From contig NIVC01000086.1 of NCBI GenBank assembly GCA_002269645.1, positions 8,755 through 72,754 of the forward strand: 64,000 nt of DNA, read 5' to 3'. The notes beneath the pieces were generated by a model. That model did not search any database, had not been told where the DNA came from, and saw only the letters and a list, made by a program, of their open reading frames with translations. Of the stretch, positions 1 to 64,000 are shown piece by piece. Numbering within the stretch: position 1 is the first letter of the stretch; each line of letters starts with the position of its first letter. The position numbers and the translations under genes were made by a program. Origin of the DNA: Macrostomum lignano. Lineage: Eukaryota.

Positions 1-650
1 ATTAACCCCCCCCCCATACCATTAACCCCCACCCCAGATACCATTAACCCCCCCCCATACCATTAACCCCTACCCCAGATACCATTAACCCCCCATACCA
101 TTAACCCCTACCCCAGATACCATTAACCCCCACCCCAGACACCATTAACCCCACCCCAGACACCATTAACCCCCACCCCAAATACCATTAACCCCCACCC
201 CAGACACCATTAACCCCTACCCCAGATACCATTAACCCCCCATACCATTAACCCCTACCCCAGATACCATTAACCCCACCCCAGACACCATTAACCCCCA
301 CCCCAGACACCATTAACCCCCACCCCAGACACCATTAACCCCCACCCCAGATACCATTAACCCCCACCCCAGACACCATTAACCCCCACCCCAAATACCA
401 TTAACCCCCACCCCAGATAACATTAACCCCCATACCATTAACCCCTACCCCAGATAACATTAACCCCCCATACCATTAACCCCTACCCCAGATACCATTA
501 ACCCCCACCCCAAATACCATTAACCCCACCCCAGATACCATTAACCCCCACCCCAGATACCATTTACCCCCACCCCAGATACCATTAACCCCCACCCCAG
601 ATACCATTAACCCCCCCCCCGATCCCATTAACCTCCCAGATCCCATTAAT
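1..650. repeat. ~22-bp minisatellite (accattaacccccaccccagat)
   Basis: Tandem copies visible from position 1, with length variants. Confidence 0.95.
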
Positions 651-673
651 TCCCCCCAGTTACCAACCATTAA

Positions 674-1231
674 CAGTAGGAATACCAAGCCATTTTTCCG
701 CCCGTCGAACTACCAAGAGGGGGGATCCCTCCTGACAATTTTTTTGCTGCGCCGGAACGGAGCAACGCAGGCACACGAAATTCAAGAACACGGGCTAACT
801 TTTTGTTGCGCACCTTCTCAAACAAGAATCAAGTTCAGGGTGTTCATAGTCACCTGGTGCCACCTGTTGAAGGTCCAGAAGCTCCACCTGGGTAAAGCCC
901 AGTGACCAACGAAGTCAGAACTTATGCAGACACATGTGGTCGACGTTCTGATAAAATTTGGGGACTTGGCAAGGCTGCACTGAAGCGCAGTGCTGATTGG
1001 CGCACAGGGGTGCACTGAATACACTGGCGCTTATGGGAAAAATCCGACCTTCTGGCAGAATCGTCGAATATCTCGACGGTCTAGAGGGCTGGCGACTTGA
1101 TTCTTGTTTGAGAAGGTGCGCAACAAAAAGTTAGCCCGTGTTCTTGAATTTCGTGTGCCTGCGTTGCTCCGTTCCGGCGCAGCAAAAAAATTGTCAGAGG
1201 GGGAAATCCCCCCCTCTTGGTAGTTCTACTG
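674..1231. mobile_element. Non-autonomous DNA transposon/MITE with long inverted repeats and TTAA flanks
   Basis: Near-perfect ~128-bp inverted repeat at 707-834 versus 1095-1226. Termini are CAGTAG...CTACTG, flanked by TTAA at 670-673 and 1232-1235. Confidence 0.8.
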
Positions 1232-1403
1232 TTAATCCCTCCGGATCCCAATCACCCCTCCAGATCCCAAGAATTCCCAGGTTACAATGCTCCCAAGATC
1301 CTTTGATTTCCAGGTTGTTAATGCCCCCAGATGTCAAATATTTGGGATCCTTGAAGCCGGAGTGTAATCCCATATTATTCCATGAAATACCTCTCCATTA
1401 CAG

Positions 1404-3694
1404 CTCCCAGCCACCTTCATCGACCTCCGACTTTCCTAATCAGCCAACGGCGAGTTTCCCTCCTGCCAATGGCGCTTCTGCCTCTACCGCCGCAGCTACT
1501 TCCGCCGCTACACTTCCGCTGCCTCCTCCGCCGTCTCCGCTCCCGCCCCCGCACCCGCATTCGCCTGCGGCAATGCAGTCGTTAACTCTGCTAAGCCAGC
1601 TGGCCACTATCGATTCTCCAACGTTTAGCCTTAGCGACGTGTCTGCTAGCGGCGTGGCCGAGACCCCGGCCAGGCTGGCCTACACGCTGACGCTGTGCAC
1701 GGACAGGCTCATTGCCGACCTGGTCAAGTTTGCCAAAGCTGTGCCCGGATTTGGCCCGCTGCCAATGCAGGACAAGGCGAGTTAATTGGGTGGCGTGGGA
1801 GGTGATTCTCATCATATCTGGCATTATTCTGGAATTCTAGGATCCCCATTCTGGGATTCTGGGATCCCCATTCTGGGATTCTGGGATCCCCATTCTGGGA
1901 TTCTAGGATCCCCATTCTGGGATTCTGGGATCCCCATTCTGGGATTCTGGGATCCCCATTCTGGGATTCTGAGATCCCCATTCTGGAATTCTGGGATCCC
2001 CATTCTGGGATTCTGGATCCCCATTCTGGGATTCTGGGATCCCCATTCTGGGATTCTGGGACCCCCATTCTGGAATTCTGGGATCCCCATTCTGGGATTC
2101 TGAGGTCCCCATTCTGGAATTCTGGGATCCCCATTCTGGGATTCTGAGATCCCCATTCTAAGATTCTGAGATCCCCATTCTGGAATTCTGGAATATCCCA
2201 TTCTGGGATTCTGGAATATCCCATTCTGAAATTCTGGGATCCCCATTCTGGAATTTTGGGATCCCCATTCTGGAATTCTGGAATATCCCATTCTAGGATT
2301 CTGGAATATCCCATTCTAGGATTCTGGAATATCCCATTCTGGAATTCTGGAATATCCCATTCTAGGATTCTGGAATATCCCATTCTGGATTCTGGAATAT
2401 CCCATTCTAGGATTCTGGAATATCCCATTCTGGAATTCTGGAATATCCCATTCTAGGATTCTGGAATATCCCATTCTGGGATTCTGGAATATCCCATTCT
2501 GGAATTCGGATATCCCGTTCTGAGCTTCTGAGAACAGCAATTCTTGAATTGCGGCGAGTCTCGTTCTTGAATTTTCTTGGATTGTAATATCCTTTTTTAG
2601 AAACTCTAGAATCCCGAAGTTTAGCTAATACGATAGGCGTCCTTTATCTCTTTTGGCAGGTGCTATTGTTGCAGCTTCACTGCCTTGAATTAATCGCATT
2701 TGAGGTAGCGATGAACTCAGTCCCCTACAATGGCAACATCGTGTTCTGCTCAGACCTGAGTATAAATGAAGCATACGGTCTTCAATTTCGCGGCTTCTTC
2801 TCGCCGAAAACTGGTCAACACCTGCGCTGCTTGATTCGATGGCTTACCCTGTGGCAGGTGACTGGAATTCATTTCTGTCAAGAAGAGTGTTGAATTATAG
2901 GAGTGAATTTTTTTTACAAATTAGAAAGTTTAGCGCCTGTTGAGCTCTTAATGGAAGGGTTACTGAAGTTGCGCATTCGTGGGCGTGTTGGGGGAGGGTT
3001 AGAGCCAGTGTACATTAATAGGCGTGTTGAGGGGAGGGTTAGAGCCAGTTTACATTAATAGGCGTGTTGAGGGGAGGGTTAGAGCCAGTGTACATTAATA
3101 GGCGTGTTGAGGGTAGGAGCGGGTGTACATTAATAGGCGTGTTGAGGGTAGGAGCGGGTGTACATTACATTAATAGGCGTGTTGAGGGGAGGGCTTAAAG
3201 CTGGTGTACTGTTGAGGGGCGTGTTGAGGGGAGGGTTGAGAGCAGGTGTACATTAATAGTCGTGTTGAGGGGAGGGTTTAGAAAAGGGGGCTGTACATTC
3301 TCGGAAAGTATTTGGGCACACTTTTGTTACGTGCTTTTTTTTAATCAAATTTTCTTAATTTCTCTTTCTTCAGGTAACCCGATCGGAATTTCTGCTTCTA
3401 AAAGCAATATTTTTATTTGAGGGTTCTGCCGGACATGGCTGGCAAGATCCTGGCCAAATCGAGCTGGTGCAGACCAGCTACCTGCGCGAGTTGCGCCAGC
3501 TCTGCCCGGATAGCCTGCGCCGCAGCAGTCTGCTGCTGCTTATGAACAACCTGATGGCGTTGAAGATTGCTTCAGTTGGTTTCTGGTCTACTGTTGTACG
3601 TAGCAACGCCTTCCTGCCGCCGCAGCTCGTGTCCGAGATGCTGGAGTTTTCGTTGAATGAATTTCCTCACGCTGTATCGTCGAGGCGGATTTAA
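1404..3694 (+). CDS. Nuclear hormone receptor, hinge and ligand-binding domain exons (paralog 1; DBD upstream of the window)
   Basis: Exons are ~1404(start uncertain)-1776, 2660-2857 and 3374-3694, all joined in phase 0. Spliced LBD: LVKFAKAVPGFGPLPMQDK|VLLLQ (the NR signature F/WAK..PGF..L...DQ..LL), then WQ|[15 protein letters not shown], and an AF-2-like PQLVSEML. The first intron uses a GC donor (AAG|GCGAGT). Confidence 0.85.
1826..2520. repeat. 22/23-bp minisatellite (ctgggatccccattctgggatt / ctggaatatcccattctaggatt) in intron of NR paralog 1
   Basis: Tandem units of two subtypes; explains the repetitive ORFs at 1724-2540. Confidence 0.95.
2985..3295. repeat. ~37-40-bp minisatellite with GTGTACATT core, intronic
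   Basis: Repeated gtgtacattaataggcgtgttgaggggaggg. Confidence 0.9.
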
Positions 3695-3744
3695 TCTAGC
3701 AAATTTGTCGATTTATTAACTTATTGGCACACTTTGATGACTGG

Positions 3745-4125
3745 AAAGGGTTTGGGCGTGTGTACATTGGCTGGGGTGGGGAAGGGTTTGGGCGTGTGTA
3801 CATTGGCTGGGATAGTGAAGGAATTGAGCGTGTGTACATTGGCTGGGATAGTGAAGGATTTGAGCGTGTGTACATTGGCTGGGGTTGGGAAGGAATTGAG
3901 CGTGTGTACATTGGCTGGGGTAGTGAAGGACTTGAGCGTGTGTACATTGGCTGGGGTAGTGAAGGATTTGAGCGTGTGTACATTGGCTGGGATAGTGAAG
4001 GATTTGAGCGTGTGTACATTGGCTGGGGTAGGGAAGGATTTGAGCGTGTGTACATTGGCTGGGGTAGGGAAGGATTTGAGCGTGTGTACATTGGCTGGGG
4101 TAGGGAAGGATTTGAGCGTGTATAC
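3745..4125. repeat. 33-bp minisatellite (gagcgtgtgtacattggctggggtagtgaaggattt)
   Basis: 11-aa periodicity in the overlapping spurious ORFs. Confidence 0.95.
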
Positions 4126-4884
4126 TGTGGCTTATTAGCAATCGTTTATAATCAATCGAGTTTTACGGCTATTTGTACAGAGTCGCGCACAATTTGACTC
4201 TGTTAGTTTGATTCTGAGCAGCATACAGTATTTGAATTTCTATCATTTTAACCAACGACTCTACTCATACGTGTAACAGTGACTTTTCCCTGATGCCTTC
4301 GAAATCGTTTAGCAAGTTTATTAAATGCAACAATGCTTTTTGAAATCCTTATAATTCGATTATTTTAGTCTTACTCACTGCCTTAATCGTCTTAGATTCC
4401 TAGCAGGACTTGTTAAACCGTTTAAAGCCATCATTGTTATTCCGATTGCTACATTTTTACAATTTTACTGATGTATAACTATTATATTAAAGGGTCAGAA
4501 GCTGTGATTTATTTATTTTTACGCCCTGCCTTTCAATGTCCTTCCACGCTTTTGTTAATGACCTGATTGATTACTTTTTAAAGTAGACATCATTCCAATT
4601 AGATTAGTAGGAACCTGTATTTAATTGTATTTGGATGGAAGTAATGTATTCCAATAAAATCCCACATTATCGCTTTGTACCAAAAATACTTCTACATAAT
4701 AATAATAATAATAATAAAGGTTTCAATTTTTATGCTTTTTTCTATTTTTCAAAATTTTTGAACTGTATTGGAAATATTAAGTTGACCAAGTTGTTCTCAC
4801 TCAGTATTATCGTACTGAGATCTTTAAGTAGATTCATTAGATTCGTTAAGGCAATACAGTTTTCAGAACTGGAGCATTAAATAG

Positions 4885-5490
4885 TGGGTTTGAAGCGTCT
4901 GTGCATTGGCTGGGGCAGTGAAGGTTTTGAGCGTGTGTACATTGGCTGGGGCAGTGAATGTTTTAAGCGGGTGTACATTGGCTGGGGTAGTGAATGTTTT
5001 AAGCGGGTGTACATTGGCTGGGGTAGTGAATGTTTTAAGCGGGTGTACATTGGCTGGGGTAGTGAATGTTTTAAGCGGGTGTACATTGGCTGGGGTAGTG
5101 AATGTTTTAAGCGGGTGTACATTGGCTGGGGTAGTGAATGTTTTAAGCGGGTGTACATTGGCTGGGGTAGTGAATGTTTTAAGCGGGTGTACATTGGCTG
5201 GGGTAGTGAATGTTTTAAGCGGGTGTACATTGGCTGGGGTAGTGAATGTTTTAAGCGGGTGTACATTGGCTGGGGTAGTGAATGTTTTAAGCGGGTGTAC
5301 ATTGGCTGGGGTAGTGAATGTTTTAAGCGGGTGTACATTGGCTGGGGCAGTGAAGTGTTTGATGTGCGGGTGTACATTGGCTGGGGTAGTGAAGGTTTTG
5401 AGCGTGTGTACGTTGGTGGGGTTGGGGAAGGGTTTGAGCGTGTGTAAATTGACTGGGATATAGTGAAGGGTTTGATTATGTGTACATTAG
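4885..5490. repeat. 33-bp minisatellite, same family as 3745-4125
   Basis: Repeated gggtgtacattggctggggtagtgaatgttttaagc. Confidence 0.95.
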
Positions 5491-5743
5491 TGAGGGGAAG
5501 GTGAGTTAAGATGTTTGAGATTGAGATGTATCTAAGTGGTGTGTTAGGTTTTTTTTGTAAATCCTTGGTTTGAGCGCCTAAAATTTAAAGCTTAAGTCAG
5601 ATATACTAAAAATGAAAACTTTTTTTAGCTAAATCTTCGAAATCAAATTCTGACTTCAGAGCCAGCAAAGTCGACGCAGACAGTAACAGCCATCTTGCAG
5701 CTACAGGCAAAGGTTGCCGCAGACTGAGTCCCAACACTTCCTC

Positions 5744-5968
5744 ATGACCGACTACTCCGACCCACTGAACCCTCAATTTTCTGGCGTCGGTTTGTGCGCC
5801 GTCTGTGGCCTGACCGCCACCGGCGTGCACTACGGAGCCGCTACGTGCAATGCTTGTAAAGCTTTCTTTAAGCGGACTGTGCACTCCTGCCTGACTTACC
5901 TGTGCGCTAGCAGTACCGACGGCCAGTACCAGCCGTTTCTGCAGGTGAGAGGATTGACTTGCTATGCA

Positions 5969-6029
<61 letters not shown>

Positions 6030-6030
6030 G

Positions 6031-6063
<33 letters not shown>

Positions 6064-6074
6064 GTCTGTCTGTG

Positions 6075-6133
<59 letters not shown>

Positions 6134-6146
6134 GTGTCTGTCTGTG

Positions 6147-6197
<51 letters not shown>

Positions 6198-6198
6198 G

Positions 6199-6241
<43 letters not shown>

Positions 6242-6242
6242 G

Positions 6243-6277
<35 letters not shown>

Positions 6278-6334
6278 GTCTGTCTGTCTGTCTGTCTGTG
6301 TGTCTGTGTGCCTGTGTCTGTCTGTCTGTCTGTG

Positions 6335-6409
<75 letters not shown>

Positions 6410-6494
6410 GTGTCTGTGTCTGTCTGTCTGTCTGTGTGTCTGTGTGCCTGTGTCTGTCTGTCTGTCTGTGTGTCTGTCTGTCTGTCTGTCTGTG

Positions 6495-6525
<31 letters not shown>

Positions 6526-6526
6526 G

Positions 6527-6569
<43 letters not shown>

Positions 6570-6652
6570 GTGTCTGTGTCTGTCTGTCTGTCTGTGTTTC
6601 TGTGTCGGTCTGTCTGTCTGTCCGTCTGTCTGTGTGTGTGTCTGTGTGTCTG

Positions 6653-6700
<48 letters not shown>

Positions 6701-8155
6701 ACAGCCTCAGCCGCAGCACAGTCCCCGCCCGTCCCCCAATTCAGGACCCGAAACAGCAGTCGCCGCTGTGTCCGGTGAACAACGCCAGCCGGAAGCAGTG
6801 CCCCGCCTGCCGGTGGCGCCGCTGCCTCATGTCCGGGATGCAGCCGGGCATGCTGCGCACGGTAGCTCCTGGCACCGAGTCGGAGCGATACCCCCGGCTG
6901 CACCGGGCTGAGGCTTCAGCCGCCAGGGCCGCTGCCAGAGCCGCCGCTCGAGCCGCCGCCGCGGCGAATCAAGCAGCTTCTGGTCCGGCAGCTTCAACGA
7001 ATTCCAGCGCTGACACGCCGCGCACAGCCTCACCGTCTGCTGGAGAAGTCGAAAGCGAACTGTGCAAAGTAAGGAGCTCCGCGTATGTCTGCCCGCACCC
7101 TCTTGAGCCTCTGTACCTGTTCCTGAGTTCATATTTTACAGCCAGCGCTGAGGCAAATTCTGGCCATTCTGCTGACTCCTGAGCAACATACAAGCGCACC
7201 AATACTGTACGCAGACACAGCACTCATACACAGCTCACACAGGTGTACAGTGGCCCCTGACTTTCTAATCGTCTTTGAGGGGTTGGCCCTCATGGCTGTG
7301 ATGTAACGCACGGCATCGAACCAGGGTTCGCGGCGCAAGATTCAGACGCTGCTCTGCCAACACCCGGCCGCCCCACACCTCTAGAAGCTCAGCAACCGTT
7401 GTGAATGCCTCTCAGTAACTTGAATATATGCATCGCCTGACCGTCGGTTGCAGACCATCCGCTCCATGGACAGGCCCCAGTTCTCAATGGAAACATCAAC
7501 AATGGGCGAAGATTTCCTCTCCGTGGAGCCGCGCGAACTGGCCGTGATTGTCCTGCCCTGTCTGGATGCCCACTCGGCCAGGCTGGTACAGTTCGCCAAA
7601 GACCTGCCGGGCTTCAGCCGGGTCGCCATGCCCGACCGCATCCGCCTGTTGCAGGCCCACTGGGCCGGTCTGGTCTCATTCGAGCTGTCCATGAACTCGG
7701 TGCCCTTCACCGGCCTGCTGTACTTCGCGGCCAACGTCTGCGTGCCCCCAGGCCGGGTGAGCGCGTTCAACAGCAGCCTGGCCATGCGTGCCAGCCAGCA
7801 GATTCGATTGACAGCTCGACTGCTCACCGAGTGGAACGTCAGTCGCATCGAATTCCTGCTGCTAAAAGCAATCTTTATGCTGCAGTGCCCGCCAGGCCAG
7901 CATTTCGACAATCCGGACGAAATCGACAAGTTGCAGTCGACTTTTCTTAGAGAGCTTCGCCGAATCTGTCCGGATGTTGTCCGCCGCGGCAAATTGATGG
8001 CTCTGTCAGGCCGCATCAACTCGATTCGATTATTCTGTTTGGGCTTCTGGTCCTCCTATTTTGATAGGCAGGCCATTAGAATGCCGCAGCTTTTCTCTGA
8101 GATGCTGCAATCTTCGGTTAACAGCGAGCCGTCTTTGGTTACTATGGACGCGTAG
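5744..8155 (+). CDS. Nuclear hormone receptor with C4 zinc-finger DBD and LBD (paralog 2), ~408 aa
   Basis: Exons are 5744-5944 ([29 protein letters not shown]...C), 6745-7068 (…[24 protein letters not shown] plus an Ala-rich hinge) and 7454-8155 (LBD: [11 protein letters not shown]...[23 protein letters not shown]). All are GT-AG phase-0 junctions. The start Met and the 6745 acceptor are inferred from frame. Confidence 0.88.
5968..6700. repeat. (TCTG)n microsatellite in the DBD intron of NR paralog 2
   Basis: Tetranucleotide run with TG interruptions. Confidence 0.97.
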
Positions 8156-8530
8156 GTTACTATGTTAACTATAGACGCGTAGGTTATAGTCGTGTAGGTT
8201 ACTATGGTAACTATAGACGCGTAGGTTACTATGGTAACTATAGACGCGTAGGTTACTATGGTAAATATAGACGCGTTGGTTACTATAGACGCGTAGGTTA
8301 CTATGGTAACTATAGACGCGTTGGTTACTATGATAACTATAGACGCGTAGTTTACTATGGTAACTATAGACGCGTAGGTTACTATGGTAACTATAGACGC
8401 GTTGGTTACTATAGACGCGTAGGTTACTATAGTTACTATGGTTACTATTATGATGTAGTTTACTATGGTTACTATGGTTACTATGACCACGTAGTTTACT
8501 ATGGCTACTATGATTGCGTAGGTTACTATG
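8136..8530. repeat. ~27-bp minisatellite (gttactatggtaactatagacgcgtag) starting in the last codons of NR paralog 2
   Basis: The first unit overlaps VTMDA and the TAG stop. Confidence 0.9.
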
Positions 8531-9049
8531 GTATTCTTTGCTTTACATGTCTTTGATGTTGTCTCCTGTATTTACCTGCTTCTCTTGTCTTTAATCTTCT
8601 CTTCTTGTATGTCTCTTTCAAAAAAAATTATCGAATTAATATTTACGAAAAAGAACTTTCGATCAAGACGCTCTGTTAGTTTACAGGCGGCACACTTTTC
8701 GCTAGCAAGTGTTGTCAGAGAATATCCAGTCACAGTGTCTGCACATGTTATTTTTTGCACATTGAATCTCTATTGTAGGCTAATGATGTGTAAGCTTCTG
8801 TCCCTGGGAACTGCTTGATTGCGTAGCTACAGTTTCATTACAATCCAGATTCCATTGCATTATGCATGTCATGCTTGTTTTTATCTGCACTCGCAACTGT
8901 CTGCGTCCAATTGGACTACTACTAACAGTAGCCACCGTGCGAGTGTATTAATATTGAAGTTTATCGCTTTTTTTGCTTTACATTCAGGCTGGCTAAATTC
9001 TGAACTAAGTATTAAATCAGCTGCTAAGGTAGATTGACACCAAAAGATA

Positions 9050-9555
9050 CGGACATTTAGACAAATGGAAATTTAGACACACCGACATTTAGACACATGG
9101 TGGGCCCTCAGACACATGGAAATTTTGACACACCGACATTTAGACACATGGTGGGCCCTCAGACATTAAAATTTTGACACACGGACATTTAGACACATGG
9201 TGGGCCCTCAAACACATGGAAATTTTGACACACCGACATTTAGACACATGGTGGGCCCTCAGACATTAAAATTTTGACACACGGACATTTAGACACATGG
9301 TGGGCCCTCAGACACATGGAAATTTTGACACAAGGACATTTAGACACATGGTGGGCCTTCAGACACATGGAAATTTTGACACATGGACATTTAGACACAT
9401 GGTGGGCCCTCAGACACATGGAAATTTTGACACAAGGACATTTAGACACATGGTGGGCCTTCAGACACATGGAAATTTTGACACACCGACATTTAGACAC
9501 ACGGACACCAAGACAGATGGAAATGTAAACATATGGACATTTATACACATGGTAC
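9050..9555. repeat. 51-bp minisatellite (gacatttagacacatggtgggccctcagacacatggaaattttgacacacc)
   Basis: About 9-10 tandem copies. Confidence 0.93.
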
Positions 9556-9877
9556 ACACGGTCTTATTCATGACACTGTTACTAGCTGCAAATTTTCCTA
9601 CATCAATATGCCTTGCTCTCGTTTGCTACAAGGCCTTTGCTTTTATAATCATGTCTTGCCCTCAGTGCTAAATACTCAGTGCTAAGTATTAGCTAATTCC
9701 TTCTATGTACGCACATTCCAACGCCAGAATTTTTTGTTATTCTGGTTGATCGCATTGAGCCCTTCGAATTTTGTATTATTGTTGTCAAAGCAGAGCATAC
9801 CTGCCAATGCACTTGCAGAGGCTTCTGTGTCCTTGTCGCAGTTAATTCACCGTTCACGGTTGTTAGTTTTTCCTACA

Positions 9878-10420
9878 CCCTGACACCACCCCATCCTGCC
9901 TCAGATCCTCAACCCTGACACCACCCTATTTTTCCTCAGATCCTCCACTCTGACACTACCCCATCCTGCCTCAGATCCTCCACCCTGACACCACCCCATC
10001 CTTCCTCAGATCCTCCACCCTGACACCACCCCATCCTGCCTCAGATCCTCCACCCTGACACCACCCCATCCTGCCTCAGATCCTCCACCCTGACACCACC
10101 CCATCCTGCCTCAGATCCTCCACTCTGACACCACCCCATCCTGCCTCAGATCCTCCACCCTGACACCACCCCATCCTGCCTCAGATCCTCCACCCTGACA
10201 CCACCCCATCCTGCCTCAGATCCTCCACCCTGACACCACCCCATCCTGCCTCAGATCCTCCACTCTGACTCCACCTCATCCTCAGATCCTCCACTCTGAC
10301 TCCACTGCATCCTCAGATCCTCCACTCTGACTCCACCTCATCCTCAGATCCTCCACTCTGACTCCACCTCATCCTCAGATCCTCCACTCTGACTCCACTT
10401 CATCCTCAGATCTTCCACTC
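9878..10420. repeat. 35/31-bp minisatellite (cctcagatcctccaccctgacaccaccccatcctg)
   Basis: Tandem copies; a shorter subtype occurs at the right end. Confidence 0.93.
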
Positions 10421-10964
10421 TAACCTCAATCAAAGCTTTTAATGTATTATTTCATGTATTGTTATCGAACATATTTTGTCTAGTGCTTGCTTTGCGCTTT
10501 TCTGTAAAAAATAAAAAGTTATTAAAAATTTAGATTGTAAACTAAATCGAGTGTTTACAATGCTACTTCACTATCTGTCAGTTTGTGCATAGAATAACAA
10601 TCCTGTTTCCTGACGAATTAATTTTCGGTAGATAACTGCCCGAAACGATTTGCTCATTTAGGTTTATTAATTTAGCTTTGTGAAAATAAACTACCTGTCT
10701 AAATTATAGATAGATAAGGCCGCGAGCGCAAATCAGTGTGTGACCTTTCGCTCTGAGTTTTATACATGACAAAAATCGGTTAATTAGTTATCAATTAAAA
10801 GTGCAAGAGAGCCTCATGCTAGCAGGAGTACATGTAGTATTGACCGCACAGTGTTAAAGTACATGTTCGAGAGTACAAGTGGAAAGTGAGTGATGGTGTG
10901 CGAGTGGTTAGATAACAGGTGAATTTTCACCTGTTAGACACGGAGTGCAATATTTTAAACATAT

Positions 10965-11408
10965 ATCTACCTGTTTGAACACCCATATCCACCTGTTTGA
11001 ACACCCATATCCACCTGTTTGAACACCCATATCTACCTGTCTGAACACCCATATCTACCTGTCTGAACACCCATATCTACCTGTTTGAACACCCATATCC
11101 ACCTGTTTGAACACCCATATCCACCTGTTTGAACACCCATATCCACCTGTTTGAACACTCATATCCACCTGTTTGAACACTCATATCCACCTGTTTGAAC
11201 ACCCATATCCACCTGTTTGAACACCCATATCCACCTGTTTGAACACCCATATCCACCTGTTTGAACACCCATATCTGTCTGTTTGAACACCCATATCTAA
11301 CTGTTTGAACACCCATATCCACCTGTTTGAACACCCATATCTGTCTGTTTGAACACCCATATCTAACTGTTTGAACACCCATATCCACCTGTTTGAACAC
11401 CCATATCT
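10965..11408. repeat. 22-bp minisatellite (acctgtttgaacacccatatcc)
   Basis: About 20 tandem copies. Confidence 0.95.
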
Positions 11409-11549
11409 GATAGATTGTACAAGCACAAGTCTGGCAACTATATATATAAAGTCCCTACCGTCTGTACATTCAATCTGAGCAATGACGGATCGCCAGCTAC
11501 AAGTCAAGAGATTCACAGTCGCTAATAATTTGGCTGTTCCGCTAATAAC

Positions 11550-14500
11550 TCAAATTTCCGGCGCCGATGGCTCCATGGCGGCTGCTGACCGTGGCTGCTG
11601 CTGCTGCACCATCGCCGACGCCGTTGCCGTCGCTACTCCCGAAGTCGACGCCTGTTCGGCGGCGGCCTCGCAGTACGGCGGCGGCGGCGCCTCGGCGGTG
11701 TAAGCTGGCGGCGGCCCGTACGGGTGCACCGTGACCGGCGCCTTGAAGTGGAATGCGTAGTTCAAATAGCCGCTGCTGCCGCCCACCGCCTGCGTGCCCG
11801 ACTGCGGCTGGCTGGTTGCTACGACAACAACGCCCGAATTGGCACCGTCGACGCGGCCAGTCGCGTTGACCCGGCGCCGCTCGTGACCTATATGGAAGCA
11901 TGATGGGTTAGGGCACTAGTCAGTTTGCGGGAAGGTTTTAGGCGACCCCAGCCAGCGAGGAGGCCGGCAGTCTGTGGAGCGCGCACAAGCGCACTGATTA
12001 CCTATATGTACGCAGGCGCGCTTGGTCCTGGCTTTCTCATAGTCACATGCACGGGAACACTGGCTAGTAGGTTAGCCCCATATATGTAGGCGGGAATCGC
12101 AGACCCCAGGCCAACGAGGTTGGGTTCAAGTTCACGGCTTCGATATCTATGGCAATTCTCTACCGATTTTCTTGTGTGATTTTTTATCACACCTGCCCTG
12201 TATGGCCAGATGTGCAACCGACAGCTACGGCTGTTCAGTCCAAGGACTGGGAAGTCGCCACCCTCAAATACCCCAGAAATTGCAGGCACCTATTTTCAGC
12301 TGGGTGAACTGAAGCAATGCAGAGTTAAGTGTCTTGCTCAAGGACACAAATTTTTCCGAGTGGGTCGAGAATCGAACCCACGACTATTCGGTAGTTAATC
12401 GGACGCTCTAACCACTAGGCTTACAACCACCTTGTGTGATGCTTCATTTTAAAACTCAACTGTGTTCTAATAGTTTATAAAAATTCAATTACACTGAATG
12501 CTTCGCTGTGGCTACACAGCTTGCTAAAGTACTTACTTTGACCCTAGGATAGAGCACTATCAAGGATGCTTTTTTCTGCACTAAAATGATATTGATGTAA
12601 TCAATTCGAGACTCAGACGCCCGTCATTTTGCTACCCTCGTCGGAATGGATCTCTATGAATGCTTTAATTGGCTTTTGATTGCTTCAGGACTGGAGGTTT
12701 GAAAAACGGGCATGTTGCCTATGACAACAAAACTTTTTCAAAATTTTGATGCCCATGACGGCATTTTTATTTTAGCCAATGCTCTCTAATCCTCGTGCTG
12801 AGCTTCCGGTTACGCTGATTGGGGTTTACCTTAGATACGGGAAATAATATCCTGATCATGATAACGGCAGCTTGCCGTAACGGCAGATCGCCTTAAGAAG
12901 AGAAACACGGGACTTTGATCGGCTGTAAAAATTAAACGATTCAAGCTCTGGTGTCTGATGTCAGAGGCCCGCGTCAGTCTCAGCTGGTTGTTCGGTGCAT
13001 CGCGGGTCGCCGTCAGCTCTCTTTGAACTGGCATGTTAACCAAGGGAATTGTTGGTCCTCTGTTATCAATAAAAGTTACCGCAGCAGGGGCATACCAAAG
13101 CTTTTAATCATCCTCACATCATCATAATTAGAATCATAATTTCATATTAGGTGACATTTGCTTTACATTCACTATTCGATAGATCTACAGTAACAAGCTA
13201 CCAAAGCAGAAAGGAGATCGGTTCTGTCAGCTTTGAGCAAATCCGCTCTACTTATACATGCAAGTGGGGCAAATATTTGATCAGCACCCTGCCAAACCCT
13301 GTCTTACTGGACTTATAGCTAATTGCAGGCCCCATACTACTCGTATAATTATAGTTACTCATAACCATGCATGAGCGTCGGTTCAGTAAAGGGCGACCCA
13401 GTTGAAATTGTAACAATGCTAGTCGAGACACTGGACTGTCGTCGATGCCAATTTTAGTATCCTGATCCTACTAAAAATCAAAACTTTGGTTTAACTAAAT
13501 AGCCAAACGATATCCTGCTTCTAGAACTGACTAAATGACACCCGGGTTCTTAAGCTAACCAAATGACATCTGGGTTCTTAAGCTAACCAAATGACATCTG
13601 GGTTCTCCAGTTAACCAATTGACATCTGGGTTCTTCAGCTAACCAAATGACATCCGGGTTCTTCAGCTAACCAAATGACATCCGGGTTCTTCAGCTAATC
13701 AATTGACATCTGGGTTCTTCAGCTAACCAAATGACATCCGGGTTCTTCAGTTAACCAATTGACATCTGGGTTCTTCAGCTAACCAAATGACATCCGGTTT
13801 TATATAGGACCAAACAACCTCACAATGTCGTTTGCTAGTATCTGAGTTCAACGCCATGTGGAAATCTGAGCCCCAAACCTATTGGGGTCTAATGAGGCTG
13901 TAAAATGATTCGCGTGTACCAAGGCGACACTTGAAACTCACCAGACTGTCCGATAAAAGCAAAGCCCCAAACGCAGCTCCAAATCCAGCCAACGAGGCAC
14001 ACGGGAGTCAGCAGGAGCTGCATCAGGGCGATGCCCAGCTGGATGCAGGCGGAGCAGCAGGTGTCCCGACAGTCGAAATCTTTCCTATTGCTGCACGGGC
14101 AGCACAGAGAGAGCCCGGCCATCAGAGTGCCTAAATTAAGGATAAACATGATTGCACTTTTAAACAGTTGCTCAGCTATAAAAAATGCTATAATTTTTCC
14201 CAAGAATCCTGCGTTGAGAAGCTATGTCAGGACCCTGCAGCAATGACAGCACATTGCACAGTGCAGCTATGTCAGGACCCTGCAGCAATGACAGCACATT
14301 GCACAGTGCAGCTCTGTCAGGACCCTGCAGCAATGACAGCACATTGCACAGTGCAGCTCTGTCAGGACCCTTGCAGCAATGACAGCACATTGCACAGTGC
14401 AGCTATGTCAGGACCCTGCAGCAATGACAGCACATTGCACAGTGCAGCTCTGTCAGGACCCTGCAGCAATGACAGCACATTGCACAGTGCAGCTCTGTCA

Positions 14501-15502
14501 GGACCCTTGCAGCAATGACAGCACATTGCACAGTGCAGCTATGTCAGGACCTTGCAGCAATGACAGCACATTGCACAGTGCAGCTATGTCAGGACCCTGC
14601 AGCAATGACAGCACATTGCACAGTGCAGCTCTGTCAGGACCCTTGCAGCAATGACAGCACATTGCACAGTGCAGCTATGTCAGGACCTTGCAGCAATGAC
14701 AGCACATTGCACAGTGCAGCTATGTCAGGACCCTGCAGCAATGACAGCACATTGCACAGTGCAGCTATGTCAGGACCCTGCAGCAATGACAGCACATTGC
14801 ACAGTGCAGCTATGTCAGGACCCTGCAGCAATGACAGCACATTGCACAGTGCAGCTATGTCAGGACCCTGCAGCAATGACAGCACATTGCACAGTGCAGC
14901 TATGTCAGGACCCTGCAGCAATGACAGCACATTGCACAGTGCAGCTATGTCAGGACCCTGCAGCAATGACAGCACATTGCACAGTGCAGCTATGTCAGGA
15001 CCCTGCAGCAATGACAGCACATTGCACAGTGCAGCTCTGTCAGGACCCTTGCAGCAATGACAGCACATTGCACAGTGCAGCTCTGTCAGGACCCTTGCAG
15101 CAATGACAGCACATTGTACAGTGCAGCTATGTCAGGACCCTGCAGCAATGACAGCACATTGCACAGTGCAGCTATGTCAGGACCCTGCAGCAATGACAGC
15201 ACATTGCACAGTGCAGCTATGTCAGGACCCTGCAGCAATGACAGCACATTGTACAGTGCAGCTATGTCAGGACCCTGCAGCAATGACAGCACATTGCACA
15301 GTGCAGCTATGTCAGGACCCTGCACTACATGCTTCTTCAGACACTCATATATGGACTCACCCAAGCCAGGCACAATAAAGTTGCATGTACACAACGCCAC
15401 GGCCCACTGAATGGAGAAGGAGGGCACAGTCAGCCGGCTGTACTTGTCCTGTTCCGTCGTGTTAGTCGCTGGCGACGGCATTGTCGAAATAGTGGCCGAC
15501 AT
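11550..15502 (-). CDS. stum: Stum/SPEC3-family small membrane protein, 222 aa, with C-terminal PPxY motifs
   Basis: Exons are 15502-15361, 14130-13942 and 11887-11550 (669 nt, phase-1 GTGAGT/AG junctions). The spliced sequence VALCTCNFIVPGLG|TLMAGLSLCC...LGIALMQLLLTPVCLVGWIWSCVWG matches the Stum motifs N...PG.GT and GW..S..WG. The tail has PPPAY and PPPPY. Confidence 0.8.
12002..12431 (-). mobile_element. tRNA-derived SINE in a stum intron
   Basis: Pol III A-box-like TAGTGGTTAG (12417-12408) and B-box GGTTCGATTC (12378-12369), followed by GTGTCCTTGAGCAAGACACTTAACTC...CACCCAGCTG, which resembles conserved SINE central domains. The 3' boundary is approximate. Confidence 0.7.
13530..13797. repeat. 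28-bp minisatellite (gggttcttcagctaaccaaatgacatcc), stum intron 2
   Basis: About 9 tandem copies. Confidence 0.92.
14215..15323. repeat. 45-bp minisatellite (gcagcaatgacagcacattgcacagtgcagctatgtcaggaccct), stum intron 1
   Basis: About 24 copies with occasional +1 T, which switches the frame of the spurious ORFs. Confidence 0.95.
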
Positions 15503-16375
15503 GTCGCTTTTAGGTTAAGGTTCAGTTTAGGCGATCGCAGATCGAAAATGAAGAAATCTAGGTTCTAACTCCGGCACCAGCCAGTCCATTCAATCGCGTT
15601 GCGAGGGGATCATTGGTGTGTGAAGGACTCTTTCCCTCGCCCTACAGTCCGCAGCAATCAGCTTGGGGGAGTCGTTAAAGAGCTGCCATTGACTGCAACC
15701 CCATTTTGAGTACAGGCAACCGTCCACTGCATGCTGACTGTCCTTCCCTAGAAAATCCTCTCCCATACCTCCTACAGGAAGCCGACTGCAGCTACAGAGC
15801 ATATTTGGGTTGGTCCTGACAACCACAGCTTTGAGAGGCCCTCCGGGGTCCTGGCCAGCCACCGACGGAATTGTTTGCCCTGGCCTCGCTTCCTCTCTAT
15901 TAGGTTCCGGCCATTGCCCAACCTGTGGGGTGGGTACGAAATACGCGTAGTGCGCGACATCCCCAACCTTGGTTGCTATGACAACTTCCGACGTCCCCTC
16001 GAGCCAATTAGTTTAACCCTACTAAATCCCGCGGGCATGCTAAACGTGTACATACGACCCGAACAGCTATGTTGACGCACAAAGGGATTTCTTTGTATGC
16101 CAAAAATCTTAACAAAAGCTATACATGTTGTCCGGTGCGGTGAATTGGCTATAAACAGGAAGCTGACATTGTACATACAATTTACTGTGTGTGCTCTGCA
16201 GTTGTGCAAGCAGACATTTGTGTGTACGCATACGAGCTAAATTCTGGTTCAAAATTACACCTAAATCTACGTACTATCGGTTAGTTGTGATCGATTGAGA
16301 CTTTTATCTTGATCATACCGGCTTTTGAAGTTGGACTGCGGACGATTACAAATAGCTAGAAAATAGCTACTCCTG

Positions 16376-16575
16376 GGGGGTTGCCATCATACTCGTAAAC
16401 CCGAAAAATCACAACTCCGAATGCACTTCCCATCATAAACCTGAAACATCATAACCCGAAATATCATAAACCCGAAATACGAGCGTACCAGAATCCCGAA
16501 ATATCATAACTCCGAATAATGTCAACACTATTTTGGTTTTCGGAGTTGTGATTTTTCGGGTTTGTGATGACCCCG
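16376..16575. mobile_element. Small MITE-like inverted-repeat element
   Basis: Perfect 25-bp inverted repeat AAACCCGAAAAATCACAACTCCGAA at 16397-16421 versus 16539-16563, with internal short direct repeats (atcataaacccgaaat). No TSD identified. Confidence 0.55.
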
Positions 16576-17135
16576 GCCTTCCACTCTTGGGAATTGGCTA
16601 AAAATACGATTATAGATCAGCAAGTACGGTTATGCACGTACGAATACACTGCGCGTGTCTGTACATACTACATGTGGCTCTGAACTAAAATAAAAAATGA
16701 AATAAAAAGTTTATCAGGCTAATTTTTCATCAAATTGCCAACAAGTTCCGCCGAAATTTAAGCTCTCCTATATCTATATATCTCTTTAGTGTAGAGTTTG
16801 GTCTCGGTCGATTCTTCTTGACCAAATTTGTCTATCGCGAAATCCAATCAGCGCCATATCCAAAAAAGCAAATCTTTACAAAATCCGTTTAACTCAGCAG
16901 AAATGATACACTTTTAAATGTATATTTTGACTGTTCCCGCGAGGTTCTCCAACCCAAGGCGACCAAAATTGCGATAACTCTAATCATATTTTTTTTCAAA
17001 ATCTTTCTCGACAAACTTGTGAGTGTACTGAAAACTCGCTAATTACGTCTACATGTACTCCGAAAACCGGCAGCTCCGGCGAAATTTGAACGATTCGCTA
17101 GCGCAGCGCTAATTTTCTGCTTTAGTTGTCCATTT

Positions 17136-17527
17136 CAGGGGCGTCGCCAACGGCGGGGGGGACAGGGGACATGTCCCCCCCAGTAAAAGATCTGGGGGGG
17201 CATGCCAGTGCTTTGTCCCCCCCCCACCCCACCTTGTGGCCCATTGTGGAAATCAATAATTTTGCTGCATGGCGACAAAAATGAGTGCCTGTGGCGCTAA
17301 AATGAGTGCCTGTGGCGCAAAAATGAGTGCCTGTGGCGCTAAAATGAGTGCCTGTGGTGCTAAAATGAGTGCCTGAGGCGCTAAAATGAGTGTTTTTGGC
17401 GCTAAAATGAGTGCCTGAGGCGCTAAAATGAGTGTTTTTGGCGCTAAAATGAGTAGGATGTAGGATTCTAAAATGTAGAATTCTTGGCTTTGTTCCCCCC
17501 ACCATAAAATACATGGCGACGCCCCTG
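17136..17527. mobile_element. hAT-type MITE, 392 bp
   Basis: 14-bp TIRs CAGGGGCGTCGCCA (17136-17149 and 17514-17527) with an exact 8-bp TSD GTCCATTT (17128-17135 and 17528-17535). An internal 21-bp tandem repeat lies at ~17278-17455. Confidence 0.88.
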
Positions 17528-20500
17528 GTCCATTTTGTCATTTACTACTGAAAATAGAAAGCTTTGGTTTTGAGTGTGGAAGTCTCAAGGACTGCTTAAC
17601 AACACAGGACGTCACACTTGCAAATATTGGCAGAATTCTAAAAGGCCGCTTTGAATGTACATGTATGTGTCTATATGGTTTAGTGGCCTTTTTGCCAGAA
17701 AGAAATACCAGAAATAACGGGATTCCTAGATGCGTTTCTAAAGTGTACTTTGAAAGTGTAAAGTGTTAAGTAGTCCTTGGGAAGTCTTTGAGCATTAACT
17801 AGATAACGGTCGACAGAATCTAAATAGTGTGCTCAGTATATAAGTAAAAGAACAAAAGACCAATTCAAAAGACAGGCCGTAGTTTTTTATTTGGATTCAT
17901 TGGCCCTATGTGATGGGTTTCGGCCTTTTCGGCCCCTTTCGGGAAGCCTTCGGGCCTCAGGTCTCAGAAATAAATCAATTAGAGTCCTGGCCCCCCACTC
18001 CTTGGTCAGTCCTATGGTAGCTTTATCGTGTGGCGAGCAGTCTAGGTCCTATAGCTAAGAGAGGGACAGCGAGAAAAGCAGGGAGAATTTCGAAGGTAGA
18101 GATCAGCTAATCCGCAGATTAACTAACCCGCTGCCACCAGCCCGTGCGTCCTCGCTCACCAAACCGGAACTTTCGAAATCGGGCTTCCGACTAGAGGGGG
18201 CTTAGCACTTACCTGCCAACTAGTGTCTTTTTGCTGTCAATCTCGAAGTCATAGCCGATGATAAGGGACACTGCTGGGACTTGATCGGATTGGCCATGCA
18301 GGTACAGAGGGGACTTGTGCAGGGGATTCTTGCAGTGGCGAGCCTATGGGGTAGCTACATGTACTATTACATTGCTAAATACGAGGAATTGTACTTTTGG
18401 CCTTCAACGCGCCAACCAGCATCTCGTAGCGCTGATGATAGGCTAACTCGAACATCAGAGACCGCATGATTCATCACCCGAGCGCTTGGCTAACCTAGAG
18501 TGCACAGAGTATATCTCTAGCGCCGATTTTGCACTATTGTCAATTTTGCTCACTGATTTGATAGATTGATCGACTGAGAACTGCCTTGCCATTGGTCCAC
18601 TATGACCGGCGCCTACTAGCTTAGCTATTCATCTGAGCCATCGGCGAACAAAGAAATAAAACCGATAAAAATAACTGTCAGATTTAACCTTCTCCTGAAT
18701 CACTTCACACTTCAGATTGAATTGGAGTATCAGACTACTAACAGTATTATTGAATGATTTCTGCCTCGATAACAGCACTGTTGAACAAAATGAGCAAATG
18801 TGTGCGCCTAATGCAGCTACTGAAACAGGGGACAGATAAGGGATCACCCAATCAAGCAAGTCTAGGTAGCCTCTCACCCAACCAATCAGAAACTCAACAG
18901 CCGGAGACCAGGTAATCCACAATGACCGAATCGGCTTAGTGCTTCGCAGCTGTAGACCCGGGATGATGCTGATGTCACAATCTTCGCAGATAGCTATAGC
19001 AGGTGATGATCTTTTAACCTTGATGTTCGCTGCTGACGACCGGGGGGATTCGTCCTTGATGATGACGGGGGGAGTCGCGATCCGGGGATCAAGAGACGAC
19101 GGTCGCGTGTAGCAGCCGGGTGTCAGGTGACAGATGACCGGCCAAGTTGCAGTCTGAGCAGGCCATAAACGCCGGTTTTTATAGCCGCCAACTGGATCGC
19201 AATTTGTTATAATGAAACACCTCGACGCTGATTGGCTGAGCCGATTTGTTATAACTGACGTCGAATTTTTTGATTGGCTGAGCTTGTTGCCACCCAAACT
19301 CACGTGACCAGAAGATCCTATCAGTTCCCTCAGGGCCATAAAAATACGCCAGGTGCAGTCATAAATCTCTCAAAATCGCTACATATAATGATTTATGACC
19401 TTTCGCATGGGAATGACAAAAATTAATGAAAAAATACACATTAGAAAGATCTTATTAAGTAGAAAGTGAAGATGATGAAGAGAAATCGCTAATCGCTAAT
19501 CCCAAAGTACTTTTAGGGGTAAAACGCATAAGCTGTCAAAGCTGTCAAACGTTTGAGTGAAACACGAACTTAGGCCCTGGCGTCATAAATCTGATAGCGT
19601 GTCAAAAAACTATGAGAAAAAAGCGACCGCCCGCATCCTCTCAGACCATCTGGCGCCAGCCTCAACACTGAGTGAGGCGCAGGTGGCTGTCAAACCAGTT
19701 CAAAAGCGATGATTTACAACCCCAAGTAGCGAAAACCGCGCCTATGTTACTATAACTACAAGTATGGCAATATTATATAGCTACAAAAGTCCTACTAGTA
19801 TGAATTCTAGGAAAATTACATAAAAAGGAGAAAAATTCCCATAGCCTGCTGTTAGTAGGCTAGCAAGTTTGGAGCCCATGTGCTAGCGTGGAATTTGCAA
19901 AAAAGTGCGTCATCATATGGAACAAAGTGTAAAATACCGTTGAGATTTTAGAGTTCATTAAGCGCCACATTCAAGATTTTTCAAGGAAACAAAACTCCTA
20001 GTAATAATTGTTAGTAATGACCTCCCTGCAGCTTTTGTTCTGTTCTACGATGCCGGAATTCTAAAATTTTATTAAGAAAGTCCTAAAAGTTAGCGCATTT
20101 ATTTTCCGTGTTGTTTCCGTGTTTAGTTATGAGTTATAATAAAATCACTCTTTTCATTGCTTTAAGCCCTGATAAAAATAGACAAAAAAGTGTGCAAATT
20201 AATTTTTAAAAAATTGGTTAATCTCTTTGTCTACACTTGTATTTAAGATTCAGAAATTAACTGCTCAATTATTTAGCAGATTTTAATTAGCTGTGCTGCT
20301 ACTGCAGCTAACTCTAGCGCATTCATGTATATAGCTGCTGACTGGCCTGACTGTGCTGAGTCCGCTGTTGATAAATGAAAATTGGTAAATCTGAAATTGG
20401 TGAATTCGAAATTCAATTGAACCACCTTTTTTACTCATCAACTTAATCGCATTGATTTCGAAAAATTTATTTCGAACACACATCTCAGATCTCACTGACA

Positions 20501-23500
20501 TGACACTGCCTAGCTAGGCTTATTCCAAATCTATAATTTAGCTATGCCTATGGGCATGATGGCTGTATCTGAAATATTAAAATAGCAAAGTATAAAATTA
20601 AAAATATTTTAAATATTTTGGGTGTTATAACTTAATCTTAAGACAAAAACTTATTTAGGCCTATGCAATAAACAAAAATTAGGCCCTACCAAGAATCATG
20701 CATGACAAGACATATCTAGTTCTAAGTTCTATGCTTTTGTTTGCTTTTATTGGGAAAAATCTATAGTCAAAGTTGAGGAAGATCTCTCTAGACCAAATTT
20801 CTAGCTAGACTGCCTAGACAACTCAATTTGTCCAACTTTTAAGATATTTTTTAGGTGATTTTAGGTCTTATTGGAATAAGAATAGAAAACCTATAGACAG
20901 GCAACATGGGGTATAAAATTGTGGCTCAAAAACGCAAGGCAACATTTAATCTTATAGTATATAAAATCTGATGCAATGTGTCATGTGACAGTGCTAATCC
21001 TAATTGAACCTTCTAAAGCCAAAGCTGTTAAGCCAGGCAAAATAATTGTTAAATCTTAGAATGACCACCCTCCTTTCATTTCAGCATGACAGTCATCAGT
21101 CTACACTCTGTCCATGTGGTCTCTGGCAAATATAGCTAGGTAAATCCAAAATTTTATTTAAGAATTCTAGTTATACTTATAGTTATACTGTAGCCTATTG
21201 CATTGCACTTCAATATTAGGCCTTATCTCCTAACCCTTGATTTCAACCACAATGTAACACTTGAAAATTATAAAATTGCAACAAATGGTTGGATACCTAT
21301 TGTCAATTTATTCCAATAGAGGTTTTAGGGGTTTCTCATTCATCCATTTGTTAAGTAGACAAAAAGCCTTTTGCTTCTAAAACTGTTCATTTGCTAGGAA
21401 ATAGGAGAGAGGAAAGGAGTAAGGTGAGGAGCCACTTAATAACATGTCTGTTATTATTGTTAAAATGTTATGGGTTCTATCATTTTAACAAACTATTTCA
21501 CCTAAGGTTTACTTCATACATCAAGTATACAAAGCAAAAAATTCAAGAAGGATATATAAAAAAAATGGATTTTTTTGTAAGAAAACTGTGTTTATTGTCC
21601 AGGATGGAATCTTGCATGACAAGTTTGGAACAAAAAGTTGCATGCAATTTTTTGCGCAATTATAATTACCAGGTACCCATGAATGCACCATTTTTTTGCC
21701 ACTTGAATTTCTTAGCAACTTTTTTATGTTTAAAGTTTAAATAAGTTTAAATAAATCTTTAAAAATAAATTATATTACTATTTTTTAGTTTAATGTAGTT
21801 CTTAGTAGCTTTGTTTTTAAATTTGCAATAACTTTGTTTTACTCTAACAAGTGCAATATTCAAAATTTAAATGAAATTATGCAAGATTTCTTAGAATATT
21901 AAGCTGCGCGCAGTAAGCTTTTTAAAGTTGCGCAATTTTGCTAGAATGCATGGAGTGCATCCAGGATTTTGTATAAAAATTCCATCCTGGCATATTGTTG
22001 GATTTAAATGTAGCAATAGTAGGCCCTAACTAGTGCCTAATTGCAAATATTAATTCAGAGCTTATTAAAGCTCCTTCAAAGCCTAAGAAAAAATGTAGTG
22101 AAACTTTGTGTGCACATGCATTTAATTTTTTTACTTACTATATAGAATTTTTACTTTTCTGTAGTAATTTCTACAGAAATAATAATAAGCTTGATTAGAA
22201 ACCAATCAAACTAAAACTTTTGAAAGTTTTCTAGAGATTAAAAATATCAATAAATATTCTTCTTTTTCAACAATTCTTGGATAGGCCTACAAGACATGCT
22301 TGGTTTCAAATCTAGAGTTTATTGCATACTATGTCTTGCCCTTCCAAAATAACCTTTTCCCTAATGGCTTGTCTATAAACTAGTTTAGATTGTCATATTT
22401 GAAGAGACCAACCCCTGCAGCACTTTAACAAATATCAACAGAAATTGTTAGGTAGCTTCAATCTCACTCTGCATTCTTACTCTTATTTCCTAGCAGATGA
22501 ACAGTTTAAAAAGAGTTTTTGTCTGCTTAGCAGGCAAATTATATTTAGACAAAATTACTGGCCCCCATTTTAGAACTTCAATAAGTAGTCCTAGGTTTGA
22601 ATTAGGAAATGCTGCTAGATATAGCTAACTAGTTTAACTAGGACAACAAAGAATATCAATGTCAACCATCTATCTAAAATGAGTTTATATCTAGACAACT
22701 CTGCCAAATGCTAAGGTTGATTTTATCAAATCCTATTCCAATTCATTTGGACAAGGTGCTATAGTAGATAGACAATTTATAGCTATATTTCTAATTGCAT
22801 TTTCTGCTTTGGCAGAGGCTCTATAGTCTAGACTTTAATTTGAATGATATATTTCTATTCAAATGGCTAAAAGGCTAGCTTTTCTAAGTTTTGCAAACTA
22901 TAGAGGTCAAATAGGCTACATTGTACTAGTTCTAGTAGTTGGAGGAAAAACCTGCAAGTGTAAATGGACAATCTATATTAAGCATTGCCAAAGGATCATA
23001 TATAGGGAAACTATCGTTGATTAATATAGTTTTGTTTATCTGCAATTGCAAGTTCATCTATTTTCATGTTATAAAATTATTTGTGTGACATACTCAAAGT
23101 ACATAAAAAGCCATTAATAAAAAAAACATTAGACAACCTAAACAACCCTACATGCTTAGATAAAGATTCTTTAAGTTTAAAGATACAAGCGTATAGTTAC
23201 TTTTGTATCTTGAACTTTTATTTAAAAAAACATGCTTTCATCTATTTTAACTAGGCCCTAATTATGAGTTTTTTTAGATATATAGCTTTTGATATGTATC
23301 AACATAAATGACAATATATGTATAAGTATAACCTGACAATGATATAGTTATAGTTGATAATGTATTCTGCCATGTGCTATATTCTTAGATGTTTTTGTTC
23401 ACAAATATTTATTTGCAATAGTGTCTAGGGCACCCTTCCTATATGACCATATTGGGATATCCAGATAAATATATATTTTTGTTTAGCTATTCTATTAATT

Positions 23501-23728
23501 AAATAAACATGCTGTTATTTTCTATTTTAATATTATATATCATGTCTAGTTACAATATATCATATTATAATCCTGAGTCATGAGATCTTATATTGCTTAC
23601 TTGCAATTATAGGCGATACAAGTATTAAAACTTTAATGTACGTCATCACCTAGATCATCAACTCTGCATCTAGCCAAAGTCACTAATAGACTGTCAAATC
23701 TTTGCAGAAAACCCCACGCCAATCAACA

Positions 23729-26368
23729 ATGTCGCACGCTTTATTCGCTGGCTCTGGCGGTTCCGTAGCTCCAGCCTCTCGCTATCTGGTGGAATTCAAG
23801 GCTGGCAAGATGACACTGCAGGATGGTTGGGTCCGGCCTATCAATAAAAAGGGCATGGTCTACGTGCACCAGAGCGACGACAATCTGATGCACTTTTGTT
23901 GGAAAGATCGAACCAGCGGCTTGGTTGAAGACGATTTGATCATCTTTCCTGATGATTGCGAATTTAAACGGGTGACTCAGTGCACAACTGGACGGGTTTA
24001 TCTGCTCAAGTTCAAATCCAGCAGCAAGAAGTACTTCTTCTGGATGCAGGTGCGCGGTTGGGGCTATCGAGATGCTGAGAATTGGAACCTGGATTAATCA
24101 GAGTTCAGACTGGGATAGTAAATTCAGTAGATGAAGAGGGCAGATTCGGAAGATGAGGATGGCAGATTCGGAAGATGAGGATGGCAGATTCGGAAGATGA
24201 GGATGGCAGATTCGGAAGGTGAGGTTGGTTGGCAGATTCGGAAGATGAGGATGGCAGATTCGGAAGATGAGGAGGGCAGATTCAGAAGATGAGGATGGCA
24301 GATTCAGTAAATAGAAGGGCGGGTCAGTCAGATCCTACTGCTATCATGTGTTAACTATCATGTGTTATCATGTGTCCTTAGCTGTGCGGTAAGGACAGTT
24401 CAGTTAAACCCCCCCCCCATAAATCCATAAATCCATAAATCCATAAATCCTCAACCCTGTCAGGAGCCGAAAGAGGACAAAGACGCCGATCTGTGCAAGA
24501 AGGTGAACGATTCGCTGAACAACCCGCCTCAGCCGGGCTCCGGTCGGGCTGGCGGCGGCGGCGCGGCCTCGGCTGGCGGCATCGGTGGAGCCGGCGGCGG
24601 TTCGGGCAGCCTGAGCTCTGCACTTAGCGGCTTAGGCGAGTCGGAGCTCAGTAGTATGTTTGGCAATATTTCCCAGAGCGAGCTGATGCAACTGCTGCAG
24701 ATGGGCATGCAGATGGGCCTTAGCCCGTCCGGGATGATGCGACCGGCCTCTACTGGGGCGGGATCTACTGCTTCTGATGGGGCCTCGGAGGCGCCTACGG
24801 GCTCTTCAGTGCCTAGTCGGGTAGGTTTGCTTAGCTTTTTAGGTCAAGCCAGTGAGAATCGCCACAGATCTATGAGAATTGCCTCAGATTTATGAGAATC
24901 GCCCCAGATCTATGAGAATCGCCTCAGATCTATGAGAATCGCCTCAGATCTATGAGAATCGCCACAGATCTATGAGAATTGCCTCAGATTTATGAGAATC
25001 GCCCCAGATCTATGAGAATCGCCTCAGATCTATGAGAATCGCCCCAGATCTATGAGAATCGCCCCAGATCTATGAGAATCGCCTCAGATCTATGAGAATC
25101 GCCCCAGATCTATGAGAATCGCCCCAGATCTATGAGAATCGCCTCAGATCTATGAGAATCGCCCCAGATCTATGAGAATCGCCTCAGATCTATGAGAATC
25201 GCCCCAGATCTATGAGAATCGCCCCAGATCTATGAGAATCGCCCCAGATCTATGAGAATCGCCCCAGATCTATGAGAATCGCCCCAGATCTATGAGAATC
25301 GCCCCAGATCTATGAGAATCGCCCCAGATCTATGAGAATCGCCCCAGATCTATGAGAATCGCCTCAGATCTATGAGAATCGCCCCAGATCTATGAGAATC
25401 GCCCCAGATCTATGAGAATCGCCCCAGATCTATGAGAATCGCCTCAGATCTATGAGAATCGCCCCAGATCTATGAGAATCGCCTCAGATCTATGAGAATC
25501 GCCCCAGATCTATGAGAATCGCCCCAGATCTATGAGAATCGCCCCAGATCTATGAGAATCGCCTCAGATCTATGAGAATCGCCCCAGATCTATGAGAATC
25601 GCCCCAGATCTATGAGAATCGCCCCAGATCTATGAGAATTGTCCATTGTTAAGCCTACTCATTCCATCCCGCGCCCAGGTGCAAAGCTCGCCTGGAGTTC
25701 GCCCCGCCGGCAGCGGCGCCAATTCCGCGGCTTCGGGCGCCAGACAGACAATGCCGGAGCGCCCGGCCACCGCGGCCGCCTCCGCCGGTGGAGTCGCCGC
25801 CGGCAGCGGCGGAGGTCGCGAGCTTCAACAGACGCCACTGCAGCAGCAGCAGCGCACAGCCGGCGGTCGAATTCAGCTTAGCGATCTGCAGACAATCCTC
25901 ACCTCCATCCAGGCTCCCGAAGGCGCCGCTCCGGCTTCGGCTGGCTCAGCTGGCGCCCAGTTTGACCTGAACGACGCCCTGCCAATCGAATCGCTGCTGC
26001 CCCTGCTAGCCGACGCCCAGCTGCAGGCCCGTCTGATGCCTTTCCTGCCCGACAGTCCGGATCTGCCGCGCAGTGTCGACGAATTGCGTCGTTCAGTTCA
26101 ATCGCCGCAATTTCGCCAGTGCGTGTCGGCGTTCGCGGCCGCTCTGCGCACCGGCGAGCTGGGACCGCTGGTTGCCCAGTTCGGCGTCGGCGAGGCCGCC
26201 GTTCAAGCGGCTAACGAAGGCAACGCCGAGGCGTTTATGCGCGCCCTGCAGCAGCCGAAGCCGACTGCCGCCGCCGCTGCTGCTGAAGGCAGCGAGGATG
26301 TCGAAATGGCCGCTTCCGCTGCCAAGCCTGACGCCAAGGATGAGGAGGAGAAAATGGACGAGAGTTGA
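23729..26368 (+). CDS. ADRM1: Proteasomal ubiquitin receptor ADRM1/Rpn13, ~455 aa
   Basis: Exons are 23729-24049, 24464-24820 and 25679-26368 (phase 0). N-terminal Pru domain [10 protein letters not shown]...[41 protein letters not shown]...FFWMQ|EPKEDKD, followed by [10 protein letters not shown] and a C-terminal DEUBAD-like SPQFRQ...[13 protein letters not shown]. Confidence 0.95.
24138..24305. repeat. 22-bp minisatellite (ggcagattcggaagatgaggat), ADRM1 intron 1
   Basis: About 7 tandem copies. Confidence 0.9.
24852..25640. repeat. 20-bp minisatellite (gagaatcgccccagatctat), ADRM1 intron 2
   Basis: About 39 near-identical copies filling the intron. Confidence 0.96.
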
Positions 26369-26957
26369 ACTGACAAGATCTAAAGGTTCCAGTGCAGCCC
26401 GTGACTAACTACTCACGTTTAATTATTCAGTAGTAACATTCGGAAGTTAAATAAGACCCGTCTCACTTGCTTAGTGCAATTATCCTAGTAATAATTTTCC
26501 ATCTGTCCCGGAGACCAGACAATTAAAATGCTCGAACTTCTACTAATAGTACAATAGTACAAGTGAATAATATTAAATTTTCTATTCCTTGTATTTCAAC
26601 TAAACCCCCGCGCCCGCGCGCTATTCAGTTTCGCCCTATCTATTGTTTCCGCAATACAGAAGCGGAGCGAGCACTGCGAATTGGGTTTTTTAAAAAGAGT
26701 TGAGCTCTCGCTTTCTCTATTTTTGGGCATATATTGTCTGCAATTTCCTCTTAAACCCTCAAACCAGTTTTTTCGATCTAAATATATCTATCTGACTCTG
26801 TCTGTGCTGTCTGGGTTTCTAATACATTTTAATTAGCTGTTTGAAAGCTTGCTGTTCGCGTTTCTATGTTTCTGCTTTGTTCTGCCAGCCAGCAGTTTAG
26901 TTTGATATTCAGGGCTGACAGCCTTTTTTCTATTGCACGGGTTTTTAGAAAATCCGC

Positions 26958-27742
26958 AGCATGGCTAGATTAGCAATCCATGACTAGATTAGCAATCCAC
27001 GGCTAGATTAGCAATCCATGACTAGATTAGCAATCCACGGCTAGATTAGCAATCCATGACTAGATTAGCAATCCATGGCTAGATTAGCAATCCATGATAG
27101 TCACAGCATGGCTAGATTAGCAATCCATGATAGTCACAGCATGGCTAGATTAGCAATCCAGGGCTAGATTGGCAATCCATGGCTAGATTAGCAATCCATG
27201 ACTAGATTAGCAATCCATGGCTAGATTAGCAATCCATGGCTAGATTAGCAATCCATGGCTACATTAGCAATCCATGATAGTCACAGCATGGCTAGATTAG
27301 CAATCCATGATAGTCACAGCATGGCTAGATTAGCAATCCAGGGCTAGATTGGCAATCCATGGCTAGATTAGCAATCCATGACTAGATTAGCAATCCATGG
27401 CTAGATTAGCAATCCATGGCTAGATTAGCAATCCATGGCTACATTAGCAATCCATGGCTAGATTAGGAATCCATGACTAGATTAGCAATCCATGGCTAGA
27501 TTAGGAATTCATGGCTAGATTAGCAATCCATGGCTAGATTAGGAATCCATGACTAGATTAGCAATCCATGACAAGATTAGCAATCCATGACTAGATTAGC
27601 AATCCATAATAGTCACAGCATAACTAGATTAGCAATCGATGACTAGATTAGCAATTTATGATAGTCACAGCATGGCTAGATTAGCAATCCAGACTAGATT
27701 AGCAATCCATGGCTAGATTAGCAGTCCATGGTTAGATTAGCA
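26958..27742. repeat. 19-bp minisatellite (ggctagattagcaatccat)
   Basis: Tandem copies with gatagtcacagcat insertions. Confidence 0.93.
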
Positions 27743-27756
27743 TAAATAGCCATCTA

Positions 27757-28490
27757 ATTTAGTGACATAGGATTGCTAATCTATATAATTTAGTGACATT
27801 GGATTGCTAATCTATATAATTCAGGGACATTGGATTGCTAATCTATATTATTTAGTGACATTGGATTGCTAATCTATATAATTAAGTGACATTAGATTGC
27901 TAATCTATATAATTAAGTGACATTAGATTGCTAATCTATAATTAAGTGACATTGGATTGCTAATCTATATAATTCAGGGACATTAGATTGCTAATCTGTA
28001 TAATTTAGCGACATATGATTGCTAATCTATTTAATTTAGCGACATTGGATTGCTAATCTATATAATTTAGTGACATTAGATTGCTAATCTGTATAATTTA
28101 GTGACATTAGATTGCTAATCTGTATAATTAAGTGACATTAGATTGCTAATCTATAATTAAGTGACATTGGATTGCTAATCTATATCATTTAGTGACATTG
28201 GATTGCTAATCTGTATAATTTAGTGACATTAGATTGCTAATCTGTATAATTTAGTGACATTAGATTGCTAATCTGTATAATTAAGTGACATTAGATTGCT
28301 AATCTATAATTAAGTGACATTGGATTGCTAATCTATATCATTTAGTGACATTGGATTGCTAATCTGTATAATTTAGTGACATTAGATTGCTAATCTGTAT
28401 AATTTAGTGACATTAGATTGCTAATCTGTATAATTTAGCGACATAGGATTGCTAATCTATATCATTTAGCGACATTGGATTGCTAATCTA
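27757..28490. repeat. 31-bp minisatellite (tttagtgacattagattgctaatctgtataa), core inverted relative to the preceding array
   Basis: Its core GGATTGCTAATCTA is the reverse complement of TAGATTAGCAATCC. Confidence 0.93.
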
Positions 28491-28924
28491 CGCTCGCAGC
28501 TACACATGTTTTAGTAGGCACGCGCAAATTGAAAATGGTCTAATTCGGAATGTGTTTTTTTACGGCAGATGAATATTCAGCTCAGGCAGCAGCTCAAATA
28601 TGCTAACTAGGTCAGTGCGCCAGTAATGTCAAGACACACCAAAGAACAGGCTTATTGAATTAATGATAGCACAAATAGCAACTGTTGCTTCTACATGTGT
28701 ACATGTATATGGGCTGCATTAGGCAAACTGAGTGCTTTTAGCTAATAAAAGTGACGATATTTACCAAGTTGCTCAGTCACTCTCACCTACTGCCCATGCG
28801 TTTATTTTACATAAATATTGTATTTCTGGACCTGATTATCGGCATATACGAGCTACGATAAGTGCATTGCGATTCTGGCCTGTATTGGAAACTTGCAAAC
28901 CAAAGTTCGTAGCATTGACAGGAA

Positions 28925-29490
28925 CAGGTAAGCAGCACAGGTAGCACTGATAAGCAGTACAGGTAGCACTGATAAGCAGCACAGGTAGCACTGATAAGCA
29001 GTACAGGTAGCACTGATAAGCAGTACAGGTAGCACTGATAAGCAGCAGCACAGGTAGCACTGATAAGCAGTACAGGTAGCACTGATAAGCAGTACAGGTA
29101 GCACTGATAAGCAGTACAGGTAGCACTGATAAGCAGCACAGGTAGCACTGATAAGCAGTACAGGTAGCACTGATAAGCAGTACAGGTAGCACTGATAAGC
29201 AGTACAGGTAGCACTGATAAGCAGCACAGGTAGCACTGATAAGCAGTACAGGTAGCACTGATAAGCAGCACAGGTAGCACTGATAAGCAGTACAGGTAGC
29301 ACTGATAAGCAGTACAGGTAGCACTGATAAGCAGTACAGGTAGCACTGATAAGCAGTACAGGTAGCACTGATACGCAGCGCAGGTAAGCATGCTGTTTAA
29401 AGCAGCACCAGCATCATAGTCGAACAGGTAAACAGCGCAGGTAAGCATGCTGTTTAAAGCAGCACCAGCATCATAGTCGAACAGGTAAAC
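28925..29490. repeat. 22-bp minisatellite (caggtagcactgataagcagta) followed by a ~57-bp direct duplication
   Basis: About 20 copies; gcgcaggtaagcatgctgtttaaagcagcaccagcatcatagtcgaacaggtaaaca occurs twice. Confidence 0.93.
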
Positions 29491-30304
29491 ATCGCACAGT
29501 TGCCAGGCAGATACACTTGTCTCCCGCATCATTTGGTCTCCAAACGCTCGCTACCCGCATTTACTGAATAATTGGCAAAATTCCTCTGCCTCATCTGCCT
29601 CCTGTCTCCAGTTTCTCTTCACTCTGCCTCCCTCAGTCCCAGCTCTTCTCCCCCGGAGCCACACCCAAATTTCAGTTTCCGCCCTAAAAGCTCGGGAGAG
29701 ACCGGGAGAAGATAATATGTCTGGCTGCCGCTCGAATAGCGCACCACACGCCTGAAAGGAAATTGTTCCAATTCTGTTAGTGACTTTTTGCCTGCATGCG
29801 AGTCACTCAGGCCCGGGATGAGTGCATCCATCAGTTTAACCAGACAGGCAATCTGTTTTAATGCCTACGGTTATTAAAGCTATCATAAGCAAGGTGCTCA
29901 GCAAATTATCGCCAGAATTTTTACCATCCTCCCTGCCCGTACCTGCACAGAGTGTTTTTATTATTGAGCCCTATGGAATATTGCAGTCTGGATGCTTTCC
30001 TTGATTGAAAGAATAAACTGCAGGAGTCTGAGCCGCAAAGCAGGTACCTCATAACAGGGCGTTTGCATTAATTGGCCAGCATTAGTCTTCAGCAGCTCTC
30101 GAAACCAGCTGTTGTCTGCATGATGAAGGGCATAGCAGGCAGAAGCTTGCGTGTGATGAATAATGAATTTGTTTGTTGTGCAGGAACCGCGAAAAATTTG
30201 TACTTACGCTCGTATATCTTGTTTTACTCTGCGAGCCTGCGCTTGAATGTACATGTAAGAAAGCTGCTTGATTAATTTGGCTCAATTTAATGTCATTCCC
30301 TGTC

Positions 30305-31313
30305 CCCTGTCCGTATTGTGTCTCACTTTAGTGCCATCCCCAGTTCGTACTGTGTCTCACTTTAGTGCCATCCCCAGTCCGTACTGTGTCTCACTTTAGT
30401 GCCATCCCCAGTCCGTACTGTGTCTCACTTTAGTGCCATCCCCAGTCCGTACTGTGTCTCACTTTAGTGCCATCCCCAGTCCGTACTGTGTCTCACTTTA
30501 GTGCCATCCCCAGTCCGTACTTTGGTGTCTCACTTTAGTGCCATCCCCAGTCCGTACTGTGTCTCACTTTAGTGCCATCCCCAGTCCGTACTGTGTCTCA
30601 CTTTAGTGCCATCCCCAGTCCGTATTGTGCCTCACTTTAGTGCCATCCCCAGTCCGTATTGTGCCTCACTTTAGTGCCATCCCCAGTCCGTACTTTGGTG
30701 TCTCACTTTAGTGCCATCCCCAGTCCGTATTGTGCCTCACTTTAGTGCCATCCCCAGTCCGTACTTTGGTGTCTCACTTTAGTGCCATCCCCAGTCCGTA
30801 TTGTGCCTCACTTTAGTGCCATCCCCAGTCCGTATTGTGCCTCACTTTAGTGCCATCCCCAATCCGTACTTTGGTGTCTCACTTTAGTGCCATCCCCAGT
30901 CCGTATTGTGCCTCACTTTAGTGCCATCCCCAGTCCGTATTGTGCCTCACTTTAGTGCCATCCCCAGTCCGTACTTTGGTGTCTCACTTTAGTGCCATCC
31001 CCAGTCCGTACTTTGGTGTCTCACTTTAGTGCCATCCCCAGTCCGTACTTTGGTGTCTCACTTTAGTGCCATCCCCAGTCCGTACTTTGGTGTCTCACTT
31101 TAGTGCCATCCCCAGTCCGTATTGTGTCTCACTTTAGTGCCATCCCCAGTCCGTACTTTGGTGTCTCACTTTAGTGCCATCCCCAGTCCGTATTGTGTCT
31201 CACTTTAGTGCCATCCCCAGTCCGTACTTTGGTGTCTCACTTTAGTGCCATCCCCAGTCCGTACTTTGGTGTCTCACTTTAGTGCCACCCCCAGTCCGTA
31301 CTTTGGTGTCTCA
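30305..31313. repeat. 34/37-bp minisatellite (ccccagtccgtactgtgtctcactttagtgccat)
   Basis: About 28 tandem copies. Confidence 0.95.
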
Positions 31314-31818
31314 GCTAAATTATGTGAAGAAAGACAGACCGCGGCCTCAGTCTGCCGGCTGACAGTTTTCTGAAATTTGTATCAAAGCTTCGTCTTTTAT
31401 GAAAAATGAATTAGATCAGTTGATGATTAGTTTCTTTCTTATTGACCTAATTTCCACTTTCGGACATCTTTCTGCTGAAAGGTACGTGCTATTAATCATT
31501 CCTTAGGCGTTAGTGACTTCAGCGCAACTTCAGACAAACTTTTGTGATATCATTTTGTTTTTTAATTAAAATCTTGGTCGCACCGAATGAACCGAGTTTT
31601 AGATTTTATATTTAGCCAATCTCAAGTTATCGTAGTTGGTTCGTTTTTAAAGTATTACAGAAATAAGACGAGTCAAGCCTAAGCTTAAGAAATTTATACA
31701 AGAATATGCGATTTAAAATACCGTCTCAAGACCAGCCGCATTACTCAACAATGGACTTTCATTAAAGATAAAAATTTTCTCGTTTTTTAACCTGGTTCGC
31801 TGCGAAGAACAAAGCTTC

Positions 31819-33860
31819 GATGAGGTGCAGCTTCAGAGAGACAGAAGACTTGATGAGTTGCAGCTTCAGAGAGACAGAAGACTTGATGAGGTGCAGCTTC
31901 AGAGAGACAGAAGACTTGATGAGGTGCAGCTTCAGAGAGACAGAAGACTTGATGAGGTGCAGCTTCAGAGAGACAGAAGACTTGATGAGGTGCAGCTTCA
32001 GAGAGACAGAAGACTTGATGAGGTGCAGCTTCAGAGAGACAGAAGACTTGATGAGGTGCAGCTTCAGAGAGACAGAAGACTTGATGAGGTGCAGCTTCAG
32101 AGAGACAGAAGACTTGATGAGGTGCAGCTTCAGAGAGACAGAAGACTTGACAAGGTGCAGCTTCAGACAGACAGAAGACTTGATGAGGTGCAGCTTCAGA
32201 GAGACAGAAGACTTGATGAGGTGCAGCTTCAGAGAGACAGAAGATTTGATGAGGTGCAGCTTCAGAGAGACAGAAGATTTGATGAGGTGCAGCTTCAGAG
32301 ACAGAAGACTTGATGAGGTGCAGCTTCAGAGAGACAGAAGACTTGACAAGGTGCAGCTTCAGACAGACAGAAGATTTGATGAGGTGCAGCTTCAGAGACA
32401 GAAGACTTGATGAGGTGCAGCTTCAGAGGGACAGAAGACTTGATGAGGTGCAGCTTCAGAGAGACAGAAGACTTGATAAGGTGCAGCTTCAGAGACAGAA
32501 GACTTGATGAGGTGCAGCTTCAGAGAGACAGAAGACTTGATGAGGTGCAGCTTCAGAGAGACAGAAGACTTGATGAGGTGCAGCTTCAGAGAGACAGAAG
32601 ACTTGATGAGGTGCAGCTTCAGAGAGACAGAAGACTTGATGAGGTGCAGCTTCAGAGGGACAGAAGACTTGATGAGGTGCAGCTTCAGACAGACAGAAGA
32701 CTTGATGAGGTGCAGCTTCAGAGACAGAAGACTTGATGAGGTGCAGCTTCAGAGACAGAAGACTTGATGAGGTGCAGCTTCAGAGGGACAGAAGACTTGA
32801 TGAGGTGCAGCTTCAGAGAGACAGAAGACTTGATGAGGTGCAGCTTCAGAGACAGAAGACTTGATGAGGTGCAGCTTCAGAGAGACAGAAGACTTGATGA
32901 GGTGCAGCTTCAGAGAGACAGAAGACTTGATGAGGTGCAGCTTCAGAGACAGAAGACTTGATGAGGTGCAGCTTCAGAGAGACAGAAGACTTGATGAGGT
33001 GCAGCTTCAGAGAGACAGAAGACTTGATGAGGTGCAGCTTCAGAGACAGAAGACTTGAACAGGTGCAGCTTCAGAGAGACAGAAGACTTGATGAGGTGCA
33101 GCTTCAGAGAGACAGAAGACTTGATGAGGTGCAGCTTCAGAGAGACAGAAGACTTGATGAGGTGCAGCTTCAGAGACAGAAGACTTGATGAGGTGCAGCT
33201 TCAGAGAGACAGCTAAGATTTGATGAGGTGCAGCTTCAGAGAGACAGAAGACTTGATGAGGTGCAGCTTCAGAGAGACAGCTAAGATTTGATGAGGTGCA
33301 GCTTCAGAGAGACAGCTAAGATTTGATGAGGTGCAGCTTCAGAGAGACAGCTAAGATTTGATGAGGTGCAGCTTCAGAGAGACAGCTAAGATTTGATGAG
33401 GTGCAGCTTCAGAGAGACAGCTAAGATTTGATGAGGTGCAGCTTCAGAGAGACAGCTAAGATTTGATGAGGTGCAGCTTCAGAGAGACAGCTAAGATTTG
33501 ATGAGGTGCAGCTTCAGAGAGACAGCTAAGATTTGATGAGGTGCAGCTTCAGAGAGACAGCTAAGATTTGATGAGGTGCAGCTTCAGAGAGACAGCTAAG
33601 ATTTGATGAGGTGCAGCTTCAGAGAGACAGCTAAGATTTGATGAGGTGCAGCTTCAGAGAGACAGCTAAGATTTGATGAGGTGCAGCTTCAGAGAGACAG
33701 CTAAGATTTGATGAGGTGCAGCTTCAGAGAGACAGAAGACTTGATGAGGTGCAGCTTCAGAGAGACAGCTAAGATTTGATGAGGTGCAGCTTCAGAGAGA
33801 CAGCTAAGATTTGATGAGGTGCAGCTTCAGAGAGACAGCTAAGATTTGATGAGGTGCAGC
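31819..33860. repeat. 33/34-bp minisatellite (gatgaggtgcagcttcagagagacagaagactt; right half ...gacagctaagattt)
   Basis: About 60 copies with frequent 2-bp deletions and two spatially separated subtypes. Confidence 0.95.
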
Positions 33861-34499
33861 AGCAATTTCTGACACTATTTCGGACTCTTGATTCTTGTTA
33901 TCTTAAAATTCTGAGTTCGCCAGTGCGCGATCGTTCAGAACTTTAGTCGAAAGTTGTAAAGATATGGGCACAAGTCGGTAGCCACTAGTATTGCAATCAA
34001 GCAGGTCACTCGTCAAGACTTCTTGTCCTTGTTCGTCACTGCAAAGAAGCTGGCAGAGCCCTCCTCCGCAAGCGGACACCCCGGGCTCCCCTTGCACTTT
34101 TTTCGCTAGTAGCAGGCGCGCCCGCTGTCACGCCACGCCACAGCTCTCTGCTGATCGCAGGGAAATCTGAGAGACACGCGATCTGGCGGCAACTCCTGTG
34201 CCATTCGCAATGTCCCTAATATTCATTTTTCCCGCGCAGTTGAACAGTAGTAGGGATACTTATCCCTAAATTGAGATAACAATTTTTTTTCGATTCAAAA
34301 CTTTCCAGCTTATTTTTAAATAGTAGTAGTAAATAAAAGGTTGGCAATGCGAAGAAATAATTTCTCTGCTCTTCTCAGATCCTTTCAGGATTGAGCCGTC
34401 GAGTTATTTAAAGTTTTAATTTAACAGAAATAAATTCATCTAATGGTGCCTGTTGCAAAGTTAATCTCGGATGCTTAGCAAAATCCCTGCTCAAACAGT

Positions 34500-35929
34500 T
34501 CAGGGATCGTAGAATGCGTTGCTGGGTCCCTCGGACATGCTGAACCGGGACCGCTCGTCGTCGCCGGTGGACCTCAGCGAGAGGTGAATCAAGCCGCCCC
34601 CGCCACCGCCGCTGCGACCGCCGCAGCTGTTGTCGGTACCGAGCCGTTTTCGCCTCGTCCTGTCGACGCCGCCGCCGCCGCCGGCGGAACCTCCTTGTGT
34701 TGGGGCCCCGGTGGTGGAGCGCGCCGAGCCAGCGTTGCCAGTCTTGGGCTGCCGGAAGCAGAGCAAGCCGAACATGCGCTTAAACACCTGGCGGAACTGC
34801 TTGCTCATGAAGCAATAGAGCACGAAGTTCACCGAGTTGTTGATCAGGCCCAGCGTGTTCAGCATGCGGATGAACAAATAGAAGAAGCACTGCACCCCCG
34901 GCAGGTTGAACATCGGGTCCTCCAGGATGTTCAGCATGCTCATCGGGATCTCGTACAGGATGTACAGCACAATGATGACCAGCAGGAAGCTGGTAGTTCG
35001 TCGGTGATCCCTCGATCGACGCTGTCGTCGAGAATTTTTCGACGCTGAGCCTCTCGACGATCGCTGTGTCCCCTGGGTCGGCATTGGCGACAGCTGCGAC
35101 AGCGAGTGCTGCGGCGACGGCGAAGGCTGCCGCGTAGTCTCGACCTCCGAGTTGGCGAAGCTCTCGCAGCCGCGCCTGCTGCTGCTGCTGTTGTTCCGGT
35201 TCATCCGCCAGTCCTCGAACGGCTGTTCAGATTCACCAGCGACTCGCGACGCTTCTCTGTCTTGCGCAGACTCTTGATGATGAAGAAGCAGAAGCAGGTC
35301 ATGATGAGGCAGGGCAAAACCTTCTGGGCCAGGCCGTTGAACAATCGGATTTTGAATTCGTGCCGCTCGTCCAGACTCGGTCTGTACATCACCGGGCTGT
35401 GGCCGCTCTGCCCGGTGTTATTGTGCGTGTCGTTAAAGCCGCGGATCTGCAGGCTGCTGGCATAGGGAACCACGGCCACCAGGTTGGCCAGGAAGGCCAG
35501 GCAAACGGCCAGGCGGGCGCGGGCCAGGCTGAACCACACCTTGGTGCGGCTGGAGGCGTAGTAGCGCAGGTAGAAGAAGCGGAACAGAGCCAGCAGGACG
35601 CCGCACCACAGGGCGAAAGCGTGCATCAGGTACATGGCCACGTTGCAGAACAGGTAGAACACCTGGTAGTCGTAGCTGTGGCTCATCTGGTCCAGGGGAA
35701 CTACCGAGGTGACCAGGAACATGAGCACTTTGATTAGGTCGCTCACCGCGATGCCTAACAGTATGCTGTTAGTTGGCGAGATCATCTTCTTCTTGCTGAA
35801 GATGAGTATGTTCAACACGTTCAGCAGGATTGAGGTCACGGATATGACTGCGATTAGCGGCAGGCTGATCTGATTGAAGGCCTGAGCGACTAAGCTCTCC
35901 GAGCAGTTGTTGCGTCTGGCGTCAGACAT
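34500..35929 (-). CDS. Rhodopsin-like peptide GPCR (FMRFamide/myosuppressin receptor-like), with one frameshift in intracellular loop 3
   Basis: ORF 35929-35201 covers TM1-5 (LNILIFSKKKMISPTNSILLGIAVSDL; LALFRF). ORF 35204-34500 covers TM6-7 (RRTTSFLLVIIVLYILYEIP; NNSVNFVLYCFMSKQFRQVF). The two frames abut at ~35204 with no plausible intron between them. Confidence 0.8.
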
Positions 35930-35930
35930 C

Positions 35931-35937
35931 CTGCGGG

Positions 35938-35977
<40 letters not shown>

Positions 35978-36000
35978 CCAGTAGTAGTAGTAGTAGTACC

Positions 36001-36046
<46 letters not shown>

Positions 36047-36048
36047 CC

Positions 36049-36085
<37 letters not shown>

Positions 36086-36147
36086 CCAGTAGTAGTAGTA
36101 GTAGTAGTAGTAGTACCAGTAGTAGTAGTAGTAGTAGTAGTAGTACC

Positions 36148-36184
<37 letters not shown>

Positions 36185-36246
36185 CCAGTAGTAGTAGTAG
36201 TAGTAGTAGTAGTACCAGTAGTAGTAGTAGTAGTAGTAGTAGTACC

Positions 36247-36301
<55 letters not shown>

Positions 36302-36474
36302 CCAGTAGTAGTAGTAGTAGTAGTACCAGTAGTACCAGTAGTAGTAGTAGTAGTAGTACCAGTAGTAGTAGTAGTAGTAGTACCAGTAGTACCAGTAGTA
36401 GTAGTAGTAGTAGTACCAGTAGTACCAGTAGTAGTAGTCCCCTAATTCCTACTTCAATTTCTGCCAGCACTCAC
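35931..36474 (-). other. 5'UTR intron of the GPCR, almost entirely (CTA)n/(CTG) trinucleotide repeat
   Basis: Donor GTGAGT at 36474-36469 and acceptor ccccgcag|G ATG at 35931. An in-frame TGA in the upstream exon makes that exon non-coding. The repeat spans ~35941-36438. Confidence 0.7.
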
Positions 36475-36779
36475 GGCAGAGGCCGCAGCTGGCGTCAGCC
36501 AGGCCAGCCTCAATTTAATCTAGTTTGGACGCGAGCCCCACTCGGACACTGCAGTGTCGCAACTCCCCAGAGACAGGCGGGGAAACCGTGCCAGCCAGAG
36601 CTAGTCTCAGGCGGCCGAGTGTGAACCCAGCAACCATTCGGTGAATTGACCACTGCTCTGTCATAGCGCGTTTTTCATTTTTAAGCATGCTGCTCCGCCC
36701 GCTGTTTAAATGTGCAGATTTCAGAATTGCAGAATTCGATGGCTTTTGCTAAAACCCACAGTACTGAATACTCAATAGT

Positions 36780-37425
36780 AGGAATCGGTAATGAGAATCG
36801 GTAGTGAGAATCGGTAGTGAGAATCGGTAATGAGAATCGGTAATGAGAATCGGTAATGAGAATCGGTAATGAGAATCGGTAGTGAGAATCGGTAGTGAGA
36901 ATCGGTAATGAGAATCGGTAATGAGAATCGGTAATGAGAATCGGTAGTGAGAATCGGTAGTGAGAATCGGTAGTGAGAATCGGTAGTGAGAATCGGTAAT
37001 GAGAATCGGTAGTGAGAATCGGTAGTGAGAATCGGTAGTGAGAATCGGTAATGAGAATCGGTAATGAGAATCGGTAATGAGAATCGGTAATGAGAATCGG
37101 TAGTGAGAATCGGTAGTGAGAATCGGTAGTGAGAATCGGTTGTGAGAATCGGTAATGAGAATCGGTAGTGAGAATCGGTTGTGAGAATCGGTAGTGAGAA
37201 TCGGTTGTGAGAATCGGTAATGAGAATCGGTAATGAGAATCGGTAGTGAGAATCGGTAGTGAGAATCGGTAGTGAGAATCGATTGTGAGAATCGGTAATG
37301 AGAATCGGTAGTGAGAATCGGTAGTGAGAATCGGTAATGAGAATCGTTAATGAGAATCAGTAACAAGAATCGGTAATTAAAATCCGTAATGAGAATCGGT
37401 AATGAGAATCGGTTGTGAGAATCGG
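36780..37425. repeat. 13-bp minisatellite (gagaatcggtagt/aat)
   Basis: About 48 tandem copies. Confidence 0.95.
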
Positions 37426-37924
37426 TTGTAGAGAACTATTTAAGTCATTCAAAATGTTCCCTTGTACTAATACTACGAGGTACTTTTGTATATTTCAGTC
37501 AAATTTTGAGCATAAAGTCCCCAGTGGTTCAGCTGCTCAACTCACTGCTCTCTCTACTAATTCTGTCTCTCTTTTCCCTCGTCTGTTCGAGTGGTGACTG
37601 TAACTTTTCTCTTTTACATCTAACTGGTTAGCTTTTGCAGTTTTGTTTGTTAGCCAGAAAGCATTAGCGTAGCCCCCCCCCTTACTAACCAATTACAGAG
37701 CGGTTCCGCCAGGCAACTGAGAAGCGCCAACTCAAAGTTTGCTGGGACCTAATCTCTTCGCTCTCGCCATGAATTAAAAAATTGCTTGCTTGTTGTGTTT
37801 GCTTCTTCGAACTCTTAGCTACTTTCAGATTCGCGGTCGGTCCAATTTGAATACTTTTATTCCCGGTTTCCAGTACTGCTCTGCGTCCATCTCTGGCTGT
37901 GATCTAGTCCCATCAGTTATGCCC

Positions 37925-38840
37925 TCCTCTCCTCTGATCTATCCCCTCTCTCCCCTCTCTCCTCTGATCTATCTCCTCTCTCCCCTCTCCCCTCTGATCT
38001 ATCCCGTCTCTCCCCTCTCCGCTCTGATCTATCCCCTCTCTCCCCTCTCTCCTCTGATCTATCTCCTCTCTCCCCTCTCCCCTCTGATCTATCCCGTCTC
38101 TCCCCTCTCCGCTCTGATCTATCCCCTCTCTCCCCTCTCTCCTCTGATCTATCCCCTCTCTCCCCTCTCTCCTCTGATCTATCCCCTCTCTCCCCTCTCC
38201 GCTCTGATCTATCCTCTCTCTCACCTCTCCTCTATGATCTATCCCCTCTCTCTCTCCTCTCCCCTCTAATCTATCCCTTTTCCCCTCTCCCCTCTGATCT
38301 ATCCCCTTCTCCCCTCTCCCCTCTGATCTATCCCCTCTCTCCCCTCTCTCCTGATCTATCCCGTCTCTCCCCTCTCCGCTCTGATCTATCCCGTCTCTCC
38401 CCTCTCCCCTCTGATCTATCCCGTCTCTCCCCTCTCCGCTCTGATCTATCCCGTCTCTCCCCTCTCCGCTCTGATCTATCCCCTCTCTCCCCTCTCTCCT
38501 CTGATCTATCTCCTCTCTCCCCTCTCCCCTCTGATCTATCCCGTCTCTCCCCTCTCCGCTCTGATCTATCCCGTCTCTCCCCTCTCCCCTCTGATCTATC
38601 CCCTCTCTCCCCTCTCCTCTCTGATCTATCCTCTCTCTCACCTCTCCTCTCTGATCTATCCCCTCTCTCTCCTCTCCCCTCTAATCTATCCCTTTTCCCC
38701 TCTCCCCTCTGATCTATCCCCTTTTCCCCTCTCCCCTCTGATCTATCCCCTTTTCCCCTCTCCCCTCTGATCTATCCCCTTTTCCCCTCTCCCCTCTGAT
38801 CCATCCCCTTTTCCCTTCTCCCCTCTGATCTATCCCCTCT
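37925..38840. repeat. 29/30-bp pyrimidine-rich minisatellite (cctctgatctatcccctctctcccctctct)
   Basis: About 30 copies with strong strand asymmetry. Confidence 0.95.
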
Positions 38841-39131
38841 CTTTTAGTGTCGGTTGTCTCCAAAATTAAAAAATTGTTCTTATTAATGCAATCCTTCAAA
38901 GAAAGCGATCAAATGACCTTTTCGAGTAATAATACTGCACAGACTCGAGCAGTACAAACTTGTTTTAAAAACTTGTTTTGTCCGTGTAACGGAGAAAACA
39001 ATAACGGAAATATTTTCGCCGAATTAAATGTCGTACGAGCTAACAGGATTCAGTCTGTCGAACTCGCTATTTCAAGTGCTAGCCTAATTTATGTAGATCA
39101 AAGAGGAAGACGGAGAGTCTGACAGGAATAA

Positions 39132-39132
<1 letters not shown>

Positions 39133-39224
<92 letters not shown>
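39133..39224. repeat. (GA)n microsatellite
   Basis: Uninterrupted GA run. Confidence 0.98.
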
Positions 39225-39227
<3 letters not shown>

Positions 39228-39444
39228 TGCTGGCAAACATATCGCAGCCGAACTATTCCGGATGTCAGAAGCGGAATGGTTCACCAGACTTCCTGGGGAT
39301 GGAGAAGGAGAGAGTTGTAAAGGATTGACAGTTAGAGGGCCTCTGGGGCACCAGTTGAAGACATCCCCTCTCCTCTATCCCCTCCACTGGTCCCCTGTGG
39401 GGCACCAGTTAGGGAGTCTGTGGGGCACTAGTTGGAGACTCTGT

Positions 39445-42215
39445 GGGGCTCCAGTTGAAGACACTGAGGGACACTAACTGAAGACACTGAGAGACACTAA
39501 CTGAAGACACTGAGGGATACTAACTGAAGACACTGAGGGATACTAACTGAAGACACTGAGGGACACTAACTGAAGACACCGAGAGACACTAACTAAAGAC
39601 ACTGAGAGACACTAACTGAAGACACTGAGGGACACTAACTGAAGACACTGAGGGACACTAACTGAAGACACTGTGGGGCGCCAGTTGAAGACACTGAGGG
39701 ACACTAACTGAAAACACTGAGGGACACTAACTGAAGACACTGTGGGACACTAACTGAAGACACTGAGGGACACTAACTGAAGACACTGTGGGACACTAAC
39801 TGAAGACACTGAGGGACACTAACTGAAGACACTGAGAGACACTAACTGAAGACACTGAGGGACACTAACTGAAGACACTGAGAGACACTAACTGAAGACA
39901 CTGTGGGACACTAACTGAAGACACTGAGGGACACTAACTGAAGACACTGAGAGACACTAACTGAAGACACTGAGGGACACTAACTGAAGACACTGAGGGA
40001 CACTAACTGAAGACACTGAGGGACACTAACTGAAGACACTGTGGGACACTAACGGAAGACACTGAGGGACACTAACTGAAGACACTGAGAGACACTAACT
40101 GAAGACACTGAGGGATACTAACTGAAGACACTGAGGGACACTAACTGAAGACACTGAGGGACACTAACTGAAGACACTGAGAGACACTAACTGAAGACAC
40201 TGAGGGACACTAACTGAAGACACTGAGGGACACTAACTGAAGACACTGAGGGACACTAACTGAAGACACTGAGGGACACTAACTGAAGACACTGAGGGAC
40301 ACTAACTGAAGACACTGAGGGACACTAACTGAAGACACTGAGGGACACTAACTGAAGACACTGAGGGACACTAACTGAAGACACTGTGGGGCGCCAGTTG
40401 AAGACACTGAGAGACACTAACTGAAGACACTGAGGGACACTAACTGAAGACACTGAGGGACACTAACTGAAGACACTGAGGGACACTAACTGAAGACACT
40501 GAGGGACACTAACTGAAGACACTGAGGGACACTAACTGAAGACACTGAGAGACACTAACTGAAGACACTGAGGGACACTAACTGAAGACACTGTGGGGCG
40601 CCAGTTGAAGACACTGAGGGACACTAACTGAAGACACTGAGGGACACTAACTGAAGACACTGTGGGACACTAACTGAAGACACTGAGGGACACTAACTGA
40701 AGACACTGTGGGACACTAACTGAAGACACTGAGAGACACTAACTGAAGACACTGAGGGACACTAACTGAAGACACTGTGGGGCGCCAGTTGAAGACACTG
40801 AGGGACACTAACTGAAGACACTGAGAGACACTAACTGAAGACACTGAGGGACACTAACTGAAGACACTGAGGGACACTAACTGAAGACACTGAGGGACAC
40901 TAACTGAAGACACTGAGGGACACTAACTGAAGACACTGAGAGACACTAACTGAAGACACTGAGGGACACTAACTGAAGACACTGAGAGACACTAACTGAA
41001 GACACTGAGGGACACTAACTGAAGACACTGAGAGACACTAACTGAAGACACTGAGGGACACTAACTGAAGACACTGAGAGACACTAACTGAAGACACTGA
41101 GGGACACTAACTGAAGACACTGAGGGACACTAACTGAAGACACTGTGGGACACTAACTGAAGACACTGAGAGACACTAACTGAAGACACTGAGGGACACT
41201 AACTGAAGACACTGTGGGGCGCCAGTTGAAGACACTGAGAGACACTAACTGAAGACACTGAGGGACACTAACTGAAGACACTGAGGGACACTAACTGAAG
41301 ACACTGAGGGACACTAACTGAAGACACTGAGAGACACTAACTGAAGACACTGAGGGACACTAACTGAAGACACTGAGGGACACTAACTGAAGACACTGAG
41401 AGACACTAACTGAAGACACTGAGAGACACTAACTGAAGACACTGAGAGACACTAACTGAAGACACTGAGAGACACTAACTGAAGACACTGAGGGACACTA
41501 ACTGAAGACACTGAGGGACACTAACTGAAGACACTGAGGGATACTAACTGAAGACACTGAGGGACACTAACTGAAGACACTGAGGGACACTAACTGAAGA
41601 CACTGAGAGACACTAACTGAAGACACTGAGAGACACTAACTGAAGACACTGAGAGACACTAACTGAAGACACTGAGAGACACTAACTGAAGACACTGAGG
41701 GACACTAACTGAAGACACTGAGGGATACTAACTGAAGACACTGAGGGACACTAACTGAAGACACTGAGGGACACTAACTGAAGACACTGAGGGACACTAA
41801 CTGAAGACACTGAGGGACACTAACTGAAGACACTGAGGGACACTAACTGAAGACACTGAGGGATACTAACTGAAGACACTGAGAGACACTAACTGAAGAC
41901 ACTGAGAGACACTAACTGAAGACACTGAGAGACACTAACTGAAGACACTGAGGGACACTAACTGAAGACACTGAGAGACACTAACTGAAGACACTGAGGG
42001 ACACTAACTGAAGACACTGAGGGACACTAACTGAAGACACTGAGAGACACTAACTGAAGACACTGAGGGACACTAACTGAAGACACTGAGGGACACTAAC
42101 TGAAGACACTGAGGGACACTAACTGAAGACACTGAGGGACACTAACTGAAGACACTGAGAGACACTAACTGAAGACACTGTGGGGCACCAGTTGAAGACA
42201 CTGTGGGGCGCCAGT
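39445..42215. repeat. 23-bp minisatellite (actgaagacactgagggacacta), ~2.75 kb
   Basis: About 120 copies with gagg/gaga/gtgg variants and sporadic gtggggcgccagttg units. Confidence 0.96.
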
Positions 42216-42824
42216 TAGTGGCATTGAGGGCACTCAATGTATATAGAATACTCTAGCGACTAAAATTGTGCATTGAGAGTGAAGCTCCCATAGAAATTCC
42301 TGATCTCTTTAACAAAGGTTAATAACGATTTCCCCATTTTTCCATTGTCTCCTCTGGATCTGATCCCAGATTTAATTCAAAAAAGGCGAAAAAGGAGCTC
42401 CTCATACCAGAATTCCCAGCCCCTGGGCACGGGCCAAACGAGTGAACTTTTTTTCCATTTTTATCGCCCTCTCTCAGTCTCCGGCCGCAGCCTCATCACT
42501 CTTTAATCTGGGGATTCTTTTATGGCGGACCAGCGAGGCTGCTTAGTTGTCCGCCCTAGGGAAGTAGAGGCGGCCCAGTCGACTGCACTGCGGCTTGAAT
42601 AGGGAAGAACATACTCTGGCCACCCAAACAGAAGACAATCAAATTAATTCTGCATGCAGTTTTATTGCTCCTTGGGTTCGACGACATCTACTATTTTAAA
42701 AGCGTTTTTATTATCGGAGTTCTCTGTAAGTACAGCGCATTGCAGTGTCAGTAATTCATTATTTTCTCACTTGGACAGAACTTGCGTCATTCTACTCCTT
42801 TCTCGAATATTTTTAAACTCTGCC

Positions 42825-43601
<777 letters not shown>

Positions 43602-45061
43602 TTACTCATTGATGTTTGTGTCTATTCACTGTCTACTACACTATCTGTTCACTCGCCAATTCTCAGCCACCCTAACAATCAAATACCTACGAAAGCAATA
43701 GTACAGAACGAAAGGCATATTTTTGAATACTCAACCACGCGGGAAATTTTGCCAGCTGTTCCCAAAAATGATTTCCAAAACACAGGAAAATTGAGCAAAC
43801 TGATAGCTCACGCGGCAAGATAAGTAGCTGATCTTACAGTGCAGAATCCTAGCAGCTTTTTCAGGTAAGAAGTCTGCGCTCGAATTGACTTGATTAGCCG
43901 AATCTCTGGGGCTGCTCGCGATTCCCTGTAGCTATCGGGTCCTCGGCAATGTGGCGTCTGCTTTTCACAAACATCTCACAGACCTGCTCAGAAGCTGCGC
44001 CCCATCCCTACATCTGGCTCCTAGCCGCCTCATTGGATTCGGCTTTCCCAGACTCCCGTGCCTTCAGCTGTAGGCCAACGGGAACGGTTCCCATTGCATT
44101 CTGCCTTGTCTATCTGCCTTTGTGTCACGATTCGTCTGAGTGTCTCAATGTCTTAAGTGTCAGTGTTTTAGTCTCAGAGTGTCTTAGTGTGTCTTAATGT
44201 CTTGGTGTCTATAAGTGTCTCAGTGTCTCAGTGTCTTAATGTTTGAGTGTCTGAGTGTCTTAATGTTTGAGTGTCTGAGTGTCTTGGTGTCTTAGTGTCT
44301 GAGTGTCTTGTTGTCTGTTTTAGTGTCTGAGTGTCTCAGTGTCTTAATGTTTGGGTGTCTTAATATTTTAGTATCTGAGTGTCTTAGTCTTTCAGAGCAC
44401 TCGTGGCTTAATGCATTTAAGCCTTATTGTCTTTTCCTTCTTATTGTCCATTTTTACGTAGTCTTCCTGAGTGAAGTATTTTAGTCTGATACATTTCGAA
44501 AATTAATAGTTTTGCTAAGCTACCAAATGTTGAATTAATCAAATAAAGCAGCTATTGAATGCTGTTTAAAGTGTTACGCTATGTATTTTTAGAGATTCTT
44601 AGAAAAAGCTGTTATGGTGTTTGTTCGAGAAATTTTCAGTCCAATAAAATTTGTTACGTTGTTAGCAGCTGAAGAATTCAATAAATATTTATGAGTGTTA
44701 ACAAATTGAAGTTCATACATAGTAAGTAGAACAGGCACGCAGATGTGTAGTATCATTAGAAGTAGTTAATATCACAAGCTATGCTTTAGAAAACGTTGTC
44801 TGCTACTAGATTTCAGTCTGCCGCTTAAACCAGATAAAAATACTTTCAGATCGGGAACATCTTCGTAACAGACACCTAACCTGTGTAAAATGTAAAAAAT
44901 GAAGCCAGCCTTGGCCCAGCAGGATAAGAAATCGTAGCTGTTGAATTGTTGAAAATCATTCTGTGACACTTATAAAGTTGCACGTTACTCAACACACTGT
45001 CGTCAGATATGCAATCACAAGCGAACCAGCTGAAATAAAATCACCTTCAGGCTGCATCTAA

Positions 45062-48000
45062 TTAGTGCTTCTTCACACGATGCTTGGTGCGCTTTACGCG
45101 CAAACGCCAAGCATGCCGCCCAGCTCGGCGATTGAACCACGTCACCTTGCGCACACTCTTCGGCGCCGGCCTCTTCCAGACGGTCTTTCGCCACTTCTTG
45201 AAGTGTACGCGCCAACTAGAACCATAGCGCCGACGATATTTTCGCTTGACGTAGAACCACTTCCAGTTGGACCCGTATCGGTGCTTAAACCATGCGATGC
45301 TGTACTTCCTTAAACGATGCTTCGTGCGCTTTACGTGCAAACGCCAAGCATGCCGCCCAGATCGGCGATTGAACCACGTGACCTTGCGCACATTCTTTGG
45401 GCTCGGCTTCTTCCAAACGCGTTTCAGCCACTTCCTAAAGTGCACGCGCCACTTGCGACCGTAGCGTCGACGGTAGACCACTCGGGTGTAGTACCAGCGC
45501 CACTTGCGACCGTAGTGTCTCTTGTACCAGGTGACCTTGTGCAGGACGCGACGCTTCGGCGACGGCTTCTTCCAGACCGTTTTCACCCACCTTCGGAAGT
45601 GAGATCTCCATTTAATTCCAAATTTTCGATGATAAACCAGCCGAGTGTAATACCACCTCCAATTCTTAGGATAATGCTTTTTAAACCATCTCAAAGTGTG
45701 CACTATAACGTGCGGACGTTTTGGAGCCGGACGCTTCCACGTGTGCTTTTCCCATAGTTTAAAATGCACCCTCCACTTCCGACCAAATCGATGCTGATAA
45801 ACAACTCGAGTGTAGTACCAACGCCAGTTTGTTCCATAACGTCGCTTGAACCAACCAACCTTGTGCAGGACGCGACGCTTCGGTGACGGCTTCTTCCACA
45901 CTCGCTTCAGCCACTTCCTAAAGTGCACGCGCCACTTGCGACCGTAGCGTCGACGGTAAACCACTCGGGTGTAGTACCAGCGCCACTTGCGACCGTAGTG
46001 TCTCTTGTACCAGGTGACCTTGTGCAGGACGCGACGCTTCGGTGACGGCTTCTTCCACACTCTCTTCAGCCACTTCCTAAAGTGCACGCGCCACTTGCGA
46101 CCGTAGCGTCGACGGTAGACCACTCGGGTGTAGTACCAGCGCCACTTGCGACCGTAGTGTCTCTTGTACCAGGTGACCTTGTGCAGGACGCGACGCTTCG
46201 GCGACGGCTTCTTCCAGACCGTTTTCACCCACCTTCGGAAGTGAGATCTCCATTTAATTCCAAATTTTCGATGATAAACCAGCCGAGTGTAATACCACCT
46301 CCAATTCTTAGGATAATGCTTTTTAAACCATCTCAAAGTGTGCACTATAACGTGCGGACGTTTTGGAGCCGGACGCTTCCACGTGTGCTTTTCCCATAGT
46401 TTAAAATGCACCCTCCACTTCCGACCAAATCGATGCTGATAAACAACTCGAGTGTAGTACCAACGCCAGTTTGTTCCATAACGTCGCTTGAACCAACCAA
46501 CCTTGTGCAGGACGCGACGCTTCGGTGACGGCTTCTTCCACACTCGCTTCAGCCACTTCCTAAAGTGCACGCGCCACTTGCGACCGTAGCGTCGACGGTA
46601 GACCACTCGGGTGTAGTACCAGCGCCACTTGCGACCGTAGTGTCTCTTGTACCAGGTGACCTTGTGCAGGACGCGACGCTTCGGTGACGGCTTCTTCCAC
46701 ACTCGCTTCAGCCACTTCCTAAAGTGCACGCGCCACTTGCGACCGTAGCGTCGACGGTAGACCACTCGGGTGTAGTACCAGCGCCACTTGCGACCGTAGT
46801 GTCTCTTGTACCAGGTGACCTTGTGCAGGACGCGACGCTTCGGTGACGGCTTCTTCCACACTCGCTTCAGCCACTTCCTAAAGTGCACGCGCCACTTGCG
46901 ACCGTAGCGTCGACGGTAGACCACTCGGGTGTAGTACCAGCGCCACTTGCGACCGTAGTGTCTCTTGTACCAGGTGACCTTGTGCAGGACGCGACGCTTC
47001 GGTGACGGCTTCTTCCACACTCGCTTCAGCCACTTCCTAAAGTGCACGCGCCACTTGCGACCGTAGCGTCGACGGTAGACCACTCGGGTGTAGTACCAGC
47101 GCCACTTGCGACCGTAGTGTCTCTTGTACCAGGTGACCTTGTGCAGGACGCGACGCTTCGGTGACGGCTTCTTCCACACTCTCTTCAGCCACTTCCTAAA
47201 GTGCACGCGCCACTTGCGACCGTAGCGTCGACGGTAGACCACTCGGGTGTAGTACCAGCGCCACTTGCGACCGTAGTGTCTCTTGTACCAGGTGACCTTG
47301 TGCAGGACGCGAAGCTTCGGTGACGGCTTCTTCCACACTCTCTTCAGCCACTTCCTAAAGTGCACGCGCCACTTGCGACCGTAGCGTCGACGGTAGACCA
47401 CTCGGGTGTAGTACCAGCGCCACTTGCGACCGTAGTGTCTCTTGTACCAGGTGACCTTGTGCAGGACGCGACGCTTCGGTGACGGCTTCTTCCACACTCG
47501 CTTCAGCCACTTCCTAAAGTGCACGCGCCACTTGCGACCGTAGCGTCGACGGTAGACCACTCGGGTGTAGTACCAGCGCCACTTGCGACCGTAGTGTCTC
47601 TTGTACCAGGTGACCTTGTGCAGGACGCGACGCTTCGGTGACGGCTTCTTCCACACTCGCTTCAGCCACTTCCTAAAGTGCACGCGCCACTTGCGACCGT
47701 AGCGTCGACGGTAGACCACTCGGGTGTAGTACCAGCGCCACTTGCGACCGTAGTGTCTCTTGTACCAGGTGACCTTGTGCAGGACGCGACGCTTCGGTGA
47801 CGGCTTCTTCCACACTCGCTTCAGCCACTTCCTAAAGTGCACGCGCCACTTGCGACCGTAGCGTCGACGGTAGACCACTCGGGTGTAGTACCAGCGCCAC
47901 TTGCGACCGTAGTGTCTCTTGTACCAGGTGACCTTGTGCAGGACGCGACGCTTCGGTGACGGCTTCTTCCACACTCGCTTCAGCCACTTCCTAAAGTGCA

Positions 48001-51000
48001 CGCGCCACTTGCGACCGTAGCGTCGACGGTAGACCACTCGGGTGTAGTACCAGCGCCACTTGCGACCGTAGTGTCTCTTGTACCAGGTGACCTTGTGCAG
48101 GACGCGACGCTTCGGCGACGGCTTCTTCCAGACCGTTTTCACCCACCTTCGGAAGTGAGATCTCCATTTAATTCCAAATTTTCGATGATAAACCAGCCGA
48201 GTGTAATACCACCTCCAATTCTTAGGATAATGCTTTTTAAACCATCTCAAAGTGTGCACTATAACGTGCGGACGTTTTGGAGCCGGACGCTTCCACGTGT
48301 GCTTTTCCCATAGTTTAAAATGCACCCTCCACTTCCGACCAAATCGATGCTGATAAACAACTCGAGTGTAGTACCAACGCCAGTTTGTTCCGTAACGTCG
48401 CTTGAACCAACCAACCTTGTGCAGGACGCGACGCTTCGGTGACGGCTTCTTCCACACTCTCTTCAGCCACTTCCTAAAGTGCACGCGCCACTTGCGACCG
48501 TAGCGTCGATGGTAGACCACTCGGGTGTAGTACCAGCGCCACTTGCGACCGTAGTGTCTCTTGTACCAGGTGACCTTGTGCAGGACGCGACGCTTCGGTG
48601 ACGGCTTCTTCCACACTCTCTTCAGCCACTTCCTAAAGTGCACGCGCCACTTGCGACCGTAGCGTCGACGGTAGACCACTCGGGTGTAGTACCAGCGCCA
48701 CTTGCGACCGTAGTGTCTCTTGTACCAGGTGACCTTGTGCAGGACGCGACGCTTCGGTGACGGCTTCTTCCACACTCTCTTCAGCCACTTCCTAAAGTGC
48801 ACGCGCCACTTGCGACCGTAGCGTCGACGGTAGACCACTCGGGTGTAGTACCAGCCCCACTTGCGACCGTAGTGTCTCTTGTACCAGGTGACCTTGTGCA
48901 GGACGCGACGCTTCGGTGACGGCTTCTTCCACACTCGCTTCAGCCACTTCCTAAAGTGCACGCGCCACTTGCGACCGTAGCGTCGACGGTAGACCACTCG
49001 GGTGTAGTACCAGCGCCACTTGCGACCGTAGTGTCTCTTGTACCAGGTGACCTTGTGCAGGACGCGACGCTTCGGTGACGGCTTCTTCCACACTCGCTTC
49101 AGCCACTTCCTAAAGTGCACGCGCCACTTGCGACCGTAGCGTCGACGGTAGACCACTCGGGTGTAGTACCAGCGCCACTTGCGACCGTAGTGTCTCTTGT
49201 ACCAGGTGACCTTGTGCAGGACGCGACGCTTCGGTGACGGCTTCTTCCACACTCTCTTCAGCCACTTCCTAAAGTGCACGCGCCACTTGCGACCGTAGCG
49301 TCGACGGTAGACCACTCGGGTGTAGTACCAGCGCCACTTGCGACCGTAGTGTCTCTTGTACCAGGTGACCTTGTGCAGGACGCGACGCTTCGGTGACGGC
49401 TTCTTCCACACTCGCTTCAGCCACTTCCTAAAGTGCACGCGCCACTTGCGACCGTAGCGTCGACGGTAGACCACTCGGGTGTAGTACCAGCGCCACTTGC
49501 GACCGTAGTGTCTCTTGTACCAGGTGACCTTGTGCAGGACGCGACGCTTCGGTGACGGCTTCTTCCACACTCGCTTCAGCCACTTCCTAAAGTGCACGCG
49601 CCACTTGCGACCGTAGCGTCGACGGTAGACCACTCGGGTGTAGTACCAGCGCCACTTGCGACCGTAGTGTCTCTTGTACCAGGTGACCTTGTGCAGGACG
49701 CGACGCTTCGGTGACGGCTTCTTCCACACTCGCTTCAGCCACTTCCTAAAGTGCACGCGCCACTTGCGACCGTAGCGTCGACGGTAGACCACTCGGGTGT
49801 AGTACCAGCGCCACTTGCGACCGTAGTGTCTCTTGTACCAGGTGACCTTGTGCAGGACGCGACGCTTCGGTGACGGCTTCTTCCACACTCGCTTCAGCCA
49901 CTTCCTAAAATGCACGCGCCACTTGCGACCGTAGCGTCGACGGTAGACCACTCGGGTGTAGTACCAGCGCCACTTGCGACCGTAGTGTCTCTTGTACCAG
50001 GTGACCTTGTGCAGGACGCGACGCTTCGGTGACGGCTTCTTCCACACTCGCTTCAGCCACTTCCTAAAGTGCACGCGCCACTTGCGACCGTAGCGTCGAC
50101 GGTAGACCACTCGGGTGTAGTACCAGCGCCACTTGTGACCGTAGTGTCTCTTGTACCAGGTGACCTTGTGCAGGACGCGACGCTTCGGTGACGGCTTCTT
50201 CCACACTCGCTTCAGCCACTTCCTAAAGTGCACGCGCCACTTGCGACCGTAGCGTCGATGGTAGACCACTCGGGTGTAGTACCAGCGCCACTTGCGACCG
50301 TAGTGTCTCTTGTACCAGGTGACCTTGTGCAGGACGCGACGCTTCGGTGACGGCTTCTTCCACACTCTCTTCAGCCACTTCCTAAAGTGCACGCGCCACT
50401 TGCGACCGTAGCGTCGATGGTAGACCACTCGGGTGTAGTACCAGCGCCACTTGCGACCGTAGTGTCTCTTGTACCAGGTGACCTTGTGCAGGACGCGACG
50501 CTTCGGTGACGGCTTCTTCCACACTCGCTTCAGCCACTTCCTAAAGTGCACGCGCCACTTGCGACCGTAGCGTCGACGGTAGACCACTCGGGTGTAGTAC
50601 CAGCGCCACTTGCGACCGTAGTGTCTTTTGTACCAGGTGACCTTGTGCAGGACGCGACGCTTCGGTGACGGCTTCTTCCACACTCGCTTCAGCCACTTCC
50701 TAAAGTGCACGCGCCACTTGCGACCGTAGCGTCGACGGTAGACCACTCGGGTGTAGTACCAGCGCCACTTGCGACCGTAGTGTCTCTTGTACCAGGTGAC
50801 CTTGTGCAGGACGCGACGCTTCGGTGACGGCTTCTTCCACACTCTCTTCAGCCACTTTCTAAAGTGCACGCGCCACTTGCGACCGTAGCGTCGACGGTAG
50901 ACCACTCGGGTGTAGTACCAGCGCCACTTGCGACCGTAGTGTCTCTTGTACCAGGTGACCTTGTGCAGGACGCGACGCTTCGGTGACGGCTTCTTCCACA

Positions 51001-54000
51001 CTCGCTTCAGCCACTTCCTAAAGTGCACGCGCCACTTGCGACCGTAGCGTCGACGGTAGACCACTCGGGTGTAGTACCAGCGCCACTTGCGACCGTAGTG
51101 TCTCTTGTACCAGGTGACCTTGTGCAGGACGCGACGCTTCGGTGACGGCTTCTTCCACACTCGCTTCAGCCACTTCCTAAAGTGCACGCGCCACTTGCGA
51201 CCGTAGCGTCGACGGTAGACCACTCGGGTGTAGTACCAGCGCCACTTGCGACCGTAGTGTCTCTTGTACCAGGTGACCTTGTGCAGGACGCGACGCTTCG
51301 GTGACGGCTTCTTCCACACTCTCTTCAGCCACTTCCTAAAGTGCACGCGCCACTTGCGACCGTAGCGTCGACGGTAGACCACTCGGGTGTAGTACCAGCG
51401 CCACTTGCGACCGTAGTGTCTCTTGTACCAGGTGACCTTGTGCAGGACGCGACGCTTCGGTGACGGCTTCTTCCACACTCGCTTCAGCCACTTCCTAAAG
51501 TGCACGCGCCACTTGCGACCGTAGCGTCGACGGTAGACCACTCGGGTGTAGTACCAGCGCCACTTGCGACCGTAGTGTCTCTTGTACCAGGTGACCTTGT
51601 GCAGGACGCGACGCTTCGGCGACGGCTTCTTCCAGACCGTTTTCACCCACCTTCGGAAGTGAGATCTCCATTTAATTCCAAATTTTCGATGATAAACCAG
51701 CCGAGTGTAATACCACCTCCAATTCTTAGGATAATGCTTTTTAAACCATCTCAAAGTGTGCACTATAACGTGCGGACGTTTTGGAGCCGGACGCTTCCAC
51801 GTGTGCTTTTCCCATAGTTTAAAATGCACCCTCCACTTCCGACCAAATCGATGCTGATAAACAACTCGAGTGTAGTACCAACGCCAGTTTGTTCCATAAC
51901 GTCGCTTGAACCAACCAACCTTGTGCAGGACGCGACGCTTCGGTGACGGCTTCTTCCACACTCGCTTCAGCCACTTCCTAAAGTGCACGCGCCACTTGCG
52001 ACCGTAGCGTCGACGGTAAACCACTCGGGTGTAGTACCAGCGCCACTTGCGACCGTAGTGTCTCTTGTACCAGGTGACCTTGTGCAGGACGCGACGCTTC
52101 GGTGACGGCTTCTTCCACACTCTCTTCAGCCACTTCCTAAAGTGCACGCGCCACTTGCGACCGTAGCGTCGACGGTAGACCACTCGGGTGTAGTACCAGC
52201 GCCACTTGCGACCGTAGTGTCTCTTGTACCAGGTGACCTTGTGCAGGACGCGACGCTTCGGCGACGGCTTCTTCCAGACCGTTTTCACCCACCTTCGGAA
52301 GTGAGATCTCCATTTAATTCCAAATTTTCGATGATAAACCAGCCGAGTGTAATACCACCTCCAATTCTTAGGATAATGCTTTTTAAACCATCTCAAAGTG
52401 TGCACTATAACGTGCGGACGTTTTGGAGCCGGACGCTTCCACGTGTGCTTTTCCCATAGTTTAAAATGCACCCTCCACTTCCGACCAAATCGATGCTGAT
52501 AAACAACTCGAGTGTAGTACCAACGCCAGTTTGTTCCATAACGTCGCTTGAACCAACCAACCTTGTGCAGGACGCGACGCTTCGGTGACGGCTTCTTCCA
52601 CACTCGCTTCAGCCACTTCCTAAAGTGCACGCGCCACTTGCGACCGTAGCGTCGACGGTAGACCACTCGGGTGTAGTACCAGCGCCACTTGCGACCGTAG
52701 TGTCTCTTGTACCAGGTGACCTTGTGCAGGACGCGACGCTTCGGTGACGGCTTCTTCCACACTCGCTTCAGCCACTTCCTAAAGTGCACGCGCCACTTGC
52801 GACCGTAGCGTCGACGGTAGACCACTCGGGTGTAGTACCAGCGCCACTTGCGACCGTAGTGTCTCTTGTACCAGGTGACCTTGTGCAGGACGCGACGCTT
52901 CGGTGACGGCTTCTTCCACACTCGCTTCAGCCACTTCCTAAAGTGCACGCGCCACTTGCGACCGTAGCGTCGACGGTAGACCACTCGGGTGTAGTACCAG
53001 CGCCACTTGCGACCGTAGTGTCTCTTGTACCAGGTGACCTTGTGCAGGACGCGACGCTTCGGTGACGGCTTCTTCCACACTCGCTTCAGCCACTTCCTAA
53101 AGTGCACGCGCCACTTGCGACCGTAGCGTCGACGGTAGACCACTCGGGTGTAGTACCAGCGCCACTTGCGACCGTAGTGTCTCTTGTACCAGGTGACCTT
53201 GTGCAGGACGCGACGCTTCGGTGACGGCTTCTTCCACACTCTCTTCAGCCACTTCCTAAAGTGCACGCGCCACTTGCGACCGTAGCGTCGACGGTAGACC
53301 ACTCGGGTGTAGTACCAGCGCCACTTGCGACCGTAGTGTCTCTTGTACCAGGTGACCTTGTGCAGGACGCGAAGCTTCGGTGACGGCTTCTTCCACACTC
53401 TCTTCAGCCACTTCCTAAAGTGCACGCGCCACTTGCGACCGTAGCGTCGACGGTAGACCACTCGGGTGTAGTACCAGCGCCACTTGCGACCGTAGTGTCT
53501 CTTGTACCAGGTGACCTTGTGCAGGACGCGACGCTTCGGTGACGGCTTCTTCCACACTCGCTTCAGCCACTTCCTAAAGTGCACGCGCCACTTGCGACCG
53601 TAGCGTCGACGGTAGACCACTCGGTGTAGTACCAGCGCCACTTGCGACCGTAGTGTCTCTTGTACCAGGTGACCTTGTGCAGGACGCGACGCTTCGGTGA
53701 CGGCTTCTTCCACACTCGCTTCAGCCACTTCCTAAAGTGCACGCGCCACTTGCGACCGTAGCGTCGACGGTAGACCACTCGGGTGTAGTACCAGCGCCAC
53801 TTGCGACCGTAGTGTCTCTTGTACCAGGTGACCTTGTGCAGGACGCGACGCTTCGGTGACGGCTTCTTCCACACTCGCTTCAGCCACTTCCTAAAGTGCA
53901 CGCGCCACTTGCGACCGTAGCGTCGACGGTAGACCACTCGGGTGTAGTACCAGCGCCACTTGCGACCGTAGTGTCTCTTGTACCAGGTGACCTTGTGCAG

Positions 54001-57000
54001 GACGCGACGCTTCGGTGACGGCTTCTTCCACACTCGCTTCAGCCACTTCCTAAAGTGCACGCGCCACTTGCGACCGTAGCGTCGACGGTAGACCACTCGG
54101 GTGTAGTACCAGCGCCACTTGCGACCGTAGTGTCTCTTGTACCAGGTGACCTTGTGCAGGACGCGACGCTTCGGCGACGGCTTCTTCCAGACCGTTTTCA
54201 CCCACCTTCGGAAGTGAGATCTCCATTTAATTCCAAATTTTCGATGATAAACCAGCCGAGTGTAATACCACCTCCAATTCTTAGGATAATGCTTTTTAAA
54301 CCATCTCAAAGTGTGCACTATAACGTGCGGACGTTTTGGAGCCGGACGCTTCCACGTGTGCTTTTCCCATAGTTTAAAATGCACCCTCCACTTCCGACCA
54401 AATCGATGCTGATAAACAACTCGAGTGTAGTACCAACGCCAGTTTGTTCCGTAACGTCGCTTGAACCAACCAACCTTGTGCAGGACGCGACGCTTCGGTG
54501 ACGGCTTCTTCCACACTCTCTTCAGCCACTTCCTAAAGTGCACGCGCCACTTGCGACCGTAGCGTCGATGGTAGACCACTCGGGTGTAGTACCAGCGCCA
54601 CTTGCGACCGTAGTGTCTCTTGTACCAGGTGACCTTGTGCAGGACGCGACGCTTCGGTGACGGCTTCTTCCACACTCGCTTCAGCCACTTCCTAAAGTGC
54701 ACGCGCCACTTGCGACCGTAGCGTCGACGGTAGACCACTCGGGTGTAGTACCAGCGCCACTTGCGACCGTAGTGTCTCTTGTACCAGGTGACCTTGTGCA
54801 GGACGCGACGCTTCGGCGACGGCTTCTTCCAGACCGTTTTCACCCACCTTCGGAAGTGAGATCTCCATTTAATTCCAAATTTTCGATGATAAACCAGCCG
54901 AGTGTAATACCACCTCCAATTCTTAGGATAATGCTTTTTAAACCATCTCAAAGTGTGCACTATAACGTGCGGACGTTTTGGAGCCGGACGCTTCCACGTG
55001 TGCTTTTCCCATAGTTTAAAATGCACCCTCCACTTCCGACCAAATCGATGCTGATAAACAACTCGAGTGTAGTACCAACGCCAGTTTGTTCCGTAACGTC
55101 GCTTGAACCAACCAACCTTGTGCAGGACGCGACGCTTCGGTGACGGCTTCTTCCACACTCTCTTCAGCCACTTCCTAAAGTGCACGCGCCACTTGCGACC
55201 GTAGCGTCGACGGTAGACCACTCGGGTGTAGTACCAGCCCCACTTGCGACCGTAGTGTCTCTTGTACCAGGTGACCTTGTGCAGGACGCGACGCTTCGGT
55301 GACGGCTTCTTCCACACTCGCTTCAGCCACTTCCTAAAGTGCACGCGCCACTTGCGACCGTAGCGTCGACGGTAGACCACTCGGGTGTAGTACCAGCGCC
55401 ACTTGCGACCGTAGTGTCTCTTGTACCAGGTGACCTTGTGCAGGACGCGACGCTTCGGTGACGGCTTCTTCCACACTCGCTTCAGCCACTTCCTAAAGTG
55501 CACGCGCCACTTGCGACCGTAGCGTCGACGGTAGACCACTCGGGTGTAGTACCAGCGCCACTTGCGACCGTAGTGTCTCTTGTACCAGGTGACCTTGTGC
55601 AGGACGCGACGCTTCGGTGACGGCTTCTTCCACACTCTCTTCAGCCACTTCCTAAAGTGCACGCGCCACTTGCGACCGTAGCGTCGACGGTAGACCACTC
55701 GGGTGTAGTACCAGCGCCACTTGCGACCGTAGTGTCTCTTGTACCAGGTGACCTTGTGCAGGACGCGACGCTTCGGTGACGGCTTCTTCCACACTCGCTT
55801 CAGCCACTTCCTAAAGTGCACGCGCCACTTGCGACCGTAGCGTCGACGGTAGACCACTCGGGTGTAGTACCAGCGCCACTTGCGACCGTAGTGTCTCTTG
55901 TACCAGGTGACCTTGTGCAGGACGCGACGCTTCGGTGACGGCTTCTTCCACACTCGCTTCAGCCACTTCCTAAAGTGCACGCGCCACTTGCGACCGTAGC
56001 GTCGACGGTAGACCACTCGGGTGTAGTACCAGCGCCACTTGCGACCGTAGTGTCTCTTGTACCAGGTGACCTTGTGCAGGACGCGACGCTTCGGTGACGG
56101 CTTCTTCCACACTCGCTTCAGCCACTTCCTAAAGTGCACGCGCCACTTGCGACCGTAGCGTCGACGGTAGACCACTCGGGTGTAGTACCAGCGCCACTTG
56201 CGACCGTAGTGTCTCTTGTACCAGGTGACCTTGTGCAGGACGCGACGCTTCGGTGACGGCTTCTTCCACACTCGCTTCAGCCACTTCCTAAAATGCACGC
56301 GCCACTTGCGACCGTAGCGTCGACGGTAGACCACTCGGGTGTAGTACCAGCGCCACTTGCGACCGTAGTGTCTCTTGTACCAGGTGACCTTGTGCAGGAC
56401 GCGACGCTTCGGTGACGGCTTCTTCCACACTCGCTTCAGCCACTTCCTAAAGTGCACGCGCCACTTGCGACCGTAGCGTCGACGGTAGACCACTCGGGTG
56501 TAGTACCAGCGCCACTTGTGACCGTAGTGTCTCTTGTACCAGGTGACCTTGTGCAGGACGCGACGCTTCGGTGACGGCTTCTTCCACACTCGCTTCAGCC
56601 ACTTCCTAAAGTGCACGCGCCACTTGCGACCGTAGCGTCGATGGTAGACCACTCGGGTGTAGTACCAGCGCCACTTGCGACCGTAGTGTCTCTTGTACCA
56701 GGTGACCTTGTGCAGGACGCGACGCTTCGGTGACGGCTTCTTCCACACTCTCTTCAGCCACTTCCTAAAGTGCACGCGCCACTTGCGACCGTAGCGTCGA
56801 TGGTAGACCACTCGGGTGTAGTACCAGCGCCACTTGCGACCGTAGTGTCTCTTGTACCAGGTGACCTTGTGCAGGACGCGACGCTTCGGTGACGGCTTCT
56901 TCCACACTCGCTTCAGCCACTTCCTAAAGTGCACGCGCCACTTGCGACCGTAGCGTCGACGGTAGACCACTCGGGTGTAGTACCAGCGCCACTTGCGACC

Positions 57001-60000
57001 GTAGTGTCTTTTGTACCAGATGACCTTGTGCAGGACGCGACGCTTCGGTGACGGCTTCTTCCACACTCGCTTCAGCCACTTCCTAAAGTGCACGCGCCAC
57101 TTGCGACCGTAGCGTCGACGGTAGACCACTCGGGTGTAGTACCAGCGCCACTTGCGACCGTAGTGTCTCTTGTACCAGGTGACCTTGTGCAGGACGCGAC
57201 GCTTCGGTGACGGCTTCTTCCACACTCTCTTCAGCCACTTTCTAAAGTGCACGCGCCACTTGCGACCGTAGCGTCGACGGTAGACCACTCGGGTGTAGTA
57301 CCAGCGCCACTTGCGACCGTAGTGTCTCTTGTACCAGGTGACCTTGTGCAGGACGCGACGCTTCGGTGACGGCTTCTTCCACACTCGCTTCAGCCACTTC
57401 CTAAAGTGCACGCGCCACTTGCGACCGTAGCGTCGACGGTAGACCACTCGGGTGTAGTACCAGCGCCACTTGCGACCGTAGTGTCTCTTGTACCAGGTGA
57501 CCTTGTGCAGGACGCGACGCTTCGGTGACGGCTTCTTCCACACTCGCTTCAGCCACTTCCTAAAGTGCACGCGCCACTTGCGACCGTAGCGTCGACGGTA
57601 GACCACTCGGGTGTAGTACCAGCGCCACTTGCGACCGTAGTGTCTCTTGTACCAGGTGACCTTGTGCAGGACGCGACGCTTCGGTGACGGCTTCTTCCAC
57701 ACTCTCTTCAGCCACTTCCTAAAGTGCACGCGCCACTTGCGACCGTAGCGTCGACGGTAGACCACTCGGGTGTAGTACCAGCGCCACTTGCGACCGTAGT
57801 GTCTCTTGTACCAGGTGACCTTGTGCAGGACGCGACGCTTCGGTGACGGCTTCTTCCACACTCGCTTCAGCCACTTCCTAAAGTGCACGCGCCACTTGCG
57901 ACCGTAGCGTCGACGGTAGACCACTCGGGTGTAGTACCAGCGCCACTTGCGACCGTAGTGTCTCTTGTACCAGGTGACCTTGTGCAGGACGCGACGCTTC
58001 GGTGACGGCTTCTTCCACACTCGCTTCAGCCACTTCCTAAAGTGCACGCGCCACTTGCGACCGTAGCGTCGACGGTAGACCACTCGGGTGTAGTACCAGC
58101 GCCACTTGCGACCGTAGTGTCTCTTGTACCAGGTGACCTTGTGCAGGACGCGACGCTTCGGTGACGGCTTCTTCCACACTCGCTTCAGCCACTTCCTAAA
58201 GTGCACGCGCCACTTGCGACCGTAGCGTCGATGGTAGACCACTCGGGTGTAGTACCAGCGCCACTTGCGACCGTAGTGTCTCTTGTACCAGGTGACCTTG
58301 TGCAGGACGCGACGCTTCGGTGACGGCTTCTTCCACACTCGCCTCAGCCACTTCCTAAAGTGCACGCGCCACTTGCGACCGTAGCGTCGACGGTAGACCA
58401 CTCGGGTGTAGTACCAGCGCCACTTGCGACCGTAGTGTCTCTTGTACCAGGTGACCTTGTGCAGGACGCGACGCTTCGGTGACGGCTTCTTCCACACTCT
58501 CTTCAGCCACTTCCTAAAGTGCACGCGCCACTTGCGACCGTAGCGTCGACGGTAGACCACTCGGGTGTAGTACCAGCGCCACTTGCGACCGTAGTGTCTC
58601 TTGTACCAGGTGACCTTGTGCAGGACGCGACGCTTCGGTGACGGCTTCTTCCACACTCGCTTCAGCCACTTCCTAAAGTGCACGCGCCACTTGCGACCGT
58701 AGCGTCGACGGTAGACCACTCGGGTGTAGTACCAGCGCCACTTGCGACCGTAGTGTCTCTTGTACCAGGTGACCTTGTGCAGGACGCGACGCTTCGGTGA
58801 CGGCTTCTTCCACACTCGCTTCAGCCACTTCCTAAAGTGCACGCGCCACTTGCGACCGTAGCGTCGACGGTAGACCACTCGGGTGTAGTACCAGCGCCAC
58901 TTGCGACCGTAGTGTCTCTTGTACCAGGTGACCTTGTGCAGGACGCGACGCTTCGGTGACGGCTTCTTCCACACTCGCTTCAGCCACTTCCTAAAGTGCA
59001 CGCGCCACTTGCGACCGTAGCGTCGACGGTAGACCACTCGGGTGTAGTACCAGCGCCACTTGCGACCGTAGTGTCTCTTGTACCAGGTGACCTTGTGCAG
59101 GACGCGACGCTTCGGTGACGGCTTCTTCCACACTCGCTTCAGCCACTTCCTAAAGTGCACGCGCCACTTGCGACCGTAGCGTCGACGGTAGACCACTCGG
59201 GTGTAGTACCAGCGCCACTTGCGACCGTAGTGTCTCTTGTACCAGGTGACCTTGTGCAGGACGCGACGCTTCGGTGACGGCTTCTTCCACACTCGCTTCA
59301 GCCACTTCCTAAAGTGCACGCGCCACTTGCGACCGTAGCGTCGACGGTAGACCACTCGGGTGTAGTACCAGCGCCACTTGCGACCGTAGTGTCTCTTGTA
59401 CCAGGTGACCTTGTGCAGGACGCGACGCTTCGGTGACGGCTTCTTCCACACTCGCTTCAGCCACTTCCTAAAGTGCACGCGCCACTTGCGACCGTAGCGT
59501 CGACGGTAGACCACTCGGGTGTAGTACCAGCGCCACTTGCGACCGTAGTGTCTCTTGTACCAGGTGACCTTGTGCAGGACGCGACGCTTCGGTGACGGCT
59601 TCTTCCACACTCGCTTCAGCCACTTCCTAAAGTGCACGCGCCACTTGCGACCGTAGCGTCGACGGTAGACCACTCGGGTGTAGTACCAGCGCCACTTGCG
59701 ACCGTAGTGTCTCTTGTACCAGGTGACCTTGTGCAGGACGCGACGCTTCGGTGACGGCTTCTTCCACACTCGCTTCAGCCACTTCCTAAAGTGCACGCGC
59801 CACTTGCGACCGTAGCGTCGACGGTAGACCACTCGGGTGTAGTACCAGCGCCACTTGTGACCGTAGTGTCTCTTGTACCAGGTTGCAGTTTTAACATGTG
59901 GTTTCCCCCTCCCGCACTCGACCTGGTATTGGAGTTGATGGTTAGTTTTTTGGTATAACGGAATCCAGGCTTTACCAGAGTTGATTTTCTTTTCCCATTC

Positions 60001-61319
60001 CTTGAACTTCGTTAGAAACGTTTTTCCGTATATTTTTCTGTAGTGCCATTTCGTGTACTTTATCAGAGCTTTCTTCTTTTTGAAGACTAGGTTATAGTAA
60101 AACCAGCGGAACATCATTTCCTTCTTGTCAGCCGACAGATCCTTGTTTAAAGCTTTCCACTCTGATAAAGCACTGCTTCCTGCCTTTTTGTACCGGAAGT
60201 ACCATCGCATAAACTCATTAACATAGGCCTGGCTTCCTTCCTTATGCTTTTGCTTGATCTTCCATTTCATCCAGCTGTAAATCCAAGTCGTAGGTCGGTA
60301 TTTTTTAAAATACCACTTTACATAGTGCGGCTCCCATTTCTTGCCGTACTTTTTCTTGAATGGCAACTTCTCCCACTCGGAGAACCAGTTTTTGCCGTAT
60401 TTTTTCTTCATTTGATATTTCTCGTAGTGCGTTCTCCACTTCGAACCGAACTTCTTTTTAAACCAGCGAATGCTGTGTACATGAACAGTCACAGAACTGG
60501 TAGTAGTGTAGGCTAGTTGCGTTTCCATCAGTTTGTAATATTTCATCCAGTGCTTGTTTGTATTAAACCTGTTCAGCCACAACTTGTACTTTGGTAGGAA
60601 CTTTTTGCCGAACCGCTTCCTGTAGAACCACTTGGTGTATTTGATCAGTGCCTGCTTTTTCTGGAATACTAAATTGTAGTAAAACCAGCGGAACTTCTTC
60701 TCGCCTTCGTCCTCAGACAGGTCTTTGGTAGCGGATTTCCACGCCTCAAGCGCTTTGTCACCCTTTTTAGTGTACTTGAAGTACCACCTCATGAACTCGT
60801 CAACGTACGCCTTGCTGCCCTCTTTGTGCTTTTGTCTAAACTGCCACTTCTTCCAGCTGTAAATCCAGGTGGCCCCTCGGTATTTCCTGAAATACCACTT
60901 CACATAGTGGGGCTCCCACTTCTTCCCGTATTTCTTCTTAAATCGCAACTTCTCCCATTCCGAGAACCAGTCCTTGCCGTACTTCTTCTTCATCAAATGC
61001 TGCTCGTAGTGGATTTTCCACTTCAAACCGTAGAGCTTCTTGTACTTCCAAATTAGGAAGTGCTTCTCCCAAGCTGAGCCGAACTTCTTCTTGAAAGTAG
61101 CTCGCATTCTGTCTTCCGGAGAAACCGGGGAGCCAGTCTTGCTCTCGGTCCGGTGCAAGTAGGTCTCGAACTTGGTAGAGTCGCCATATTTATTGGTAAA
61201 CCAGGTCTTCAAATGCGTCTGCCAGCTGCCGGGGTAAAGAGTCTTGTAGTGCTTGAGGACTATGTAGAACTCCCACGCTTCGCCATAGATCTTCTTGTAG
61301 TACTGGATAGTTGAGTGGC
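45062..61319 (-). CDS. Giant terminal exon (~16.26 kb, ~5,420 aa) of a VWA-domain, Arg/Lys/Trp/Tyr-rich tandem-repeat protein
   Basis: ORFs 53563-61359 and 45062-53728 encode the same repeat and are offset by one missing G at 53623-53624 (tcggtg versus tcgggtg in other units). Splice acceptor ctctttag|GC at 61321-61320 (phase 1); stop TAA at 45064-45062. Apart from that one base the frame stays open over ~14.5 kb of repeats. The 53-aa unit is RRVLHKVTWYKRHYGRKWRWYYTRVVYRRRYGRKWRVHFRKWLKRVWKKPSPK (159 bp). Confidence 0.85.
45400..59880 (-). repeat. Coding tandem array: ~77 x 159-bp A units plus 7 x 324-bp B modules
   Basis: The 159-bp period is directly visible (e.g. cagccacttc at 58981 and 59140). 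B modules (HKVGWFKRRYGTNW...KTVWKKPSPK) lie at about 45554, 46196, 48110, 51614, 52256, 54169 and 54811. The unit count is estimated from length. Confidence 0.95.
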
Positions 61320-61402
61320 CTAAAGAGATCAATATTGGATTTTTATTTGCTGACAGCACATGTAGGCATTATTGAACAGCAAATAAATGCTTATATCCTT
61401 AC

Positions 61403-64000
61403 TGTACGACTTAAGCAGGGTAGTCAGGAATGTCGTGTGCTCCAAGGTTTTGTCAGTGGATGTCTCCTTGCCGCCTTCTTTCACGTTGAAGATGCCCCTA
61501 AAAAGGTTTCAATGTGCGGCCACAGTAATCTGGATCTCGGATAGGGGAATTGGAATTGTGCTTAAGCAGTCCTTGTGTGCAGCCTTTGAGAGCGTGTGCT
61601 TAGCGTGATAGCAGGCACCCTTTAGAATTGACCTTGACTGCGGTGCCCACAGCCCCCCTCATGCGCATAAGGTTGGAATTGGAATTTTAAATTCGGAATT
61701 TTGAATAAAATTTTACATCATCCCTTTGATTTCCGATGGGCCGAGAAAAAATCGATTTTGGTAAATAGGAAATACTCAGAAATTTTAGTGCAGAAAAAAT
61801 CTACATTCTGTCTGAAGGAATAGTTGAATAACTTGACGTCATCGATCACTACCAGTTTAAAAATTACCGTTTGTAGAAACAAAATTCAGGGAAACGTTTC
61901 ATTTCATGTTTGCTCGAACACAGCGAAAATCCGAACCCGGTAGCTGACCCTGCCACCCTACCCGAACCCGGTAGCTGACCCTGACACCCTACCCCGAACC
62001 CGGTAGCTGACCCTGACACCCTACCCGAACCCGGTAGCTGACCCTGACACCCTACCCCGAACCCGGTAGCTGACCCTGACACCCTACCCCGAACCCGGTA
62101 GCTGACCCTGACACCCTACTCCGAACCCGGTAGCTGACCCTGACACCCTACCCCGAACCCGGTAGCTGACCCTGACCCCTACCCCGAACCCGGTAGCTGA
62201 CCCTGACACCCTACCCGAACCCGGTAGCTGACCCTGCCACCCTACCCGAACCCAGTAGCTGACCCTGACACCCTACCCCAAACCGGTAGCTGACCCTGAC
62301 ACCCTACCCCGAACCCAGTAGCTGACCCTGACCCCTACCCCGAACCCGGTGGCTGACCCTGCCACCCTACTCCGAACCCGGTAGCTGACCCTGCCACCCT
62401 ACCCCGAACCCGGTACCTGACCCTGACATCCTACCCCGAACCCGGTAGCTGACCCTGACACCCTACCCCGAACCGGTAGCTGACCCTGACACCCTACTCC
62501 GAACCCGGTAGCTGACCCTGACACCCTACCCCGAACCCGGTAGCTGACCCTGACACCCTACCCGAACCCGGTAGCTGACCTGACACCCTACTCCGAACCC
62601 GGTAGCTGACCCTGACACCCTACCCCGAACCCGGTAGCTGACCCTGACACCCTACCCCGAACCCGGTAGCTGACCCTGACACCCTACCCTGAACCCGGTA
62701 CTCACGAAGACGAGTCCACAACAATCTCGGAAAGGCTAATCCACTCTTTCATGAGTTTGTGCCGCCACTGCTCTGTCTTGGCCGTGTTGGCGTCCCGCCC
62801 GGAGCTCAGCAGCATGACAATCCTCGCGTCCGGAGGACTTGCCAAACTTTGCAACTCGTTGTAGGCCGCCTGGATGCCGACGTAATCGTAAACTTTGCCG
62901 CTCCGCTTGGCGTGGCGACTCTTGATAGCTCGATTTGGAGCCTGGCCAAGATCCGTCAAGCGACCAGCCCTGGAGAGCGATTTGAATCAGTGAGCTTCAC
63001 TTAGCCAGCGGTACAGCTGCATGCAGTACATCGGGCTGCTGGACAGCTTATAAGACTGTCTATAAACCTCACTATTCATGAATTTGATGCTGATTAATTG
63101 GTTTCTGTGTGTTTAGAGTTCATGTAAGTTTTTGGGTCCAGTACCGGGTTCGGAGTAGGATGTCAGGTCAGCTACCAGGTTTGGAGTAGGGTGTCAAGGT
63201 CAGGTACCGGGTTCAGAATGGGTGTCGGTCAGGTACCGGTCAGAATGGTTGTCAAGGTCAGGTACCGGATTCAGAATGGTTGTCAAGGTCAGGTACCGGG
63301 TTCAGAATGGTTGTCAATGTCAGGTACCGGGTTCAGAATGGTTGTCAAGGTCAGGTACCGCGGATTCAAGAATGGTTGTCAAGGTCAGGTACCGGGTTCA
63401 GAATGGTTGTCAATGTCAGGTACCGGGTTCAGAATGGTGTGTCAAGGTCAGGTACCGGGTTCAGAATGGTTGTCAAGGTCAGGTACCGGGTTCAGAATGG
63501 TTTCGGTCAGGTACCGGGTTCAGAATGGTTGTCAGGGTCAGGTACCGGGTTCAGGGTAGGGTGTCAGCGTCAAGTACCGGGTTCAGAAATGGTTGTCAGG
63601 GTCAGGTACCGGGTTCAGGACAGGGTGTCAGGGTCAGGTACCGGGTTCAGAATGGTTGTCAAGGTCAGGTACCGGGTTTCAGGACAGGGTGTCAGGGTCA
63701 GGTACCGCGGTTCAGGACAGGTGTCAGGGTCAGCGCGGCGGGTTCAGGACAGGGTGTCAGGGTCAGCGTACCGGGTTCAGAATGGTTGTCAAGGTCAGGT
63801 ACCGGGTTCAGAATGGTTGTCAGGGTCAGGTGCCAGGTTCAGGGGTGGGTGTCGGTCAGGTTCCAGTTCAGGGTGGATGTCCAGGGTCAGGTTGCCGGAT
63901 CTCAGCCGTCCTCACCTGCTTCAGCGACACAATCGTATAAGGACGATCCGTGTACTCCACGAAGCCAATTTTAATCTTCTTGGTCTTCACCGGTAGCTTC
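61403..64000 (-). CDS. Upstream exons of the same giant gene, encoding a von Willebrand factor A-like domain (5' end beyond the window)
   Basis: Exon 64000-63916 encodes KLPVKTKKIKIGFVEYTDRPYTIVSLKQ, then donor GTGAG; it resembles VWA strands B-C (RVGLVQYSD.....F.L). A possible micro-exon lies at 63038-63001. Exon 62969-62706 encodes ...GKVYDYVGIQAAYNELQSLASPPDARIVMLLSSGRDAN...KLMKEWISLSEIVVDSS, then donor GTGAGT; it resembles VWA helix/strand D/helix/strand E. Exon 61497-61403 encodes GIFNVKEGG...TTFLTTLLKSY, then donor GTAAGG. Phases 2/2 and 1/1 join these last two exons to the giant exon. Confidence 0.75.
61930..62700. repeat. 31/32-bp intronic minisatellite (ccgaacccggtagctgaccctgacaccctac)
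   Basis: About 24 copies, beginning immediately at the 62705 splice donor. Confidence 0.95.
63135..63900. repeat. ~31-bp intronic minisatellite (gtcaggtaccgggttcagaatggttgtcaag / agggtgtcagggtcaggtaccgggttcagg), inverted relative of 61930-62700
   Basis: The reverse complement of the left array unit is gtagggtgtcagggtcagctaccgggttcgg, nearly identical to units here. Confidence 0.92.

What the first reader, a model, noticed from the sequence alone, without database searches (positions are those of the whole stretch)
45062..64000. Giant (>5,500 aa) VWA-domain protein with a ~4,800-aa polycationic-aromatic repeat tail: candidate adhesive or gland-secreted biomaterial
Seen: spliced VWA-like exons run in frame into one ~16.3-kb exon. 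The dominant 53-aa unit contains 13 R, 9 K, 6 W, 6 Y, 3 H and 6 V, and no D, E, C, N, Q, M, A or I (41.5% K+R; 24.5% W+Y+F). My spliced model gives ~5,580 codons in the window alone. Established: VWA domains are common in extracellular and adhesive proteins; cationic residues next to Tyr/DOPA/Trp drive cation-pi cohesion in mussel foot proteins; the flatworm adhesion protein Mlig-ap1 is known to be huge and K/R-rich. Inference: this is a secreted structural protein (temporary adhesive, egg cement/shell or rhabdite component). I recognise no family with this Trp/Tyr-rich repeat, and I see no EGF run between the VWA and the repeats, so it may be distinct from ap1.
Basis: partly seen in the sequence, partly recalled or inferred. 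Interest (0 to 1): 0.92.

Follow-up and report, generated by a model that had tools for sequence, protein, structure and literature searches.

The report
Giant secreted cationic tryptophan-rich repeat protein
This stretch of the flatworm Macrostomum lignano genome holds a real but uncharacterised gene for a huge (about 5,700 residue, 0.76 MDa) secreted protein, built almost entirely of a 53-residue unit rich in arginine, lysine, tryptophan and tyrosine; it is most likely a gland-made extracellular material, but where it is made and what it does are unknown.

Summary
On the minus strand, a 159-bp (53-aa) unit repeats about 91 times (45404-59883) inside one exon (61319-45062). The frame is not continuous as assembled. 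One 1-bp deletion in a C3 run (53623-53624) splits the exon ORF, and the VWA exon (62969-62706) carries four 1-bp indels. The window is Mlig_3_7 contig NIVC01000086.1, and position 64000 is the contig end, where indels cluster. Sister contigs have a clean VWA exon, and one has a fully open 2,876-codon giant exon, so these breaks are probably assembly errors.

Coding is well supported: synonymous sites between unit variants are saturated while amino acids are conserved, and RNA-based gene models cover both ends. Sister contigs supply a signal peptide, an acidic Ser-rich leader and a divergent VWA-like domain without a MIDAS motif. It is not Mlig-ap1 or ap2: no EGF/vWD/lectin domains, one Cys, and no probe primer maps. 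No homologue was found outside M. lignano apart from weak VWA matches.

Database entries exist only as partial, collapsed or misnamed hypothetical proteins. I found no expression data. Best reading: a secreted polycationic-aromatic cohesive material. Tissue and function remain inferred.

The parts
63916..64000 (-). Exon A, cut by the contig end. It encodes ...KLPVKTKKIKIGFVEYTDRPYTIVSLKQ (VWA helix 1 to strand 3), followed by donor GTGAGG.
   Evidence: tblastn of P0001 residues 123-150 at 100% identity. Sequence read directly. Window position 64000 is the end of contig NIVC01000086.1.
62706..62969 (-). Exon B, the rest of the VWA-like domain (GWSLDRILARLQ...PRIVMLLSSGRDANT...IVVDSS). In the window it carries four 1-bp indels (three deletions, one insertion) that break the frame.
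   Evidence: Alignment with L001 and L002, where the exon is one clean frame. Indels are concentrated in the last 2 kb of the contig. VWA matches.
61403..61497 (-). Exon C, a short linker exon (GIFNVKEGGKETSTDKTLEHTTFLTTLLKSY).
   Evidence: tblastn of P0001. Splice junctions read.
45062..61319 (-). Exon D, the giant coding exon: 16,258 nt, or 5,418 codons after one base is restored, with stop TAA at 45064-45062.
   Evidence: ORF list. Repaired translation without stops. The sister-contig equivalent is fully open.
59884..61319 (-). The 'unique' 478-aa region. It is two ~205-aa diverged copies of a K-rich aromatic helical repeat built on a ~17-aa motif, KKxYGxxWxxH[YF]xxW. pI is 10.1 and it is distantly homologous to the array.
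   Evidence: Translation. Composition. BLASTP to the array with compositional adjustment gives E = 2e-7, with YGxxW motifs in register. AF2 predicts helices here at pLDDT 70-90 for residues 270-400 of P0001.
45404..59883 (-). Tandem array of the 159-bp / 53-aa unit, about 91 copies. 76 are of the main type, and 60 of those encode the identical peptide.
   Evidence: TRF. Unit census.
53623..53624 (-). Frame-breaking 1-bp deletion in a C3 homopolymer (TACTACACCCGAG becomes TACTACACCGAG). Probably an assembly error.
   Evidence: Alignment with the neighbouring unit. Coordinates. The same lesion occurs at five other places in L001 and two in L002, and none in L004.
54790..55113 (-). One of seven identical copies of a diverged unit pair (vA 55 aa + vB 53 aa). 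The others are at 54471-54148, 52558-52235, 51916-51593, 48412-48089, 46498-46175 and 45856-45533. They mark a higher-order repeat of ~852 aa.
   Evidence: Positions. Against the main unit: 62-72% aa identity, 65-69% nt identity, pS 0.74-0.76, pN 0.19-0.24.
45065..45403 (-). C-terminal degenerate units (NVRKVTWFNRRSGRHAWRLHVKRTKHRLRKYSIAWFKHRYGSNWKWFYVKRKYRRRYGSSWRVHF...KRTKHRVKKH) ending at the stop codon.
   Evidence: Translation. Identical to the C-terminus of database model PAA91463.1 / P0006. dN/dS against the main unit is about 0.29.

Best explanation
This is a real, lineage-restricted Macrostomum lignano gene for a giant secreted protein.

Shown:
- A signal peptide, an acidic Ser/Thr-rich leader (pI 4.6) and a divergent VWA-like domain lacking the MIDAS motif. 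These 5' exons lie only partly in the window.
- One ~16.3-kb exon follows. It encodes 478 aa of diverged K-rich aromatic repeats and then about 91 copies of a 53-aa unit with 41.5% Arg+Lys and 24.5% Trp+Tyr+Phe.
- The mature product is about 5,660 aa and 0.76 MDa, with net charge about +2,000 and a single Cys.
- The frame breaks in this window are most likely consensus errors of a long-read contig end and of a homopolymer.

Inferred mechanism:
- The protein is made in a gland cell and packed with polyanionic counter-molecules.
- After secretion it acts as a cohesive or condensing extracellular material. The dense Arg/Lys binds sulfated or carboxylated glycans and surfaces. Neighbouring Trp/Tyr adds cation-pi and aromatic cohesion, and possibly Tyr oxidation cross-links to Lys/His.
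- The VWA-like head provides a protein-protein anchoring site.
- Functionally it would resemble the polycationic cohesive proteins of flatworm glue (the Mlig-ap1 KR flanks, ap3) without being homologous to them.
- The producing tissue (adhesive, cement/shell, rhabdite or prostate gland) is unknown.
For: Coding and under selection:
- The repaired exon has 5,418 codons without a stop.
- Sister contig L004 has an uninterrupted 2,876-codon exon with 42.8 units.
- Diverged unit types differ at 31-42% of nucleotides. pS is 0.61-0.94 (saturated) while pN is only 0.19-0.34.
- Among 76 young main-type units there are 6 synonymous and 6 non-synonymous variant states, against about 35 and 124 sites respectively.
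- The 'unique' region aligns to the array in register, E = 2e-7.

Transcribed, at least at both ends:
- The BOX15 models Mlig034012.g1, Mlig004350.g1 and Mlig025189.g1 match the gene's 5' exons, first and last units and stop.
- Mlig_3_7 gene models are built from RNA-seq and de novo transcripts (PMC5730564).

Secreted:
- Signal peptide plus AxA-type cleavage site in P0001 and P0007.

VWA-like head:
- Pfam VWA E = 0.0015.
- The only non-Macrostomum hits of 1.84e9 representatives are multi-VWA proteins, E = 5e-5 and 4e-4.
- Top PDB hits are collagen VI alpha3 (9.4e-7) and vWF A1.
- UniProt names A0A267EG50 a 'VWFA domain-containing protein'.

Frame breaks are probably errors:
- The window is NIVC01000086.1 up to its very end.
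- 33-35 one-base indels but only 5-6 substitutions against the sister contigs, all within the last ~2 kb.
- The exon D lesion is a homopolymer undercall that recurs at other sites in other contigs.

Chemistry:
- Composition, pI about 12, net charge +2,042 and 1 Cys.

Precedent:
- Polycationic regions of flatworm glue proteins act as cohesives. They are blocked by heparin, and release is blocked by added cations (PMC6410801; PMC9229212).
Against: - No expression, localisation, proteomic or knock-down data were found for this gene.
- The sequences RKWRWYY, YGRKW and KKKYGKKW are absent from the held supplements of the glue paper, which include footprint and tail mass-spectrometry tables. Trypsin would shred this protein, so that absence is weak evidence.
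- Transcript models cover only the ends and a few units. Full-length expression of the array is unproven, and the 958-aa model treats most of the array as an 'intron'.
- The VWA match is below Pfam's threshold and covers only profile positions 20-120 of 174. The MIDAS DxSxS motif reads DKNAI, and the AF2 model of that region is unreliable at pLDDT below 50.
- The window copy as assembled has five frame-breaking indels and could be a decaying copy.
- No orthologue outside M. lignano was available to test conservation.
Confidence: 0.5

Rival explanations
1. Polyprotein precursor of small cationic Trp/Arg-rich defence peptides (antimicrobial or anti-predator). The tandem identical units would be cut at dibasic sites in the secretory pathway and released in mucus or rhabdites.
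For: - Signal peptide.
- About 91 near-identical units.
- 10 dibasic pairs per unit.
- RW-rich motifs such as RKWRWYY and WRVHFRKWLKRVW resemble known Arg/Trp antimicrobial peptides (from my own knowledge).
- Unit residues 22-43 have a high helical hydrophobic moment, reached by only 3% of shuffles.
- AF2 predicts helices.
Against: - There are no acidic spacers or pro-regions between units to neutralise charge, and no defined processing site. No RX[KR]R furin motif is present, and dibasic pairs are spread all over the unit, so cleavage would not give one defined peptide.
- The amphipathicity signal is modest over the whole unit: 5-12% of shuffles reach the mean moment.
- A VWA head and a 478-aa diverged repeat region are not typical of peptide precursors.
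Confidence: 0.15
2. Quinone-tanned eggshell or egg-cement precursor. Tyr is oxidised to DOPA/quinone and cross-linked to the abundant Lys/His, as in flatworm eggshell proteins. This is a specific sub-case of the biomaterial reading, listed separately because it predicts a different tissue and chemistry.
For: - The array has Tyr 10.6%, Lys 16.6% and His 6.3%, so all three partners of quinone tanning are abundant.
- It is secreted.
- A secreted tyrosinase is gland-specific in another flatworm's glue system (PMC9229212).
- Known trematode eggshell precursors are Tyr/Lys/His/Gly-rich (from my own knowledge).
Against: - No ovary, oocyte or cement-gland expression data were found, and the gene IDs are absent from the compendium of published M. 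lignano in situ patterns.
- Arg 23% and Trp 11% are not features of known eggshell precursors, and Gly is low at 3.8%.
Confidence: 0.12
3. The copy in this window is a decaying duplicate (pseudogene) of a functional gene that lives on sister contigs. M. lignano carries large recent duplications.
For: - There are five frame-breaking indels in the window copy: four in exon B and one in exon D.
- At least four related contigs exist.
- The genome is highly redundant (PMC5730564).
Against: - Against the sister contigs there are about 35 one-base indels but only 5-6 substitutions. The indels are confined to the terminal ~2 kb of the contig and mostly lie in short homopolymers, which is the signature of low-coverage long-read consensus rather than decay.
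- The other 16.2 kb of exon D has no stop and no other shift.
- The same homopolymer lesion is scattered at different sites in L001 and L002.
Confidence: 0.08
4. A non-coding 159-bp satellite that merely happens to be open in one frame and was absorbed into gene models.
For: - The period is divisible by 3.
- A random 53-codon unit is open in at least one of six frames fairly often, roughly 40% by my estimate.
- The window is full of other mini- and microsatellites.
Against: - pS is saturated while pN is low between unit types, and amino-acid identity is at or above nucleotide identity in most comparisons.
- The array is in frame with, and homologous to, the upstream diverged coding repeats.
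- It ends in degenerate units followed by a stop that matches a transcript-based model.
- Frame and length changes between unit types come in multiples of 3, for example +6 nt in vA.
Confidence: 0.02
5. An intracellular polyanion (DNA/RNA) binder, such as a protamine-like sperm or granule protein.
For: Extreme Arg/Lys content and pI about 12.
Against: - N-terminal signal peptide and an extracellular-type VWA domain.
- Its size is about 1,000 times that of protamines.
- 22% Trp+Tyr is not a nuclear basic-protein trait.
Confidence: 0.03

Closest known systems
Mlig-ap1, the cohesive glue protein of M. lignano, specifically its KR regions A-C (Wunderer et al. 2019, PMC6410801)
   Same: Same species. 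Giant and secreted, with thousands of residues of extremely cationic repeats. It is proposed to work by electrostatic binding to polyanions and the glycocalyx.
   Different: - ap1 has a Cys-rich core (C-lectin, vWD-C8-TIL, 17 EGF). Its KR regions are G/R/K-type low complexity, for example SRKPRRKNRKSRKP.
- This protein has a VWA-like head, no core domains and 1 Cys. Its repeat has 22% Trp+Tyr and 11% Val and is predicted helical.
- None of the 18 ap1 or 12 ap2 probe primers map here.
Flatworm adhesion protein 3 (Mile-ap3, Tmed-ap3; PMC9229212)
   Same: A stand-alone secreted protein of about 3,700 aa with a signal peptide that is almost entirely a polycationic repeat. Short-read assemblers also fragment it.
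   Different: - In ap3, five residues (K, R, G, H, S) make up 88% of the protein, with a 'GRKHS' motif and essentially no aromatics.
- Here G is 3.8%, S is 2% and W+Y+F is 24%. The protein also has a VWA-like domain.
- No sequence similarity was detectable in database searches.
Mussel foot proteins with paired cationic and aromatic residues (mfp-1/-3/-5; Perna Pvfp-1 with modified Trp). From my own knowledge, not tested here.
   Same: Secreted tandem-repeat proteins in which Lys/Arg sit next to Tyr/DOPA or Trp. Cohesion comes from cation-pi contacts and coacervation.
   Different: Mussel proteins are 5-110 kDa with deca- or short peptide repeats, depend on DOPA, and often contain Cys or EGF domains. 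This protein is about 760 kDa, has a 53-aa unit, and Arg exceeds Lys. Any modification of its Tyr or Trp is unknown.
VWA domains of collagen VI alpha3 and von Willebrand factor A1
   Same: These are the best sequence matches of the N-terminal domain (E = 9.4e-7 and about 0.05 in the PDB). The helix 1 to strand 2/3 block is conserved: kkyimdalkklpv..ikigfveytd.
   Different: The match is sub-threshold in Pfam (19.2 against 23.8 bits) and covers only profile positions 20-120 of 174. The MIDAS motif DxSxS is replaced by DKNAI.
Arg/Trp-rich antimicrobial peptides (indolicidin, tritrpticin, lactoferricin-type RW motifs). From my own knowledge.
   Same: Local motifs (RKWRWYY, FRKWLKRVWKK) and a cationic amphipathic segment.
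   Different: Those are 13-25-residue peptides made from small precursors with pro-regions. Here there are no spacers or defined cleavage sites.

Membership tests
VWA domain (Pfam PF00092) | Sequence score at or above Pfam's gathering threshold (23.8 bits) | tested here: not met
   16.6 bits for the window's exons and 19.2 bits (E = 0.0015) for the clean sister-copy sequence.
VWA domain (Pfam PF00092) | Best independent database matches are bona fide VWA domains | tested here: met
   phmmer against 1.84e9 representatives: the only non-Macrostomum hits (E = 5e-5 and 4e-4) carry 4 and 10 VWA domains. The top 16 of 17 PDB hits are VWA domains of collagen VI or vWF.
VWA domain (Pfam PF00092) | MIDAS metal-binding motif DxSxS after strand 1 | tested here: not met
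   The sequence reads LVLAIDKNAISKG, that is D-K-N-A-I. Many matrix-type A domains also lack a working MIDAS, so this does not exclude the fold.
VWA domain (Pfam PF00092) | Complete ~175-residue alpha/beta Rossmann-like fold | tested here: inconclusive
   The Pfam alignment covers profile positions 20-120 of 174. The single-sequence AF2 model has pLDDT below 50 across this region.
Mlig-ap1 / Mlig-ap2 (M. lignano glue proteins) | Cys-rich domain core: C-lectin, vWD-C8-TIL and 17 EGF (ap1), or vWD, TIL, LDLr and TSP-1 with 221/255-aa repeats (ap2) | tested here: not met
   No Pfam domain in the 493 aa before the array or in the C-terminal 479 aa. One Cys in the whole protein. Architectures taken from PMC6410801.
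Mlig-ap1 / Mlig-ap2 (M. lignano glue proteins) | Identity with the published transcripts (probe and dsRNA primers of Table S2) | tested here: not met
   0 of 30 primers match the window or the sister loci L001-L005 with up to 2 mismatches.
Mlig-ap1 / Mlig-ap2 (M. lignano glue proteins) | Expression in adhesive gland cells, presence in footprints, non-adhesive RNAi phenotype | not testable with these tools
   No expression data for this gene were found.
Flatworm ap3-type polycationic cohesive | Signal peptide plus a multi-thousand-residue polycationic repeat that makes up most of the protein | tested here: met
   Signal peptide in the sister-copy models. Array of 4,940 aa with 39.6% K+R, pI 12.
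Flatworm ap3-type polycationic cohesive | G/R/K(/H/S) low-complexity composition ('GRK' or 'GRKHS' repeats) | tested here: not met
   G 3.8%, S 2.0%, W 11.3%, Y 10.6% and V 10.9% in the array, against 88% K+R+G+H+S in Tmed-ap3.
Flatworm ap3-type polycationic cohesive | Sequence homology to Mile-ap3 or Tmed-ap3 | not tested
Database searches with the array and the head returned only M. lignano entries.
Multi-copy antimicrobial peptide precursor | Peptide units separated by acidic or neutral spacers, with defined convertase sites | tested here: not met
   No D or E in the unit, no spacers, no RX[KR]R motif, and 10 scattered dibasic pairs per unit.

The most novel reading that the evidence does not exclude
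A previously unrecognised class of animal secreted biomaterial. It would be a Cys-free protein of about 0.76 MDa with a charge of +2,000, whose 53-aa units form Pro-punctuated amphipathic helices with a Trp/Tyr stripe. It would condense with polyanions through cation-pi contacts and constitute a distinct gland product in macrostomid flatworms (for example a rhabdite, cement or second glue matrix), evolved independently of ap1, ap2 and ap3. Repeat number would differ two-fold (43 against 91 units) between duplicated genome copies.
Probability: 0.35. Interest if true: 0.75.

Novelty: new variant of a known kind. Interest (0 to 1): 0.6.

Why it matters
If the full-length product is made, it would be one of the most extreme cation-plus-aromatic proteins known: about 2,200 Arg/Lys and about 1,200 Trp/Tyr in one chain, with no disulfides. 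It occurs in a transgenic, RNAi-amenable model animal whose glue system is already a reference for temporary adhesion.

It would offer a natural, genetically tractable test of cation-pi-driven cohesion and coacervation that relies on Trp rather than DOPA. It could also be a missing component of flatworm secretions (glue, rhabdites, egg attachment).

There is a practical lesson too. Short-read transcriptomes and draft long-read assemblies hide such genes. Here one gene is split into a 709-aa partial model, a 368-aa model, a 398-aa partial model, a collapsed 958-aa model and a 4,094-aa model misnamed as a reverse-transcriptase protein.

Tried and rejected
- **Gene IDs in the literature.** Full-text search for Mlig034012 found nothing. 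All three IDs (Mlig034012, Mlig004350, Mlig025189) were searched in the supplements of Brand 2020 (PMC7336406) and in the only files held for the aging paper (PMC5946080). Subsets were searched in Grudniewska 2018 (PMC5816591; Mlig034012 only) and Wudarski 2017 (PMC5730564; Mlig034012 and Mlig025189). There were no occurrences. The Brand 2020 positional table was cut when stored, but its complete ISH compendium (file 16) lacks the IDs. PMC10786194 holds no supplements.
- **Unit peptides in the glue paper.** The three unit peptide strings and all three gene IDs were searched in the glue paper's supplements, including MS tables. None was found.
- **Other literature searches.** Searches for an M. 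lignano single-cell atlas, for rhabdite protein composition and for Macrostomum VWA proteins returned nothing relevant.
- **Homology searches.** Searches with the diverged region, the C-terminal array and the whole 709-aa model found only M. lignano entries plus two weak VWA proteins. No orthologue-based conservation test was therefore possible.
- **Pfam on the repeats.** Nothing was found; a CUTL hit at E = 0.57 is noise.
- **AF2 without an alignment.** The head model has pLDDT 53 and the 6-unit model pLDDT 64 with pTM 0.21. Only 'mostly helical, broken at KKPSPK' is usable, and only weakly. I did not run fold searches, because the VWA region was below pLDDT 50.
- **Global Fourier analysis of hydrophobicity.** This was uninformative on a 5-degree grid for a periodic sequence. 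I replaced it with a windowed hydrophobic-moment test.
- **Non-coding satellite reading.** Considered and rejected.
- **Real pseudogenisation of this copy.** Considered and judged unlikely.

Full report
**What the window is**

The diverged part of the gene matches Macrostomum lignano proteins at 93-99% identity. Loci fetched through those proteins are byte-identical to the reverse complement of the window. L005 equals window 64000-50004, and L003 equals window 56741-35062. The window is therefore positions 8755-72754 of contig NIVC01000086.1 in the Mlig_3_7 assembly (GCA_002269645.1), and window position 64000 is the physical end of that contig. The gene lies on the minus strand and runs off the contig. 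Its first exons exist only on sister contigs: L001 = NIVC01001672, L002 = NIVC01002000 and L004 = NIVC01002152.

**Checking the observation**

Tandem Repeats Finder reports a 159-bp unit x 90.8 copies at 45404-59883, with 90% matches.

The mechanical ORF list shows two long minus-strand ORFs in different frames: 61359..53563 (2,598 aa) and 53728..45062 (2,888 aa). Aligning the junction with the preceding unit shows a single missing C in a CCC run, TACTACACCCGAG to TACTACACCGAG. On the + strand this is GG at 53623-53624.

With that base restored, the exon from the acceptor (61319; first full codon at 61317) to the last sense codon (45065) translates to 5,418 residues without a stop. The product of this exon alone is 732 kDa with pI about 12.

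The array contains 76 main-type units. Sixty of them encode the identical peptide, from 7 DNA versions. Seven identical copies of a diverged unit pair (vA+vB) mark a higher-order repeat. Degenerate units lead to the TAA stop at 45064-45062.

**Upstream exons**

tblastn of the database model, together with direct reading, gives these exons, all with canonical GT/AG junctions:

| Exon | Window coordinates |
|---|---|
| A | 64000-63916 |
| B | 62969-62706 |
| C | 61497-61403 |
| D | 61319-45062 |

In the window, exon B differs from both sister contigs by three 1-bp deletions and one 1-bp insertion. In the sister contigs it is one clean frame. Across 64000-59884 the window differs from L001 and L002 by 35-37 one-base indels but only 5-6 substitutions. 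Against L002, every indel lies at or above 61964, that is in the last ~2 kb of the contig.

This pattern, mostly in short homopolymers and next to a contig end, is what low-coverage long-read consensus produces. The same CCC-to-CC lesion appears at five other sites in L001 and two in L002. L001 and L002 have many frame switches, whereas L004 has none. L004 carries an uninterrupted ORF of 2,876 codons with 42.8 units.

I conclude that the frame breaks in the window are most likely assembly errors. A privately decaying copy cannot be excluded without the raw reads.

**Is it coding, or a satellite with an accidental frame?**

An open frame through a homogenised array whose period is divisible by three is not strong evidence by itself. 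I tested three stronger lines.

1. The main unit, variants vA and vB, and a C-terminal unit differ at 31-42% of nucleotides. The proportion of synonymous differences is 0.61-0.94, which is saturated, while non-synonymous differences are only 0.19-0.34. Amino-acid identity is at or above nucleotide identity in most comparisons. Length differences come in whole codons.
2. Among the 76 young main-type units there are 6 synonymous and 6 non-synonymous variant states, against roughly 35 synonymous and 124 non-synonymous sites. The numbers are small but point the same way.
3. The so-called unique 478 aa upstream of the array aligns to the array with composition-adjusted BLASTP at E = 2e-7, with the YGxxW motifs in register. 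The whole exon is therefore one repeat family, older and more diverged at the N-terminal end.

On transcription: the GenBank models on these contigs match this gene's 5' exons, first and last units and stop codon. The Mlig_3_7 annotation was built from RNA-seq and de novo transcripts (PMC5730564). The ends are therefore transcribed. The middle of the array has not been shown in RNA. The 958-aa model (Mlig004350.g1) contains only two units against 43 in its own contig, which is the expected collapse of a short-read transcript.

**The protein**

Reading from the sister-copy models, the parts are:

- a signal peptide, MRLGGIAPLYATAVLLLIVALAPTATA|KRE;
- an acidic Ser/Thr-rich leader, residues 28-96, pI 4.6;
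- a VWA-like domain, roughly residues 97-240;
- a short linker;
- the giant exon.

The evidence on the VWA domain is mixed but leans positive:

- Pfam scores it below threshold, at 19.2 against 23.8 bits, covering profile positions 20-120 of 174.
- An exhaustive phmmer search of 1.84 billion representatives returns, outside M. lignano, only two proteins (E = 5e-5 and 4e-4). They contain 4 and 10 true VWA domains.
- The best PDB matches are collagen VI alpha3 (9.4e-7) and vWF A1.
- UniProt's automatic annotation also says 'VWFA domain-containing'.
- The MIDAS DxSxS motif is replaced by DKNAI.

Combining the sister-copy 5' exons with the repaired window exon gives 5,689 aa. The mature form is 5,662 aa and 759 kDa, with net K+R-D-E of about +2,042, 333 His and one Cys. 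The 958-aa model has no N-glycosylation sequons.

Single-sequence AlphaFold models are of low confidence. They consistently predict long helices, interrupted at KKPSPK in each unit. Unit residues 22-43 have a helical hydrophobic moment reached by only 3% of shuffles, but the signal over the whole unit is modest.

**Comparison with known proteins**

Mlig-ap1 has KR regions flanking a Cys-rich core of lectin, vWD-C8-TIL and 17 EGF domains. Mlig-ap2 has vWD, TIL, LDLr and TSP-1 domains with repeats of 221 and 255 aa (PMC6410801). Neither architecture is present here. None of the 30 published ap1/ap2 primers map to the window or to any sister locus.

The ap1 flanks, and the stand-alone ap3 of other flatworms, are G/R/K(/H/S) low-complexity sequences. 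K+R+G+H+S makes up 88% of Tmed-ap3 (PMC9229212). This array has 3.8% G and 24% aromatic residues.

The protein therefore resembles ap3-type cohesives in being giant, secreted and polycationic, and plausibly works like them. It fails the compositional and architectural criteria for membership. The similarity to mussel cation-aromatic adhesives and to Arg/Trp antimicrobial peptides rests on my own knowledge and was not tested.

**Mechanism**

Shown:
- it is a coding gene under protein-level constraint;
- it has a secretory signal;
- it has a VWA-like head;
- it has extreme cationic-aromatic chemistry;
- it has no disulfide capacity.

Inferred:
- storage with polyanions in gland granules;
- after release, cohesion or condensation by electrostatic binding to sulfated or carboxylated glycans;
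- reinforcement by cation-pi and aromatic contacts;
- possible oxidative Tyr cross-linking to Lys/His;
- the VWA head acting as an anchoring module.

The precedent is that heparin blocks attachment, and added cations block release, in the M. lignano glue system.

The main rivals are a peptide polyprecursor, which is disfavoured by the lack of spacers and defined sites, and an eggshell or cement tanning precursor, which is compatible with the Y/K/H content but has no tissue data. I could not find any expression, in situ or proteomic record for the three gene IDs.

**Novelty and score**

The sequence is already public, but only as fragments: PAA61749/PAA65232 (709 aa, partial), an unnamed 368-aa model, PAA91463 (398 aa, partial), PAA60436 / A0A267EG50 (958 aa, collapsed) and A0A1I8IPI2 (4,094 aa, misnamed as a reverse-transcriptase protein). 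To my knowledge, and in the searched literature, nobody has described it.

It is best classed as a new variant of a known kind: giant secreted polycationic repeat proteins of flatworm glands, and more broadly cation-aromatic marine biomaterials. Its chemistry is unusual, being Trp-rich, Arg-dominated, Cys-free and probably helical.

Interest is moderate to high (0.6). The molecule is striking and testable in a tractable model, but its function is entirely inferred.

Noticed in passing
window 61931-62700 and 63141-63842: The two introns flanking VWA exon B are filled with 32-bp and 31-bp minisatellites that are inverted copies of each other, with arms up to 174 nt at 78-85% complementarity. In a pre-mRNA they could pair and loop out exon B, favouring exon skipping or back-splicing. 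They may also explain why the assembly consensus is poor here.
   Followed up: partly
window 64000 (= end of contig NIVC01000086.1); L004 14880-21692; L001 from about 26200: Array length differs between assembled copies: 14.5 kb (about 91 units) in the window, and 6.8 kb (42.8 units) in NIVC01002152.1 with both flanks intact. The NIVC01001672.1 copy runs into a gap of Ns, and NIVC01002000.1 ends inside the array. This is either real copy-number divergence between duplicated chromosomes or assembly collapse.
   Followed up: partly
window 46741-45062 and 61107-60004: On this contig GenBank annotates two separate partial or short genes that are really pieces of one gene: Mlig025189.g1 (398 aa) and an unnamed 368-aa model. 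The 398-aa model skips 483 bp, which is 3 units plus 6 nt, as a false intron.
   Followed up: yes
window ~5714-8155 (+), possibly from ~1138: A nuclear hormone receptor gene. The zf-C4 DNA-binding exon scores E = 9e-14 and the ligand-binding domain exon scores E = 1e-12. A long (TGTC)n-type microsatellite at about 5.9-6.9 kb lies between them and generates spurious Cys/Leu/Ser/Val ORFs.
   Followed up: partly
window 23702-26368 (+): The proteasome ubiquitin receptor Rpn13/ADRM1 gene: Pru domain E = 1.5e-36 and UCH-binding C-terminal domain E = 3.8e-28.
   Followed up: partly
window 34500-35929 (-): A rhodopsin-type / Srw-like 7TM receptor gene in two adjacent ORFs, E = 4.8e-22 and 2.3e-11. It is followed at 35922-36470 by a long poly-Leu/poly-Val-coding trinucleotide repeat.
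   Followed up: partly
window 40000-42207, 42827-43601, and many sites in 1-40000: The window is packed with mini- and microsatellites, each giving long spurious ORFs in several frames. Examples are a 23-bp unit x 96 copies and an 8-bp TGTCTGTC unit x 97 copies. This agrees with the report that tandem and simple repeats make up 15% of this genome (PMC5730564).
   Followed up: no
L001, L002, L004 upstream of the gene (locus coordinates 1 to about 4076): In all three sister contigs the upstream neighbour is an LLGL / WD40 beta-propeller gene, so the four contigs are duplicated copies of one chromosomal region.
   Followed up: no
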